Below are positions 1 through 64,000 of a stretch of DNA of 64,000 nucleotides, in pieces; within the stretch, counting starts at the first letter, position 1, and each line of letters starts with the position of its first letter. The translations under genes were made by a program, and so were the position numbers. Origin of the DNA: Candidatus Latescibacterota bacterium. Lineage in GTDB: Bacteria > Latescibacterota > UBA2968 > UBA8231. The stretch lies in contig OZ241889.1 of assembly GCA_965203355.1 (NCBI GenBank), forward strand, positions 3,648,001-3,712,000. Direction: 5' to 3'. The notes under the pieces were generated by a model. That model was not told where the DNA came from and did no database searches. It worked only from the letters and a program-made list of their open reading frames with translations.

Positions 1-3000
1 TCTCGCCCATCACCGTCGGCGTCCCGGAAATCGTCCGGGTGGCCGGGTCAAACGACAGCCCGGCCGGCAGCCCCGACACGCTATACGTCAGCGGCGGAGT
101 GCCCCCGGAGACGGCCGGCAACGTCAGGTTTGCCGGCACGTTAATGGTGAATTGAATCATGTTGTCGGTGTGCGAATCCGCCGGATTGGCTTTGCCGACT
201 CCGCCGAACGCACCGAACAACGCACCGAGGTCGACAAAATCCAGCATCGCGTTGACTGTAATCGCGAACGTCAGCGAGACGCTTTTATCGCCAGCCATCG
301 CCGTGTAGGTGACTTCAACGGCCCCATCGGTCGCCGCGTCTGGTGTGCCCGAAATCGTCCGGGTCGCCGCGTCAAACGACAGCCCGGCCGGTAGCCCCGA
401 CACGCTGTACATGATGGTTCCCTCGCCGCCCAACGCCACCGGCAGCACCAACGGCGTAATCGCCGTGCCCGCCGTGTAGGTGTGTGCGGCGACCGAAGTG
501 CCCTCGACAAAAGCCAAGGCGATCATCATGTCCTCATCGCCGTCCATCATGCCGCTGTCCATGTCGGTCAGCACCAGCGTCGCCGAATCCGAAGTCAAGC
601 CGGGCAGCATCGCGTTGAGGATGATCGTCTCGTCGCCCTCGGCCATACTGTCGGCTGTCGGATTAACCAACAGGCGGGTCGAACCCATGATCGAACCGGC
701 GGCAATGGTAATTATCGGATCGAACAAGGCCGAATAGTCCGTGTCGCGCATGGCACTGCTCGAAACCTCATCAATCGAGATGGTCGCCGTGGCGTCCTCG
801 GCCAATGGCTTGCCGTCCAGCGCGGCCATGACCATCACTTCGGTCAATTCTGCCGTCTCGGGGATCGCGCTCGGCATCACCGACAGCACCAGAGACGTGC
901 TGGCGGTCTCGTCGTCGGAAATGCGGATATCTACTTGACCCCAGCCGCCCGAAGCCGCCGCCCGGATCCCTACATACTTATGACCGGCCGCCGCAGCGTT
1001 GTCGATCGGCGACAGGAAAAGCGTCGTCCAGCCCATCGTCTCGCCGGCCGGAATGGTGACGATCCCCGCCAATGTCGCGGTGTAATCCACGTCGCGGGTG
1101 GCCATCGCGCCGCTGGCTGGCGGCACAATCGTGAAGCGGACCATCTCGGCGGCCGGAGCCGCGCCCGACAGAGTCGCCGTAACCCGGATTTCGGTCGTCT
1201 CGCCGTTTTCGCGCACGGCCGATTGCGAAGCCATCACACTCGCGACGCCAATCGTCACCGGCGCGGCTTCACCCACCGTGATGGTGAAGGTCCGTCCGCC
1301 GATGTCGCCGTCGCTATCAATCGCCGTATAGACGACCGTGGCCATGCCCGCCAGCGTCGGCGTACCCGAAAGCGTCCGGGTGGCCGCGTCAAACGACAGA
1401 CCCAGCGGCAAGGTCGCCGAAACGCTGTACATCAGCGTTCCTTGGCCGCCCATGGCCGCGGGCAAGACCTCGCTGAACGCCTGACCCACCGTCGCTTCAA
1501 AAGCCAACGCAGCATCGCCAAAGCTCGGCTGTCCCGTGTCCGCTGGCGTTTCGGACGAATCGTCCGTCATCACCGCGTCTTTCAGCGTGATCTTCGCGGT
1601 GCTGACCACGATCTTTTTGTTCTCTTGGTTCTTGAGATTGTCCGTGATCTGCTTCAGCGTGATCGTCTCGTCGTTGTCGGCTTTGCCGTCGTAGATCGGC
1701 GTAACCGTGATCGTCGTCTGGCCAACGACCTCGCCGCGCGGAATCGTCAGCGAGCTAAGCATCGCCGTGTAGTCCAGTTCCCGATCCGCCGAACCGGCCG
1801 CATCCTCATCCAAACCCAGCGCGATGGTCGCATCCGCGTCGAGCACCTTGCCGTCCAACGTGGCGGTCACCGTCACGGTCGTCGCTCCGGCGTCCTCTTT
1901 GATTTCGCCCGGGCTGACCGACAGCGTGATGTTTTTGCTCAGCGTCTCATCGTCGGTAATCGTGAACTTCGCATCCTTCATCTGCGTCGATTCCGAGCCG
2001 ACCTTCGCTTGCACCGTGAACGTCCACGGATTATTCACAGCGCTGTTGTTCGTCGGGGTGACGCGCAGCATGGCCGTGCCTTTGGTGGTGCCGGCCGGGA
2101 TCGTCAAGCCCTCGAGGATCTCCACTTCGTAATTCACGTCGCGCGTCCCCTCACCCGCCGTAATCTGAAAGTCCACCGCCTTAGAGCCGGTTAAAGCCGT
2201 CTCCAATTCAACGTTCATCGCAACGTCAGTCGCCCCGACTTCCTCGCGTATCGACTTCGGACTCAGCGTAAAATTCTTGATCCGCGCCACTGCAACATCC
2301 TCGACCGTGACGATGCCGGAGTTGATCGTAAGCGGAATGACAAAAGTGTCCACATACTTTAGCGTTCTGTGTGTGTCCGGGTCTATTGCCCGCTTCTTAA
2401 CGAAAGTATCCTCGACGTCGGAATCGCCGTTAAAGTCGATGCTAAAACCCCAATTTGTTTCCCCGATTCCGTCTTCCGAGGTCTTGATGTCCGCGCACAC
2501 TTGTAGCTTCGTGTCCGTTGCATCAAATAAGCAGAGACCTACCTCGGATAACATCTTACCCTCGGGCACCTTATACGTATCCAAATAATCGCCATCCCTG
2601 AAAAAGTCGATCCCCAAGTCGGCTTCTGCCAACACGGTCCCCGCAGGTGCGAAGTCGGAATCTTTATAATTATTAGCACCATAACCTGTAGCCCTATCGG
2701 CTTTTATCCCAACATACCCGTCACCATCGGCGTCGGTTCCAACATCCCCATCGCCGTTTAAGTCTATGCCCATTGTCTTGACGCTGTAAGTCTGGTTGTT
2801 TGTGGAGATACTGAATGGTGTATATGTGACATGCTCTGGCGCATTAGACTGCACTGGCAGCATAAAACCATCGTCCTCAAAGGTACCATCGAGATTAAGG
2901 TCGATCCGGACCCGCCGCCCCTCGCTGTTCTGCCGTTTTAACTTCACGACCAGCTTATTGTCACTGGGCTTTAGCACGATCTTGCCCGCCTTATTTTTCG

Positions 3001-3943
3001 GAGCGAGGGTGAACGTAGTCGTCGCGTCGAACTTACGCTGCGGAACGGTCAGCTTCCCCAAGCCGCTAAGCGAGTAATGCACATCGCGCGTCAACGTATC
3101 GCTGGTAGCCCCTTTGCCCTCGACAGGAGCCAGTCGGGTTTCAATGGCTTGGGTGGTTTGGGTCTTAAACGCGCGGCCATTCAACGTCCCCGTCAATTCA
3201 ATCGGAGTCGCATCCGCCTGCTTGCTGAGCTTGGACGGCGCAAAAGAAAGGTCAAGCGCACTCGGCAACTGATCATCGTCGATGATCTCCACATACATTC
3301 TCGAATACGTTCTAATAATGTGTTCTTGTACGTCAAAGCGTATAACAGGATGCTCGCCGCCAATGTATTCGGCCGAACTTTTGAAACCAATTTTATAGTT
3401 ACCCCCTTCAAACCGAAACACGACCGGGATATTAACTCCACCGTCTAAATCCTCTTTATCGCCAGGTCGCCTAAAGTTGGCCTGCCTCCTTATACTCGCA
3501 GCCATATCATTAAAAGCATTCAGACTCGCAGCCTGCCGCTCATAGTGATTGAAGACTTTTTTGGAGAAATCGCACTCGGTGGCTGTGGCTGAGCAAGGCC
3601 CGACTCGCTTATTGTTTATCGGGGTTATGGTCAGCGTTCCTGTCGTCTTTTTGTCGCCCTTCTTAACCACGAGATTGGGGGTAGATAAGGTGAAGAACTC
3701 ACCGTAATACTTTGAGTAGGGACGCTCCGCATCGAAAAGCATCCCAACGGGAATATCTTCGGTCGCCGCCGTCCCCCCCTTTGTTTCTAAGGTCACCGTA
3801 ATATCTTGTGCCCCTCCGTCCTCGCGGATCAAAACCCGGTCAAAGGAGACGAATAGGCTATCTTGGGCCGCGGCCTCCCCGGCCAACAGCAAACAAGGCA
3901 AAAAAGCCAAACGCCGCATCGCATAAATAAATGAACGTACCAT
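1..3943 (-). CDS. Large secreted Ig/Calx-beta-like repeat surface protein with putative Ig (He_PIG) domains; runs off window start; paralog of 53296..57555
   Basis: ATG at 3943 after GGGAGG RBS; signal peptide MVRSFIYAMRRLAFLPCLLLAGEAAAQ; frame open where checked by hand; LPAGLSFDAATRTISGTP repeats; strong DNA similarity to 54050-57500; absent from ORF track because no stop in window. Confidence 0.85.
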   Translation of the reverse strand, partial: MVRSFIYAMRRLAFLPCLLLAGEAAAQDSLFVSFDRVLIREDGGAQDITVTLETKGGTAATEDIPVGMLFDAERPYSKYYGEFFTLSTPNLVVKKGDKKTTGTLTITPINNKRVGPCSATATECDFSKKVFNHYERQAASLNAFNDMAASIRRQANFRRPGDKEDLDGGVNIPVVFRFEGGNYKIGFKSSAEYIGGEHPVIRFDVQEHIIRTYSRMYVEIIDDDQLPSALDLSFAPSKLSKQADATPIELTGTLNGRAFKTQTTQAIETRLAPVEGKGATSDTLTRDVHYSLSGLGKLTVPQRKFDATTTFTLAPKNKAGKIVLKPSDNKLVVKLKRQNSEGRRVRIDLNLDGTFEDDGFMLPVQSNAPEHVTYTPFSISTNNQTYSVKTMGIDLNGDGDVGTDADGDGYVGIKADRATGYGANNYKDSDFAPAGTVLAEADLGIDFFRDGDYLDTYKVPEGKMLSEVGLCLFDATDTKLQVCADIKTSEDGIGETNWGFSIDFNGDSDVEDTFVKKRAIDPDTHRTLKYVDTFVIPLTINSGIVTVEDVAVARIKNFTLSPKSIREEVGATDVAMNVELETALTGSKAVDFQITAGEGTRDVNYEVEILEGLTIPAGTTKGTAMLRVTPTNNSAVNNPWTFTVQAKVGSESTQMKDAKFTITDDETLSKNITLSVSPGEIKEDAGATTVTVTATLDGKVLDADATIALGLDEDAAGSADRELDYTAMLSSLTIPRGEVVGQTTITVTPIYDGKADNDETITLKQITDNLKNQENKKIVVSTAKITLKDAVMTDDSSETPADTGQPSFGDAALAFEATVGQAFSEVLPAAMGGQGTLMYSVSATLPLGLSFDAATRTLSGTPTLAGMATVVYTAIDSDGDIGGRTFTITVGEAAPVTIGVASVMASQSAVRENGETTEIRVTATLSGAAPAAEMVRFTIVPPASGAMATRDVDYTATLAGIVTIPAGETMGWTTLFLSPIDNAAAAGHKYVGIRAAASGGWGQVDIRISDDETASTSLVLSVMPSAIPETAELTEVMVMAALDGKPLAEDATATISIDEVSSSAMRDTDYSALFDPIITIAAGSIMGSTRLLVNPTADSMAEGDETIILNAMLPGLTSDSATLVLTDMDSGMMDGDEDMMIALAFVEGTSVAAHTYTAGTAITPLVLPVALGGEGTIMYSVSGLPAGLSFDAATRTISGTPDAATDGAVEVTYTAMAGDKSVSLTFAITVNAMLDFVDLGALFGAFGGVGKANPADSHTDNMIQFTINVPANLTLPAVSGGTPPLTYSVSGLPAGLSFDPATRTISGTPTVMGE

Positions 3944-4045
3944 TACTTAACCTCCCTTAGGAAAAGGCATCGCCCAATGGCGAAAGTGAAGTGATAAGAA
4001 AATGATTTCGGTTGGTGGCCAGTGGCTGGGCCGGGCCGGGCAGAA

Positions 4046-4222
4046 CAAAAAACCGCCATCGGCAACGCGCTCGGCGATGGCGTTCTCTGTGCTATTGACG
4101 CTGTGTCCATGTCTTGTTAATCCGACTAAGAATGCCGCAAGCGGCGCCGGTTGCATCCCCACATGCAACGCGCCGCTGTGAATTATTCTGCATAATTAAT
4201 AAATTCAAAACGGATATGTCAA
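4046..4222 (-). promoter_or_regulatory. Putative sigma70 promoter (TTGACA at 4217-4222) and conserved structured 5' leader ending in a terminator-like hairpin
   Basis: Homologous to 57960-58150; GCCATCG..CGATGGC stem followed by GGTTTTTT on minus strand. Confidence 0.55.
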
Positions 4223-4242
4223 ACGAATAATACTAGAGTGCA

Positions 4243-4297
4243 ATGTCCCAAAAATCGGGGGGGGGGGGGGGTAAGTTGTTGTTTTTTAACGACTTAC
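4243..4297. repeat. G15 homopolymer element with adjacent GTAAGT..ACTTAC palindrome (copy 1)
   Basis: aaaatc-G15-taagttgttgttttttaacgacttac; second copy at 57873-57929. Confidence 0.8.
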
Positions 4298-4396
4298 GCT
4301 AATTAAAGTTCGACATCGTTGCCAGCGCAAAATAAGTGTTAATTATTTCACTTCTCTAATAATTAACAACTTCAAGCTCGGATCGCAACGCTGCGA

Positions 4397-5851
4397 TCAG
4401 CGCGTACTTTTACCCGTCAGCACGAACCACACCGTTTGCAACATAATCTTGAAGTCCAGCTTGAGCGACATGTTTTCAATGTAATACAAATCGTATTCCA
4501 GCCGCTCGCGGGCAATGCCCACCACGTCCTTAGAATCGAGATCGAACTCATGCTTGGACTGCGCCCAACCCAACAGGCCGGGCTTGACGTTAAAACGCCG
4601 CATGTACAAGGGAATCTGCTTTTTGAACTGCTCGACGAAAAACGGGCGTTCCGGGCGCGGGCCGACCAAACTCATGTCGCCGCGCAAGAAGTTGATGCAC
4701 TGGGGAATCTCGTCTAAGTGTAGGGCGCGTAGCACCCGGCCAACCCGGGTCACCCGTGGATCGGCCCCGGTGACCCAAACCGGCCCGGTCTTTTTCTCCG
4801 CATCCACGTACATCGAGCGGAATTTGAGCATCGCAAAGGTCCGGCCCCCCGCGCCGACGCGCTCTTGGCGAAAAAACACCGGCCCCTTCGAGGTCAGCTT
4901 GATCGCCGCGGCCACCAACATCCACAACGGAGCCAAGCCCGTGAGCACGACAACGGCCACCAACAGATCGATGAGCCGCTTGACCGTCCGCTGCCAAGCG
5001 GGCATCAGCTCGGGCTTGAGCTCCATCAGCGGCACGCCGTTAATCTGCGTCGTACGCACGTGACCGGCCACAATGTCGTACAAGTCGGGCGTGATGCCAA
5101 AGGAGACCGGCAACCCCTCGGCCTCCTCCACGATCTGCATGATCTCTTCGTGCGAATTGGCTTGCAGGGCGATGAGCACCGCCTCAATGCCCTCGGCCCC
5201 GAGGATGGTCCGCAGATCGCGTACGGCCCCGAGCACCGGCAGGCCGTCAATGGCCGCGTGCTCGTTCTCGCCGTGCGCCCGCACCAACCCCACAATCTCA
5301 TACCCCTGCGCCGGTGCCGCCCGCAACGCCCGCAACAGCCTTATACCGCGCCCATTCACGCCCACGATGGCCGTGCGCCGGAGGCCAATGCCGCGCAACA
5401 AAAGCTGCCGCTCAAAGCTACGCAGCAGCAGCCGCCCGCCGGCCACCAGCGCGACCATACCCAGCCAATAGAACAAGACCAGCAATCGAGTGAGGCGCAT
5501 GTCGCGGTCAAAGGTGGCGACCATGGCCAGCAAGATGCCCAAGGTGACGACCTTGAGGACCTCGGACATTTCGTCGAAGCGCGAACTAGCGGGCGAGGAT
5601 TGATAGAAGCCAAAAAACAGAAACAGCAGCAGCCAGCAACCGCTTATCAGCGGCAACACGTCCGAATAATAACCCAACGCATACCAGAAAGTCGGCTCCC
5701 CTACCGCGTCTGGATAGAGCCGTTCGTAGTTGTGGCGCACGATCGCCAGCCCACCGCCGGCCAGCTTCATCCACAAAAAGAACACCGACGCCAAGCTGGC
5801 GGCAGCCGTGTCACTCAACAACAGCAGGACCACTCGTTTCAGACGCGACAT
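4397..5851 (-). CDS. Polyprenyl glycosylphosphotransferase (WcaJ/WbaP-type priming sugar transferase)
   Basis: KRLIDL, KFRSM, DPRVTRVGR, LDEIPQ, GDMSLVGPRPE, DLYYIEN motifs; N-terminal TM helices. Confidence 0.93.
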   Translation of the reverse strand: MSRLKRVVLLLLSDTAAASLASVFFLWMKLAGGGLAIVRHNYERLYPDAVGEPTFWYALGYYSDVLPLISGCWLLLFLFFGFYQSSPASSRFDEMSEVLKVVTLGILLAMVATFDRDMRLTRLLVLFYWLGMVALVAGGRLLLRSFERQLLLRGIGLRRTAIVGVNGRGIRLLRALRAAPAQGYEIVGLVRAHGENEHAAIDGLPVLGAVRDLRTILGAEGIEAVLIALQANSHEEIMQIVEEAEGLPVSFGITPDLYDIVAGHVRTTQINGVPLMELKPELMPAWQRTVKRLIDLLVAVVVLTGLAPLWMLVAAAIKLTSKGPVFFRQERVGAGGRTFAMLKFRSMYVDAEKKTGPVWVTGADPRVTRVGRVLRALHLDEIPQCINFLRGDMSLVGPRPERPFFVEQFKKQIPLYMRRFNVKPGLLGWAQSKHEFDLDSKDVVGIARERLEYDLYYIENMSLKLDFKIMLQTVWFVLTGKSTR

Positions 5852-5858
5852 AAACCCT

Positions 5859-6998
5859 TTACCTCGCGGGCTGCCAGACGCGGTGGCGGCGCCCCATGAG
5901 GAAGCTCAGCAGCCCCAGCAGCGTACCCCAGTTGGTAGCAGTGAAATAGGCCGGCACGTAGAACAGCCCATAGCGCCCGAGCCGCTCCGGCCACAACAGG
6001 CCCAGCACCGCCAAGCCATAGAAAGCCACTTGCAGCGCGAGCAACAGGCCGTAGTATTCGCGCCCGGCCAACGGGATATTGACCGCCAGCACGACCAACA
6101 GCCAGACCGGCACCAGCCAGCGAAGCAGCTTGTGGGAAAACATCTGAAACGCAAAAAAAAAGTGCGTCAATGGGTTGAGCACGCCCGCCTCGGTCCACAG
6201 CCCGTAGAGCGAGCGCGAGACAATGCGGCGGCGGCGGCGGCACTCATCGCCAAAGCGGCCGCTGCTGTACTCGGTGGCCACGGCCGTTGGCTCGTACGCA
6301 ATGCGAAAGCCGCGCCGCCAAGCCCGCAGGGGCGCGACAAAATCGCTGATAACATCGCCGGGCAACTCGACGAACAGCGCGCGCCGAAGCGCGTAGATCG
6401 CCCCATTGGCGCCTAGCGCAGAGCTGAGCAAGCTCTCCCGCCGCTTGAGAAACTGCTCGTAGCACCAGTACAGGCCCTCGCCCTTGCCCGCGCCTTGCTC
6501 GTCCGGGTTGGCGTATTGCAACTCGCCGCAGACGCAGCCGATTCGCCCGTCGGCAAAAGGGGCCAACAGCCGCTTGAGCGCGCTGGGCGCGTACAGGCTA
6601 TTGGCGTCAGAAAACGCGACAAACTCCCCTCTCGCCAAGCGCACCCCGGCGTTTTGCGCCTCGGTCTTGCCCCGGCGGACCGCCTGCCGGTGTAGCCGCA
6701 CCCCGCGCCCGGCAAATTCGGCGGCAATGCGGTCGGTGCCATCGGTCGAGGCATCCGAGACGACGATGATGTCGAGCCGCTCAGCCGGATAGTCCATGGC
6801 CAGCGCATTTTCTAGCTTAGCGCGCAACACGGCTTCTTCGTTGTGCGCGGCAATAATCAACGAGGCGGCGGGCCATTCGCCGAGCGGCGCGTACTCGGGC
6901 CGCTGGCGGCCAGCCGCCAAGAGCCACAGCAAAACCGGATAGATCAGATAGGTATAGACGATGAGGAATAAAGCGGCCCAAAAAATGGCGACGAGCAT
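5859..6998 (-). CDS. Glycosyltransferase family 2
   Basis: IIAAHNEE, VVSDASTDGT, FSDAN, GANGAIYALRR motifs. Confidence 0.9.
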   Translation of the reverse strand: MLVAIFWAALFLIVYTYLIYPVLLWLLAAGRQRPEYAPLGEWPAASLIIAAHNEEAVLRAKLENALAMDYPAERLDIIVVSDASTDGTDRIAAEFAGRGVRLHRQAVRRGKTEAQNAGVRLARGEFVAFSDANSLYAPSALKRLLAPFADGRIGCVCGELQYANPDEQGAGKGEGLYWCYEQFLKRRESLLSSALGANGAIYALRRALFVELPGDVISDFVAPLRAWRRGFRIAYEPTAVATEYSSGRFGDECRRRRRIVSRSLYGLWTEAGVLNPLTHFFFAFQMFSHKLLRWLVPVWLLVVLAVNIPLAGREYYGLLLALQVAFYGLAVLGLLWPERLGRYGLFYVPAYFTATNWGTLLGLLSFLMGRRHRVWQPAR

Positions 6999-7108
6999 GG
7001 GATTCTAGCGGTAGGAGACCGTTCTCGTTATATTTTCGTCCTTTGTGTCCATTTGTGCAACCGCGCATGGTCCGCGCTGAATGGGCCTAAGTCGCCCGCA
7101 GTTTCGCC

Positions 7109-8266
7109 TTAGCCCAGCACGTCCTCGTACAGCGCGTAGATCTGCGCCGCCACCCGGCGATAGTCGTAACGCGACTCGGCCTGCCGGCGGATCGCCGCGC
7201 GGTCGTAGCGGTCGTATTCGTCTAGCACCGCGAGGATGCCCGCCGCCAAGTCCTCGGCGTCGCCGACCGCCACGAGCCGCCCGACCGCCTCATTGACGAT
7301 CTCGGCCGGGCCTCCGCAGCGCGTGGCGACCACCGGCAAGCCACAAGCCATGGCTTCGATTAGCGACGTGGTCAAGCCTTCGCTAAAACTGGGCAGCACG
7401 AACAGATCGGCAGCGGCCATATAAGGCGGCAACTCCTCCCACGGCACCGCATCCTCAAACGACACATGCTCGGACAGGTTCAAGGCCCTGACTTGCGGGC
7501 GGAAAGGCTCGGCGGTCCCGGTCGCCGGGTGGCCGCCGATCAAGGTCAACGAGACATCGCGGCCCTGACGGCGCACCTTAGCCAGTGCCGCCAGCAAGAC
7601 GCGCAACCCCTTTGCCTCGACAAATCGGCCCACGTACAGTAGGCGCCACTTTTCTTTATGGGGCGGGTGCGAACCAGCCGCCGCAAAGAGCCGACAGTCA
7701 ACGCCATTGGGAATGCAGCGAACCTTGTCGGCCAAAACACCCAACTGCACAACCTCGCGGCGCAACTCTTGGCTGACGGCAATAACGGCCGCCGCTTGCG
7801 TTAGGGCTTCAACTATCCGTTGCCGCCACTGGGGCTTGAGCTGGGGCAAAACTTTGACGTCGGAACCGTGGACCGTAATGACGACGGGCCGACCGATTTG
7901 CGCGCCATACTCAATAGCGGCTCGACCGTCGGGATAGGCGCAGTGCGCGTGAATGAGGTCCGGCACCTCCTCGACCGCGTTGCACAAAGCTCTGAGGTGA
8001 AAACGCCACTGCTCGGAAAAGAAAATTCGCCGTGGTACGGCAAAGCGGCGGGGGTGCCGCACCTCGATTCCGTCTAGCACTTGGCGGCGGGGGACGCGGC
8101 GATAGGCACTCCACAACCCAAATCCCGGCAGGGGAAACCAAGGCACCGGTGCCACAACCGCTAGTTGACAATGCGCTGTGAGGAAACGCACCTGATTGTG
8201 GACAAAACTTCCGTAGAGCTTGGATACGACGTTGGGGTAGAGATGCGATAGCACCAAAACTTTCAC
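7109..8266 (-). CDS. Glycosyltransferase family 4
   Basis: TVHGSD, YVGRFVEAKG, FVLPSFSEG..LIEAMACGLPVVAT. Confidence 0.92.
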   Translation of the reverse strand: MKVLVLSHLYPNVVSKLYGSFVHNQVRFLTAHCQLAVVAPVPWFPLPGFGLWSAYRRVPRRQVLDGIEVRHPRRFAVPRRIFFSEQWRFHLRALCNAVEEVPDLIHAHCAYPDGRAAIEYGAQIGRPVVITVHGSDVKVLPQLKPQWRQRIVEALTQAAAVIAVSQELRREVVQLGVLADKVRCIPNGVDCRLFAAAGSHPPHKEKWRLLYVGRFVEAKGLRVLLAALAKVRRQGRDVSLTLIGGHPATGTAEPFRPQVRALNLSEHVSFEDAVPWEELPPYMAAADLFVLPSFSEGLTTSLIEAMACGLPVVATRCGGPAEIVNEAVGRLVAVGDAEDLAAGILAVLDEYDRYDRAAIRRQAESRYDYRRVAAQIYALYEDVLG

Positions 8267-9714
8267 GGCTGGTCCTCGCGCTCTTCAAGCGCTGGCACGG
8301 CAAACATAACTCCTGTGAACATCCACAAGAAATTGTTGGCAAACTCGCCGGTGAAGGTGAGGCTGACTTGGAAGGTGACGAAAATCGCCACCAGCGCAAT
8401 CATCACACTGCGCAAGTACTCGTCCTGCATGAGCCTGATATGCTTGAGCGCAAAAGCCAAGACGCGCCAGACGATCCAGATGGCGGCCAACATCCCCACA
8501 ATCCCGAGCTCGGCGATGATGGTCGCAAACAAGGTATGCGACTCGCGCGTCGGCAACCAATGGGGAAAACCGGCTGGCTTGTAGTCTTCAAAGACGACCG
8601 GAAAAGCACGCCAACCGACCCCGAGCAAGGGATGGGTTAAGAACATTTTGAATCCGGCGATGGCAAAGTAAACCCGCGCGGTACTCGAAGCTCGGCTGTC
8701 CGCGCCAAACTCCCCAAACAGCGAGAAGATCGAATAGAACCGCTCGAAAATGTAATCGGCAAAAGAGACGTAGTTCTTGATGGCCAAGATGGCGACGCAA
8801 AATGCTATCGCAACGTAAAAGAGATAGCGCAATTTACCTGACAAAAGCAGCAACACGACCAGCCCCACGCCCAGCGCGACCCAATTGCTGCGGCTGAAGG
8901 TGAGGACCAAGGCCACGATGCCCAATCCAATAGCCAGCAACAACAGCAGCCGCTTCCACCAGCACAGCTTGGGTACCAAAAAAATTCCAGCCATGAAGAG
9001 GATACTCACGGCGAGAAAGGTGCCGAAGATATTGGGATTGCGATAGGTCCCAGAAGCGCGCGGCGTATTGGCTCCCACGCTAGAAACCACGCTCGCCGGC
9101 AGGTAGAATTGCTCCGAGATGATCTGGAACACAGCCAGCACGGACGCGCCCGCCAAGACGACTCCGAGTGACACAATCGTCAGGTTGAGCACGCGACGCG
9201 AGTCGATGAGCACTTGGGTCATATAGAGAAATAAGGACAAAAAGACGATGCGAAAGAAACTAATCGTGGCTTCGGGTTGGTTGGGTGAATAAGTGAGAGA
9301 AACCGCCATACAACCGAGAAACAGCACGAGCGGTGCTTGTATTTCGAGCGGTGGGAAAGTGCGGCGCTTTTGAAGAAAAATGTGGCTGGCTAACCCAATG
9401 AAGAGCAGGACAAACGACAGATGAAAGCCGGTGACCGACACCCCGAGGGCGGTTGTTTGGATGACGCGCCCGGCCGAATCCAAGGCCGTGGTGACAATGA
9501 TTGCTGGAATCGCGAGCCAAGGATATAAGGTCAGGAGGCACAACCCGAGCCACAACACAATGACGAGCACCGCGCCCCCCAAACCCCACAATGCTTGTTC
9601 GCGTGGCAAGAAGAGAACAGCGACCAAAAACGCTACTTGGACCAATAGAAAAACAGCAAACCCTTTGTAGCCCATTTTGGTCAAATTGGCGCGCTGTTGG
9701 ACCCATTGCGTCAT
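8263..9714 (-). CDS. O-antigen ligase/Wzy-like membrane protein
   Basis: Multi-TM; RASGTYRNPN, LTFSRS, HPLLGVG, SH..F..I.AELGIVG. Confidence 0.85.
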   Translation of the reverse strand: MTQWVQQRANLTKMGYKGFAVFLLVQVAFLVAVLFLPREQALWGLGGAVLVIVLWLGLCLLTLYPWLAIPAIIVTTALDSAGRVIQTTALGVSVTGFHLSFVLLFIGLASHIFLQKRRTFPPLEIQAPLVLFLGCMAVSLTYSPNQPEATISFFRIVFLSLFLYMTQVLIDSRRVLNLTIVSLGVVLAGASVLAVFQIISEQFYLPASVVSSVGANTPRASGTYRNPNIFGTFLAVSILFMAGIFLVPKLCWWKRLLLLLAIGLGIVALVLTFSRSNWVALGVGLVVLLLLSGKLRYLFYVAIAFCVAILAIKNYVSFADYIFERFYSIFSLFGEFGADSRASSTARVYFAIAGFKMFLTHPLLGVGWRAFPVVFEDYKPAGFPHWLPTRESHTLFATIIAELGIVGMLAAIWIVWRVLAFALKHIRLMQDEYLRSVMIALVAIFVTFQVSLTFTGEFANNFLWMFTGVMFAVPALEEREDQP

Positions 9715-9721
9715 GTCGTAA

Positions 9722-11062
9722 TTACGCGCGAATAAAGGCGAGAACCTCGTCCCGCTTTTCGGCCATGCGGTCCGCCGAGCGGGCCTCTAGGTTGAGTCGC
9801 AACAGCGGCTCGGTATTGGAGGGCCGCACGTTGAAGTGCCAGTCGTCGTAGCAGACCGAAATCCCATCGAGGCGCAGGATGCGACCGTCTTGGTAGCGGT
9901 CGGCTAAGGCGGCAATTTTGGCGGCCGGGTCCGCGACCTCGGAGTTGATTTCAGAGGACGTGAAGTACTGGCGCTCTAGTGGCGCTAGCAGCTCGGAGAG
10001 CTGGACCCCGCGCTGCGACAGCAATTCTAGCATCACCAGCGACGGCACAATGCCGGAATCCGCGCCAAAGAAGTCGCGGAAGTAGTAGTGACCGCTCAGT
10101 TCGCCAGCGAAAACAGCGCCTTCCTCAAACATCCTCGGCTTGAGAAACGAATGGCCGACGCGCTCGATCAGCGGGGTGCCGCCAGCGGCTTTTACGAGGT
10201 CGGGCACGGCCCACGAGCAGCGCACGTCGTACACGATTTTGGCCCCGGGGTCGCGCTCCAACATGTAGCAGGCCATCAGCGCGGTCGCAAAATCGCCGGG
10301 CACAAAGCGGCCCCGATCGTCAATGATGAAGAAGCGGTCGCCATCGCCGTCAAAGGCAAACCCGACGTCGGCCCCTTCGGCCAGGACGCGGCGCTCTAAA
10401 TCGGCGCGGTTTTGCGGCTGCATGGGATCGAGGCCGTGGTTGGGCAGGCGACCATCCGGCTTTAGGTACATGCCGACAAACTCAATGGGCAACCGCTCGT
10501 ACACCGCTTGCAAGATCGGCCCGACCATGCCATTGCCCGTATCGGCTACTACCTTGAGCGGCTTGATGCGGGCCGGGTCCACGAGGCTCAACACCTTGTC
10601 GATGAAGCCCGAGGTCACGTCCTCAACTCGAACCGCGCCCGGCCTGCGCCCCTCGCCCCAGCTTTCCGCAGTCACGAGGCGGCGCAGATCTTGGATCCCG
10701 GATTCGCCGCTGAGCAGGTAGGGCATTTGGCGCACCATCTTGAAGCCGCAGTATTCGGGCGGGTTGTGCGAAGCCGTCACCATCGCGCCCGGCCGGTCCA
10801 AGGTGGCACAGGCATAGTAGTACTGATCGGTACTGACCATGCCGATGTCGATGACGTCCGCGCCTTGATCGACGAGGCCGCGCACGAGGTGCTCTTTTAT
10901 GGCCGGACTCGAAAGGCGCATGTCGCGCCCGACGACGACCTCCTCGCACTTTAGCAAAGCCACCAAGGCGCGGCCTATGGCGTAGGCCACCTCTTGGCTC
11001 AGAGGGTCGGGATAGATGCCGCGGATATCGTACGCTTTGAAGATGGAAGGATCGACCTGCAT
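9722..11062 (-). CDS. manB: Phosphomannomutase/phosphoglucomutase
   Basis: FKAYDIRG, TASHNP, FDGDGDR, GELSGH, RPSNTEP. Confidence 0.93.
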   Translation of the reverse strand: MQVDPSIFKAYDIRGIYPDPLSQEVAYAIGRALVALLKCEEVVVGRDMRLSSPAIKEHLVRGLVDQGADVIDIGMVSTDQYYYACATLDRPGAMVTASHNPPEYCGFKMVRQMPYLLSGESGIQDLRRLVTAESWGEGRRPGAVRVEDVTSGFIDKVLSLVDPARIKPLKVVADTGNGMVGPILQAVYERLPIEFVGMYLKPDGRLPNHGLDPMQPQNRADLERRVLAEGADVGFAFDGDGDRFFIIDDRGRFVPGDFATALMACYMLERDPGAKIVYDVRCSWAVPDLVKAAGGTPLIERVGHSFLKPRMFEEGAVFAGELSGHYYFRDFFGADSGIVPSLVMLELLSQRGVQLSELLAPLERQYFTSSEINSEVADPAAKIAALADRYQDGRILRLDGISVCYDDWHFNVRPSNTEPLLRLNLEARSADRMAEKRDEVLAFIRA

Positions 11063-11064
11063 AC

Positions 11065-12135
11065 TCAGACAAAGTGGCGCAGCGTAATGTCGAGCGCACG
11101 CACATCGCCCGCCGCCGATTGGTGCTGCACTAGAATCGGGCTTTGGTACGCGCCCTGCAGGATAGGGTCCGCCCCGGTGTTGGCACTGTCTGAGACCAGC
11201 AGCCGGATGTGGCGCTTGAGGCGCAAGATGCGCTGGGCGGGCGTTGACAACACCGAAAAGATGCGGTTGATGACGGACCGACCCACCGGCACTTGGTCGA
11301 GTAATTCGTTGTAGAAGCGGAGGGAATCGTACGCCGCGTACGCGTGCATCTTGCCGGGGATGGAGGCCGGAGACCGCAAGAGCCGCTTGCCGCGCTGGAA
11401 CACGTAGCGCAGCGGATCGCTGAGGGCTTGGGGTAAGTCGTTGCGCATCAATAGGGTCTCGTACTCATTGACGGTCATGCCGACGTGCTTTTCCTCTGGC
11501 GCGAGGCGGATGTCAATGCAGCCTTTGTCAATGCCGCATTGACGCAGCCACTCGGCGAGCGTCGCAAAGAGGCCGTAGCGCGGGTCCTTGAGGTTGAAAG
11601 CATCAATCGCATGGCTACCACTCACCGGAATCTCCACCCGCCCGCGATGGACGATTTCGGCGCGATTGTAGGCCATGATCGCAGTATGCCGACGGCGCAC
11701 GTAATCCTTGTAGATGCCATCTAGCTCAATGAAGTACACCGGCTCCTCGGGGCGGTGGATATAGGTCACGCAGTTTTTGAGACCGGCGGCGATAAAGGTC
11801 AGGTGCGAGTCGGCGTTGACCGGCTCCTTTTCCTTTTCGCCCGCGCTCAGCTCGTCGCGTAGCTGCATGCGGTCGTGGAAATAGCCGGCGTTGTAGGGAA
11901 ATATCTTTTGGATGGCGCGGATGAAAGGGTCGATCTGCTTGCGGCTGTGGCCCAAGCGCCTACTCATGCCCTGCTCTAGATAGCCGGCCGTGGTGTGCAA
12001 CGAACAGTACGCGGCCTTGCGAAAGGCACCCAACTCGTCGCCGACTTGCTGGCGAATCAACTCGGAGGCGTTGATAAGGGCAAAGCGTCGCGGGGGGCGG
12101 ATGGTTAGGTTGATTTCTACGGGTTGCCGAGCCAT
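11065..12135 (-). CDS. Hypothetical protein with two YjbQ/UPF0047-like halves
   Basis: HTTAG..NADSHL in first half; HVGMTVNEYE..NDL and GAYQSPIL in second; ATG 12135 with AGGA RBS. Confidence 0.6.
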   Translation of the reverse strand: MARQPVEINLTIRPPRRFALINASELIRQQVGDELGAFRKAAYCSLHTTAGYLEQGMSRRLGHSRKQIDPFIRAIQKIFPYNAGYFHDRMQLRDELSAGEKEKEPVNADSHLTFIAAGLKNCVTYIHRPEEPVYFIELDGIYKDYVRRRHTAIMAYNRAEIVHRGRVEIPVSGSHAIDAFNLKDPRYGLFATLAEWLRQCGIDKGCIDIRLAPEEKHVGMTVNEYETLLMRNDLPQALSDPLRYVFQRGKRLLRSPASIPGKMHAYAAYDSLRFYNELLDQVPVGRSVINRIFSVLSTPAQRILRLKRHIRLLVSDSANTGADPILQGAYQSPILVQHQSAAGDVRALDITLRHFV

Positions 12136-12250
12136 AAAACAAATCCTGAGTCGCGTTTGTATCGAGTGCCGACACGCACTATCTTGCCGATGCCTAAAAA
12201 TACCCTCTAGTAAATGCGTACGCAACCAAAGACGTTCCTTATTAATTCCC

Positions 12251-12748
12251 ATGAAAACCTTGCTCATCATGCGCCACGCCAAATCGGCTTATCCGCCCGG
12301 GCTAAGCGACGATTTCGACCGCCCGCTCAACAAGCGCGGCCGTGCGGATTTGCCGCGCATCGCCCACCTGCTCGCAGCGTACGGCCCGCGTCCCGATCTC
12401 GTGCTGACCTCGACCGCCCGCCGGGCGCGGCAGACAGCCACCGGCCTGGCCGAATCCCTCGGCCTGCCGGCGAGTGCCTTGCGCTTGGACGACGCGCTCT
12501 ACCTCGCCTCCCCCAGCGCGTTGACCCAAGCGGCAACCGACCTGCCAGACCGCGTCCAGACCAGCCTCATCGTCGCCCACAATCCAGGGCTGGAGGCGTG
12601 GATCGGTGCGCTGACCGGGGCGCACATCGCCCTGCCCACTGGCGGCTTAGCCGCCGTCGAATTGGGCATCCACACTTGGGCAGCAATAAGTCGCGGACGC
12701 TTGCTCTACTTCGCCGGGCCGCGGCTGATAAAAGCCCTAACTAAATGA
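12251..12748 (+). CDS. sixA: SixA-type phosphohistidine phosphatase
   Basis: LLIMRHAKS, DFDRPLNKRG, STARRARQTA, VAHNPGL. Confidence 0.85.
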   Translation: MKTLLIMRHAKSAYPPGLSDDFDRPLNKRGRADLPRIAHLLAAYGPRPDLVLTSTARRARQTATGLAESLGLPASALRLDDALYLASPSALTQAATDLPDRVQTSLIVAHNPGLEAWIGALTGAHIALPTGGLAAVELGIHTWAAISRGRLLYFAGPRLIKALTK

Positions 12749-12814
12749 CAATGACAGTTGACGAATGTCGCGGGGATGGCTTATTTTTCAACAACTCACC
12801 CGGAGACAACGCGC

Positions 12815-13288
12815 ATGAACCTGTTGGACATTCTGTCGCCCGAATCCATCCTAGTTGACCTCAAAGGAGAATCCAAAGAGGAAATCATCACCGAATTGGT
12901 CAACTCGCTTCCAGCCGGCGACGCGATCACCGACCGCGCCCAAGCATTGCAAGCCGTAATTGAACGCGAAAAAATCATGAGCACGGGTATTGGCGACGGC
13001 ATCGCCATCCCCCACGGCAAGTCGGCCGCGGTGACCGAATTGGTCGCCGCTATGGGCACCCAGCGGCGGGGCATGGATTTCGACGCCCTCGACGGCGAGC
13101 CAGCCTATGTGTTCTTCCTGCTGGTTTCTCCGACCAACATCTCCGGCCCCCACATCAAGGCACTGGCGCGGATTTCGCGCTTGCTCAAAAACGAAGCATT
13201 CAAGAAAAAGCTCATCGACGCAAATTCAGCCGAGGAAATCATCGCCACCATCCAAGCGGCCGAGCGCGATATTCCTGCTGCGAACTAG
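12815..13288 (+). CDS. PTS EIIA component (fructose/nitrogen-regulatory type, PtsN-like)
   Basis: EREKIMSTGIGDGIAIPHG, DFDALDGEP, HIKALARISRLL. Confidence 0.9.
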   Translation: MNLLDILSPESILVDLKGESKEEIITELVNSLPAGDAITDRAQALQAVIEREKIMSTGIGDGIAIPHGKSAAVTELVAAMGTQRRGMDFDALDGEPAYVFFLLVSPTNISGPHIKALARISRLLKNEAFKKKLIDANSAEEIIATIQAAERDIPAAN

Positions 13289-13306
13289 TGCCGCCCCTTC
13301 CCCATC

Positions 13307-15376
13307 TTGCAGTTTCTCAATCCCGCGGTCCTTTTCGGCCTAGCCGCCGCCGCCCTACCGCTAGCCATCCACCTGCTGCATCGAGGGCGTGCCCAGCCCC
13401 ATCCTTTCAGCGATTTCGCCTTTCTGCGCCAGTTACAGCAAAGCCGCATGAGGCGGCTGCAACTGCGCCAGTGGCTGGTTCTCTTGCTGCGCACGCTCAT
13501 CATCGCGCTCATCGTCTGCGCCTTTGCGCGCCCGACGTATCGGGCTGGCAGCGGATGGGGCGGCGGTGATCGCCCGGTGGCCGTTCACGCGCTCTTGGAC
13601 CTGTCGTATAGCACTCGCTACCAGCGGCCTGCGGGCTCTTCTTTCGATCAACTCCAGCGTCAGCTCGGCGACCTGTTGGCCGTTTTACCCCCGCGCGATC
13701 AAGTGGTCGTGCAGCCTTTTGCCCAACGGCCCCGCGCCCCTTTTGCCGGCGACCGCGACTACTTAGCCGAGCGTCTGGCCGAGCTCGCGCCAACGCAAGA
13801 GGCGACCGACTTGCGCCCGGCCTTGCACGCAGCCGCTCAACGCTTCGACCAAGAATCCGCACTCGCAGCGCACGAGCTTTTCCTCTTTACCGATTTGGCC
13901 CAATACAACTGGGATCAACTCGGCGACTCGGTCCCGTCCTTTGCCGATGTGCGCGTCTATGTCGCTGGCCCGCACACCCAGCCGCGGCCAAACGCCTACG
14001 TCGAGCGCGTCGCAGCGCCGAGTTGGATGCTCGCGGCCAACGCCAAAGCCACCTTGCAAACCACCATTGCCCACAGTGGCGCGGGCACAACACTCGACCT
14101 GTTTGTCGATGGACAGCGCGTGCGCCGCCATAGCGTGGATCCGCAGGCACCGGGCACGACCCAACTAGCACTCAGCTTTTCGCCGCGCCGCCCCGGGCGG
14201 CTGAGTGGGCACGTTGCGCTCGCCGACGATGCGCTCGCGCTCGACAACCGCCGCTATTTCACGCTCGACCTACCCACCTCCATCACCGTGCTGCTATTAA
14301 GCGAACAGCCCGAAGGCGCGTACTATGTGCGCCGGGCACTCGGGGCGGCGGCGCGCTCCGATCCGGTCGTAAAAATCCGCACCGATCTTTTTGTCAACCT
14401 CGACGCCCCCACCCTCGCTGGCGTAGATGTGCTCGTGCTCTGCAATCTCGCCCGGCTGAGCGCGGCGCAAAAGGCGACCTTGGACGAGTTCGTCGCCCAG
14501 GGTGGGGGCGTGGTTCTCTTTCCCGCGCCGCACAGCGACCTCGGCTACTACAACCGAGACCTCTTGCCCGGCCTGACGGCGGGACGCTTCAAAAACCGGA
14601 TCGGCGCACCCGGCAACGCAGCCCACTATCAAGTCTTAGACGCGGACGAGCCGCACCACCCGCTTTTCAACGATCTCCTCGCCAGCGACGGCGATCAACC
14701 GCACTTCTACGCCTATTTCGCCCTAGTTCCCGCGCCCGACCTTTGGCCTTTGGTCCGCTTCGGCGATGGGCAACGCGCCTTGGTGCTATCTTGGCAGGAG
14801 CAAGGGCGCGTCGCGCTTGCGGCCTTCCCCATTGACCCGCAGTGGAACGACTTGCACCAACGCGGGCTATTCGCCCCCCTCCTGCACCGCTTGATGCGCG
14901 AGTTGAGCCTGCCGCCGGATCGCCACGCAACCTATTTGGTGGGAGAAACCGTTTATCGCCGCTTGGCCGATGTGCCCATGGCAGCGGTCGTAGAGGCCGA
15001 GACGCCGTCGGGCGAGCGCCTGCGCTTAGAGCCGGAGCCTATCGGCGGCCAATACCTGTGGAAAATTCCCCAAGTCAGCGAGGTTGGCATTTGGCGACTA
15101 CGCGCTGCGGGCGCCGAGGTTGATGCGTTCGCCGTCAACTTCGACGCCCGCGAATCCGCGCTAGCACCCGTCGCACCCGAGTACATACAGCGCATTTTCC
15201 CGGACGCCGAAGTCCATTTCCTCAACCCAAGCGACGACCCGCGCCACGCGGTCTTGGGCAACCGCCATGGCCGCGAGCTGTGGCGCGCATTCCTGCTTTT
15301 GGCCGTTGGCCTCCTCCTCGCCGAACAGTGGATCGCCCGGGCGCCGCGCGACGTTGTGGTGCGCCAAGCGGCATAG
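13307..15376 (+). CDS. BatA N-terminal domain / vWA-like membrane protein
   Basis: FLNP..LFGL...LPLAIHL..R; LLLRTL..ARP; DLSYS; C-terminal ELWR..EQWI. Confidence 0.8.
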   Translation: MQFLNPAVLFGLAAAALPLAIHLLHRGRAQPHPFSDFAFLRQLQQSRMRRLQLRQWLVLLLRTLIIALIVCAFARPTYRAGSGWGGGDRPVAVHALLDLSYSTRYQRPAGSSFDQLQRQLGDLLAVLPPRDQVVVQPFAQRPRAPFAGDRDYLAERLAELAPTQEATDLRPALHAAAQRFDQESALAAHELFLFTDLAQYNWDQLGDSVPSFADVRVYVAGPHTQPRPNAYVERVAAPSWMLAANAKATLQTTIAHSGAGTTLDLFVDGQRVRRHSVDPQAPGTTQLALSFSPRRPGRLSGHVALADDALALDNRRYFTLDLPTSITVLLLSEQPEGAYYVRRALGAAARSDPVVKIRTDLFVNLDAPTLAGVDVLVLCNLARLSAAQKATLDEFVAQGGGVVLFPAPHSDLGYYNRDLLPGLTAGRFKNRIGAPGNAAHYQVLDADEPHHPLFNDLLASDGDQPHFYAYFALVPAPDLWPLVRFGDGQRALVLSWQEQGRVALAAFPIDPQWNDLHQRGLFAPLLHRLMRELSLPPDRHATYLVGETVYRRLADVPMAAVVEAETPSGERLRLEPEPIGGQYLWKIPQVSEVGIWRLRAAGAEVDAFAVNFDARESALAPVAPEYIQRIFPDAEVHFLNPSDDPRHAVLGNRHGRELWRAFLLLAVGLLLAEQWIARAPRDVVVRQAA

Positions 15377-15388
15377 ACAAGGAGACAC

Positions 15389-15865
15389 GTGGAAAAAGTG
15401 AAAAACTATTTTGCTCGAGAACTAGTAGATACTATAGGAGCATTGTTATCTTTTTCGTGCGCGATCCACTGCGTGGCCATGCCGCTTTTAGTGACCATAC
15501 TGCCGTTAGTGGGGCTGGGGTTCCTCGCCAGTGAACGCGCGGAACTAATCATTATTGGCGCAATCGCGCTCGCATTAGGCCGCGTCGTTTGGGGCATTAG
15601 GCACCACAGGAGTTGGCGCGCATTTCTCATCCTCGTCGTGGCCGTAGCGTTCATCGCCACCGCCCACATTACGGCGGAAGGAATCTTTGAAGTAATCCTG
15701 CACGCAGCCGGCGGCGGCCTACTGGCGGCCGCCCATCTCCTAAATCGACACCTGTGTGCGATATGTCCCGCCTGTGAGCGCGAACACCCGGGTGATGATC
15801 ATTTCCCAAAATCCACCTCGCCTCATCCGCCCGCCGCTAGCGCGCGAAAAAATTCAAACGTATAA
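15389..15865 (+). CDS. MerC-domain membrane protein
   Basis: D.IG..LSFSCAIHCVAMP; AHLLN..C. Confidence 0.8.
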   Translation: MEKVKNYFARELVDTIGALLSFSCAIHCVAMPLLVTILPLVGLGFLASERAELIIIGAIALALGRVVWGIRHHRSWRAFLILVVAVAFIATAHITAEGIFEVILHAAGGGLLAAAHLLNRHLCAICPACEREHPGDDHFPKSTSPHPPAASARKNSNV

Positions 15866-16140
15866 ATGCCGTGGTCGTGCCCGTCGGCCCATTCAATGCG
15901 AATGCCGTAGCGCCCAACGTAGCTAATCCCTCGCACCTCGGCTGTGGCCGACGCGGCCTCGGGCGGCAAGAGCGTCAATCCGCCCGCATTCGCGTCGCGC
16001 AATTCCCGACAGTGAGCGCACGGACACGCGCGCCGCAAGCCCGCCAAATCGCAGCGGCTCTCGCGACCATTGCTCCACGCAATGATCAACTCGCCGGCCC
16101 GGTCATCCACGGCAATGTCCCGCGGCTTTGCCTTGTTCAA
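15823..16140 (-). CDS. DUF971 / gamma-butyrobetaine hydroxylase N-terminal-like protein
   Basis: LRRACPCAHC, VGRYGIRIEWADGHDHGIY. Confidence 0.88.
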   Translation of the reverse strand: MNKAKPRDIAVDDRAGELIIAWSNGRESRCDLAGLRRACPCAHCRELRDANAGGLTLLPPEAASATAEVRGISYVGRYGIRIEWADGHDHGIYTFEFFRALAAGG

Positions 16141-17456
16141 CGCGGCGCTCCCACCACCTTAGCACTCAGCTCGTAGGGCGCGGCCGCGGTGATCTCCACT
16201 TCGACGAAAGAACCCACCGGAGGCATGCCTTCCGAGATTACCACCTGGCCGTCGATTTCCGGGGCGTCGCGCTCCATCCGCCCATGGCACACTTCCCCTA
16301 CGTGTGCATCGATCAAGACCTGCTGCCGCGTGCCGACGAGCGCGTCGTTTTTCTCCGTGCCCACGCGCTCCTGTAGTTGCGTCAGGCGGCTGTAGCGCTC
16401 CTGCTTGATTTCTTCGCCGACCGCGTCCCCGAGCGCACACGCCGCCGTCCCATCTTCCGGTGAGTAGAGAAAGCCGGTCGCATAGTCAAAGCGCGTCTCC
16501 GCGACAAACGCGAGTAGCTCCTCAAAATCGTCCTCGGTTTCTCCGGGAAAGCCAACGATGAACGTCGAGCGCAGCCCAACCCCCGGCAACCGCGCCCGCA
16601 GCCATGCCAGCAAATCGAGCGTCTTTTGGCGCGTCGTCGCCCGCTTCATGCGCTTGAGCACCGGGTCGGCGATGTGTTGCAGCGGCATGTCGATGTACCG
16701 GCACATCTTGTCGCACGTGGCGTAGAAGTCGATCAGTTCCTCGGTCCAAAACGCCGGATACGTGTACATCAAGCGCATCCACTCAATGCCCTCGACCGCG
16801 GCGAGTGCCTGCAAAAGGCGCACGAGCTGGGGCCGGCCGTAGAGATCGGCTCCGTAGCGCACCGAGTCCTGCGAAACCAACACCAACTCCCGCACCCCCT
16901 CGGCCGCGAGCCGCTCGGCCTCGGCCACAAGCTGTTCGATGGGCTCGCTCGCGTGTCGCCCGCGAATGGCCGGGATGGCGCAAAAGGCGCATTGGTGATC
17001 GCAGCCGTCCGATATGCGTAGATACGCCCAGTGCTTGGGCGTCAGCGAAGTCCGCGGCAAGCCAGCCCAGTACTGGGGCCGCTGGACGCCCAACACATCG
17101 TCGACGTGGCGGACGATGGCGGCTTCGTCGGCGATCGTCAGCAGCTTGTCGGCTTCCACCAACTCCTGCGCCAACTCTTCGTAGTAGCGCGTCGCTAGAC
17201 ACCCGGTGACAATCAACCCCTCGCACGGCCCTTCTTGCTTGAGCCGATGCGCGTCCATAATCGCGGCCAGGGATTCTTCTTTGGCTGACTCGATAAAGCC
17301 GCAGGTATTGACCACCACCACGTCCGCTTCTTCTGGCACGTCCGTTAGCTGATAGGCGTGGCCCTGCAAAAGCCCCAGCATCCGCTCGGAATCGACCGTG
17401 TTTTTCGGACACCCCAAGCTGACTAGGTGTACTTTGTGGGGCTGGTTTTCGCTCAT
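16137..17456 (-). CDS. rimO: Ribosomal protein S12 methylthiotransferase
   Basis: SLGCPKNTVDSE, NTCGFIESAKEES, radical SAM CDHQCAFC, DAPEIDG, TRAM tail. Confidence 0.95.
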   Translation of the reverse strand: MSENQPHKVHLVSLGCPKNTVDSERMLGLLQGHAYQLTDVPEEADVVVVNTCGFIESAKEESLAAIMDAHRLKQEGPCEGLIVTGCLATRYYEELAQELVEADKLLTIADEAAIVRHVDDVLGVQRPQYWAGLPRTSLTPKHWAYLRISDGCDHQCAFCAIPAIRGRHASEPIEQLVAEAERLAAEGVRELVLVSQDSVRYGADLYGRPQLVRLLQALAAVEGIEWMRLMYTYPAFWTEELIDFYATCDKMCRYIDMPLQHIADPVLKRMKRATTRQKTLDLLAWLRARLPGVGLRSTFIVGFPGETEDDFEELLAFVAETRFDYATGFLYSPEDGTAACALGDAVGEEIKQERYSRLTQLQERVGTEKNDALVGTRQQVLIDAHVGEVCHGRMERDAPEIDGQVVISEGMPPVGSFVEVEITAAAPYELSAKVVGAPR

Positions 17457-17477
17457 TTGGATGCGGTGTGTGAACGG

Positions 17478-20270
17478 TTAAAGTTGACCACCATGACGAA
17501 TCAACAACTCTGCCGTTTCACTAGCTCCTTTTTCTTTTGCATAATGGAGCGGCTTATGGCCGCCAAAAAAACCAGTGCTGTCTTCTGCGTTGACATTTGC
17601 GCCCTGTTTCAGGAGGAATTCAGCCGTCTCGTACGCATTCTCCAACGCCGCAAAATGAAGCGGGGTAACGCCATTTTCGGTCTTGGCGTGGACGTCGGCA
17701 CCGTTTTGGAGCAACACGGCAGCTACCTCCCGAGCATTTGCCGACGCCGCAGCACACAGCGGGGTATAGCCATATTTGGCATTGGCGTCGACGTAGGCAC
17801 CGTTTTGGAGCAACACGGCAGCCGTCTCGTGCGCATTCTCTAACGCCGCAGTATGAAGAGGGGTATAGCCATCTTTGTCCCTGGCGTGGACGTCGGCACC
17901 GTTTTGGAGCAACACGGCAGCTACCTCCCGAGCATTTGCCGACGCCGCAGCATGAAGCGGGGTAACGAGCGGAGTAACGCCATCTTCAGTACTGGCGTGG
18001 ACATCTACGCCCCGTTTCAAGAGGAATTCAACCGTCTCCCGCGCATTTGCCGACGCCGCAGTATGAAGCGGGGTATAGCCATCTTTGTCCCTGGCGTGGA
18101 CGTCGGCACCGTTTTGGAGCAACACGGCAACCGTCTCCCGCGCATTCGCCAACGCCGCAGCATGAAGCGGGGTAACGCCATCTTCAGGCTTGGCGTGGAT
18201 GTCGGTGCCCCGTTTCAGGAGGAATTCAGCCATCTCCCGCGCATTTGCCGACGCCGCAGCATGAAGCGGGGTATAGCCATTTTCGGCCTTGGCGTGGACG
18301 TCGGCACCACTTTGGAGCAAAACAGTAGCCGTCTCTCTCGCATTCTCCAACGCTGCAAAATGAAGCGGGGTAACGCCATATTCGGACTTGGCGTAAACGT
18401 CGGCACCACTTTGGAGCAAAACGGCAACCGTCTCCCGCGCATTCACCAACGCTGCAAAATGAAGCGGGGTATCGCCATATTCGGACTTGGCGTGGACGTC
18501 GGCACCACTTTGGAGCAACACGGCAGCCGTCTCCCGCGCATTCAACGCCGCAGCATGAAGCGGGGTAACGCCATCTTTGCCCTTGGCGTGAACGTCGGCA
18601 CCGTTTTGGAGCAACACGGCAGCCATCTCCCGCGCATTCGCCAACGCCGCAGCATGAAGCGGGGTATCGCCATCTTTGTCCTTGGCGTGGACGTCGGCAC
18701 CGTTTTGGAGCAACACAACAGCCGTCTCGTGCGCATTCGCAAACGCCGCAACATGAAGCGGGGTACAATCTTTTAGCTCACGATCATCCTCTCCCATTTT
18801 ATCGAGAATTGTCGTAAGGTGCGGCGAGATACTGGCGTGTAGTGTGGCCTTCGCGTCAATGTCGGAATTCTGGTCCAGCAGGGATTGAGCGAGTGCAGGC
18901 AGATTCAGACACGCAGCGTGATGTAGGTCGGTCACGCCTTTATTGTATATGATATCTGGAGATGGCTTGCGACCCACCTTCGCAACAAACTCTCTTTCCT
19001 CGCTCTCTTCTGCCGCTTCCCGCACCGTTGGTTCCGACTTTGCAAAATTCAGCGACTGGAAAATTTCATCTATTGCGCTGAGCATCTTTTGCCGGATCTG
19101 TACCATCTGTTTCTTGATGGGCGCGAAATCTCTCTTTTGCGAGTCTATGAGCTTGCTGATTTTTTCTCCTAAAACGTCCGCATCGTCTGGTTTTAGCTCA
19201 GAAAGATGAAAGTCGATATCTTTGAGTTCGTTTGTCATCCACTTGGCCGTTCTTTCGTCTTTGAGAATGGCATTCACATACATCTCAAAGACGCCCTCAA
19301 TCTCCTGCTTCAAGTCTGTGTTCGCTTGTTTGGGCTGGTTTTGCTCTCGGAAAAAGTCCGCCAACGACATCTCGTCATATGAGAATTCCTCACGGCGGCG
19401 AGAACTATACGCGCTGATTCCAAGAGGCTCGAAATCCACGTCGGCAAGCGTATTCTTCACCTCGTTCAGTATGTCCTCCAATTCACTGAGGTGCTTGATG
19501 TCCGCCTTGTTCAGAACTACGTAAAACGGTAAAGACCTCAATTCCAAACCCTCCAGAAACTCCAAATCTTCATCGGGGACCGTACCAGCAGAATCCAGCC
19601 CAATCATCCAGATGAGCGCATCCCGATCTTTGAGAAAATCAGCCGCCGTAGTCCGGTCTTCACTGCGTCCTCCCGGATTGTAGCCCGGCGTATCAATCAA
19701 GCAGATGTTGTCAAACAAGCTGTCGCGCAAAGGAACCTCCACTGTAATGGAGGGCATGATGTACTTGAGATCGAAGGGAAAGGTGTCGATGAAACTGTGG
19801 GATAGTTGCGAATATAGTGCCGGGTCGATATCCACCGTATTGCCGGTGCGGGAAAAACCCTTGATCGCCATCTCCGAATTGGCAATAACAAAAGAAGGAA
19901 TGGCCGTGGCCGGTTGGACTCGCTCCGGCAGCAAATGATCATATCCCTCGATAAAACTGTTGACAAACGCCGACTTGCCACTGCTGAATCCACCACCAAT
20001 GGCAATGGATCGCTTGGCGGAAAGATGAGGAAAGACTACCAGTTCTTTCAACCGATTGGCCAGTCTTTCCAAACGCTGCACCGCGGCCGCTTCCTCGGCT
20101 AACGACGACTCCGCATCGGCAAATTCCCGAAACTCTCCGTTCAAGAGGTCCTCAAACTTCTTGAACTCTACGTGTTCATTGGATTTAGCCGTCAGCAGGT
20201 CGGAAACTAACTTGTATTTCTTCTGCAAATCCTCATACTCTAAACGCAACCCACTTTCATCCATGATCAA
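17478..20270 (-). CDS. Dynamin-like GTPase fused to ~14 C-terminal ankyrin repeats
   Basis: GGGFSSGKS, PATAIP, DTPG, NKAD; coiled coil; TPLHxAA..LL..GAD repeats. Confidence 0.9.
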   Translation of the reverse strand: MIMDESGLRLEYEDLQKKYKLVSDLLTAKSNEHVEFKKFEDLLNGEFREFADAESSLAEEAAAVQRLERLANRLKELVVFPHLSAKRSIAIGGGFSSGKSAFVNSFIEGYDHLLPERVQPATAIPSFVIANSEMAIKGFSRTGNTVDIDPALYSQLSHSFIDTFPFDLKYIMPSITVEVPLRDSLFDNICLIDTPGYNPGGRSEDRTTAADFLKDRDALIWMIGLDSAGTVPDEDLEFLEGLELRSLPFYVVLNKADIKHLSELEDILNEVKNTLADVDFEPLGISAYSSRRREEFSYDEMSLADFFREQNQPKQANTDLKQEIEGVFEMYVNAILKDERTAKWMTNELKDIDFHLSELKPDDADVLGEKISKLIDSQKRDFAPIKKQMVQIRQKMLSAIDEIFQSLNFAKSEPTVREAAEESEEREFVAKVGRKPSPDIIYNKGVTDLHHAACLNLPALAQSLLDQNSDIDAKATLHASISPHLTTILDKMGEDDRELKDCTPLHVAAFANAHETAVVLLQNGADVHAKDKDGDTPLHAAALANAREMAAVLLQNGADVHAKGKDGVTPLHAAALNARETAAVLLQSGADVHAKSEYGDTPLHFAALVNARETVAVLLQSGADVYAKSEYGVTPLHFAALENARETATVLLQSGADVHAKAENGYTPLHAAASANAREMAEFLLKRGTDIHAKPEDGVTPLHAAALANARETVAVLLQNGADVHARDKDGYTPLHTAASANARETVEFLLKRGVDVHASTEDGVTPLVTPLHAAASANAREVAAVLLQNGADVHARDKDGYTPLHTAALENAHETAAVLLQNGAYVDANAKYGYTPLCAAASANAREVAAVLLQNGADVHAKTENGVTPLHFAALENAYETAEFLLKQGANVNAEDSTGFFGGHKPLHYAKEKGASETAELLIRHGGQL
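17580..18770 (-). repeat. Tandem ~99-bp ankyrin-coding repeats (about 12 highly similar units)
   Basis: Recurring atgaagcgggg..gacgtcggcacc..ttggagcaa units. Confidence 0.92.
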
Positions 20271-22319
20271 TCCCTTTCAATTCTTCCCTAATGCGGGCGA
20301 TTCGACCCAACTCCATTGTCTTGTTCTTAATGGAGCCCTCGAGAGAGGCGAGGTCCTTGTTGAACTTTTCCAGCAGCCGATCAGCTAACCGAACTCCATA
20401 CATCGCCTTGGTGAGATCATCAATGTACCCCCTCACTTTCTTGCGAAGCTCTCTACAAGAATCCTTAGAATAGCTGCATGCCTCATTAAAAAATGAGGTC
20501 GCCTCCTCACCTTTCAATACACCCCGAGGCGTCAGATCTTTGGGCAATTGGATATTATATTTGAATGGTGGAATGGATATGGAATTAACGGCATTTTTTA
20601 TAATCTCTCGAACTCTCCATGCTTCTACATCCTCATCACCCAATTCTTGCCGTAAAATTTTAGTTAGTTCTTTGTTGAGTTCATTCCGCCACAGGTCCAT
20701 TTGGGCTTCTGTTTTCTCTACAATATCCTCTACCATTTTTTCAACAGACTCCGTCAATATCCCAACGACAGCATTCGTGCGGATGGTCTCAACAGATCTC
20801 GTCTTATTCTCCTTAAATATGATACCTGTTTGAAAATTTTCATATATTTCGCTTTTCTCTTCAGCGATACCCTCTCGTACCGACCGATCTCGACTTTCTA
20901 GCTCCTTGTTAAGTTCACGTCTCAGGTTTTCTTTAACCTGTTTAACCGATTCTTCATGCGCCTCGCCAATTAGAGAAGCCGTCTTTTCCAAGGATTCGAT
21001 CAAACTGTCACGCCGCTTCTTAAAACCCTCAATTTCTATACTCTCAATTTGGGTATGCCGCTCATTCGCATACTTGAGTAAGTCGTTTTTCAACTTGTGT
21101 AGAGACTGGAGTTTTGCGCCGCTGTACTCTGTTTGTCTGTCCTTGATGATGATGTCCTTTTTTTCGCGCACACCAGCGACGATTTCCCGAATGTACGCTA
21201 TGTTGGACAGCTTCTCCAGATTGATACACGATAATTCCGCATCTTCAGCGGAGAAATAGTTTCGATACTCAAACAACAAATTGTCCCAAACATGCTGCAT
21301 TCCCTCATCCCACGCATCTTTTTTATCAAAGCTCTGCTTCAGGCTTTCGCAAATGCCCGCAGAGTGAATGATTCTACCTTGCTGAAGTAACTGATCATAG
21401 GTATTGCCCACTTCGGGATTGCGCTCCTTCAAATCCTCAATAATCATCTCCAAATGCCTTCCGAGCACATCCGTAGTGAGGCGGTCCAATACGCGGTCCA
21501 AGTCCCCGTTGCTTTCATCCTTCAAATTGCCATAAAGCTGCGTATCGACTTGCGACGCTATCACGTATAGCTCCCGGATGCTTTCCTGCCCAGTAATGCG
21601 ATCCATCAAATTCAAATCTGCCGAACTCATAAACTGACCGGCCGGACTGACGATCAACACCACATCGCATTGACTCAAATGCTGTCGGGTTCGCGCCTCA
21701 CGCGACTTTACCGGATCGTTAATACCGGGCGTATCCACAATTTCTATATCCCGCAGATTCTCTTGCGGTAGCCAAATGTTGACACTTTTGGTAACGGGCA
21801 TGTAACGGCCGGTCGCGCCGACGTAATCATCCAATTGGCGACGCAAATCGGCAAGATCGGAAAACTTGAGAACGGTCTTTTTCTCGATCTCGCTGAGGTC
21901 GAGCCCAGACTTTTCGATTTTATCGTATTGTTCATAGGCGGCAACCAAGGCGTCGTTGCCATCCTTCATCGCCCGTTTCACCCTACTGCTCGCCCGCTCT
22001 TCTGGGGACCTGCGCGAGCGTATCTCTTCTGCTTGTTCCTCGGCTAAAAAGTCTTTATAAAGCCGATCTGCTCGTGTCTTATATGCCCTGTACTGGTTCT
22101 GGATATGTCTCAAGTCCTCTTGGGTAAAAAACTCTACTTCTGCCGATAGACTCTCCCCGTAAGAAAGCGTCGTCAAGGCCGCTGTCATGGGAGTTGCCGC
22201 CTTGGGCAGAATGCTTTCCCCTGCAAAGAGCAGGGCGTTTAGCAGCGAGGATTTTCCAGATTTGACCCGTCCCACAATACCGATCCTGAGTAGGCGGTTT
22301 TCATCTTCAATAGCCGTTA

Positions 22320-23247
22320 GAAGCGTTTTTAAAATTCATTTTTTTTAGCGATTCGCTTGAGTATCAAATGGATCATCGCGATTTGGATAAAGGCTTCACT
22401 ATTGCAAGTTAGGTGCTCGTAGTCTTTGGCATGGACTCGATAGTTGAGTAGCCAAGCAAACGTTCGTTCGACGACCCAACGACGAGGGAGCACCTCAAAG
22501 CCGGAGCCTTGTCTGGATACGACTTCAAGGTCTATTTTGTGCGTTTTTTTTTTGAGCCACCCATTGCCTAAGCGGCGCGCCTTTATAGGCTCCATCCACC
22601 CACAGCTTGCGTAACCTTTGTACCGTGGGTGAAAAGTAGGTTTTCAACAAGGTCTTCAAGCCGTCGGCATCCGAGGTCGAAGCAGCGGTCACCACACACT
22701 CAATCAGACGACCCTCGGTGTCGACCAACAGATGGCGTTTGCGTCCTTTAACCTTCTTGCCGGCATCGTATCCAACACTTTTACCTTGGGTGGCCGTGGT
22801 AACGCTCTGCGCGTCCACGATCCCCGCCGACGGGGTCGGTGCCCGGCCGTGCTGGATGCGATCCTGCCTGGTTAGGGCGTCGAGTATCTGTGGCCAAACC
22901 CCTTGTTGACGCCAGCGATTGAAGTAGCCATACACCGTTTGCCAAGGCCCAAAACACCGCGGCAGCATCGGCCAAGGACACCCGGTTTTAGCCCGATACA
23001 GTAGACCATTCATCACCAAACGCACCGCCCGAGGTGGCCGACCCGGACCCCCTTGACGCCAACGGCCCCGAGGCAGCAGACGAGCAAGTAACAGCCATTG
23101 TGCATCGGTCAAATCCGTCGCATATTCTACACCGGGCGTACCCATATATAACCCCCCTTTCAGGCTTTGTGATGAAACCTAAAGGTCGGTTCATGGGTAC
23201 GTCCTTTCAAGGGAAAATCAACTAAAAGTGAATTTTAAAAAGGCTTC
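22320..23247 (-). mobile_element. IS5-family (IS1031-like) insertion sequence, 928 bp, TTA target duplication
   Basis: Terminal IRs GAAGCGTTTTTAAAATTCA / TGAATTTTAAAAAGGCTTC; TTA at 22317-22319 and 23248-23250. Confidence 0.93.
22329..23145 (-). CDS. IS5-family DDE transposase, frameshifted at an A10 run (22544-22553)
   Basis: [34 protein letters not shown], then [12 protein letters not shown] in the other frame. Confidence 0.88.
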
Positions 23248-23470
23248 TTAGGTTTGCTTGCAATTCCTTCGCCGCCGGGATGCCGTGTTCTTGGGCGAGG
23301 TTTGCCGCCTCATCGCCGAGAAAATCGCCATAGCGATCTATGACCTGATCTAGATTGTCTCTGTATGCGACGATACCACGAGCTTGCATGGCGTTGTCTC
23401 CCTTTGGGTCAAGTAGGTTAAAGTTTTAGAGAGAACGGCGATTTAGTAAAATCTGCTAAATCAATCCTCG

Positions 23471-25198
23471 TCAGACTCTTGCAGAGCGCGTAAAGATTGT
23501 CTCGCTTGCCAGCGAGCGGATAGTTTCCCTAACGCCCGTGAGTTGGTCAATGGTTTGCTCAATATCTCGCTGCGCGTCCTTTTTGATTTGCTCAGCAGCG
23601 ACGATTTCATCGCGCTTTGACTTAATGTGCAAATCAATGGCCCCGGCTTGCTCGTTAATCAAGACTCTCACCTGCTCCTCGAAATACCCGGGCAGTTCGC
23701 TTGCCAGCCTATTTTTAACTTCTGGAATAATCCGCCCAACTAGGTCCTCACGCAGCTTCCTCTTTGCTCTCTCTTTTTGCAGAAGGGCAATGAGTTCTGG
23801 TAAGAATACAATGACAACTTCCACTGCCACTGCCACCACGTTAGTAGTAATGGCAAGCAGGACGGTAAGACCCCGCATTTTTCGCATCCCATTTATTATT
23901 TTACCCATAGCTCCCGAAAGCGTTTTGGTCGCCAACGGACCAAACATAGAAGAGTTTACAAATCTATCCATGCCTGTTTCGTCGCCTACATAGGACGACA
24001 AAGTACGCGCAGTACTCTCAATATGATCGCTTAGTTCTTTGACAATCTCGGCGTTCAAGTCGATAAGTTTGGCTTTTACGTGACGCAAAACTGAGGAGCG
24101 GACGATTTCCCCCATCTGTTGCTGTACAGCATCTGTTCCCTCCTGTGAGATGGCCGTGTTGACCAACGCATCTACCTGAGCACTCAAGTCGCCGCCCACC
24201 TTATCCACAATAGAGCGGACGGAGTTTGTGGAATACTTCGCACGAATATCCTGAACTAGCTGATCCTTTTTCCGCTCTAACTCCCTCAGTCCCTCAGCAA
24301 GCTGGTCTATGGCCTCCTGATTCTCGCTTTCGCTCCTTCTCAGCGAGCTAATCCAAGTGTTCAAGCTGGCGTCGAGCGCGTAGAAATCGCCCTCCAAGCG
24401 AGGCCGCCAAAGCCGATCAAAAAGAGCCTCTGGATCAATGGCCTTGAGCATCTTGCCCAGTGCCGCCCCGCCCTCTTTGCCCACCGACACGACCGAATCG
24501 GCAAAATCAAAATCGTCCTTCAGTCGCTCCTCGACATTCTGCACAATGGTCTCTACCTCCGAAGCCGAGCGCAAATTCGCCTTGCTCACAAATACGGAAA
24601 ACCCCTTGTCAAACTCGTGAAATTCAGCCAACTGCCGCAGGGTCGATTGGGTGACGGTCCCTTCCTCCACGCTGATCAGGACCGCGTAATGACTCCCGCG
24701 GGCAAGATATGTCAAAATGGCTTGGTGATGTAAGTCCAGCGGCGAGTCAAATCCGGGCATATCCACGAGCACCAGCGGCAGCACTCCTTGCAATTGGGAA
24801 CGGTCGAGAAAGCCCTTTACATATTTATACTGGCGCGCCTTCCCTTTGATCTCGCGGATGTCGCGGATGTCGTAGCGATCCGTCTCCTCATTGGCCTTAA
24901 CCGCCGAAATGTACTCCTCGTGGGAATAGCGCAACTCGGTCGCCAACGCAGTCTCCGGCGTGGTGTTCACCGGCAACAAATCCTGCTCCAAAAAGGAGTT
25001 GATCAACGTGCTCTTACCGGCACTAAACGCGCCGACCACCGGAACGATCAATTCCGCCGCCCGAATCTCCTGCTCCAACTCCTCTACGGAGCGGACATTC
25101 TGTTCCCATTCTTCAGCAAATCCCGAAGATTGGACCTTGTTTAGTTCGGCCTGTACTTCGCCTAAATAGTTGCAAAACGCCTGCTGCGTATTAAGCAT
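23471..25198 (-). CDS. Dynamin-like GTPase (first gene of trio)
   Basis: VVGAFSAGKSTLIN, TPETALATELRYS, DMPGFDSP, hydrophobic paddle-like segment near C-terminus. Confidence 0.9.
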   Translation of the reverse strand: MLNTQQAFCNYLGEVQAELNKVQSSGFAEEWEQNVRSVEELEQEIRAAELIVPVVGAFSAGKSTLINSFLEQDLLPVNTTPETALATELRYSHEEYISAVKANEETDRYDIRDIREIKGKARQYKYVKGFLDRSQLQGVLPLVLVDMPGFDSPLDLHHQAILTYLARGSHYAVLISVEEGTVTQSTLRQLAEFHEFDKGFSVFVSKANLRSASEVETIVQNVEERLKDDFDFADSVVSVGKEGGAALGKMLKAIDPEALFDRLWRPRLEGDFYALDASLNTWISSLRRSESENQEAIDQLAEGLRELERKKDQLVQDIRAKYSTNSVRSIVDKVGGDLSAQVDALVNTAISQEGTDAVQQQMGEIVRSSVLRHVKAKLIDLNAEIVKELSDHIESTARTLSSYVGDETGMDRFVNSSMFGPLATKTLSGAMGKIINGMRKMRGLTVLLAITTNVVAVAVEVVIVFLPELIALLQKERAKRKLREDLVGRIIPEVKNRLASELPGYFEEQVRVLINEQAGAIDLHIKSKRDEIVAAEQIKKDAQRDIEQTIDQLTGVRETIRSLASETIFTRSARV

Positions 25199-25257
25199 AA
25201 TAGCTTTCTCCACAATGTTTGAGTAACACCAGAATAATAGGTGATAAAGTCGTCCCT

Positions 25258-26370
25258 TCAAGCGAGGTTGCGCCCGGAGCACTGCTGCACATACTCAATG
25301 GCCGCGCACACGGTCGCATCGCTTATGCCCTCCACGACCTCCACCGCCCCAATCCGCCGCCCCAGCACAAACCGCAGCCGCCCTTCCACCCGCTTCTTGT
25401 CGGCCTTGGCACAGGCCAAAATCCGCTCGGCCTCCACCTCGGCCAGCCCCCCGGGCACCCCCAACCGCTCCAGCAACGCATCCTGCCGCTGCCGTTCCGC
25501 TTCGGGCCAAAACCCCTCGCGGCAGGCGATTTCGCCCGCGGCGATCAAGCCCAAAATTATCGCTTCCCCGTGTCGGTAGCGGCCGTAGTCCGTGGCGGCT
25601 TCAATCGCGTGCCCAATGGTGTGCCCGTAATTGAGAATCGCCCGCAAGCCCTGCTCCTTCTCGTCGGCGGCCACTACTTCGGCCTTGATCTCGACATTGC
25701 GGCCAATGAGCCAGTCCAAAGTCTCTGGCGCCAACGCCATATCCACGACCTCCTCCAAGTGTTCTTCCAAAAAGGCGAACAGCGCGGCGTCGCGAATCAG
25801 CCCGTGTTTGACCACCTCGGCCAGGCCCGCAACCCGCTCGCGCCGCGGCAGCGAGTGCAGTGCGTTGGTGTCGGCCAAAACCAAGCGCGGCTGGTGAAAG
25901 GTGCCGATCAGGTTTTTGCCCAGCGCGTGGTTGACCCCGGTCTTGCCGCCAATACTCGAATCAACCTGCGCGACGATGGTAGTAGGTACCTGCACGTAGG
26001 GCACGCCGCGCAAATAAGTGGAAGCCACAAAGCCCGCCACGTCGCCGACCACGCCCCCGCCGAGGGCCGCGACCCAAGCCCCACGGTCGAACTCGGCCTC
26101 GATCAGCTGCGTGAAAATGCCCTCGGCCCCGAGCAAGTTCTTAGCCTCCTCGCCCCCAGCACAGACGATCTCTAACACCTCAAACCCAGCCGCACGCAAG
26201 CTCTCCCCGGCTGGTTGCAGGTAGTGCGCCGCTACGATCTCGTCGGACACCAAGGCAACCTGCCGACCCAAGGCCAAATCGCGGCAGCGCAGCCCCAATT
26301 CCCCTAAAATATCGTGGCCGACGAAAATGGGATATGCAGCCCCCGGGATGGCTAAGTCAATCCTTGGCAT
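25258..26370 (-). CDS. aroB: 3-dehydroquinate synthase
   Basis: LGGGVVGD, DSSIGGKTG, KNLIG.FHQP, LNYGHT.GHA. Confidence 0.95.
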   Translation of the reverse strand: MPRIDLAIPGAAYPIFVGHDILGELGLRCRDLALGRQVALVSDEIVAAHYLQPAGESLRAAGFEVLEIVCAGGEEAKNLLGAEGIFTQLIEAEFDRGAWVAALGGGVVGDVAGFVASTYLRGVPYVQVPTTIVAQVDSSIGGKTGVNHALGKNLIGTFHQPRLVLADTNALHSLPRRERVAGLAEVVKHGLIRDAALFAFLEEHLEEVVDMALAPETLDWLIGRNVEIKAEVVAADEKEQGLRAILNYGHTIGHAIEAATDYGRYRHGEAIILGLIAAGEIACREGFWPEAERQRQDALLERLGVPGGLAEVEAERILACAKADKKRVEGRLRFVLGRRIGAVEVVEGISDATVCAAIEYVQQCSGRNLA

Positions 26371-26902
26371 AGCGCTCTAACAAGGCGAGAAGGTGTCTGG
26401 CCGTGTCCTCTGGCGTCTCGGCCTGCGAGGTGTACAGCTCGATGTCGGCTTGGTCGTAGAAAGGAGCGCGCTCGCGGAGCAAGGACGCTATCTTGGCGCG
26501 TTGCGCCTGCGGGTCCAACCCCGCGAGCAGGGGCCGGTTAGAGTGGAGACGGACGCGGGCAAAAATCGTCTCCACGTCGGCCTTGAGACACACCAAGATG
26601 CCAGCGCAGCGCACCGCCGCCATATTGTCGGCGCGGGTGATCGCCCCACCGCCCAAGGCCACTACGGCATCCGGGCACTGGCAGGTTTCGAGGACGCAGG
26701 CGCGCTCTAGCTGGCGAAAGTGCGCCTCACCCTCGTCGGCGAAAATCTTCGCAATGGTCTTGCCGGCGCGCTGTTCGACCATCCGGTCGGTGTCCAAAAA
26801 ACAACGTCCTAGCTTCTTCGCGAGGATGTGCCCGACGTGGGTCTTGCCCACGCCCATAAAACCAGCGAGAAACACCGGCCCCTTGGTCATGGCCGCGCTC
26901 AC
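26357..26902 (-). CDS. aroK: Shikimate kinase
   Basis: GFMGVGKT, GEAHFRQLE, LGGG, RPLL. Confidence 0.93.
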   Translation of the reverse strand: MSAAMTKGPVFLAGFMGVGKTHVGHILAKKLGRCFLDTDRMVEQRAGKTIAKIFADEGEAHFRQLERACVLETCQCPDAVVALGGGAITRADNMAAVRCAGILVCLKADVETIFARVRLHSNRPLLAGLDPQAQRAKIASLLRERAPFYDQADIELYTSQAETPEDTARHLLALLERYAKD

Positions 26903-28614
26903 ATTCGCTCCAAGGTCTCGATGCCGAGCAGGTCGAGCCCCTGGCGCACGGTGCGCGCCGTCAGTAGGGCCAACAACAACCGGCTCGTCCGCACCGGCTC
27001 ATCTGCGCGGAGCACTGGACACTGCTCGTAGAACTTCATAAAGGCGTCCGCCAATTCGCCGAGATAGGTGCAGAGCACGTGCGGATAGCACTGGCCGGCC
27101 ACGGCCGCGACCACTTCGGGAAACTGCAACAGCTTGATGGCGAGCGCGTTTTCGGCCCGCTCGCCCACGATTATCGCGCCGTCAAGTGCCTCTTCATCCA
27201 CGCCAGCGCGGCGGAACATGCTCTTGATGCGGGCGTATGAGTAGAGCATGTACGGCGCGGTGTTGCCGTCGAGCGCTAGCATCTTGTCCCAGTCGAACAC
27301 GTAGTCCGAGAGGCGGTTGAACGACAACTCCATGTACTTGATGCTGCCAATGCCAATTACGCGGGCGATCTGCCGCCGCTCGGCCTCGGCCATGGTGGGA
27401 TTCTTCGCGCTCACTTGGGCAAAGGCCCGCGCCACACCCTCCTCCAACACGTCCATCAGCTTGACTGTGCCGCCGACCCGCGTCTTAAACGGCCGGTGGT
27501 CCGCGCCGAGAATCGCGCCAAACGCATGGTGCTCCAAAGCGGTCGTCGCCGGCGCATATCCCGCCGCCCGCGCTACCGCGAAGACCTGCTGCAAGTGAAA
27601 CGACTGGCGCGCATCGACGATGTAGAGAATGCGGTCGGCCGCGAGTGCGCCGGCCCGATAGCGCACCGCCGCGAGGTCGCTCGTCGCATAGAGGTAGCCG
27701 CCGTCTGACTTCTGCACGATGACCGGCGTAATCTGGCCGTCCTTGTTTTTGAATTCCGCCAAGAAGACGCACTGTGCGCCGTTGGATTCCACCAGCAAGC
27801 CCTTGGCGCGCAAATCCTCGACCACGCGGGGCAAGTCGTCGTTGTACGCGCTCTCGCCCCGCACGTCTTCGGGCTTCAGGCCGACTCCTAGCGCGGCGTA
27901 TACGCGCTGGCCGTGGGCGAGGGATTCGTCGATAAACTGCTGCCACCGCCCCAGCACCTGCGGGTCGCCACTTTGCAGCTTGACCACGTATTCCCGCGCC
28001 CGATCGGCAAAGGCCGCGTCTTGGTCAAAGCGCTGCCGCGCCGACTGGTAGAACACTTCTAGATCGGCCAATTCCGTGGCTGGATCCGCCCGCTCGGCCA
28101 AGTGGGCAATGAGCATCCCAAACTGCGTCCCCCAGTCGCCCACGTGATTGTGGCGCACAACCTCGTGGCCCAAAAATTCGAGGACGCGCGCGATGGCATC
28201 GCCGATGACTGTGCTGCGCAGATGGCCGATGTGCATTTCCTTGGCCAAGTTGGGATGCGAGTAGTCGAGTACGACCTTTTGCGGCGCGGCTTGGGGTACG
28301 CCGAGGCGCGGATCGGCCAGCACCTGCCCTAGCTGCGCGGCCAGCCACTCGCCCTTGAGTTGGATGTTGATAAAACCCGGCCCGGCGATAGCTACGGACG
28401 CGGCCATATCCGCCAGATCTAATTCCTCCACGACCTGAGCGGCGAGTGCGCGGGGATTGGTCTTCAGCTTCTTGGCGGCGGCCATCACACCGTTGGCCTG
28501 ATAATCGCCGAACTCCGGCCGGGTGGCCGGGCCGACGAGGGCCGGGGAATCCGCGGGCGCACCCGCTCGGGCCAATGCCGCGCTAATGCGCGTTGCTAGT
28601 AATTCGGTTATCAT
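26899..28614 (-). CDS. argS: Arginine--tRNA ligase
   Basis: FGDYQAN, HIGH, NHVGDWGTQFG, GNTAPY. Confidence 0.96.
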   Translation of the reverse strand: MITELLATRISAALARAGAPADSPALVGPATRPEFGDYQANGVMAAAKKLKTNPRALAAQVVEELDLADMAASVAIAGPGFINIQLKGEWLAAQLGQVLADPRLGVPQAAPQKVVLDYSHPNLAKEMHIGHLRSTVIGDAIARVLEFLGHEVVRHNHVGDWGTQFGMLIAHLAERADPATELADLEVFYQSARQRFDQDAAFADRAREYVVKLQSGDPQVLGRWQQFIDESLAHGQRVYAALGVGLKPEDVRGESAYNDDLPRVVEDLRAKGLLVESNGAQCVFLAEFKNKDGQITPVIVQKSDGGYLYATSDLAAVRYRAGALAADRILYIVDARQSFHLQQVFAVARAAGYAPATTALEHHAFGAILGADHRPFKTRVGGTVKLMDVLEEGVARAFAQVSAKNPTMAEAERRQIARVIGIGSIKYMELSFNRLSDYVFDWDKMLALDGNTAPYMLYSYARIKSMFRRAGVDEEALDGAIIVGERAENALAIKLLQFPEVVAAVAGQCYPHVLCTYLGELADAFMKFYEQCPVLRADEPVRTSRLLLALLTARTVRQGLDLLGIETLERM

Positions 28615-28632
28615 GCTAGGTGTGTTGTCGGC

Positions 28633-29481
28633 CTAAGCCGGGAAGTGCTCCAGTGCGGCCGCCCGCATCGCCGCGACCGGCGGCTCGACACCCGTCCATA
28701 TCTCAAGTGCCCGCGCACCTTGCCAAGCGAGCATACCCAAGCCGTTGATCGCCGAGGCACCAGCGGCGGCGGCCTGCTGCATGAGCGCGGTCTCCAGCGG
28801 GTTGTACACAAGGTCGGCGACCATCATGCCGGCGTGTAAACACGATGGGTCCGCCAGCGGCGAAACGCCAGCGCGAGGGTGCATTCCGAGGGTCGTGGCG
28901 TTGATGAGCAAACCAGCGTCGCCAATCGGCCCGGTCTCGGCCAGCGACCCGACCCGTACCTTGCCTTCGCGGTCGAGGTCCGCGGCGAGCGCGGCCGCCT
29001 TTTCCACCGTGCGGTTGAGCAAGGACACCTCCTCCACCTCGGCACGCGCCAGCAGCGCGTAGAGCACGGCCCGCGCCGCACCCCCGGCGCCGAGCAGCGC
29101 GACCTTGGGCGGCAACCGGCCCAAACCGCCATCGGCCTTGAGGCTCTGGACGATGCCAAAGGCGTCCGTGTTGTACCCCACGAGCCGTCCAGCGCAATGG
29201 GCAATGGTATTGACCGCACCAATGCGCTGGGCCTCGGCGGAGATCTCGTCGAGATGCGCCATGACCGCCTGCTTGTGCGGCACCGTTACATTCAGCCCAA
29301 CGATGCCAAAAGCGCGCATTCCAGCGAGGGCCGCGGGCAAGGCGGCCGGAGCAACGCGAAACGCCGCGTACACATAGTTGAGCTTCAACGCTCGGAGCGC
29401 GGCGTTGTGCATGGCCGGCGACGCCGTATGTGCGACCGGGTCGCCGATGACGCCGAGCACCCGCGTCGTCCCGCAAATCAC
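28633..29481 (-). CDS. aroE: Shikimate dehydrogenase
   Basis: SPAMHN, GLNVTVPHK, GAVNT, NTD, GAGGAA. Confidence 0.94.
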   Translation of the reverse strand: MICGTTRVLGVIGDPVAHTASPAMHNAALRALKLNYVYAAFRVAPAALPAALAGMRAFGIVGLNVTVPHKQAVMAHLDEISAEAQRIGAVNTIAHCAGRLVGYNTDAFGIVQSLKADGGLGRLPPKVALLGAGGAARAVLYALLARAEVEEVSLLNRTVEKAAALAADLDREGKVRVGSLAETGPIGDAGLLINATTLGMHPRAGVSPLADPSCLHAGMMVADLVYNPLETALMQQAAAAGASAINGLGMLAWQGARALEIWTGVEPPVAAMRAAALEHFPA

Positions 29482-29618
29482 CCCAACACATCCTCGATAA
29501 AGCTGTTGGCAATCTCAAAGGATTCGCGCCACGATACGCCGTAGAGCAAGCGGATGGCGAGCAGGCCGCCGCACAACATCACGGCCGCGCACACAAAGAG
29601 CCGAAAAATTCCTCGCAT
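29478..29618 (-). CDS. Small 46-aa membrane protein
   Basis: AGGAG RBS, MRGIFRLFVCAAVMLCGGLLAIRLLYG..; TGA overlaps aroE GTG. Confidence 0.65.
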   Translation of the reverse strand: MRGIFRLFVCAAVMLCGGLLAIRLLYGVSWRESFEIANSFIEDVLG

Positions 29619-29635
29619 ATTCAATCTCCTTCTCC

Positions 29636-30838
29636 TTAAATAGATTGTACGACCTCAAAAAAATCGGGCCAGATGGGCGTCAAGCACGCCCGGCCTTCGA
29701 TGGTCAACTCTCCTCCGGCCAACAGTCCAGCCACGGCAAAAGCCATCGTTAAACCGGGATCGCCCTTGCCGTCGAGGGGGCCGCTTTCGAGCGGGAAGCC
29801 GCCCTCGATGACCAGCCCCTCGGGGAACTGACCGATCCGCGCATTGAGCGCGCGCAGCGTAGCGCACAAATGCTCCACATGCGGCACATCTGCGATGTCG
29901 CGGATGACCGTCGTCCCCTTCGTCTGAGTCGCCAAAACAGCGAGCAACGCGATCTGGTCGGCGACCTTGGCCGCCCGCGCCCCAGCCACGCGCGTGGCCT
30001 TTAACGGACTAGCACTCACGTGCAAATCGCACTCGTTGCCCCCGAGTTCTTTCGCGGCGATCTGCGCCCCAATCTGCCGCAGCAAATCCAAGAAGGCCCG
30101 GGGCCCGGGGCGCGTGGCCACGCGCTTGATGGTTAGCTCCGACCCCTTGCGACACAGCGCAGCCCCCATGAGCGGATAAGCCAATTCGAGTTGCCCGGGC
30201 ACCTCCACATCCGTTGCCTGTAACGCCTGCCCGCCTTCCAGCGACAGCAGCCTACGCCGCTCGACGGCAATCCCGCGCGCGCGCAACAACCGCTCCACGC
30301 GGGTGCCGACTTTTAGCGCGGTCGTCCCCTCGGCAAAGAGCGCGGCCACCGTGGCGCCCAGTGCCAAGGCGTCGGTCGGCGGTGCCGCGGAGAGGACGAA
30401 CCCTTTGGCCGGCTGCCCGCCGGTTACAACGGTCCCCCCGCTCTCCTGTTCGACAGCGAATCCGACCTCGGCCAACAGGCTGAGCAGTGGCCGACACCGC
30501 TCGGCTTCCGCGCCCAATTTCACCCGCGAGCGAAACGTTTGCCCGGCGAGCACGGGAAGCAACAGCAGCGCCGTGTCGCCCAACCCCGCTAAGTCGAGCG
30601 GCTCGGCGGCCTCCTGAAACCCCCGCAACCCAACGCCGCGCACCCCATGAGTGCCCGCCCGCACGGCCAGGTCAACGCCTAAATCGCGCAACAGACCGAC
30701 CACCCGGCCAGCGGCAACAGGCGCGTTGTGGACGGTGCTGTCTCCTTCGCTCAGCGCGGCCAACACGAGGGCCTGCTCGGCGAGATCTCGCTCTCCGGGC
30801 ACGGACACTTGGCTCGCAGGGGTTGCGCTGGCTGCCAT
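29636..30838 (-). CDS. EPSP-synthase-fold (AroA-like) protein lacking canonical catalytic motifs
   Basis: Colinear with AroA (ALSEGDS, GVGLRG, VPG, AVLATQ..G.TVIRD, MAFAVAGL, PDF) and in the aroA position, but active-site motifs replaced. Confidence 0.75.
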   Translation of the reverse strand: MAASATPASQVSVPGERDLAEQALVLAALSEGDSTVHNAPVAAGRVVGLLRDLGVDLAVRAGTHGVRGVGLRGFQEAAEPLDLAGLGDTALLLLPVLAGQTFRSRVKLGAEAERCRPLLSLLAEVGFAVEQESGGTVVTGGQPAKGFVLSAAPPTDALALGATVAALFAEGTTALKVGTRVERLLRARGIAVERRRLLSLEGGQALQATDVEVPGQLELAYPLMGAALCRKGSELTIKRVATRPGPRAFLDLLRQIGAQIAAKELGGNECDLHVSASPLKATRVAGARAAKVADQIALLAVLATQTKGTTVIRDIADVPHVEHLCATLRALNARIGQFPEGLVIEGGFPLESGPLDGKGDPGLTMAFAVAGLLAGGELTIEGRACLTPIWPDFFEVVQSI

Positions 30839-30841
30839 GGC

Positions 30842-31950
30842 CTAGGGTCTCCGCGCCCCGTACCCGAGCCGAGCCAAAATTCCCAGCGCATGTTCCGCAC
30901 TCTCCGCGCTGTCAAATCCCAACCGCAGCGTCCCTCCCTCGCCCTCGCGCACCTTCATCACCTCGATATCGTTGATGTTTATCCCTTGCGTTCCGAGTGC
31001 CTGCCCGATCTCGGCGACCACGCCCGGCCGATCCTCAGCCAGCACCAAAACCTCGTGCAGCGCGTGAATAAACCCCTTTGAATCCCTCGGGATAGACCCG
31101 CGAATCTCGTTGGCAAAATCGAAATCCGCCCTGAGCTCTTCGGCCGCTAGCCGCTCCCGCACATCCGCGAGCGCGGCGATGTAGCGGTCGATCATCGCGC
31201 GGATCTCGTCGGCATTGGTCGCGCAAATATCCTCCCAGACCGGCGCGAATGGACTCGAGGCAATCCGCGTCAAGTCGCGAAAACCGCCAGCGGCCAACGG
31301 CAAGAAGTGGTCCCGCTCGGCATGCAGTCGCCCGACCATGCTCACCAGCGAGGTCGCCATCATCTGCGGCAAGTGGCTGATCGCAGCGACCGCTCGGTCG
31401 TGTGCCCCAGCGTCTAGTTCCATCACCCGTGCTCCAAACTGCCGCAAGAGCGCAGTCAATGCTTGGTAGCGGTCCGCCGGTACCTTTGGGTCGGGGACCA
31501 AAATGTAAATCGCATTCTGGAAGAGGAACGGGTCGGCTGCCGCCACGCCCGCCTTTTCAGAACCTGCCATTGGATGGCCGCCGACAAAGTACACCTCGTC
31601 GCGGAAATGAGCTTGAGCCGCAGCGACAATGCGCCGCTTGGTGCTCCCCACATCGGTGACGAGAGTCCCCGGCTCGGCCAGCCGCCCCACTTCGGCAATC
31701 AGCGTCAGAATCCGCTTGATCGGCGTGCAGATAAAGACTAGGTCGGCCCCTCGGAGCGCCGGCCCCAACTCATCGTAGCCCCATCCTTCGTCCAGCACGC
31801 CCAACTCCAGCGCCCGGGCGAGGGTCGCCGAACGGCTGACGCCCACAAGCTGCCCGCCAAAGCCCGTGCGCTTGAGCGCCAAGCCTAGGGAGCCGCCGAT
31901 CAGGCCCACGCCGATGATAACTACCCGCCGGAAGAAGGCTCGCTCTCCTC
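30842..31950 (-). CDS. tyrA: Prephenate dehydrogenase with C-terminal ACT domain; 5' end apparently frameshifted from chorismate mutase
   Basis: RVVIIGVGLIGGSLG, TDVGSTK, GGHPMAGSE, SHLPQ, GFRDLTRIA, EDRPG ACT. Confidence 0.88.
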
Positions 31951-32211
31951 GCGTTCAAAGTTGGTGGTCAATTCGATGAGTAGCCGATAGAGCGCTTCTA
32001 GGGCCGCGTCCTGCATCGGCCCTTGGAGCCCTTGATTATAGGCTTTGATCTTGGCGATCACATCGCGCTCGCGCTGGGGATCGCGTATTGCTTTTCCCGC
32101 GGTCTTTTTAATCCCCCCGATCTCCTGCGCACACTGCATGCGCTCGTTGAGCAAAGCAATTACTTGGCGGTCAATGGCATCTATGCGCTCGCGCCAGTCA
32201 CTCAGGTCCAT
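31921..32211 (-). CDS. Chorismate mutase (AroQ type)
   Basis: WRERIDAIDRQ..LLNER..IG.IK..RDPQRE. Confidence 0.9.
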   Translation of the reverse strand: MDLSDWRERIDAIDRQVIALLNERMQCAQEIGGIKKTAGKAIRDPQRERDVIAKIKAYNQGLQGPMQDAALEALYRLLIELTTNFEREESEPSSGG

Positions 32212-32224
32212 AATAGCTACTCCC

Positions 32225-33208
32225 TTACCGATGTCCCATGGCCCGACGGGCCGCGTCCATTGTTGCGTCGACAATCGGGCGCAACTGCTCGACGCTGTCG
32301 GCCAGCACCTCGTCGATATAGACGGGATCGGCCGTCAGTTCCCGATAGCGGGCCTGAATCGGCTCGATCTCGGCGATGACCACTTCGGCCAGTTCCTTTT
32401 TTAGGTCGCCGTACCCCTTGCCGACAAAACGCGCCTCGATCTCGGCGTAGTCCAAGCCGGTCAACGCCTGATAGATCGTCAGCAGATTGAACAGCCCAGG
32501 ACGCTGTGGATCGAAAACAATGCCCTGCTGCGAATCAGTTACCGCCCGCCTGATCGTCTGGCGCACCTTATTCGGGCTGTCGAGCAGGCCGATGCTGTGG
32601 TGCTGGCCCGCGGCCGACTTAGACATTTTCGCGGTCGGATCGTCGAGCCCCATGATCCGCGCCCCGACCGCGGGAATGACCGGCTCGGGCACGGTGAACA
32701 CCGCGCCGAATTGGCGATTGAAGCGCTCGGCAATGTCGCGCGTCAATTCCACGTGCTGTTTTTGGTCGTCGCCGACCGGGACCTCGTGCGCCTGATAGAG
32801 CAGGATATCGGCGGCCATCAACGTCGGATAGACGAACAGCCCGGTGCCGACGCGCTCGCGCCGCGCCCCCACCCGATCCTTAAACTGGGTCATCCGCTCC
32901 AACCAGCCCATCGGCGTGATGCAGGTCAACAGCCAAGCTAACTCGGTGTGCTCCGGGATGTGCGACTGCACAAAAAGACGGCACTTTTGCGGATCGAGAC
33001 CGCAGGCAATGTACAGGGCCACGGCCTCGCGCGTACCGCGGCGCAAAGCCTCCGGGTCGTAGGGCCCGGTGATCGCGTGCTGATCGACCACGCAGAAGAT
33101 GTTGTCGCGCGCCGCTAGGTTGGCGAGCCAGTTGCGGACGGCACCGATGTAGTTGCCGATGTGGATGTGGCCTGAAGGCTGAATGCCCGAAAATACTCGT
33201 TTCTTCAC
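32225..33208 (-). CDS. trpS: Tryptophan--tRNA ligase
   Basis: SGIQPSG, HIGN, LMAADIL, VPVGDDQKQH, KMSKS. Confidence 0.96.
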   Translation of the reverse strand: MKKRVFSGIQPSGHIHIGNYIGAVRNWLANLAARDNIFCVVDQHAITGPYDPEALRRGTREAVALYIACGLDPQKCRLFVQSHIPEHTELAWLLTCITPMGWLERMTQFKDRVGARRERVGTGLFVYPTLMAADILLYQAHEVPVGDDQKQHVELTRDIAERFNRQFGAVFTVPEPVIPAVGARIMGLDDPTAKMSKSAAGQHHSIGLLDSPNKVRQTIRRAVTDSQQGIVFDPQRPGLFNLLTIYQALTGLDYAEIEARFVGKGYGDLKKELAEVVIAEIEPIQARYRELTADPVYIDEVLADSVEQLRPIVDATMDAARRAMGHR

Positions 33209-33984
33209 GTGCCTAATAACTCCCTCACTTTGGCGCCAATATCGGCTTCGCGCATCAGGGATTCGCCGACCAAAATCGCATCGACACCGGCGGAGGCCAG
33301 CCGCTCAACATCGCCGCGATCGCCAATTCCGCTCTCGCTGACGACGACCGTTCCCGCCGGCATCTGATCCACGAGCGCAAAGGTCGTCTCCAAGGTGGTC
33401 GCAAAAGTCCGCAGATTGCGGTTGTTGACGCCGACGAGCCGGGCACCGGCCGCTTTGGCCCGCGCCAGTTCCACCCCATCGTGAACTTCGACTAGAGCGT
33501 CTAGTGCCAACTCCTCGGCGAGGCCAAGGTAATCGTCGAGCTGGCTGGAGTCCAGCAGCGCCACGATCAGCAAAACAGCGTCGGCACCCAGGACGCGGGC
33601 TTCGTAGAGTTGGTATTCGTCAATGGTGAAATCCTTGCGCAACACCGGCAAGCCCGCGACCGCTTTAGCCATCTGCAAATGCGCGTCGCACCCTTGAAAA
33701 TACGCCTCGTCCGTCAATACCGAAAGACAGCGCGCCCCATGAGCGGCATACGCATCGGCGATCCGCTCGGGATCGAAGTCGGCGCGGATGACGCCCTTGG
33801 ACGGCGAGGCTTTTTTAACCTCGGCGATCAGCGCGATCCCGTCGGCCGCCAGCGCACCTTGAAAATCGGCCGGCCCCGCCGTATCGCGCGCCTGCGACCG
33901 CACATCGGCCAAACTGCGCTGGCGCTGGCGGTCGGCGACGAACGCGCGCTTGTACGCGGCTATTTCGCTGAGGAAATCCGCCAT
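33205..33984 (-). CDS. trpC: Indole-3-glycerol phosphate synthase
   Basis: IAEVKKASPSKG, SVLTD, LRKDF, GVNNRNL, SESG. Confidence 0.95.
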   Translation of the reverse strand: MADFLSEIAAYKRAFVADRQRQRSLADVRSQARDTAGPADFQGALAADGIALIAEVKKASPSKGVIRADFDPERIADAYAAHGARCLSVLTDEAYFQGCDAHLQMAKAVAGLPVLRKDFTIDEYQLYEARVLGADAVLLIVALLDSSQLDDYLGLAEELALDALVEVHDGVELARAKAAGARLVGVNNRNLRTFATTLETTFALVDQMPAGTVVVSESGIGDRGDVERLASAGVDAILVGESLMREADIGAKVRELLGT

Positions 33985-33986
33985 CG

Positions 33987-34997
33987 TCAGGCGTTGCTTA
34001 CCTCGACCAGCCGATCCAAGGCTTGGCGCGCCTTGCCCGAGTCAATGGACGCACGCGCCACCTCGAGACCGGCGCTCATGTCCTCGGCCAGCCCGCCAAC
34101 AACCATGGCCGCGGCCGAGTTGAGCAGCACCACGTCGCGCTGCGGCCCGGCCGCGCCGTCGAGTACCCCGCGCAGGATGCGCGCATTGTGAACGGCATCG
34201 CCGCCTTTGAGGGCTGCGGCTGCGACGGTCTGTAAACCAAAATCCCCCGGATGAATTTGGCGCGTCCTGACCTGCCCGTCCTTCAACTCGCTGACCTGCG
34301 TCGGCCCGGTCAGCGTGATCTCGTCCAGCCCGTCCGAGCCATGCACCACCAAGGCGCGTTCCGATCCCAACGCGCACAACACCTCAGCGAGCGCCTCGGT
34401 CAACGCGGCGTCGAACACGCCGAGCAACTGCCTTTTGGCCCCCGCCGGATTGATCAGCGGCCCCAAGATGTTAAAAACCGTGCGAGTGGCTAACTCCCGG
34501 CGCGGCCCAATGGCGTGTTTCATCCCCCCGTGCAAAGCCACCGCAAACAGGAAGCCAATGCCGACTTCGTCGATGCACTCGCCGACCTTTTCCGGAGTGG
34601 CTTCGACGTTGACTCCGAGCGCGGCCAACACGTCTGCCGAGCCGCATTCGCTCGATACAGAACGGTTGCCGTGCTTGGCCACCGTTAGGCCCGCGCCGCA
34701 GGCGACAAAGGCCGCTGTCGTAGAGATGTTGAAAGTGCCTGAATCATCGCCGCCCGTACCGCAGGTGTCGATCGGATCGGGACGCACCGTCCTTATTGGC
34801 GTGGCTTTCTCGCGCATGACTTCGGCGCAGCCCGCGATCTCGTCGATGGTCTCGCCCTTGATCCGCAGGGCAATGAGAAACGCGCCGATCTGGGCGTCGG
34901 TGGCTTGGCCGCTCATAATCTGCTCCATCGCCGCCCGCACCTTAACGCGGCCCAAGTCCGCTCCGTCGATCAGGTCTCTTATGGCTTCTTGTATCAC
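33987..34997 (-). CDS. trpD: Anthranilate phosphoribosyltransferase
   Basis: DTCGTGGD, NIST, KHGNRS, GLDE. Confidence 0.95.
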   Translation of the reverse strand: MIQEAIRDLIDGADLGRVKVRAAMEQIMSGQATDAQIGAFLIALRIKGETIDEIAGCAEVMREKATPIRTVRPDPIDTCGTGGDDSGTFNISTTAAFVACGAGLTVAKHGNRSVSSECGSADVLAALGVNVEATPEKVGECIDEVGIGFLFAVALHGGMKHAIGPRRELATRTVFNILGPLINPAGAKRQLLGVFDAALTEALAEVLCALGSERALVVHGSDGLDEITLTGPTQVSELKDGQVRTRQIHPGDFGLQTVAAAALKGGDAVHNARILRGVLDGAAGPQRDVVLLNSAAAMVVGGLAEDMSAGLEVARASIDSGKARQALDRLVEVSNA

Positions 34998-35007
34998 GTC
35001 GCGCTCC

Positions 35008-35571
35008 TCATAAGCGAAGAAAATTATCCAGTAGTTGTTTGCCTGCTGCGGTCAAAATCGACTCGGGATGGAACTGCACCCCTTCGAGAGGCCAGCGCCG
35101 GTGCCGAATTCCCATGATCGTCCCGTCTTCGCTCGTGGCGGATACTTCCAGACATTCGGGCAAGCTCTCCCGCTCGACAGCCAGCGAGTGATAGCGAGTG
35201 GCGACGAAGGGGTTTTGTAGGCCGGCGAACAGCGTGCGCCCGTCGTGTTGCACGGGCGTTGCGCGACCGTGGACAATCTCGCGGGCGCGACCGATGCGCC
35301 CGCCGCAAACTTGGGCGATGACTTGGTGCCCCAGACACACGCCCAAAATGGGGATCACCCCGGCCAACCGCTCGACGAGCGCACCCGAAATGCCAGCTTG
35401 CGCTGGGGCCCCGGGGCCAGGCGAGATGACGACGCGCTCGGGTGCGAGCACCACGGCGGCGGCGACCGTCAGTTCGTCGTTGCGCAAGACCTGGGTTGTC
35501 GCCCCCAACTCCTCTAAATAATGCACCAAATTGTAGGTAAAGGAGTCGTAGTTATCAAGTATCAGCAACAT
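35008..35571 (-). CDS. trpG: Anthranilate/aminodeoxychorismate synthase glutamine amidotransferase (TrpG/PabA)
   Basis: DNYDSFT, SPGPG, GVCLGHQ, RYHSL, QFHPES. Confidence 0.9.
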   Translation of the reverse strand: MLLILDNYDSFTYNLVHYLEELGATTQVLRNDELTVAAAVVLAPERVVISPGPGAPAQAGISGALVERLAGVIPILGVCLGHQVIAQVCGGRIGRAREIVHGRATPVQHDGRTLFAGLQNPFVATRYHSLAVERESLPECLEVSATSEDGTIMGIRHRRWPLEGVQFHPESILTAAGKQLLDNFLRL

Positions 35572-35575
35572 GGTT

Positions 35576-37738
35576 TCAGCGCGCGAGTTTCTCCATTACT
35601 TGGGCGATCAGCCGCCGACCTAAATCGTCCTTGAGCGTCAAAATCGACTCCGGGTGAAACTGCACCGCCGCCACCGGCAACGCACGGTGCTCCACGGCCA
35701 TGATGACCCCATCGTCGGTCCGCGCTAACACCCGCAAACACTCGGGCAGTTTCTCCGGCACGGCGTAGAGCGAGTGATAGCGTCCAGCGACAAATTCCGT
35801 GGGAAACCCGGCGAAAATCCCTTCGGGCGTACAGCGGATCGTCGATTCCTTGCCGTGCATCGGATAGGACAGGACCCCCAGTTCGCCGCCGAGCGCCTCG
35901 ACAATGCCTTGCAAACCGAGGCACACGCCAAAAACCGGCAGCACACGCCGGATACACTCGTCGACCAATGCCGGCACGCCGAATTCCTCGGGCGTACCGG
36001 GCCCCGGCGATATGAAAACCAGACCGGGATCAAAGTCGGCTAAGACGCGCTGGAAATCGCGCCGGCCCCGGGCGCCGCGTGCGGCGCGCACCGTCACCAC
36101 CTCCGCTCCGGTCTGCCGCACGTAATCGCCGAGCGTGTGGACGAACGAGTCGCGGTTATCGACGAAAAGCACCCGTTTGCCCGGGCCCGAGGGCGCAACT
36201 TGGACGCTTTGCTCCCGGGCGTCGTCCGCGCCGATTACCGCGTTGATAAAGGTCTCGGCCTTGGCCCGCGTTTCGCGCTCTTCGGTGTCGGGATCCGAAT
36301 CGCAGAGCAGCGTCGCCCCGGCCCGCACTTGGGCGATGCCGTCCTCCAAGTGTACCGTGCGGATGGTGATCCCGGTGTTGATTTCGCCGCTAAAGAGCAA
36401 CATCCCAACGCAGCCGCCGTACCAACGCCGCGCCGAGTTTTCCAGTTCCTCAATTTTCTGCATGGCCGCTGGTTTGGGCGCACCCGTAAGCGTTACCGCC
36501 CACATGTGCGAAAGCAGAGCATCAAACCCATCGCAGTCGTCCTTCAACTCGCCTACTACTTGGTCCACCGTGTGAAAGACCTTGGAGTACTTTTCGATCA
36601 TCCGCCGCCCGACGACCCGCACCGAGCCTTCCTTGCAAATCCGCGCTTTGTCGTTGCGGTCCACGTCCGTACACATGTTCAACTCGGCCTCGTCCTTTTT
36701 TGAGTTGATCAAGTCGCGAATCTGCTCGGCATCCTCCATCACGGTTTTGCCGCGACCGATGGTCCCGGCAATCGGACACGTCTCGACGAATGACCCGTTG
36801 ACCCGCACGAACATCTCAGGCGAAGCGCCGATCAGATACTCACCGCCGAGGTTGATAAAGAACTCGTAGGGGCTTGGGCTCGTGCGGCGGATATTCGCAA
36901 AAAGAGCGTGCGGACTGCCGACAAAACCAGCGCTGAGCACTTGGCTCGGCGTCACCTCAAAGAAGTCGCCGCGCTCAGTACCGGCGACGACCTCGCGCAC
37001 CTTGTCGGCGTATTCGCCAGGGGCGTGGTCGCACGTGATCTCGGACGCTGCGCCGCGCACATAGGGCACGGCGTCCGCGCCGCGCTCCACGCCCTCGGTC
37101 GACAATCCATCGGCGGCAAACTCATAGCTGTAACGCCGCGCCTGTTCCTTGCGGTGATCTACCACCACCAGTTCGTCTGGCAAAAAGAGGTGCAAATCGG
37201 GCCGATCCGCGCGGCGCGGATGATGCAGTTGGAGCGGCTCAAACTGGAGTACCAGGTCGTAGCCCAAGGCCCCGTAAAAGCCCAAGTGATTTTCGCCTTT
37301 GGTCCGCATCAGCACCGCCAGGGCACGCAGGACGCTAAAGATCGTCGGCTGCTTGGATCGCGCTTCTTCGGGGAAGTACTCGGGCATGGGGGCCACCGCG
37401 CCTTTGAGCTGGCCCTCGGTTCGCTCCAACTCAATCACATGCTCGTGCGCGGAGAGGCTGCGGCGAAAGGTCTCCAGCAACACCTCGCCGCGTGCGTTGA
37501 GGGCGCGGAAGGCAAAGGTGCGCTGACGCGCCACCAGCTCCAGCGGCGGATCGACGAAGCCAATGTCCCAGCGGCTGTATCGCCCCGGATATTCGTAGCC
37601 GCTGGCGAAGACAGCGCCTCGATGCGTATTGAGCCGCTCGAGCAGGGACTCTAACGGCCTTTCTATGGGCAATTCCTCGGTCTGGCGTTTGACTTCAACG
37701 CCACCGGCCGTGCGAAAAATATGCGTGTGCGTGGTCAT
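35576..37738 (-). CDS. trpE: Fused anthranilate synthase TrpE(G)
   Basis: YEYPGRYSRWD, GASPEMFVRV, MCTDVDRNDK, TGAPK..AM, C-terminal GATase (GVCLG, QFHPES). Confidence 0.93.
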   Translation of the reverse strand: MTTHTHIFRTAGGVEVKRQTEELPIERPLESLLERLNTHRGAVFASGYEYPGRYSRWDIGFVDPPLELVARQRTFAFRALNARGEVLLETFRRSLSAHEHVIELERTEGQLKGAVAPMPEYFPEEARSKQPTIFSVLRALAVLMRTKGENHLGFYGALGYDLVLQFEPLQLHHPRRADRPDLHLFLPDELVVVDHRKEQARRYSYEFAADGLSTEGVERGADAVPYVRGAASEITCDHAPGEYADKVREVVAGTERGDFFEVTPSQVLSAGFVGSPHALFANIRRTSPSPYEFFINLGGEYLIGASPEMFVRVNGSFVETCPIAGTIGRGKTVMEDAEQIRDLINSKKDEAELNMCTDVDRNDKARICKEGSVRVVGRRMIEKYSKVFHTVDQVVGELKDDCDGFDALLSHMWAVTLTGAPKPAAMQKIEELENSARRWYGGCVGMLLFSGEINTGITIRTVHLEDGIAQVRAGATLLCDSDPDTEERETRAKAETFINAVIGADDAREQSVQVAPSGPGKRVLFVDNRDSFVHTLGDYVRQTGAEVVTVRAARGARGRRDFQRVLADFDPGLVFISPGPGTPEEFGVPALVDECIRRVLPVFGVCLGLQGIVEALGGELGVLSYPMHGKESTIRCTPEGIFAGFPTEFVAGRYHSLYAVPEKLPECLRVLARTDDGVIMAVEHRALPVAAVQFHPESILTLKDDLGRRLIAQVMEKLAR

Positions 37739-37757
37739 GAGTTTCTCCTAAAAACAC

Positions 37758-37790
37758 AAAAAAACGCGGACACCCGAGGGCGTCCGCGTT
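37758..37790 (-). terminator. trp attenuator terminator
   Basis: AACGCGGAC-GCCCTCGGGT-GTCCGCGTT followed by U-run just upstream of trpE RBS. Confidence 0.88.
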
Positions 37791-37816
37791 GGATTGAAAA
37801 TTCATCTCGTCGCAGG

Positions 37817-37897
37817 CTAGCGGATGGACGCACCTCTTTCCCGACTCGGGGAATACCCAGTGCGCCACCAGCGACGAGTGTGAAGCAAAGAGTTCAT
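37817..37897 (-). CDS. trpL: trp operon leader peptide MNSLLHTRRWWRTGYSPSRERGASIR
   Basis: Tandem TGG TGG codons; CTCGTCGC/GCGACGAG and GCGTCC/GGACGC alternative pairings. Confidence 0.88.
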   Translation of the reverse strand: MNSLLHTRRWWRTGYSPSRERGASIR

Positions 37898-37906
37898 AAA
37901 CGGCAG

Positions 37907-37935
37907 AAAGTAAAAGGCGCCCTTTTCGCTGTCAA
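37907..37935 (-). promoter_or_regulatory. sigma70 promoter of trp/aro operon
   Basis: TTGACA-N17-TACTTT. Confidence 0.75.
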
Positions 37936-37949
37936 GGGCCGGTCAACGC

Positions 37950-40900
37950 TCAGCGAATCAACGCCAGCTTGGCCGTTTGAACCGCCTCGTCGGTTTGCAA
38001 CACAGCCCAATACACGCCAGAAGCCGCCGCCGCGCCCGCGGCCGTGCGACCATCCCAACGCACCCGGTGCGTCCCCGCCTCCAGCCAGCCAGCGGCCAAG
38101 GTGCGAATGGATTGTCCCAGCAGATTATAGACAGCAAGCCGCACCACACCGGCCTCGGCCAGCGCAAAGGGAATGGTCACGGCCGCGTTGAACGGCGAGG
38201 GAAACGGATCGCCCAGACCCAAAAGCCGCGCCCCGGCCACGCGCTTAGCCGCACTGGTTGGTGGCTCCCCCACATTCACATTCTGCAACTGCCAGTGCTC
38301 GAAAGAGGCGGCGCGATCTTGATTGGTGATATGGCGGAACTCGATAATGTTGGCGCCGGTGCGTAAGTATGATGGGGCCAAGACGAGATACCAAGACGTC
38401 CAATCCGCGCTCGCTGGAACCGGATTGTAAGACCGTCCATTGATAAAAATGACGACTTCATTGTCGCTTATGTCCTTTGCCGTAAAATAACACGCGACAC
38501 TGGAATGGGTTTGCTCATCAAAATCAAAACCGAATTTGACGCTTCTGGGATTTTTGGTAACGGCCGGCGGGCTGTATCCGAACAGCCCTCGGCTCGGCAG
38601 CGACTCCACCGCTTCGCCTTCAACAATAATGCGCTTCGCCCCGGAAGCCTGAGACCCTGTAACAACGACCTTCACGTCGCCGCTTCGCGCTCCGATTGGG
38701 ACCCTAACCACGATGCGGCTATCGCTCCAAGTCACGTAATCGCCGGGCACGGGCCGGACATTGGGCGTAAAGCGGACGTAACCGCTCCCCCGCGACGAGC
38801 CGAAATTGGCCCCGGTCAGGGTCAGGCGGTCTCCGGGTTTGACTCGGCTCGGAGCAACGCGGCCCAAGTAGGGGCTTGTTATCTCCAAGCGAATAGCGTT
38901 GCTGGTTCCGGCCGAAGTGCGGACGGCGACATTTCCAGAGCGCATGTTGGCGGGAACGCGAAACCGGATGCGGGTATTAGACCAAGCGATATACGAAGAA
39001 GAAGGAAGCGCGACCGAACCAATACGAACCGAACTACGCCCCCGCAACGAGCCGAAATTGCGCCCGCTGACGGTCACGCCTTGACCGGACTGCGCCCGAC
39101 GCGGGGAGAGGCTGATAATCCGAGGAGAAGCACTCGTTATCTCCAAGCGAATGGCGTTGCTGGTTCCGGCCGAGGTGCGGACGGCCACATGACCTGAACG
39201 CATGTTGGCGGGAACGCGGAACCGGATGCGGGTATTAGACCAAGCGATATACGAAGAAGAAGGAAGCGCGACCGAACCAATACGAACCGAACTACGCCCC
39301 CGCAACGAGCCGAAATTACTACCGCTGACGGTCACGCCTTGACCTGACTGCGCCCGACGCGGAGAAAGGCTGATAATCCGAGGAAAAGCACTAGCGGTTC
39401 TAGTAGTGCTATCGGCAGCTCGCATAATCGGCAGCACGAGTTTGCCGTAGCCGCTGTCGTTGTCCCGGCCCCGAGTTCCTATGTCAACCGTTGCCGCAAC
39501 AAGCGCGTTCCACAGTTGAGCACGCGAGTACGATGGGTTCGCCGACTTGATCAGGGCCGCCGCGCCAGCCACGTGGGGAGCCGCCGCGGAAGTCCCGCTA
39601 AAACCATAATATCCCATCGGCTTTCCATAAGAAACCGTCGATACTCCACTCGGCGCGACGAGTTCGGGCTTGAAGCGGCCATCGGTAGTGGGACCTCGGG
39701 AACTGTAATCTGCAATCCGACCTAGATTGTAGTAGTCATACTGGACCGCCCCGACGGCCATGGCTCCTCGGGCGTCCGCCGGGGTCGAGATACTGTTCTT
39801 AGCGACCGCATACTTTTCAAGATTGTGATTATATGACCATATTTTTAGCCTTCTAGGTAGGGCATCTTGGTTGCGAATAGCAATGTTATAGCGCCCCGCT
39901 TCTTGCGCTTCATATTCGATAATTTCTACGGGAAACCACCGGGAATTATCTTGAACATCGGTACTTCTGGCGGCTAGTTCTAAATCGCCAGCGGAGTTTG
40001 TAAAATAGAGATACAAGTCGTAGTTCTGAGCGGTGGTGGGCCAATCATTCCAAGTCAAGTAAACGTCTATCTCATCCCCTTTCTCGGCTTCAAAGCTCAA
40101 CACCGCATCTTCGCCGCCAAAGTTGTGCCAACGGTCCTCGTCGCGATCAGACCAGAATCCATCGTAATGGCTCTGGGCGTAATTGCCCGCTGAATTTACC
40201 CAGAGAATGCCCTTGTTGGCCGCGTCATTTACAATATCGCAGGCCAGCCCTCGCCCATCGCCAAAGCCGGTTGCATTGAGAGTTCCAGAGTGGCTTATCA
40301 CATCAATGCCGTCTCGTATGGCACGGTCCTTGGCGTTCTCAAGATCAACCGAATCCCCCACCTTATAGAAGTAGAGTTCGGCTTCCGGGGCCACATCGTG
40401 GATAATCTCGGCACAAGCGGTGCCGTGGACACTATCGCCAGCGTATATTCCCTCACCCGTAAAGTCGAAGTACCGCCAACGCGCTGGCATGTCTCCAGAC
40501 AGTTGTTTAGCCCCCTTAAATCCATCGTCAATAATCGCCACCTTGACCCCTTGGCCTCGCACACCTCTGAAGTAATTATCATGCGCTTTGATGAGCCGCC
40601 GCCCTTCGCTGAACGTCGCTTGAGAATGCGGCCGATGCGGCCGGCGGACAAAGCGAACCTCCGGTAGCTCGGAAACCGCCAGCAGCGCCGCCGCCGGAAC
40701 CGAAACCCGCATCAGACTCTTAGACTGGGCCAGCACCCGCCCGCCCAGCGCCGCCAGCGACGACGTATCAATCGAAGCCGACCCTTGGCCAAGATGCGGA
40801 ACCAAGATGACGACGACCGGGTCCGGCAAATCGCCAACCGATTTCGCCGCTCGGGGTGCGGCCAACTCCCACAACGCGCTCTGTATCTTGGCCGGGCCGT

Positions 40901-40997
40901 CGGGCTTGTCCGGTGTGAAGTCCAGATTTTGTCCCCAAAGGGATATGTAGCTAAGGACGCCCAAGAAAAGGGCGGTCGCGATTCTATCAGCGATCAT
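37950..40997 (-). CDS. Secreted S8 subtilase with IPT/TIG repeats and FlgD-Ig-like C-terminal domain
   Basis: VAIIDDG, HGTACA, NSAGN, GTSAAAPHVAG; G.NFG IPT repeats; PFPSPFN..VYNLLGQ..WDG. Confidence 0.9.
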   Translation of the reverse strand: MIADRIATALFLGVLSYISLWGQNLDFTPDKPDGPAKIQSALWELAAPRAAKSVGDLPDPVVVILVPHLGQGSASIDTSSLAALGGRVLAQSKSLMRVSVPAAALLAVSELPEVRFVRRPHRPHSQATFSEGRRLIKAHDNYFRGVRGQGVKVAIIDDGFKGAKQLSGDMPARWRYFDFTGEGIYAGDSVHGTACAEIIHDVAPEAELYFYKVGDSVDLENAKDRAIRDGIDVISHSGTLNATGFGDGRGLACDIVNDAANKGILWVNSAGNYAQSHYDGFWSDRDEDRWHNFGGEDAVLSFEAEKGDEIDVYLTWNDWPTTAQNYDLYLYFTNSAGDLELAARSTDVQDNSRWFPVEIIEYEAQEAGRYNIAIRNQDALPRRLKIWSYNHNLEKYAVAKNSISTPADARGAMAVGAVQYDYYNLGRIADYSSRGPTTDGRFKPELVAPSGVSTVSYGKPMGYYGFSGTSAAAPHVAGAAALIKSANPSYSRAQLWNALVAATVDIGTRGRDNDSGYGKLVLPIMRAADSTTRTASAFPRIISLSPRRAQSGQGVTVSGSNFGSLRGRSSVRIGSVALPSSSYIAWSNTRIRFRVPANMRSGHVAVRTSAGTSNAIRLEITSASPRIISLSPRRAQSGQGVTVSGRNFGSLRGRSSVRIGSVALPSSSYIAWSNTRIRFRVPANMRSGNVAVRTSAGTSNAIRLEITSPYLGRVAPSRVKPGDRLTLTGANFGSSRGSGYVRFTPNVRPVPGDYVTWSDSRIVVRVPIGARSGDVKVVVTGSQASGAKRIIVEGEAVESLPSRGLFGYSPPAVTKNPRSVKFGFDFDEQTHSSVACYFTAKDISDNEVVIFINGRSYNPVPASADWTSWYLVLAPSYLRTGANIIEFRHITNQDRAASFEHWQLQNVNVGEPPTSAAKRVAGARLLGLGDPFPSPFNAAVTIPFALAEAGVVRLAVYNLLGQSIRTLAAGWLEAGTHRVRWDGRTAAGAAAASGVYWAVLQTDEAVQTAKLALIR
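38878..39385 (-). repeat. Near-identical tandem duplication (~255 bp) of one IPT/TIG domain
   Basis: PRIISLSPRRAQSGQ..TSNAIRLEITS occurs twice. Confidence 0.9.
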
Positions 40998-41115
40998 ATT
41001 GATTTCACCATTGCTCCACATTATACGGCGGGTTGAACATCGGCGGCGGCTTATAATACGCCGGTCAAAACGAGACAGCAACGAAACTTGCGGCGGACGC
41101 TAGCGAAAACTCGGC

Positions 41116-44097
41116 TCAGCGAACCAACGCCAGCTTGGCCGTTTGAACGGCACCTCCGGTTTGCAACACAGCCCAATACACGCCAGAAGCCGCCTCGGCT
41201 CCCGTCGCCGTGCGACCATCCCAACGCACCCGGTGCGCCCCCGCGTCCAGCCAGCCAGCGGCCAAGGTGCGAATGGATTGTCCCAGCAGATTATAGACAG
41301 CAAGCCGCACCACACCGGCCTCGGCCAGCGCAAAGGGAATGGTCACGGCCGCGTTGAACGGCGAGGGAAACGGATCGCCCAGACCCAAAAGCCGCCCCCC
41401 GGCCACGCGCTTAGCACTAAACGGCTTCCACAAGGCCACGTCTTTCAACTGCCAACGGGCAAAGGATGTGGCGCGATCTTGATTGATGATGTTGCGGAAC
41501 TCAAGGACGTTTTGACCGGGCTGGAGATATTTTGCATCGAGAACGAGATACCAAGTCCGCCAGCCCGCCCCAGCTCTGATCGTTTCATATCGCTGTTCGT
41601 TGAGGAAAATGACCAACTCGTCGTCGCTTATTTCCTTAGTCGAAAATTGACACAGGACATCGCGCTGGATCCCCGCAAAACCGAATTTGACGCTGTTGGG
41701 ATTCTTGCTAACCGCTGGCGGGCTGTACCCGAACAGTCCGCTGCTCGGCAGCGGCTCTATCCATTCGCTGCCAATCTCCACTTGCGCCGCCCCAGTGGCC
41801 CCATCGGCCACAAAAACCCGCACCCCACCACTGCGCGCCGCGGACGGAACGCGGACGACAATAACGCCGTTAGACCAAACCGCATAATCGTCGGCCTCGG
41901 CTCGTACATTGGGATTAAACAACACGTACCCGGCACCGCGCTCAGCACCAAAGTTGCCGCCGCTCAGCGTCAAGTACTCGCCAGCCTGTACTTGCGGGGG
42001 CGAAAGTTGCGCCAAGTACGGGCTGGCGATTTCCAAGCGGATGGCATTGCTGGTGCCTTCAGGCGTCTCGACGGTCACCTGGCCCGAGGGCGCGTTGATC
42101 GGCACGCGAAACCGTATCGTCTCATTCGACCAAGCCTCAAACGAAGACGCCGCAACCGAATCAATCCACACAGAACGGCTATCCCGTGCGAGACCAAAAT
42201 TGTCGCCGGCAATTTCGATGAGATCGCCGGTCTTAGCCCGCGCATCCATACGAGTGTGATTGGCAAGCGCTTCAATGTAAGGCGACGCAACAACCACTTG
42301 GGCGCTATCGAGGCCGACGCCAGTTATCACCTGCACGGCACCGGTGCGCGCGCCGGTCGGTACGCGCACTCGGATCTGCGAGTCGCTCCAAGCGAGATAG
42401 TCCGAATCGCTCGGCTCCTCGTCCGCGAAAAAGACCACTTTGCCCGTCCCCCTGACGGCCCCAAAACCTTGGCCGACGATGGTAACGGGGCGGCCGTATT
42501 GGACGCGGCCAGGTGAGACGCTGGCAATTTGCGGCGCCGGCACCGACAGCACGAGTTTGCCGTATCCGGTGCTGTCGTCCTTGCCCGCTGCGCCCACATC
42601 AACGGTGGCCTCGACCAGGGCCTGCCACAGCTCGTCGCGCGAGAGGGCCGGATTGGCCGACTTGAGCAGGGCAGCGGCACCAGCCACGTGAGGAGTCGCC
42701 GACGACGTTCCCCCAAACAACCGCTCCACCCCATAAGAAGCGGTTGTCACGCCCGAAGGCGCGACCAGATCGGGCTTGATGCGGCCATCGGCGGTGGGGC
42801 CGCGCGAGCTATAGCTTGCTAAGATGTTCAAATCCCATTGGTCCTGTTGGATCGCCCCAACGCTCAGCGAGCCGCGTGCGTCCGACGGAATCCCCAAGCT
42901 GCCAGCCGGAACCGGATATTCAATGTCGTGGTGCCAAGACCACACGCGCAGTTTTTTAGGCTCGGCCGCGCCGACGCGCACCACGGAAACCCCATACGTG
43001 CCCGCTCGCCCGGCAAAGTATTCGAGGAACTCCACTGGTGCTCCGCCATCCGCGCCCTGCACATCCGTGCTTTGGCTGGCTTTTGTAATGTTGCCAAACT
43101 CGTCTTGATGGTAGAGATATAAGTCGTAGTCCGCCGTGGAGATCGGCCAATCGTCCCAAGTCAGCGTCACCCTAATGGCGTTGCCGATCTCGACTGTATC
43201 GACAAAATTCACCATGTCGTCTCCAGCCGCGAAATCGTGCCGATTGTCGCCATCGCTGTCGCGCCAAAAACTCGCGTAGTGCTTTTGGGCGTAGTTGCCA
43301 ACGGCGTTGACCCACAAAATGCCGTGGTCGGCCGCGTCATTTACGATGTCGCAGATGATTCCGCGCCCATCCCCAAAGCCCTCGCCCACCCAAGTCGCCG
43401 AGTAGTTCACGATGGCCACTCGGTTTTGTATGCAGCGATCTTTGGCATTTTCTAAATCCACTATATCTCTTGTCTTGTACAAATAGAGCTCGGCTGCTGG
43501 GGCCACGTCGTAGATGATCTCAGCACACGCCGTGCCATGGGCGTCCGTGCCAGCGTAGATCCCCGCGCCCGTATAATCGCGGAACCACCGCCGCGCTGGC
43601 AGGTCTTCGGGCAAGTTGTCGGCTCCCTTAAATCCGCCGTCGATAATCGCCACCTTGACCCCTTGGCCCTTGGCGCCGACCGCGTGTTTTTCAAATGCGC
43701 GGATGCGCCCGGCACCTTCGCTAACGGTCTGTTGCGCGGACGGACGGCGCGGCTGGCGGACAAAGGCCACGCTCGGCAACTCGGACACCGCCCGCAGCGA
43801 GGCGGCCGGCACTGACACGCGCATCAAGCTCTTAGACCGGGCCAACACTTTGACGCCAAGGGCCGCAAACGACGCCGTGTCAATGGTGGCCGCCATACCG
43901 GCTGCGGGCACCAAAATGACGACCACATCTGAGCGAGTCGGCTTGGCTGCCGCGGGCGCGGCCAGCTCCCACAGCGCACTTTCTATGTTGGGAGGCCCCA
44001 CGGGTTTGGCGGGCGCGACATCGAGGTCTTGCCCCCATAAGGGCGCAGCAAAAAGGAAAAAAGCAAAGAGGAGGCGCACGGCGATCAGGGCTGGCAC
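41116..44097 (-). CDS. Secreted S8 subtilase with IPT/TIG repeats and FlgD-Ig-like C-terminal domain (paralog)
   Basis: VAIIDGG, HGTACA, GTSSATPHVAG; same architecture as 37950..40997. Confidence 0.9.
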   Translation of the reverse strand: MPALIAVRLLFAFFLFAAPLWGQDLDVAPAKPVGPPNIESALWELAAPAAAKPTRSDVVVILVPAAGMAATIDTASFAALGVKVLARSKSLMRVSVPAASLRAVSELPSVAFVRQPRRPSAQQTVSEGAGRIRAFEKHAVGAKGQGVKVAIIDGGFKGADNLPEDLPARRWFRDYTGAGIYAGTDAHGTACAEIIYDVAPAAELYLYKTRDIVDLENAKDRCIQNRVAIVNYSATWVGEGFGDGRGIICDIVNDAADHGILWVNAVGNYAQKHYASFWRDSDGDNRHDFAAGDDMVNFVDTVEIGNAIRVTLTWDDWPISTADYDLYLYHQDEFGNITKASQSTDVQGADGGAPVEFLEYFAGRAGTYGVSVVRVGAAEPKKLRVWSWHHDIEYPVPAGSLGIPSDARGSLSVGAIQQDQWDLNILASYSSRGPTADGRIKPDLVAPSGVTTASYGVERLFGGTSSATPHVAGAAALLKSANPALSRDELWQALVEATVDVGAAGKDDSTGYGKLVLSVPAPQIASVSPGRVQYGRPVTIVGQGFGAVRGTGKVVFFADEEPSDSDYLAWSDSQIRVRVPTGARTGAVQVITGVGLDSAQVVVASPYIEALANHTRMDARAKTGDLIEIAGDNFGLARDSRSVWIDSVAASSFEAWSNETIRFRVPINAPSGQVTVETPEGTSNAIRLEIASPYLAQLSPPQVQAGEYLTLSGGNFGAERGAGYVLFNPNVRAEADDYAVWSNGVIVVRVPSAARSGGVRVFVADGATGAAQVEIGSEWIEPLPSSGLFGYSPPAVSKNPNSVKFGFAGIQRDVLCQFSTKEISDDELVIFLNEQRYETIRAGAGWRTWYLVLDAKYLQPGQNVLEFRNIINQDRATSFARWQLKDVALWKPFSAKRVAGGRLLGLGDPFPSPFNAAVTIPFALAEAGVVRLAVYNLLGQSIRTLAAGWLDAGAHRVRWDGRTATGAEAASGVYWAVLQTGGAVQTAKLALVR

Positions 44098-44199
44098 GCG
44101 GCTTCGCCGGTGCGGCCCAAGATCCGCTGGGACATGTCGCGGTGGTTCGTAGCAGCACGTGCGGTCGAGCGCTTGAGGAAGGGGCGGCGGGAGGAAGGT

Positions 44200-44987
44200 C
44201 TATCGTTCATTATATATAGTCTCCAGTACGTTGCCGCCGGTAATCAACTGCAACGCCGTCGCCAGCAACATCCCATACACCACCCGATTAAACCACACGT
44301 CGCTAAATCGCTGGAGCAAAAACACGCCCAGCTTCACCCCGGCGTACGCCAGTGGAGCCAACAGCAAAGTCGTCTTAAAAATGTCGGCGTGAAAAAGCCC
44401 CAAACCCCAATAGGGCGGCAGTTTGAGCAAGTTGAGCATGGCAAAAAAAATGGCCGTAGTGCCGACGAACACGCGGCGCGGTAGCTGCTGCGGCAGCAGG
44501 TAGATAACCACCGGCGGTGCCCCGGCGTGGGCGATCGTCGAGGTAAAGCCCGAGACCGCGCCCAGCAGCACACCAGCAATCGCCCCCGGACGCTGCCTTT
44601 GCACGGCCCCGACAATCGCCGCCCGCCCGAATTGGAAGGCGACAAACAACAAGGCCAAGCAACCCAAGCCCACCTCTAGAACGCGCTCGTGCTGACTGAA
44701 GTAGCCAAAAAAAAAGCCCCCACGCCGATACCCAAGGCGGAACCGGGGAGGAGCCATTGAACGCTCGTTTTGTCGAAGGTGCGGCGATAGTGTCGGACGG
44801 CAAACACATCGCAGGCAATCAACAGCGGCAACAATAGAGCCACTGCATCGGCGACCGAAACCGTCAGCGCCAAAAGCGGGGTGGCCAAAATCCCAATGCC
44901 GCCGCCAAAACCGGCCTTGGCCACCCCCATCAACAACACGGCCCCGACCGCGCAGACCCAGAATGCGGTCGGGTAGGGCGGCAGCAC
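44200..44987 (-). pseudogene. Sulfite exporter TauE/SafE family protein, frameshifted at T9 run (44707-44715)
   Basis: GVAKAGFGGG..LPLLIACD N-half and SGFTSTIAHAGAPP..NLLKLPPY C-half in different frames. Confidence 0.8.
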
Positions 44988-45757
44988 TACTCGCCTTCTA
45001 CTTGGGTTACTTCAATATCCAAGTCCTCGCGATCGCGCACGTGCTCAACTTGGCCGTCCTTGACCCACACCACGCGGTCGGAGACACTGAGCATCTTGTG
45101 GTCGTGGGTAGCCGAAATGACGGTAACACCGGAGTGCTCGTTCATTTCTTTGAGCAATTCGATGATCTCGGTACCCGTGCGCAGGTCCAAGTTGCCGGTT
45201 GGCTCGTCGGCGAGGACGACGGCCGGGTCGTTGGCCAAGGCGCGGGCGACGGCCACGCGCTGCTGCTGGCCCCCGGACAGCTCGTAGGGCTTGTGCGAGT
45301 ACCGCTCGCCCAGGCCCACCTTGCCCAACAGTTCCATACCCTTGTCGCGGGCTTCGTCGCTGGTCAGGCCAGCAAACACCATCGGCAAGGTGACGTTTTC
45401 GAGCGCGGTCATCACCGGGATCAAGTTAAACGACTGGAAAATGTAGCCGATCTTGCGGCAGCGCAGCCAAGCGAGTTCATACGCGTCGAGCTGGGCGACA
45501 TCCACCTCGTCGATGTACACCTTGCCCTCCGAGGGCTTATCGAGACCGCCGACCATGTTGAAGAAGGTGCTCTTGCCCGAGCCTGAAGGCCCCATGATCG
45601 ACAGGTACTCGCCCGTGTAGATCTCCATATCGACCCCGCGCAGGGCGTGAACCTCAATCTCGCCCATCACGTACGTTTTCTTTACCTGCTGGGTCCGCAC
45701 TACCGTGCGTTTTTCCGCTTCTTGGACAGCGACCTCGCTGGGGGCGGTTTCGGTCAT
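44987..45757 (-). CDS. ABC transporter ATP-binding protein (LolD/MacB type)
   Basis: GPSGSGKST, LSGGQQQRVA, ADEPTGNLD. Confidence 0.93.
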   Translation of the reverse strand: MTETAPSEVAVQEAEKRTVVRTQQVKKTYVMGEIEVHALRGVDMEIYTGEYLSIMGPSGSGKSTFFNMVGGLDKPSEGKVYIDEVDVAQLDAYELAWLRCRKIGYIFQSFNLIPVMTALENVTLPMVFAGLTSDEARDKGMELLGKVGLGERYSHKPYELSGGQQQRVAVARALANDPAVVLADEPTGNLDLRTGTEIIELLKEMNEHSGVTVISATHDHKMLSVSDRVVWVKDGQVEHVRDREDLDIEVTQVEGE

Positions 45758-45778
45758 TGTAAGGTCTCCTCTAAGGAA

Positions 45779-46480
45779 TCAAGTGTCGGAGCGCATGGCT
45801 TCAACCGGCTCCATCTTGGCCGCGCGGTACGCTGGCAACATGGCGCCGACTAGCGAAAGCAAGGTCCCCACCACCAAGGCGTAACCAGCCGATTCGGCGA
45901 TGCCGCTCAGGGGAAAATAGGTGAACGTGTAACCGCCGTAATCGAGCAGAGCCAACCCCAGCGTCAGCGCAAAGCCAATGACGATCCCGGCCGACGTGCC
46001 CGCCAACCCCTGAAAGGTCGATTCGAGCAGGAAGAGCTTGACGATAAAAGTGTCCAAGGCCCCGAGGCACTTCATGGTGCCGATCTCGCGGAAGCGCTCG
46101 GTCACCGACATCAACATGGCGTTGGCAATGCCGACGACGCAGACTAAGAGCGAGAGACTGATGAGCCAAGTCTGCTTGGAGCGCTCTTCTTCCATGCGGG
46201 CCTTGGCCTCGGCGGAAGCGTCGCCGGCCTCAGCGATGCCGGTCTCAATGCCGTTTTTTTGCAACAGCAAGTTGATCTCGCTTTTATCCGCGTCCCGCAG
46301 GCTGCTGATGATTTCGTTGTTGCTCCACACCGACATTAAAAAGGCGATGGCCAAAATCACGCCGCTCGTGGTAATAAGCGAGCGGCCAAAGCGAATTTTC
46401 AGGCTGCGAAAACTAATTTCGACTGCTTTACTCATCGGCAGCACGATCTCCCGACCGCCTGCCAAACGCCTTTCAGACAT
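45779..46480 (-). CDS. FtsX-like ABC permease
   Basis: GIANAMLMSVTERFREIGTMKCLGA, PAYRAAKMEPVEAMR. Confidence 0.9.
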   Translation of the reverse strand: MSERRLAGGREIVLPMSKAVEISFRSLKIRFGRSLITTSGVILAIAFLMSVWSNNEIISSLRDADKSEINLLLQKNGIETGIAEAGDASAEAKARMEEERSKQTWLISLSLLVCVVGIANAMLMSVTERFREIGTMKCLGALDTFIVKLFLLESTFQGLAGTSAGIVIGFALTLGLALLDYGGYTFTYFPLSGIAESAGYALVVGTLLSLVGAMLPAYRAAKMEPVEAMRSDT

Positions 46481-46538
46481 GGTTATTCTCCCAGCGTATG
46501 CTCGCGTTCACAATACGTAAATAAAGGTAAAAAATCGG

Positions 46539-46595
46539 TAGTGATACATTTTGAAATTGACCTTCACATTGAAAGGGTCGACTACCAACGCACGG
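46539..46595. repeat. Short inverted-repeat element end (GTGATACATTTTGAAAT) with hairpin
   Basis: Matches ends at 47881-47897, 52725, 58160, 58254. Confidence 0.6.
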
Positions 46596-46600
46596 GGCGA

Positions 46601-47734
46601 TTACTCGCAGAAGGCCAGGCCGAGTTTGTCTAAATCATGGTTCGGTATCGCTTGCGCTTGCAAAACAGCCGGGATACACCCCGTCAACTGATTTTTTCGG
46701 AGTTTTAGGGTTTGCAGTTTTTCGAGTTTTCCCAGGGCGTCGGGAATCTTCCCGGTCAACTGGTTGCTGGTCAGTTTTAGGATTTGCAAGTTTTCGAGTT
46801 TTCCCAGGGCGTCGGGAATCGATCCCGTCAACCTGTTTTTGATGAGGTTTAAGCCCGTGACGCGGCCTTGGTCGTCGGTGGTTACGCCATGCCATTGGTT
46901 CAGCGGAGCATCGCTGTTCCAGCCGCGGCGCTTCTTCCAGCCATCGCCGCCCGTAGCCTGATAGAACGCGATCAGCGTGTCCCGATCCGAGTCATCGGTA
47001 ACAGAATCATCGGTGCCAGCCGAACAGGCGTCCAACCCGAGTTTGTCTAAATCATGGTTCGATATCGCTTGCAAAGCAACCGGGATACACCCCGTCAACT
47101 CGTTACTGGAGAGGAATAGCTCTTTCAGATTTTCGAGTTGGGCTAATGCTGCGGGAATCGCCCCCGTCAACTCGTTGTCGAAGAGGTATAGGCTGCTCAG
47201 GTTTTCGAGTTGGGCTAATGCTGCGGGAATCGCCCCCGTCAACTCGTTTCTGGAGAGGAATAGGCGTTCTAGGTTTTTGAGTTGGGCTAATTCTTTGGGA
47301 ATCGCCCCGGTCAAACCGTTGTCGAAGAGGTATAGCCATTTCAGATTTTTGAGTTGGGCTAATTCTTTGGGAATCGCCCCGGTCAAACCGTTGCTGAAGA
47401 GGTGTAGCCATTTCAGGTTTTTGAGTTGGGCTAATGCTGCGGGAATCGTCCCGGTCAAACCGTTGCCGCCGAGGTGTAACCAAATGACGCGGCCTTGGTC
47501 GTCGACTTTCACGCCATGCCACTGGTTCAGCGGAGCGTCACTGAGCCAGCCGGTGCGATCCTTCCAGTTGTCGCCGCCCGTAGCTTTATAGAACGCGATC
47601 AGTGCCGCCCGATCCGAGGAATTGTCGGTAACTTTACCGGCCGGTGCCAACGGGGACGAAGCGGGGCTTTCCGGCTGGCGATCTCCACAAGCAAAAAGCA
47701 ACGAGGCACCGATCAGGACGAATAGGCTGCGCAT
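46601..47734 (-). CDS. Leucine-rich repeat lipoprotein with plant-type 24-aa LRRs, two capped modules
   Basis: LLFAC lipobox; DRAALIAFY..W..W..WHGV cap twice; LxNLxxLxLxxNxLTGxIP repeats (72-bp DNA period). Confidence 0.9.
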   Translation of the reverse strand: MRSLFVLIGASLLFACGDRQPESPASSPLAPAGKVTDNSSDRAALIAFYKATGGDNWKDRTGWLSDAPLNQWHGVKVDDQGRVIWLHLGGNGLTGTIPAALAQLKNLKWLHLFSNGLTGAIPKELAQLKNLKWLYLFDNGLTGAIPKELAQLKNLERLFLSRNELTGAIPAALAQLENLSSLYLFDNELTGAIPAALAQLENLKELFLSSNELTGCIPVALQAISNHDLDKLGLDACSAGTDDSVTDDSDRDTLIAFYQATGGDGWKKRRGWNSDAPLNQWHGVTTDDQGRVTGLNLIKNRLTGSIPDALGKLENLQILKLTSNQLTGKIPDALGKLEKLQTLKLRKNQLTGCIPAVLQAQAIPNHDLDKLGLAFCE

Positions 47735-47830
47735 GGCAAATCCTTTCTATTTCTATAATGAGAGAAGAGGCAGTATGCGTACTCGTGTAAGAATATAATA
47801 TAGTGATTCGTTTTGAGGTCTCAAGCAGTC

Positions 47831-47897
47831 TCGGTGCGTTTTCGGTATGCTATGTCATGGAGCTTGTTCGGCACCTCTACATTTCAAAATGTACCAC
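47831..47897. repeat. Short inverted-repeat (MITE/REP-like) element
   Basis: GGTGCGTTTTCGGT ... ATTTCAAAATGTACCAC. Confidence 0.6.
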
Positions 47898-47907
47898 GGC
47901 CAAAAAA

Positions 47908-49578
47908 TCAACACGGCCCCCTCAGCTCCACGAGCGGTAACGGCGCTGAGTCGTGTGCGCCGCGGTCGGCAACCAGCTCGGCAAAAGCGACCGGCACCAT
48001 GCTAACGCGCAAATCCCGCGCACCCGGCGACCGCACCGGCTGCGCTAAGAACGACGCCATGGCACTCGGAGTGAACACGAGGTGCTCAATGGCAAAGTCG
48101 TTTACTAACGCCTCGAGTTCGCCAACGTGGCCGATCACCGGGCGACCCGCCAGCGGGCCGGAGCCATCTCCCACCACGCCGATCAGATCGCCGTGGACCA
48201 TACCCGTGCGCTCCAACTGCTCGACGAAATGCACGGCAACCGCATCCGTTCCCACCAACAGGGTGCGCGACCGCCCCTCGCGGCCGCGCTGGTACCGGAA
48301 CCAACGCGCGGCCAAGCGCCAACCGGCGATCAGCAGCAAGTTGCAAAACCAAGCCGCGACCACCGCGAGCCGCGAGAAGTTGTACGCCTTAAAGAAAAAT
48401 ACCAGCATCGCGATGCAGGCAAACCCCAGCGTCACCCCAACTACCGACCACGCCACCGAGTAGCGGTGGCGGTCGTACAAGCCCGATGCGTAAAACGCCA
48501 ACAGCCAGACCAAGGTTGAAGCACCGTACACCGCAGCCCATTGCAAATCCGAATACGGCGGCGGTACCACCCAGCGCGTCGGTTGGGCATCGAGGCCCAG
48601 GAGATTGCCGACTTGCTCAATGCGGTAGATGAAAGGCACTAACTCTTGGTGGTAGCGCACCGCCAATCCGAGCTTCAAGCCACAGAGCACTAAGCCAGCG
48701 TCGATCAGCGGCATGGCCAAGGCGCGCCCCGCCCGGGCGCAGAGGCGGAACATTCCGTGTAGAGCAATGCCCACCTGCAAGAGCCACAGCGGGAAGAAGC
48801 GATAGCGCCGCGCCATGTGCTTGTTGACAAAAATCGACATGGCTTGGCTTTTGCGATAGAGAATTTTCAGCGGCGTCCCCCGGCCGCTCTCGCCGCGAAA
48901 GTGGAGGATCGAGGTCGTCGGCACGTAGTACATTTTCCAGCCAGCTTGGTGGAAGCGATAGCACCAGTCGATATCCTCGCCGTACATGAAGTAAGACTCG
49001 TCGAGCAGGCCGACTTGGTCCATGGCCGCCTTGCGCACCATCATGCAAGAGCCAGATAGCACCTCGACCTCGGCTGTCTGCTCGGGATCGAGATACGTCA
49101 TGTGGTAGTGGGCGATGAGCGGGTGCTTGGGAAAGAAGCGGCTCAAGCCCGACATCTTGCAGAAGGCAGCCAATGGCGTCGGAAAGCCTCGGCGGCTGTC
49201 GAGTTGCAAGGTGCCGTCCGGGTCGAGGATTTTGCACCCGCAGGCTCCGGCTTCCGGGTGCGCGTCCAAAAACGCTACCATCGTGCGCAACGCATCCTCG
49301 CGCACCAGGGTATCGGTGTTGATCAGCAGCGCGTATTCTCCCACTACCTGCCGCAAGGCCGCGTTGTTGCCAGCCGCAAAACCCACGTTGGCCGCGTTGC
49401 GGATCAGCTTCACGTGCGGGAACTCCTCGGCGACCATATCGGCGCTGCCATCGACCGAGGCATTGTCGACGACGAATATCTCCACCGCTAGCCCTTCGGC
49501 GGCCGCGAGCACAGAACGCAGGGCCTGTCGGGTCAAGTCGCGGGTATTGTAATTGAGGAAGACGATGCTCAGTCGCAC
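47908..49578 (-). CDS. GT2 glycosyltransferase with C-terminal membrane domain
   Basis: VVDNASVDGS, GFAAGNN, INTDT, LDESYFMYGEDIDWC; GTG start at 49578. Confidence 0.88.
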   Translation of the reverse strand: MRLSIVFLNYNTRDLTRQALRSVLAAAEGLAVEIFVVDNASVDGSADMVAEEFPHVKLIRNAANVGFAAGNNAALRQVVGEYALLINTDTLVREDALRTMVAFLDAHPEAGACGCKILDPDGTLQLDSRRGFPTPLAAFCKMSGLSRFFPKHPLIAHYHMTYLDPEQTAEVEVLSGSCMMVRKAAMDQVGLLDESYFMYGEDIDWCYRFHQAGWKMYYVPTTSILHFRGESGRGTPLKILYRKSQAMSIFVNKHMARRYRFFPLWLLQVGIALHGMFRLCARAGRALAMPLIDAGLVLCGLKLGLAVRYHQELVPFIYRIEQVGNLLGLDAQPTRWVVPPPYSDLQWAAVYGASTLVWLLAFYASGLYDRHRYSVAWSVVGVTLGFACIAMLVFFFKAYNFSRLAVVAAWFCNLLLIAGWRLAARWFRYQRGREGRSRTLLVGTDAVAVHFVEQLERTGMVHGDLIGVVGDGSGPLAGRPVIGHVGELEALVNDFAIEHLVFTPSAMASFLAQPVRSPGARDLRVSMVPVAFAELVADRGAHDSAPLPLVELRGPC

Positions 49579-50300
49579 GATCGAGCACCTCGGCGACGGC
49601 CCATCAGCTTGTAGCCGCTGAAGCAGAGAATCTGTTTGGCAAAAAGCAGATGCTCGCGCCAATCCAGCTTGCTGGCACTGAACTGGCGATTGCGGAAGAC
49701 AAAAGGCACGGACCGATGTTGCCGATAGCGGCCCTTGACCAAAATTTCGAGCAAAATTTTGTAGCCCGAGGACGTCAGCACTAAGTCCTGTATCACGGGG
49801 CGGCGCAGACAGAAATAACCCGATAGCGGGTCCTCCACCCCGGTTAACAAGCGCGCCGCGTTCACGCCGACTTGCGAAATCAGCTTGCGGTGCCAAGCCC
49901 ACTGTTCGACTCGGCTAGTCGCGCCAAAGCGACTGCCCATGACAATGTCGCATTCGCGCAGGCTGAGGACGAGTTCGGGCAAGACCGCCGGGTCGTGGCT
50001 CAAGTCGGCGTCTATCACTCCGAGGTGCGGTCGCGCCGACTGGGCAAAACCCGCCATCACCGCCGACCCCAAGCCGAGCTTGCCCGGCCGATGTATCACC
50101 TGCATGGGATAGTGGGCCTTCAGTGACTCGGCCACCTCACCGGTGCCGTCGGGCGAGTTGTCATCTACCACGATAAGCTCCAAGTCGATATCCGGCTCTC
50201 GACCGACGACCGCGAAGATCTCTTCGGCCAAGAGCGGCAGATTTTCCCGCTCGTTGTACGTGGGCGTCACCAGCGAAATTTGCACGGGGTCCATGAGCAT
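49569..50300 (-). CDS. Polyprenol monophosphomannose synthase (DPM1-like GT2)
   Basis: PTYNEREN, VDDNSPDGT, KLGLGSA, DADLSH, GYKILLE. Confidence 0.9.
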   Translation of the reverse strand: MLMDPVQISLVTPTYNERENLPLLAEEIFAVVGREPDIDLELIVVDDNSPDGTGEVAESLKAHYPMQVIHRPGKLGLGSAVMAGFAQSARPHLGVIDADLSHDPAVLPELVLSLRECDIVMGSRFGATSRVEQWAWHRKLISQVGVNAARLLTGVEDPLSGYFCLRRPVIQDLVLTSSGYKILLEILVKGRYRQHRSVPFVFRNRQFSASKLDWREHLLFAKQILCFSGYKLMGRRRGARSCD

Positions 50301-50303
50301 AGG

Positions 50304-51203
50304 CTAGCGGGCAAATTGGGGAAAGTCGCGGCGAAAATGCCGAGCCGCGGCCAGGTGTTGTAGCCCCTCGACAAAGCTCATGGGTTGGCGACCGAGCACA
50401 GCTTCCAGCGCGTCGGTCCGCAAACCAGAGCGCAGCGGGCGCTTCGCTGGCAGCGCGACCGCACTGGTCGGCACCGGTTCGATCAACGCGCCGTCCATGC
50501 CAAAGAAACAGGCTATCTCCCGCGCCATCTCCCAGCGCGTCATAAAGGTCGCGCCGCCGACGTGGAGCAAGCCCCGCACCTCTCGACCGCACAGGGCCAC
50601 CAAAGCGCGGGCCAAATCGCAGATGTAGGTCGGATTGCCCCACTGATCGGCAAAAACCCGCAAGGGCTGGCCGCTAGACAGCCCATTCAGCACCCAAGTG
50701 AGAAAGTTAGACTCGACCTGCGGGCCATAGCCGTAGAGCCACAGGGTCCGCACGACTAGCACGCGCTCCATTTTTTGTAATACGCCCTCGCTTTCGAGCT
50801 TGAGTTGGCCGTAACAAGACAGCGGGTTGGCCGCGTCCCCTTCGCCGTAGGGGCCGCGCTCGCCGTCAAAGACGTAATCCGTGGAAAGGTGGACCAAGCC
50901 AGCACCCATCGCGTCGCAAGCCGCGGCCAAGTGCTCGGGAATATCGACGTTGGCCTGCCGCGCAGCCCGCCCATCTTTTTCGCAACCATCGACATCGGTC
51001 ATGGCCGCCGCGTTAATCACCCAATCGGGCGTTAGCTCGGCGACGAGTGCGGCCACAGCTTGGCGGTCGGCTAGATCGACTTGGCGATAGGGAATGCCCT
51101 CGGCCACCGGCCGACGGCCACAGCCCATCCACTCGGCTTCCCCGGCCAAGGAAAGCAGCGTACGGCCCAAAAAGCCAGTGGCACCTGTCACCAAAATTCT
51201 CAT
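50304..51203 (-). CDS. rmlD: dTDP-4-dehydrorhamnose reductase family protein
   Basis: ILVTGATGFLG, NAAAMTDVDGCE, STDYVFDG, YGQLK, DQWGNPT. Confidence 0.88.
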   Translation of the reverse strand: MRILVTGATGFLGRTLLSLAGEAEWMGCGRRPVAEGIPYRQVDLADRQAVAALVAELTPDWVINAAAMTDVDGCEKDGRAARQANVDIPEHLAAACDAMGAGLVHLSTDYVFDGERGPYGEGDAANPLSCYGQLKLESEGVLQKMERVLVVRTLWLYGYGPQVESNFLTWVLNGLSSGQPLRVFADQWGNPTYICDLARALVALCGREVRGLLHVGGATFMTRWEMAREIACFFGMDGALIEPVPTSAVALPAKRPLRSGLRTDALEAVLGRQPMSFVEGLQHLAAARHFRRDFPQFAR

Positions 51204-52660
51204 AGTGGCGGGCCGTACCGCAGCAAGGCCCGTGCCCACGAGCTGTGCGCTCGGTCGGGCACCTGCGCCAAGCGCGGCGCGGCGGCCAAGGCGACCACCC
51301 GCTCGGCGCGGCCCTGCCGCCCGTAGAACTGGAGAGCGAGCGCTTTGCCGTGGTGCCATAGCGGACCGAGGGCTGCGGGACGATCGTACGACTGCTCCAT
51401 AAAGTGCGCCACCTGCGCGGCGGCGGCGGCAAATCGCGCCTCCCCGCTCCACTCGCCCAACTCCCACAGGGCCAAGGCCGCCAAGGCTTGATCGACGAGC
51501 AGGCCGACGCTGCCCTCAACTTCTGAGTCGCAGACGTGCTGCACCCGGCCGCGGCCGTCGATACAGTGGCTGATGAGCGCGTCGCCAGCTTGCAGAGCCA
51601 CCTGCGCGGCGCGTTCGTCGCCTAACCTGGTGGCCGCAGCCAGATAGGCCCGTATCAAGGCCGCTTGGCGGTCGGCGTAGAGCGCGGGATCGGTCCACCA
51701 AGTGTCGGCCATGACTTGGCGACCGCGGAACACCCCTTCGGTTTGGTCGAAGAGGGTCCCCTCGACAAAGCCGAGCAACACCCTAGCCGCCTCGGCGTGG
51801 CCGGGCTGATCGGCTTCCAGCAACAGATGCAGCATGGCCGCCTGATCGAGAGCGTCCCGCTCGCCCGCTGGTGCGCTCCAATCGGGTGCGTACGAGTACG
51901 CGCGAAAACCACCGCTATCTCCGAGCGGCGAGGCGAGCACCGCGTCCAAGCTGGCCAAGGCCATCTGTCGCGCTGGCGCTACACCCCGCACCTCAGCATA
52001 GGCGAGCAGGAAGCGCAACGTCGAAGTTTCGAGAAATTTAGTCGGACCGCCGAAGCCGCCGTGGGCCGGGTCAAAGGCGACCGCACAGGCGCGGTAAACG
52101 GCATCTATTGCAACGGGTTTCTCAACCTGGGGACGAGCGGCGCGTTGCACCTTGGCGACGAGCACCGCGCGCTTTTCTTCGTAGGCCGTGCGCAATCGGC
52201 GCAAATAAGGCTCGACATTGGCTGGCGGAATGTCCACCGCCCGCGCGAAAACCCGCCCGTCCGGCAGCGCTACCACTAGGGCCGGCCAACCGCCGCTATC
52301 GTAGTGCTGAGCAATATCCGGCCGCTTGAACGGATCGACCTGTACGCTGACGAATTGCTCGGCGATCAGTTGGCGCAACGCGGGCGTCGGCGTGGGAAAC
52401 AGCCCCTCGCATCCCGGGGCGGCCAAATACACCAATATGGGGCTGTTTTCGCGTTGAGCGCGTGCGAACAAATCCTCGTCCCAAGCCCCCCAAGGCAACT
52501 CGCCATCGGCCCACGGCCATTCAGCCAAAACGGACCGCTCGTTGCGAGTTGCTTCTTCTGGCGGCGGCGGCTCAGAGATGGCGCAGCCCGCCAGCATCAA
52601 CAGTGCCAGCAGCTTGGCTTCAAATTGATACATCTCTTTTATATTCAATGAGTTCGGCAT
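51200..52660 (-). CDS. DUF255/YyaL-like thioredoxin + alpha-barrel lipoprotein (divergent)
   Basis: PWGAW..FARA, VD..RPDI..Y..GGWP, FDPAHGGFGG.KF; LAGC lipobox. Confidence 0.75.
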   Translation of the reverse strand: MPNSLNIKEMYQFEAKLLALLMLAGCAISEPPPPEEATRNERSVLAEWPWADGELPWGAWDEDLFARAQRENSPILVYLAAPGCEGLFPTPTPALRQLIAEQFVSVQVDPFKRPDIAQHYDSGGWPALVVALPDGRVFARAVDIPPANVEPYLRRLRTAYEEKRAVLVAKVQRAARPQVEKPVAIDAVYRACAVAFDPAHGGFGGPTKFLETSTLRFLLAYAEVRGVAPARQMALASLDAVLASPLGDSGGFRAYSYAPDWSAPAGERDALDQAAMLHLLLEADQPGHAEAARVLLGFVEGTLFDQTEGVFRGRQVMADTWWTDPALYADRQAALIRAYLAAATRLGDERAAQVALQAGDALISHCIDGRGRVQHVCDSEVEGSVGLLVDQALAALALWELGEWSGEARFAAAAAQVAHFMEQSYDRPAALGPLWHHGKALALQFYGRQGRAERVVALAAAPRLAQVPDRAHSSWARALLRYGPPL

Positions 52661-52724
52661 TATTTACAAAGGCCGTTTAATGTACGGTATGCCCCGATGA
52701 ACGTCAAGCAAGTCCCAAGGGATG

Positions 52725-52807
52725 GTGGTGCGTTTTGAAGTTTAGCGAACGGGTCGCCCGGCTCCGCCTGAACCCCGGCGACCCAAGCCCGACCGAAAAC
52801 GTACTAC
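52725..52807. repeat. Short inverted-repeat (MITE/REP-like) element with internal hairpin
   Basis: GTGGTGCGTTTTGAAG ... GAAAACGTACTAC; GGGTCGCC/GGCGACCC stem; core shared with 58158-58272. Confidence 0.65.
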
Positions 52808-52869
52808 GACCGAATGATTTGGTCTAATCCCGCTTTGGCCGTGCAGGGTAGTTGCCGACCTTGACAATA

Positions 52870-53354
52870 GAAATGGGACCCGGCGGTGGCGGCGTGGACA
52901 GCAGGGGAAACTAGTGCGCTGTCTAGTTGCCGAACATTGACATCCCAGAACATCGGGGTCCCATTTCCGTGACTTGCGGTGTCGTGGGTGCTACTTGAGC
53001 AGCAGCATCTTGGCGGATAGGAACGCTTCGCCGGCCTGCAAGCGGTTCGTAGGCGGGCGATCTGGCGTTCATAAGGAAAAGAAAATGGGACCTCAAACCG
53101 AAAATTGAGGTCCCATTTCCGTAACTCGCGGTGTCGTGTGTGCTACTTGAGCAGTAGCAGCATCTGGATGTCGAGAAACGCTTCGCCGACCTGCAAGCGG
53201 TCCTGTAAGCTGTCGATCGGACGTTTATAAAGAAAAGGAAAATGGGACCCCAGAACATCGGGGTCCCATTTCCGTGCCTTGCGGTGTCGTGGATGTTACT
53301 TGAGCAGCAGCATCTTCTGGACGGCGAGGAAATCGCCGCCCGCTTGCAAGCGGT
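52870..53354 (-). repeat. Three tandem ~152-bp units of [last ~19 codons of surface-protein gene + GAAATGGGACC..GGTCCCATTT hairpin]
   Basis: (c/t)tacttgagcag at 52991, 53143, 53296. Confidence 0.88.
53230..53273 (-). terminator. Intrinsic terminator of surface-protein gene
   Basis: AAATGGGACCCC..GGGGTCCCATTT followed by U-rich tract. Confidence 0.8.
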
Positions 53355-56300
53355 AGAAGTACATCCCGGACGACACGCTCTGGCCGCTATCGTTGGTCGC
53401 GTCCCACTCCACCGCGTAGCGACCCGCCGCCTGATGCTCGGCGACCAGCGTCCGAATCGGCTGACCCAGTACATTATACACCGTCAGCCCCACGTCCGCC
53501 GCCTGCGGCAACGCATACTGAATCGTCGTCTGCGGGTTGAACGGGTTCGGATAGTTGGCCGCCAGCGAGAACACGGCCGGGCGCGTCTGTAACGACACCG
53601 GCGCGGGCAATGCCAGCCGGTTGAAGCCCAACGCCCGGTCCCAGGTCCGGTTGTCGGTGATTTCGAGGGTCGTGTACTCGATCTCGGTCGTCGGCCGGAA
53701 GACCAAGCGCAGCATCAGCTCGCCGTCGAAAACGACATCGCCGTGCGTGGCTACCGTCAACACGCCCGCTTCGGCCAGCACTTGCGGCGTAGCGAATGCG
53801 CTATCGCCTAGCGGCTGATCGGTCTGCGCCTCGACGAAGGTCAACTGGTCGGCGTCGTACGCTATCTGCAAGCCGTAGCCTTTGACCGCCACGAAGTCGG
53901 CCAGTCGCACATTAACGCCGAACTCTTCTCTTACGCTCGGCAGGACGGCTGGCGCATCCAGATATAGCCGCGCCGCCGCATTCAGCCCGGCCTGCAACGG
54001 TACCGGCTTGCCGGCTCCGCTGTTGAACCGACCGAACAACGAATCCAGGTCGACAAAGTCCAGCATCGCGTTGATGGTAATCGCGAACGTCAGCGAGACG
54101 CTTTCGGCGCCAGCCGTCGCCGTGTAGGCGACTTCAACGGCCCCATCGGTCGCCGCGTCCGGTGTGCCCGAAATCGTCCGGGTCGCCGCGTCAAACGACA
54201 GACCCATCGGCAGACCCGACACGCTGTACGTGATGGAGCCTTCGCCGCCCATCGCCATCGGCAGGACCAACGGCGTAATCGCCGTGCCCGCCGTGTAGGT
54301 GTGTGCGGCGACCGAAGTGCCCTCGACGAACGCCAAGGAGATCATCATATCCTTATCGCCGTCCATCATGCCGCTGTCTGTGTCGGTCAGTACCAGTGTC
54401 GCCGAACCTGCCGTCAAGCCGGGCAACATCGCGTTGAGCACGATCGTCTCGTCGCCCTCGGCCATACTGTCGGCCGTCGGATCAACCAACAGGCGCGTCG
54501 AACCCATGATCGAACCGGCGGCAATGGTGATGATCGGATCGAACAGGGCCGAGTAGTCCGTGTCGCGCAGGGCACTACTCGAAGCCTCATCAATCGAGAC
54601 GGTCGCCGTGGCATCCTCGGCCAGCGGCTTGCCGTCCAGCGCAGCCATGACCATTACTTCCGTCAATTCCGCCGTCTCGCTGAGCGCGCTCGGCGTCACC
54701 GACAGCACCAGAGACGTGCTTGGCGTCTCGTCGTCGGAAATCCGCAGGTCCACCTGCCCCCAACCGCCCGAAGCCGCCGCCCGAACCCCCAAGTGCTTAT
54801 GACCGTCCGCCGAAGCGTTGTCAATCGGCGACAGGAAAAGCGTCGTCCAACCCATCGTCTCGCCAGCCGCAATGGTGATCGTCCCGGCCAATGTTGCGGT
54901 GTAATCCACGTCGCGGGTGGCCATCGTTCCGCTGGCCGGCGGCACAATCGTGAAGCGGACCGTCTCGGTCGCCGGTGCCGAGCCCGACAAGGTCGCCGTA
55001 ACTCGGATTTCAGCCGTGTCGCCGTTTTCGCGCACCGCCGATTGCGACGCCATCACACTGGCGACGCCCACCGTGACCGGCGGGGCCTCGCTGACGGTGA
55101 TGGTAATGGTTTTTGCCCGGCCATTGTCGGCGTCATCGAACGCCATATAGACGACCGAGGTCATGCCTGCCAGCGTCGGCGTGCCCGAAAGCTTCCGGGT
55201 GGTAGCGTCAAACGACAGCCCCATCGGCAGGCTCGACGAGACCCGGTACCGCAGCGTTCCTTGGCCACCTGTCGCGGCGGGCAACACCTCGCTGAACGCC
55301 TGACCTACCGTCGCTTCAAAGGCTAATGCGGCCGCACCGAAACTCGGCCCTCCCGTGGCCGCGGGCGTATCCGAAGAACCAGAATCATCCATCTTCGCCG
55401 CGTCTTTCAGCGTGATCTTCGCGGTGCTGACCGTAATCTTGTCGTCGTCTTGGTTCTTGAGATTGTCCGTCAACTGCTTGATCGTGATCGTCTCGTCGTT
55501 GTCGTCTTTGCCGTCGTTGACCGGCGTGATCGTGATCGTCGTTGAGCCGGTGATCGCGCCGCGTGGAATCGTCAGCGAGCTAAGCGCTGCCGTGTAATCC
55601 ACGTCCCGCGTCGCCGACTTGTCCGGCGTCCGATCCACGACCAGCGTGATCGTCGCCGCCGCATCGAGCACTTTGCCGTTTAACGTGCCCGTCACCGTAA
55701 CGGTCGTCGCCCCGGCGTCCTCTTTGATTTCGCTCGGGCTGACCGACAGCGTGATGTCATCACTCAGCGTCTCATCGTCCGTGATCTCGAACGGCGCATC
55801 CTTCATCTGAGATGCGTCATCGCCGACTTTCGCTTGCACCGTGAATGTCCACGGATTATTCACACCGCTGTTGTCCACTGGCGTGACGCGCAGCATGGCC
55901 GTGCCTTTGGTATCACCCGCCGGGATCGTCAAGCCCTCAATCACCTCCACTTCGTAATTCACATCGCGCGTCCCGGAAGAACCCGCCGTAATCTGAAAGT
56001 CCACCGCCTTTGCGCCGGTCAAGGCTTTCTCCAATTCAACCGTCATCGTAACGTCGGTCGCTCCGGCGGCCTCGCGGATCGTCGCCGGACTCAGCGTGAA
56101 CGCCTTAATCTGCGCGACTGCGACGTCCTCGACCGTGATGGTGCCCGCATTGACCTTAACCGGAAAGGCAAAAGTTTCCATATACGTTAGGGTACTACCG
56201 GTACCATAAGGACTAGTCGACATGTTACCATTGCCGTTATGGTCGATACCGATGTTGACTTTCCGGCCTTTGGGAAACCTAGCAGTTATACAGTCACTCA

Positions 56301-57555
56301 CCGAACGCGTTGTGCTCGTTGCCGGCCATAAGCAGGGACCATATTCCGTTAATATGGTGTCGGCGGGCACCACAAAGGTATCCAAATAATCGTCATCCCC
56401 GAAAAAGTCGAACCCCAAGTCTTTTTCTACCAAGACGGTCCCCGCAGGTACGAAGTCGGATTCGTCCACATCATAACCGGGGTCATCGAATATTCCAAGA
56501 GTCCCATCGCCGTCAAGGTCTATTCCGATTGTAGAACTTTGAGGCAACCTATCCGCCCACCAGTTATTACTTTTAGCGGGTACAACGAAACCATCGGGAT
56601 CAAAGGTACCATCGCGGTCGAAGTCGAGCCGGACCTGCTTACCCGCGCTGTTTGTCCGTTTGGACTTCACCGTCAGCGTCGTATCACCACTGGCACTGAC
56701 CCCCAGCACGATCTTGCCCGCCTTATTACTCGGATCAACGGTGATCGTCATCGTCGCTTCGGTCTTCCCCTTCGGAATGGTCAGCTTTCCCAGCCCGCTA
56801 ATCGAGAAATTCACATCGCGCGCCAACGTATCGCTGGTAGCCCCCTTGCCCTCAACCACAACCAACTGGGTTTCAAGGTCGCCCTTCAACGCGCCGCCAT
56901 CCAACGTCGCTGTCACTTTAATCGGAGTCGCACCCGCCTGCTTGCCGAGCTTGGACGGCGAAAAAGAAAGGTTGATATTTCGGGGCAAACGCTCGTCGTC
57001 AATGATCTCAATATAGAAGACGCCCGTAGTACCACCTTGCTCAGTATAGGCCGCGGCGGTTTTGCCTTTCTCGAAGATGTTGCCAGTAGAGCCGCCGATA
57101 TCAACCACGATAGGAATGTTAGGCCGCGTTAGAACTTTAGCCGTATCGACCGTACCCGTTATGGTCAGCGGATCAATATCGACTGAAGCGGTCGCCGCGC
57201 GCACGATAGGTCCGATCCGATCATTGTTTATCGGGGTTATGGTGATCGTCCCGGTCGCCTTGCGTTCATCCTTCTTAATCACCAAAGAGGGGAAGGATAT
57301 GGTGAATAAATCGTTGAGATAGCGGGACGTGACACCGACAAGACGCAACGGAAGATAAAGATCGACCGCCGCCTTTAAGTTCGCATCTTTTAATTCGGCT
57401 GTTATGGTAATATCTTGCGCTCCCCCATCCTCGCGGACGGAACGCCGATCAACGGATATGTCGATGTCCTCGGTCTGAGCCGGGGCTTCCCCGGCCAACA
57501 GCAAACTGGCAATCAGCAAAAAAGGAAAGGTGAAAAGCCGCGTGTGCGTACTCAT
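53296..57555 (-). CDS. Large secreted Ig/Calx-beta-like repeat protein with He_PIG domains, DxDGDG motifs and FlgD-Ig C-terminal domain
   Basis: Signal peptide; ATRDVDY repeats; LPMGLSFDAATRTISGTP; NYPNPFNP..VYNVLGQ..WD..SSGMYFYRL. Confidence 0.9.
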   Translation of the reverse strand: MSTHTRLFTFPFLLIASLLLAGEAPAQTEDIDISVDRRSVREDGGAQDITITAELKDANLKAAVDLYLPLRLVGVTSRYLNDLFTISFPSLVIKKDERKATGTITITPINNDRIGPIVRAATASVDIDPLTITGTVDTAKVLTRPNIPIVVDIGGSTGNIFEKGKTAAAYTEQGGTTGVFYIEIIDDERLPRNINLSFSPSKLGKQAGATPIKVTATLDGGALKGDLETQLVVVEGKGATSDTLARDVNFSISGLGKLTIPKGKTEATMTITVDPSNKAGKIVLGVSASGDTTLTVKSKRTNSAGKQVRLDFDRDGTFDPDGFVVPAKSNNWWADRLPQSSTIGIDLDGDGTLGIFDDPGYDVDESDFVPAGTVLVEKDLGFDFFGDDDYLDTFVVPADTILTEYGPCLWPATSTTRSVSDCITARFPKGRKVNIGIDHNGNGNMSTSPYGTGSTLTYMETFAFPVKVNAGTITVEDVAVAQIKAFTLSPATIREAAGATDVTMTVELEKALTGAKAVDFQITAGSSGTRDVNYEVEVIEGLTIPAGDTKGTAMLRVTPVDNSGVNNPWTFTVQAKVGDDASQMKDAPFEITDDETLSDDITLSVSPSEIKEDAGATTVTVTGTLNGKVLDAAATITLVVDRTPDKSATRDVDYTAALSSLTIPRGAITGSTTITITPVNDGKDDNDETITIKQLTDNLKNQDDDKITVSTAKITLKDAAKMDDSGSSDTPAATGGPSFGAAALAFEATVGQAFSEVLPAATGGQGTLRYRVSSSLPMGLSFDATTRKLSGTPTLAGMTSVVYMAFDDADNGRAKTITITVSEAPPVTVGVASVMASQSAVRENGDTAEIRVTATLSGSAPATETVRFTIVPPASGTMATRDVDYTATLAGTITIAAGETMGWTTLFLSPIDNASADGHKHLGVRAAASGGWGQVDLRISDDETPSTSLVLSVTPSALSETAELTEVMVMAALDGKPLAEDATATVSIDEASSSALRDTDYSALFDPIITIAAGSIMGSTRLLVDPTADSMAEGDETIVLNAMLPGLTAGSATLVLTDTDSGMMDGDKDMMISLAFVEGTSVAAHTYTAGTAITPLVLPMAMGGEGSITYSVSGLPMGLSFDAATRTISGTPDAATDGAVEVAYTATAGAESVSLTFAITINAMLDFVDLDSLFGRFNSGAGKPVPLQAGLNAAARLYLDAPAVLPSVREEFGVNVRLADFVAVKGYGLQIAYDADQLTFVEAQTDQPLGDSAFATPQVLAEAGVLTVATHGDVVFDGELMLRLVFRPTTEIEYTTLEITDNRTWDRALGFNRLALPAPVSLQTRPAVFSLAANYPNPFNPQTTIQYALPQAADVGLTVYNVLGQPIRTLVAEHQAAGRYAVEWDATNDSGQSVSSGMYFYRLQAGGDFLAVQKMLLLK

Positions 57556-57735
57556 GATCTCACTCCTTTAGAAAAGGGAAAAGTGACAGAAGAAATGGAC
57601 TTAGCCCTATCACTAAGCCGCTGCATTCTTGCGTTTTTGCTAACGTTGAAAAAGACGAATGCCTCGCGGCGAGAGCTAGGGTTACGACGTCGCCCGCCGA
57701 CGAGGATGGTTTTCGTTTGTGATGTGGATGGGTGG

Positions 57736-57770
57736 CCACTGACCACTGACCACTGACCACTGACCACTGA
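57736..57770. repeat. Heptamer tandem repeat (CCACTGA)x5
   Basis: Five perfect copies in the region upstream of the surface-protein gene. Confidence 0.92.
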
Positions 57771-57872
57771 TCGGTGGGGCTTACCGACGCGGCCGGGCAG
57801 AGCAATGCCTCTTCCCGCTTCCGTAGAGGAAGGGGAGCGAGGCGAATAGATTGGCGAGTGAAGCTAGGGCTT

Positions 57873-57929
57873 AATGCCCAAGAAAATCGGGGGGGGGGGG
57901 GGGTAAATCATTGTTTTTTAAAGACTTAC
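57873..57929. repeat. G15 homopolymer element (copy 2)
   Basis: aaaatc-G15-taaatcattgttttttaaagacttac. Confidence 0.8.
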
Positions 57930-57959
57930 AGAAATAAAAACTCGGCGTTTTTTCAAGCG

Positions 57960-58150
57960 TAGAACAAGACACCGCCATTGCATTAAGCACCGCGCCCAGC
58001 GATGGTGTTCTTTGTGATATTGACGTTGTGCCCATGTCCTGTTAATCCGATTAAGAATGCCGCAAACGGCGGGGGTTCTATACCCAAACGCGCCGCGCCG
58101 CTCTGTGAATTGCAACGCATATTTTATGAATTTCAGTAAAGGCGTGTCAA
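57960..58150 (-). promoter_or_regulatory. sigma70 promoter (TTGACA-N18-TAAAAT) and conserved structured leader (copy 2)
   Basis: Homologous to 4046-4222. Confidence 0.55.
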
Positions 58151-58157
58151 GTGTAGG

Positions 58158-58272
58158 TAGTGGTACGTTTTGAAATTTAGCTTTACTACCATTAATACGG
58201 ATCGCCCCGGCTCCGCCTGAACCCCGACTTCAACCGGACCGCGACAATTGGAGATTGCAAAATGTGCCACTA
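58158..58272. mobile_element. MITE-like element with 17-bp imperfect terminal IRs flanked by TA
   Basis: TA-GTGGTACGTTTTGAAAT ... ATTGCAAAATGTGCCAC-TA. Confidence 0.65.
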
Positions 58273-58347
58273 CCCAGGAGGCGGGCTTTTTGTCGCGGAT
58301 AGTTTGGCCTATGTTTTGTTTTTCTCATCTTACCAGAGGAACACACC

Positions 58348-59343
58348 ATGAATCCACGCGAAAAAGTCACCCTCGGCAGCAGCGGCCTGCGCGTCACCCG
58401 TCTCGGCTTGGGCTGTGCCTCCATCGGCGGTCTATACGGCGACATATCAGACGACCAAGCCGTCGCCGTTGTACACCGCGCCCTGTCGTTAGGACTAAAC
58501 CTCTTAGACACTGCGCCGCTGTACGGAGCGGGCAAAAGCGAACTCCGGCTCGGCAAAGCCCTCGCGGGCGTACCGCGCGACAGCTATGTGCTCGCGTCCA
58601 AAGTTGGGCGCGTCTTGGTCCCAACCGAACAAAATCAACAGACGGGCATTTTCGCCGGCCCGGCCGCGTATCAACCGATATTCGACTTCAGCTACGACGG
58701 CGTCATGCGCTCGTTTGACGACAGCCTCAAACGCCTCGGTGTAGAGCGCATCGACATCCTCCACATTCACGATCCAGACAACCACTGGCAAGAAGCCATC
58801 GACAGCGCGTATCCCGCGCTCGACAAGCTGCGAAACGAAGGCGTCATCCGCGCCGTCAGTGCGGGCATGAACCAGTGGGAAATGCTGGCCCGCTTTGCCC
58901 GCGAAGGCGATTTCGACTGCTTTCTCCTGGCCGGACGTTACAGCTTGCTCGACCAAAGCGCACTCGACGAACTCTTGCCACTGTGCGTACAAAAGAACAT
59001 CGGCATCATGGCTGGCGGCACGTACAACAGCGGCATCTTGGCCAAAGGCGCGCACCGAGGCGCGACGTACAACTACCAAGAAGCACCGCCCGAAATCGCG
59101 GCTAAAGCCAAGGCGCTCGAAGCCGTGGCCGCACGCCACCACGTCAACCTCAAAGCCGCCGCCTCGCAATTCGTCTTTGCCCATCCAGCCATCACCTGCA
59201 TCATCCCCGGGACCCGGCAACCCGAGCGCGTACAAGAGAACTTCGACTTGCTCACGCAGGCGATCCCGGACTCGTTTTGGGCCGAACTCCGCGACGAAGG
59301 CCTAGTCCGCGGCAATGCCCCACTGCCGATTGCCAGCGGCTAA
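58348..59343 (+). CDS. Aldo/keto reductase (D-threo-aldose 1-dehydrogenase-like)
   Basis: DTAPLYGAGKSE, SKVGR, FDFSYDG, IHDPD, LAGRYSLL. Confidence 0.9.
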   Translation: MNPREKVTLGSSGLRVTRLGLGCASIGGLYGDISDDQAVAVVHRALSLGLNLLDTAPLYGAGKSELRLGKALAGVPRDSYVLASKVGRVLVPTEQNQQTGIFAGPAAYQPIFDFSYDGVMRSFDDSLKRLGVERIDILHIHDPDNHWQEAIDSAYPALDKLRNEGVIRAVSAGMNQWEMLARFAREGDFDCFLLAGRYSLLDQSALDELLPLCVQKNIGIMAGGTYNSGILAKGAHRGATYNYQEAPPEIAAKAKALEAVAARHHVNLKAAASQFVFAHPAITCIIPGTRQPERVQENFDLLTQAIPDSFWAELRDEGLVRGNAPLPIASG

Positions 59344-59372
59344 GAAGCGTTTTTAAGTTGCAGCGCCGCTTT

Positions 59373-60176
59373 TCAGTACAGCTCATTGACAAAGTGCAAC
59401 TTGCCGTGCGGCGGGCGCTGGTACTCGCCGTGCGGCGGACGCGGCGGCAGCTTGATCTTTTTTGGCATCACGTCCTCGTAGGGCAGTTGGCTGAGGATGT
59501 GCGCGATGCAGTTGAGACGTGCCCGCCGCTTGTCGTCGGCCTCCACTGTGTACCAAGGCGCTTCGGGAATGTCCGTGTAGAAAAACGCCTCGTCTTTGGC
59601 CTTGGAATACTCGACCCACATGTTCCGCGACTTGATGTCCATCTCGCTGAGCTTCCAGTGCTTGAGCGGATTGCGGGCGCGCTCCTGAAAGCGGTTTTCT
59701 TGCTCCTCCGCGCTCACCGACAGCCAGTACTTGAGCAGGATAATCCCCGAGCGCACTAGCATGCGCTCAAACTCCGGGCACGAGTGGAGAAACTCCCAAT
59801 ACTCCTCCTCGGTACAAAAGCCCATCACCCGCTCGACGCCGCTGCGGTTGTACCAACTGCGGTCGAAGACCACAATCTCGCCCGCGGCCGGCAGGTGCGC
59901 CACGTAGCGCTGAAAGTACCACTGGGTGCGCTCGCGGTCCGACGGCGTACCCAAGGCCACCACGCGCGCCCCGCGCGGGTTGAGCGGCGCGGTGATGCGC
60001 TTGATGACACCGCCTTTACCCGCTGTATCGCGTCCCTCAAATACGATCACGACCCGCAGGCCCTGATCCTTAATCCAGTGCTGCAACTTGACCAGTTCGT
60101 AGTGTAGCTTGGTCAATTCGCGCTCGTAGTCTTTCCTCTTCATCTTCTCCGCCTTGGCGGCTTTTTTGGTTTTCAT
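59373..60176 (-). CDS. ppk2: Polyphosphate kinase 2
   Basis: FEGRDTAGKGG, WYFQRY, FDRSWYNR, WKLS. Confidence 0.95.
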   Translation of the reverse strand: MKTKKAAKAEKMKRKDYERELTKLHYELVKLQHWIKDQGLRVVIVFEGRDTAGKGGVIKRITAPLNPRGARVVALGTPSDRERTQWYFQRYVAHLPAAGEIVVFDRSWYNRSGVERVMGFCTEEEYWEFLHSCPEFERMLVRSGIILLKYWLSVSAEEQENRFQERARNPLKHWKLSEMDIKSRNMWVEYSKAKDEAFFYTDIPEAPWYTVEADDKRRARLNCIAHILSQLPYEDVMPKKIKLPPRPPHGEYQRPPHGKLHFVNELY

Positions 60177-60320
60177 CCCCAATCTCCATCGCTTGCAGTT
60201 CGACGTTTAAGAAAACGTACATAAGACAGCAACGCGAGAAAACCTACCTCGCCCCATCTTGCTCGACCCCGACCAGCCGCGTACCTTGTCGCCCACACCG
60301 CTAAACCGACGAGGACCATT

Positions 60321-61853
60321 ATGAGCCAATCACCCCGCCCCAACCTGCTCTACATCCACTCCGATCAACACAGCCCCTACGTCGCGGGCTGCTACGGCGA
60401 CTCCTTGGTCAAAACCCCCCACCTCGATGCCCTCGCCGAGCGCGGCGTGGTATTCGACAACACCTATTGCCCCTCGCCGATTTGCGTCCCCTCGCGGATG
60501 TCCATGCTTTCGGGCCGCTACCCCTGCGACAACCAAGTCTGGACCAATGCCCACATCCTCGACTCGGGCATCCCCACCCTCGCCCACGCCATGGGCGCGG
60601 GCGGCTACCGCCCGGTTCTCATCGGCCGCATGCACTCGGTCGGGCCAGACCAGCTACACGGGTACGCCGAGCGACTCGTCGGCGACCACGGCCCCAACCA
60701 GCCCGGGGGCCAAGGCGTTGATCACGGCCAACTCTCGGGCACGGCCGGGCCGGGCCGCGTCAGCCTGCGCCTGTCCGGCCACGGCCAGAGCACCTACCAA
60801 GTCCACGACGAAGACGTCGCCGCCGCGACCATTGACCGCCTCAACCGCCTCGGCGTCGCCAAGCGCGCAGGCCAAGCCGCAGAGCCGTTTTCGCTTTCGG
60901 TTGGTTTCATGTTGCCGCATCAGCCTTTTGTCGCCCGCTTGCAAGACTATCGCTACTACTACGAAAACATCACCCCACCGCAAACCCCCGAACCCTTCGG
61001 CGACCATCTCCATCCCCACATCAAAGGCTGGCGTCAAGCCTGCGAGATCGAGGAAGTCAGCGCCGAGGAAACCCGCCGCGCCCGCGCCGCCTATTGGGCG
61101 CTAGTCCACCGCATGGACGCGCTAATCGGCCAGATCATAGCCGCGCTGCGGGAAAACGACTTAGAGGAAAACACCCTCATTCTTTACACATCGGACCACG
61201 GCGAGCAAGTCGGCGAGCACGGGCTGTGGTGGAAACAGACCTTTTACGAGGACTCGGTTAAGGTGCCAGCCATACTCGCTTGGCCCGGGCGCTTGCCCGC
61301 AGGTACCCGTTGCGACCGAGTGATTTCTTCACTCGACCTCAACGCCACCCTGCTCGACGCCTTGGGCTGCCCGGCCTTGCCCCACTCGCGGGGCCGCAGC
61401 CTATTGCCCTTGCTTGCCGATCCCCAAAACGCCGCGTGGGACGACGTCGCCTTCTCCGAGTTCTGCCAAGACGAAGCCGGGGCCGGCGGCCCCTTCCCGG
61501 ATGCGGGCATTTTTCAGCGCATGATTCGGCGCGGGCCTTGGAAACTCAACTACTACCACGGGCAGCCCTGCCAGCTTTTCGACCTCCAAGCCGACCCCCG
61601 CGAGCGCTGCGACCTAGCGGCCGACCCGGCGCACCAAGAAACGCTGGCCGCCCTCAAAGCCGAGGTCCTAGACGGATGGGACCCAGCGTGGATCGCCGCA
61701 CGCCTAGCCGCGCTCCGCGCCGACCGATCCATCCTAGCGGAGTGGGGCCGCACCATACAGCCCCCGGACCAGTGGCGCTGGAAGCTCGACCCGGCCATGG
61801 ATTACCTCGACCCCGAACAGCTCGACGACAGCCAGCGCAGTACCAACAAATGA
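60321..61853 (+). CDS. Sulfatase (choline-sulfatase-like)
   Basis: PNLLYIHSDQH, CVPSR formylglycine motif, SDHGE, HGLWWK. Confidence 0.9.
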   Translation: MSQSPRPNLLYIHSDQHSPYVAGCYGDSLVKTPHLDALAERGVVFDNTYCPSPICVPSRMSMLSGRYPCDNQVWTNAHILDSGIPTLAHAMGAGGYRPVLIGRMHSVGPDQLHGYAERLVGDHGPNQPGGQGVDHGQLSGTAGPGRVSLRLSGHGQSTYQVHDEDVAAATIDRLNRLGVAKRAGQAAEPFSLSVGFMLPHQPFVARLQDYRYYYENITPPQTPEPFGDHLHPHIKGWRQACEIEEVSAEETRRARAAYWALVHRMDALIGQIIAALRENDLEENTLILYTSDHGEQVGEHGLWWKQTFYEDSVKVPAILAWPGRLPAGTRCDRVISSLDLNATLLDALGCPALPHSRGRSLLPLLADPQNAAWDDVAFSEFCQDEAGAGGPFPDAGIFQRMIRRGPWKLNYYHGQPCQLFDLQADPRERCDLAADPAHQETLAALKAEVLDGWDPAWIAARLAALRADRSILAEWGRTIQPPDQWRWKLDPAMDYLDPEQLDDSQRSTNK

Positions 61854-61867
61854 CCCAACAAACTCGC

Positions 61868-62668
61868 TCATTCTTCGCCCCTTTCGCGCCTCTTCACCTC
61901 GTCCCATATCGCGTCTAGGGCCACCAGCGAGAGCGCAGCTACTTCCTCTCCCCGCGCCTGCGCGATCTCCTCTAGGGTGCGGAAGCGACGCTCGAACTTG
62001 GCGACTGCGCGTCTGAGGGCTTGCTCGGGATCTACGTTGAGGAATCGGCTGGCGTTGACCAACGAGAAGAGTAGATCGCCAAACTCCTCCTCGACCGCTG
62101 CGGTTTCACCCCTCTCCCAAGCCTGGCGCACTTCGGCGAATTCCTCTTCGACCTTGTCGAGTGCGCCATCAACCTCGTCCCAATCAAATCCCTGCTGGGC
62201 AACGCGCGCTTGGATGCGATGGGCACGCATTAGGGCCGGGAGGTGCTTGGGAATGCCCTCCAGCAACGACGGCGCCGTTTCCCCTTGCTCCCGACGCTCC
62301 TGCTTTTTGATCTGCTCCCAGCGGAGCAAGACCTCGTCGGCCCCGTCCGCCCGGGCATCGCCAAAGACGTGAGGATGGCGACGAACCAGTTTATCGACGA
62401 TGGCTTGACCGACTGCCTCAATGTCGAAGCGGCCCTCCTCGGCCGCGATCTGGGCGTGGAACACCACCTGTAGCAACACATCGCCCAATTCCCGACATAG
62501 CTCGGCGTCGTCTGCTGCGTCCATGGCTTCAAGAGCCTCGTACACCTCCTCTAATAGGTAGGGTTTGAGCGTGGCATGGGTCTGCTGGCGGTCCCAAGGG
62601 CAGCCAGCCGGGCCGCGCAGACGCGCCATGATAGCAACTAATTCTGAGAAGGAGGAATCGTTTTGCAT
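61868..62668 (-). CDS. mazG: Nucleoside triphosphate pyrophosphohydrolase
   Basis: GCPWD..QT, ELGDVLLQVVFH, RRHPHVFG, GFDW, EEFGDLLF. Confidence 0.95.
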   Translation of the reverse strand: MQNDSSFSELVAIMARLRGPAGCPWDRQQTHATLKPYLLEEVYEALEAMDAADDAELCRELGDVLLQVVFHAQIAAEEGRFDIEAVGQAIVDKLVRRHPHVFGDARADGADEVLLRWEQIKKQERREQGETAPSLLEGIPKHLPALMRAHRIQARVAQQGFDWDEVDGALDKVEEEFAEVRQAWERGETAAVEEEFGDLLFSLVNASRFLNVDPEQALRRAVAKFERRFRTLEEIAQARGEEVAALSLVALDAIWDEVKRRERGEE

Positions 62669-63042
62669 CGTCGTCTCTCATGGTTGAACTTACGTGAAAA
62701 GGAACCGCTCACCACCAACTCAAAAACCTGGCAACGCAAACACGCGCAAGCGATTTACGAAAACATATAACCTATTTATTTTATGAGACTTATGTGCCCT
62801 TTATGCCCCATCTGTAATCAAATTGGCACAAACCCTTGACAAGCCATTGCCCCGATTTATATTGAATGCAGGCGGTGATTAGGGCCTTCTGTACAACTCC
62901 CCTGAACACGCTCCCTTTCGCTATGGGAGCAGTCAGTCGGCCCTCTTGATTTGTTTCATTAAATAGCACGGAGTCGCACTTAGGTGCGCTCCGATGAGCT
63001 GATTGAGCCTTTTTGTAGGCTTTAATGGGGCAAGATATGGGT

Positions 63043-63819
63043 ATGGGCAAAATCATCGCTATTGCCAATCAAAAAGGTGGAGTGGGCAAGACAACCACGG
63101 CTGTCAATCTTGCCGCCGGTCTAGCCCTTTTCGGGCACCGAACCCTACTCATCGACTTAGATCCGCAGGCCAATGCCACTAGCAGTTGCGACGCCGAACT
63201 CGGCAGCGACTATGCCTCGACCTACGAGGTTTTGCTAGGCCAGCTCAGCGTCTCCTCGGCGACCTTTCCCACCTATATAAAGGACCTCTTCGTAGTGCCC
63301 GGGCACATTCGCCTCGCAGGTGCCGAAGTAGAGATGGCCGCGATGGTCGGGCGCGATAGACGGCTGGCCGAAGTGCTGGGCCCGATAAAACGACAATACG
63401 AATTTATACTCATTGATTGCCCGCCGTCCTTGGGCTTGCTGACCATCAACGCGCTGAGTGCGGCCGATTCCGTGCTCATTCCGGTGCAGTGTGAATACTA
63501 TGCCTTAGAAGGCGTGAGCAAGCTCAAGGATACCATACGCTTGGTGCGGCGCTATCTCAATCCCAATCTCGAAATCGAGGGCGTTTTACTTACTTTGTAC
63601 GACAACCGCTTGCAGCTTTGTCGCCACGTGGCCCAAGAAGTACGCAACCACTTCGGCGACAAGGTCTATCAGACGGTCATCAGCCGCAACATTAGCTTGG
63701 CCGAGGCCCCGGGTTTTAGCCAGCCCGTCGCGCTCTACAACGCAGAATCGAGAGGCTTCAGCAACTACAGCAGTTTAGTGTCCGAAATCTGTGCCCATAG
63801 GCCCTCGGTCTTGGCCTAA
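63043..63819 (+). CDS. parA: ParA/Soj family ATPase
   Basis: NQKGGVGKTTT, DLDPQANAT, DCPPSLG, PVQCEYYALEG. Confidence 0.93.
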   Translation: MGKIIAIANQKGGVGKTTTAVNLAAGLALFGHRTLLIDLDPQANATSSCDAELGSDYASTYEVLLGQLSVSSATFPTYIKDLFVVPGHIRLAGAEVEMAAMVGRDRRLAEVLGPIKRQYEFILIDCPPSLGLLTINALSAADSVLIPVQCEYYALEGVSKLKDTIRLVRRYLNPNLEIEGVLLTLYDNRLQLCRHVAQEVRNHFGDKVYQTVISRNISLAEAPGFSQPVALYNAESRGFSNYSSLVSEICAHRPSVLA

Positions 63820-63849
63820 TCCCCCATCTACCTCCTACATTGTTTTTTC

Positions 63850-63877
63850 TTGACAATCCCTTGCACTCGCATATTAT
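63850..63877 (+). promoter_or_regulatory. Putative sigma70 promoter for a gene running off the window end (possible GTG at 63921)
   Basis: TTGACA-N16-TATTAT; GGAGG upstream of GTG. Confidence 0.45.
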
Positions 63878-64000
63878 ATTCACTCTTGCATTAAATATCC
63901 AAAAAGAAGGGAGGTTTTCTGTGTATTCTTGTACGTCTGCCAACTCAGACGAGGCTACGCGAGGAGGTGCGTCCTCTGACCATCCCGAATTCATCACCCA

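Follow-up and report, generated by a model that had tools for sequence, protein, structure and literature searches.

What might three adjacent dynamin-like GTPases do in a bacterium when the last of them ends in a long ankyrin array? The question arises from a 64,000-nucleotide stretch of Candidatus Latescibacterota DNA, hereafter the window, in which genes that we term A, B and C are encoded in the same direction on the minus strand, flanked by aroB and rimO (Table 1). An initial annotation described three co-oriented P-loop/DxPG genes in a low-GC block between these flanking genes, and this description is borne out by the motifs, by matches to Dynamin_N and by composition: GC is 0.44-0.54 across the trio block versus 0.60-0.67 in the flanks, and GC3 is 0.53-0.61 for the block genes versus 0.75-0.80. 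The codon composition of the trio appears foreign, and under the explanation that we tentatively favor (see below) the block would be a horizontally acquired copy of the operon. The aroB-trio-rimO setting is syntenic with locus L001 of another species. The open reading frame of gene A reaches a GTG at position 25282; most homologs begin at the ATG at 25198, 28 residues in. The promoter-like element upstream of A does not rise above chance, because 10 such sites were found versus 6.0 ± 3.0 expected. An LRR protein is encoded elsewhere in the same 64-kb window.

Table 1. Features of the three-gene locus and its flanks, in window coordinates.
Feature	Position	Strand	Description
rimO-type radical-SAM methylthiotransferase (flank)	16137..17456	-	UPF0004/radical-SAM/TRAM; Pfam search
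Gene C	17478-20264 (ORF 17478..20270)	-	Core plus ankyrin array
Gene C, ankyrin array	17478..18949	-	N-cap and 13 TPLH repeats of 33 aa, about residues 446-930
Gene C, core	18950..20264	-	N-terminal helices, G domain, neck helical bundle, then acidic linker
Gene B, whole, including insertion	20257-23389	-	Split by insertion sequence (IS)
Gene B, 3' part	20257..22319	-	Resumes at codon 47/48 (LTAIEDENRLL...); GRVKSGKS, G-domain helical insert, DTPG, long trunk
TAA target duplications of the IS	22317-22319 and 23248-23250		Flank both IS ends
IS5-family insertion sequence	about 22320..23247	-	~928 bp; imperfect terminal inverted repeats, DDE transposase
IS transposase, two ORFs overlapping at an A-run	22525..23145 and 22329..22595	-	DUF4096 and DDE_Tnp_1
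Gene B, 5' fragment	23249..23389	-	Codons 1-47 (MQARG...QANL) by translation; frame then enters IS
Gene A	23471..25198	-	575 aa from ATG at 25198
Promoter-like TTGAAG-16-TATTAT	25234..25261	-	36 nt upstream of A start; weak consensus match
aroB, 3-dehydroquinate synthase (flank)	25258..26370	-	Pfam search

The G domains place all three proteins in the dynamin superfamily. A, B and C each carry their own P-loop and DxPG motif and score above the 27-bit Pfam cut-off for Dynamin_N (69.0, 73.3 and 30.3 bits, respectively), and both motifs are invariant in alignments of 55, 56 and 64 homologs. The P-loop and DxPG sequences are GAFSAGKS and DMPG in A, and GGFSSGKS and DTPG in C; the G4 motif is canonical in C (NKAD), with variants in A (SKAN) and B (SQVD). 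Neck/trunk helical bundles in models of the C core and of B match BDLP, IniA, SynDLP, Cj-DLP and mitofusin with a Foldseek probability of 1.00. Among the three proteins, a hydrophobic paddle or hairpin is confined to A (35 residues, amino acids 441-475; KD19 hydrophobicity maximum 2.6). The same type of scan revealed no hydrophobic segment or LeoC-type membrane anchor in B (maximum 1.15), and no hydrophobic leader, signal peptide or hydrophobic segment in C (maximum 1.07). The best PDB matches of the A profile are Nostoc BDLP (5e-18) and Cj-DLP2 (7e-14). Judged from its sequence, A is a full-length dynamin-like protein (DLP) with a predicted hydrophobic membrane paddle.

Gene B is interrupted. 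The initial annotation correctly recognized a dynamin GTPase here, but the ORF listed for it (20257..22275, beginning at the P-loop) represents the 3' part of the gene only. The first 47 codons lie beyond an insertion sequence and correspond to residues 1-47 of the intact L001 ortholog, a protein of 733 aa. An AF2 model of this ortholog (pLDDT 85.9) retrieves SynDLP, BDLP, Cj-DLP1 and IniA in Foldseek searches, with LeoA (4AUR) only at rank 42. As modeled, B is a longer, soluble, full-length DLP with a helical insert inside its G domain. The inserted element has the DDE transposase, terminal inverted repeats and short target duplication of the IS5 family, and its transposase matches transpos_IS5_3 at 184.6 bits (cut-off 110). 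It is present in multiple copies in the genome, as indicated by a depth of 465 versus 57-68 and by loose ends and differing flanks at both borders.

The insertion appears to be recent, because B is otherwise undamaged and shows a dN/dS of 0.32 relative to L001. Because B is split, the trio is probably inactive in this genome at present, and it is rather probable that the module here is a currently nonfunctional relic undergoing decay. The IS cuts B after codon 47, contigs from two samples enter the IS from either side with none reported to bypass it, and other decayed copies exist (L002 lacks A, and members are truncated in L038, L043, L045, L058 and L059). Arguing against decay, B is free of stops and frameshifts apart from the insertion, A and C are intact, and the contig data are compatible with an IS-free subpopulation.

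Gene C combines a compact GTPase core with the ankyrin array. An AF2 model of the core (pLDDT 88.3, pTM 0.79) has its best Foldseek matches in truncated mitofusin-1 (5yew/5gom; E 1e-12, TM 0.38-0.44), and on this model C is a minimal mitofusin-like DLP, consisting of a G domain and neck with no trunk or paddle. The initial annotation had counted about 14 ankyrin repeats at the end of this gene, in good agreement with the 13 TPLH repeats and N-terminal cap that we find. Pfam scores are 378.4 bits for Ank_2 and 291.9 bits for Ank over 12 stretches, and the underlying DNA has a tandem period of 99 nt with 11.5 copies. Variation among the repeats clusters at positions 1-3, 5, 10, 13, 14, 26 and 33. 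Chimeric assembly does not account for the fusion, because independent contigs (X1 record 6, X3 record 14 and X4 record 17) bridge the junction between core and array, and 63 of the 120 relatives listed also carry ankyrin.

The three genes recur together. The order A-B-C, with A of at least 500 aa and B of at least 650 aa, is kept in 62 of 68 loci, a count limited to loci in which 4.3 kb or more of sequence precedes C; loci were gathered through C, and the survey covers those that contain it. Intergenic gaps in these loci are mostly -4 to +15 nt. The trio occurs, with a patchy phyletic spread, in Latescibacterota, Pseudomonas, Neisseria, Burkholderia, Campylobacterota (including Campylobacter loci L052, L056 and L057), Spirochaetota, Fibrobacterota and Phycisphaerae, among other taxa, and is also plasmid-borne; a genome has one or two copies, with differing tails. 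Proteins of the B type comprise at least 1116 representatives of clusters at 50% identity (B profile, E<=1e-30). A-B-C is thus a real, conserved and widespread three-gene module. We found no description of it in the literature, and it is apparently an undescribed set of bacterial dynamin-like GTPases; the initial annotation, for its part, did not recognize the fusion as a characterized system.

That annotation also proposed a dynamin module with a variable C-terminal domain, and the relatives of C agree. Among the 120 relatives listed, 63 have ankyrin and 20 have HhH domains, and 3 also have FGE-sulfatase; 10 relatives that were scanned comprise 3 with HHH_3, 2 with Ank, 1 with FGE-sulfatase, 1 with MORN_2, 1 with a second GTPase-like part and 2 with none. 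At least 13 changes of tail state are required on a tree of 117 C cores, in which ankyrin and HhH clades alternate. By these sequence comparisons, the C tail has been swapped repeatedly among ankyrin, HhH, FGE-sulfatase, MORN or nothing. Ankyrin fusions cluster in a single uncultured phylum; the trio is common without ankyrin in Pseudomonas, Neisseria, Campylobacter and others. Repeat number varies even among close relatives: where the cores are 76-91% identical, the proteins range from 572 to 983 aa. Between the window and L001, the ankyrin array is 65% identical in amino acids versus 86% for the C core, and dN/dS values are 0.29 for A, 0.32 for B, 0.17 for the C core and 0.51 for the array. 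These values indicate that A, B and the C core are under purifying selection.

Gene neighborhoods point to defense at the level of the family. Of 10 ORFs tested immediately upstream, 8 encode a WYL-WCX regulator, and in 17 of 62 loci a same-strand WYL ORF is no more than 2.5 kb away; by the latter criterion WYL is absent from the other 45, including all Latescibacterota loci. Flanking ORFs match models for PglZ, BrxL, IetA, mad3, JukA, SspH, type I R-M, ZacA/C, GajB and RT (E<=1e-10), as raw counts pooled over loci without a background rate. Outside Latescibacterota the trio often lies behind a WYL regulator and beside BREX, type I R-M, Gabija, Zorya-like and further defense genes. On a P. aeruginosa plasmid, it follows a WYL gene and is adjacent to EH-signature and DEAD-helicase genes, IS elements and integrases. 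The phage-sensor role suggested initially draws circumstantial support from this company, but no recognized defense family is present at the window locus or in 10 of 10 nearest neighbors examined (L003-L007, Latescibacterota); the 10 genes scanned there are metabolic or housekeeping, except for one AAA_22 ATPase and one without a match.

The explanation that we tentatively prefer, as quite possibly correct, is that the operon encodes a GTP-driven inner-membrane machine made of three DLPs, with targeting or sensing by the tail of C and a family-level context that points to defense. From operon structure alone, we infer that A, B and C form hetero-oligomers. In the most likely mechanism, contacts between G domains and necks would join the three GTPases into this machine. 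C would be the targeting or sensor subunit, in which an exchangeable tail replaces trunk and paddle and might bind a specific macromolecule: protein in the case of ankyrin, DNA in the case of HhH. By analogy with Eleos or DynA, the family-level role could be defense against phages or other mobile DNA. A bolder and more doubtful extension is that the trio constitutes a new, widespread anti-phage or anti-plasmid family, in which a mitofusin-like mini-dynamin sensor couples invader recognition to a two-dynamin membrane effector. The ligands would be protein (ankyrin), DNA (HhH) or others (FGE-sulfatase, MORN), and the Latescibacterota sensor would be a fast-evolving, length-variable ankyrin array, a naturally occurring equivalent of designed ankyrin binders.

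Bacterial DLPs also have non-defense roles, and the trio could instead be a general machine for membrane maintenance or remodeling (fusion, repair, vesicle formation or stress protection), not directed at phages, with the C tail only localizing the complex to a protein partner, the nucleoid or a lipid patch. The nearest solved relatives (Nostoc BDLP, Cj-DLP1/2, IniA, SynDLP and mitofusin) tether or cut membranes, and such a role would also fit the membrane paddle in A, the synteny of the locus in two species with housekeeping flanks, the purifying selection on A, B and the C core, and the fact that LeoABC was first associated with vesicle release. We nonetheless judge it unlikely, in view of the patchy spread and plasmid carriage, the foreign codon composition, the WYL regulators and many defense-gene neighbors outside Latescibacterota, the rapid exchange of tails, and the differing tails of the one or two copies that a genome carries.

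Ankyrin proteins are enriched in symbionts, and in sponge and amoeba symbionts they are proposed to act on hosts. A symbiosis factor whose array acts on eukaryotic host proteins, with the dynamins aiding its packaging or delivery, for instance by vesicle, would accommodate the long array, the LRR protein in the same window and the concentration of ankyrin fusions in one uncultured phylum, but this is very improbable, and the host-interaction adaptor proposed initially is not supported: C lacks a signal peptide and any hydrophobic leader or segment, sister clades and free-living genera have DNA-binding HhH, FGE-sulfatase, MORN or nothing at the same position, and the trio is common without ankyrin in Pseudomonas, Neisseria, Campylobacter and others.

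Pairs are the usual form of known bacterial dynamins, whose functions are poorly defined. Here the pair is replaced, across many phyla, by a conserved three-gene version whose third subunit is cut down to G domain and neck and refitted with a variety of binding domains. The preferred reading, a tail-directed membrane machine, therefore makes the trio a concrete, testable model for aiming a dynamin machine at a target, and adds a candidate to the defense systems related to animal Mx/GBP-type immunity. The ligands of the natural ankyrin libraries could reveal what the trio senses, and the family is open to experiment through its copies in environmental Pseudomonas and on E. coli IncF plasmids.

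Among known systems, Eleos demonstrates that dynamin operons can defend against phage (Millman et al. 2022 preprint), and LeoABC was first tied to vesicle release (Michie et al. 2014, PMC4159319). Like the trio, Eleos/LeoABC is an operon of several P-loop dynamin-like GTPases, and the trio keeps defense-island company in many genomes. In the C-terminal half of A there is a weak match to the PADLOC LeoA (43.6 bits, 5e-12) and LeoBC (39.2 bits, 1e-10) models; otherwise no PADLOC system model is matched by A, B or C, and B and C have no Leo match at E<=0.01. A also fails the NCBIfam model DLP_LeoA_gen (20.8 bits versus a cut-off of 325), and LeoA 4AUR is not matched by the A, B or C profile in a PDB search (E<=0.01). 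As described in these sources, Eleos/LeoABC comprises two DLP equivalents, LeoA and LeoBC or a split LeoC and LeoB, with LeoBC sometimes split inside its G domain and bearing a membrane anchor (PMC4159319; Millman et al. 2022 preprint), versus three complete G domains here; nor is Eleos known to have a counterpart of C, the minimal DLP whose tail is exchanged. The failed Leo models and the three G domains, in place of two DLP equivalents, set the trio apart from Eleos/LeoABC as described.

Campylobacter jejuni DLP1 and DLP2 (5OWV/5OXF; PMC6104087) give the best PDB profile matches (B to DLP1, 1.3e-20; A to DLP2, 7e-14; C to DLP2, 1e-10) and are operon-paired like B and A and of similar size (732 and 614 aa versus 733 and 575 aa). 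The homology is distant and mostly confined to the G domain, and the trio has a third gene. The gene order of the C. jejuni pair presumably differs as well. Bacillus subtilis DynA (PMC12998192) is a membrane-binding DLP with two G domains that contributes to phage defense; unlike the trio, it is a single fused, two-headed protein encoded by a core gene, without a variable binding domain. Minimal MFN1 constructs (G domain and HB1; 5YEW, 5GOM) resemble the C core in joining a G domain to one bundle of N- and C-terminal helices. Mitofusins differ in being eukaryotic and in having a second bundle and transmembrane segments, and sequence identity is 13-17%. Symbiont ankyrin proteins and DARPins are built from a 33-residue TPLH repeat with a fixed framework and variable positions in the beta-turn and first helix. 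The C array shares the 33-residue TPLH repeats and the variation at beta-turn and first-helix positions; it differs in being part of a GTPase that lacks a secretion signal.

The dynamin-like genes between aroB and rimO belong to a large, conserved three-dynamin family in which the third subunit is modular. Open reading frames, Dynamin_N domains and G motifs confirm the arrangement proposed in the initial annotation, with three such genes (A, B and C) and an ankyrin tail on the last (see table). The start of A is an ATG shared with the start of most homologs, and in C the G motifs are followed by an acidic linker and then by the ankyrin array. The lower GC content claimed for the block was also found (0.44-0.54 vs 0.60-0.67 in the flanks), as was a matching difference in GC3 (0.53-0.61 vs 0.75-0.80). 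The GC3 contrast recurs in L001, an intact and syntenic ortholog locus, and the block is compositionally foreign. Promoter-like and terminator-like sites show no excess over shuffled expectation. A plus-strand ORF of 307 aa (17853..18776) was rejected as a gene, being an antisense shadow of the ankyrin repeats. Identities of C as a Legionella Ank effector or MzaA were likewise rejected, the NCBIfam matches reflecting generic ankyrin similarity far under the cut-offs. A second dynamin-ankyrin paralog (P0088) lies on the same contig. Other repetitive or paralogous genes of the window include a leucine-rich-repeat protein of 377 aa whose gene contains internal DNA repeats (46601-47734), which is a second eukaryote-like repeat protein there; two tandem paralogous S8 subtilases of 1043 and 993 aa with TIG domains and a C-terminal FlgD_ig (37950-44097); and two large paralogous genes 53.8 kb apart (2-3943 and 53296-57555) that align piecewise at 76-91% DNA identity and of which the complete one encodes 1419 aa with He_PIG and FlgD_ig domains.

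Features of the dynamin block and its flanks in the window
Feature	Position	Strand	Remarks
aroB	25258..26370	minus	flank of trio
Gene A	23471..25198	minus	Dynamin_N; 575 aa; GAFSAGKS, DMPG
Gene B, first 47 codons	23389..23249	minus	from translation
IS5-family element	22320-23247		~928 bp; between the two pieces of B; TAA target duplication, imperfect inverted ends
Gene B, 3' part as ORF	20257..22275	minus	Dynamin_N; ORF opens exactly at P-loop GRVKSGKS
Gene C	17478..20264	minus	Dynamin_N; 928 aa; GGFSSGKS, DTPG, NKAD
rimO-type gene	16137..17456	minus	flank of trio

The possibility that the fusion in C is an assembly chimera is ruled out, as contigs from public sequencing runs span the junction and the fusion is present in many other assemblies. 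Contigs from two samples of one study match the block without differences. Two contig sets (X1 and X3) cover 18687..22345 and thereby cross from the C core, comprising the G domain and neck, into the first ankyrin repeats, and a set from a run of a third study (X4) covers 18687..19153, across the same junction. The array consists of an N-terminal cap and 13 TPLH repeats, a number that stands as assembled, with the inner array covered by short collapsed pieces only and short-read contigs breaking at 17711-18687. Among the best 120 relatives retrieved with the C core, 63 carry ankyrin families, and 33 of these are close (core identity 76-91%, total length 572-983 aa).

Gene B is interrupted in this genome, and its intact ortholog in L001 encodes 733 aa that run uninterrupted across the window's insertion point. 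Relative to its flanks, the IS has ~7-8x the contig depth, and it shows loose ends whose flanks differ; together these indicate a multi-copy element inserted at this position. Judged by contig depth, there are ~7-8 copies in the source population, and several further insertion sites are seen as loose ends. Contigs of two samples extend 24-27 nt into the element from either side of B; no IS-skipping contig was reported among the public-run contigs, although contigs cannot exclude an IS-free allele. The trio in this genome has probably been switched off by recent insertion of the element. Elsewhere, A-B gaps are unusually long in loci L003 (4022-6789), L024 and L040 (~940 nt for the latter two), which suggests that the operon has taken up additional insertions in other genomes. 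L002, which lacks A, has a 206-aa ORF upstream of B that equals the IS ORF in size.

We scanned a profile of the C core over one genome per species, confirming 235 relatives and keeping 80 loci; these were gathered through C, such that A-B pairs without C lie outside the survey. The closest relatives are Candidatus Latescibacterota MAGs. L001 has the gene order aroK-aroB-A-B-C-rimO, the same as the window; its A, B and C core share 80-91% amino-acid identity with those of the window, and its rimO and aroB 91-95%. The window thus most probably derives from this phylum. Searches by tblastn (queries A, B and the C core) bore out a conserved trio among homologs: where 4.3 kb or more is available upstream of C, 62 of 68 loci have A-B-C in that order on a single strand (12 short loci were left out of the count). 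The exceptions are L002, L038, L043, L045, L058 and L059. Intergenic distances within the trio cluster at -4 to +15 nt, and related genomes carry one or two trios. Hosts include Pseudomonas, Neisseria, Burkholderia, Thiothrix, Campylobacter, Helicobacter, Arcobacter and Sulfurovum, together with Treponema and other spirochaetes, Fibrobacter, Fusobacteriaceae, Phycisphaerae and Desulfobacteraceae, and the trio is also plasmid-borne in Calditerrivibrio, P. aeruginosa and E. coli. A profile of B searched against 1.84 billion proteins retrieved 8549 representatives at E<=1e-3, 2527 at E<=1e-10 and 1116 at E<=1e-30, nearly all of the best 150 matches being full length; no match to B turned up in the phage collection.

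Within the operon, copy number is flexible. Two tandem A genes occur in L006 (4037-7601), two C-type genes are present in each of L058, L064 and L071, and the C gene of L057 (9830-12487) runs on into a second GTPase-like region. Among complete E. coli genomes, 5 of 5426 carry a trio, plasmid-borne every time. The divergent trio borne by E. coli IncF plasmids, as in NZ_CP148279.1 (L083:5096-12684), encodes proteins of 563, 724 and 405 aa, the last being a C-type core (31% identity over 281 aa, E 1e-35), and is followed with an 8-nt overlap by a gene for an 829-aa 'CFI-box-CTERM' protein without a Pfam match. The variable part of this trio may be a separate gene.

Profile comparisons with PDB sequences place A nearest to Nostoc BDLP (5e-18) and Cj-DLP2 (7e-14), B nearest to Cj-DLP1 (1.3e-20) and C nearest to Cj-DLP2 (1e-10); none of the three profiles matches LeoA at E<=0.01. 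A is alone in having a hydrophobic stretch (aa 441-475, KD19 maximum 2.6, vs maxima of 1.15 for B and 1.07 for C). As modeled with AF2 (pLDDT 85.9), intact B from L001 is a full-length dynamin-like protein whose G domain carries a helical insert and whose long trunk has a beta-hairpin end; its nearest folds are SynDLP, BDLP, Cj-DLP1 and IniA, with LeoA ranking 42nd. For the C core, the model (pLDDT 88.3, pTM 0.79) combines three N-terminal helices with a G domain and a C-terminal helical bundle, and its best fold matches are truncated mitofusin-1 constructs (G domain plus first bundle). C is thus a minimal dynamin without trunk and paddle, its tail emerging where these would be expected. A predicted complex of A (575 aa) with residues 1-420 of C scored 0.00, with a mark of 0.32.

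The proposal that the third gene carries a variable C-terminal domain held up. Pfam searches of 10 C homologs identified HHH_3 in three (two or three domains each), ankyrin repeats in two, and an FGE-sulfatase domain, MORN_2 repeats and a second GTPase-like part in one apiece, with nothing in the remaining two. A hand count of precomputed Pfam assignments for the 120 best relatives gives, beside the 63 with ankyrin (three of which also have FGE-sulfatase), 20 with HhH-type domains and 37 with neither. Many Pseudomonas copies of C instead have an N-terminal coiled coil of 240-350 residues. On a FastTree topology of 117 cores (three of the 120 were dropped for short matches), taken as it stands, the three tail states would require at least 13 changes, whereas 200 shuffles needed 47 on average and never fewer than 41. 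Clades with ankyrin tails alternate with HhH clades, and an HhH group is the sister of the window's own ankyrin clade.

In comparison with L001, the window's ankyrin part shows 65% identity (dN 0.257, dN/dS 0.51; values that misaligned repeats may inflate) and its C core 86% (dN 0.070, dN/dS 0.17); dN/dS is 0.29 for A, 0.32 for B, 0.12 for aroB and 0.16 for rimO. The ankyrin framework is constant across the array, and variation falls at repeat positions 1-3, 5, 10, 13, 14, 26 and 33, which overlap the positions randomised in designed ankyrin binders. In P0035, an HhH-type C homolog of 877 aa, the last ~70 residues past the HhH domain look in sequence like a helix-turn-helix antitoxin-type tail.

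The suggestion that the trio serves as a phage sensor fared unevenly: relatives outside the phylum often have WYL and defence-type neighbours, whereas the neighbours scanned in Latescibacterota loci (L003-L007) are mostly of metabolic or housekeeping type. In 8 of 10 cases tested, a WYL-WCX protein is encoded directly upstream of A. With a local HMM, 17 of 62 loci proved to have a same-strand WYL-WCX ORF no more than 2.5 kb away, and several others had one elsewhere; the Latescibacterota loci had none. PADLOC (E<=1e-10) was run on flanking ORFs that lie up to 5 kb away and encode 150 aa or more, in 31 of 34 picked loci (all except L006, L007 and L077). Pooled over loci and without a background control, the 103 ORFs of 16 loci gave 12 WYL, two IetA and two mad3 matches, one each to PglZ, BrxL, JukA, SspH and PDC-S54, and TnpB-like matches. 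On the same pooled and uncontrolled basis, the 112 ORFs of the other 15 loci gave six WYL, two type I methylases, one type I restriction enzyme and one specificity subunit, with single matches to ZacA, ZacC, GajB, RT_VI, RT-SbcB, a type II methylase and PDC-S40. The P. aeruginosa plasmid NZ_CP133095.1 (L081:919-13115) carries, in this order, a DEAD/DEAH helicase, an EH-signature protein, WYL and three dynamin genes, flanked by IS elements and integrases, the EH-signature protein and helicase being a Zorya-like pair by annotation. The 10 nearest neighbours scanned in L003-L007 comprise oxidoreductases, an amidohydrolase, a lactate/malate dehydrogenase, a signal peptidase, proteasomal ATPases, a BNR protein, a beta-lactamase-fold protein, one AAA_22 ATPase and one protein without a match. 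A defence role is a reasonable reading of the trio, yet one that falls a little short of being probable; its main rival is that these dynamins provide general membrane maintenance.

The three-dynamin family is apparently undescribed. Our literature search, which did not extend to supplements (e.g. the Eleos members of Table S5), found, among the papers listed, no description of an operon of three dynamins whose third subunit varies. It also returned nothing joining bacterial dynamin-like proteins, ankyrin repeats and symbionts, nothing pairing WYL domains with dynamin, and nothing linking dynamin, FGE-sulfatase and ankyrin to conflict systems. The one listed match to three dynamin-like proteins concerns an H. 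pylori island, and the listed papers on three dynamins are all eukaryotic. The dynamin operon of PMC12922286 is a different one, combining a dynamin with RdcB and a phospholipase. Eleos/LeoABC is the described dynamin defence system; according to the preprint by Millman et al. (2022), it has two dynamin-like protein equivalents and P-loops needed for protection against jumbo phages, and in ETEC, according to PMC4159319, one such protein is split into LeoC, which has a membrane anchor, and LeoB. In contrast, the G domains of the trio number three, all complete. Matches to Leo models are confined to the C-terminal half of A (43.6 and 39.2 bits), and the NCBIfam LeoA model yields 20.8 bits vs a cut-off of 325. 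The trio fails the Leo models, and our search found no described system with its architecture; it works like a dynamin operon and is not a member of Eleos.
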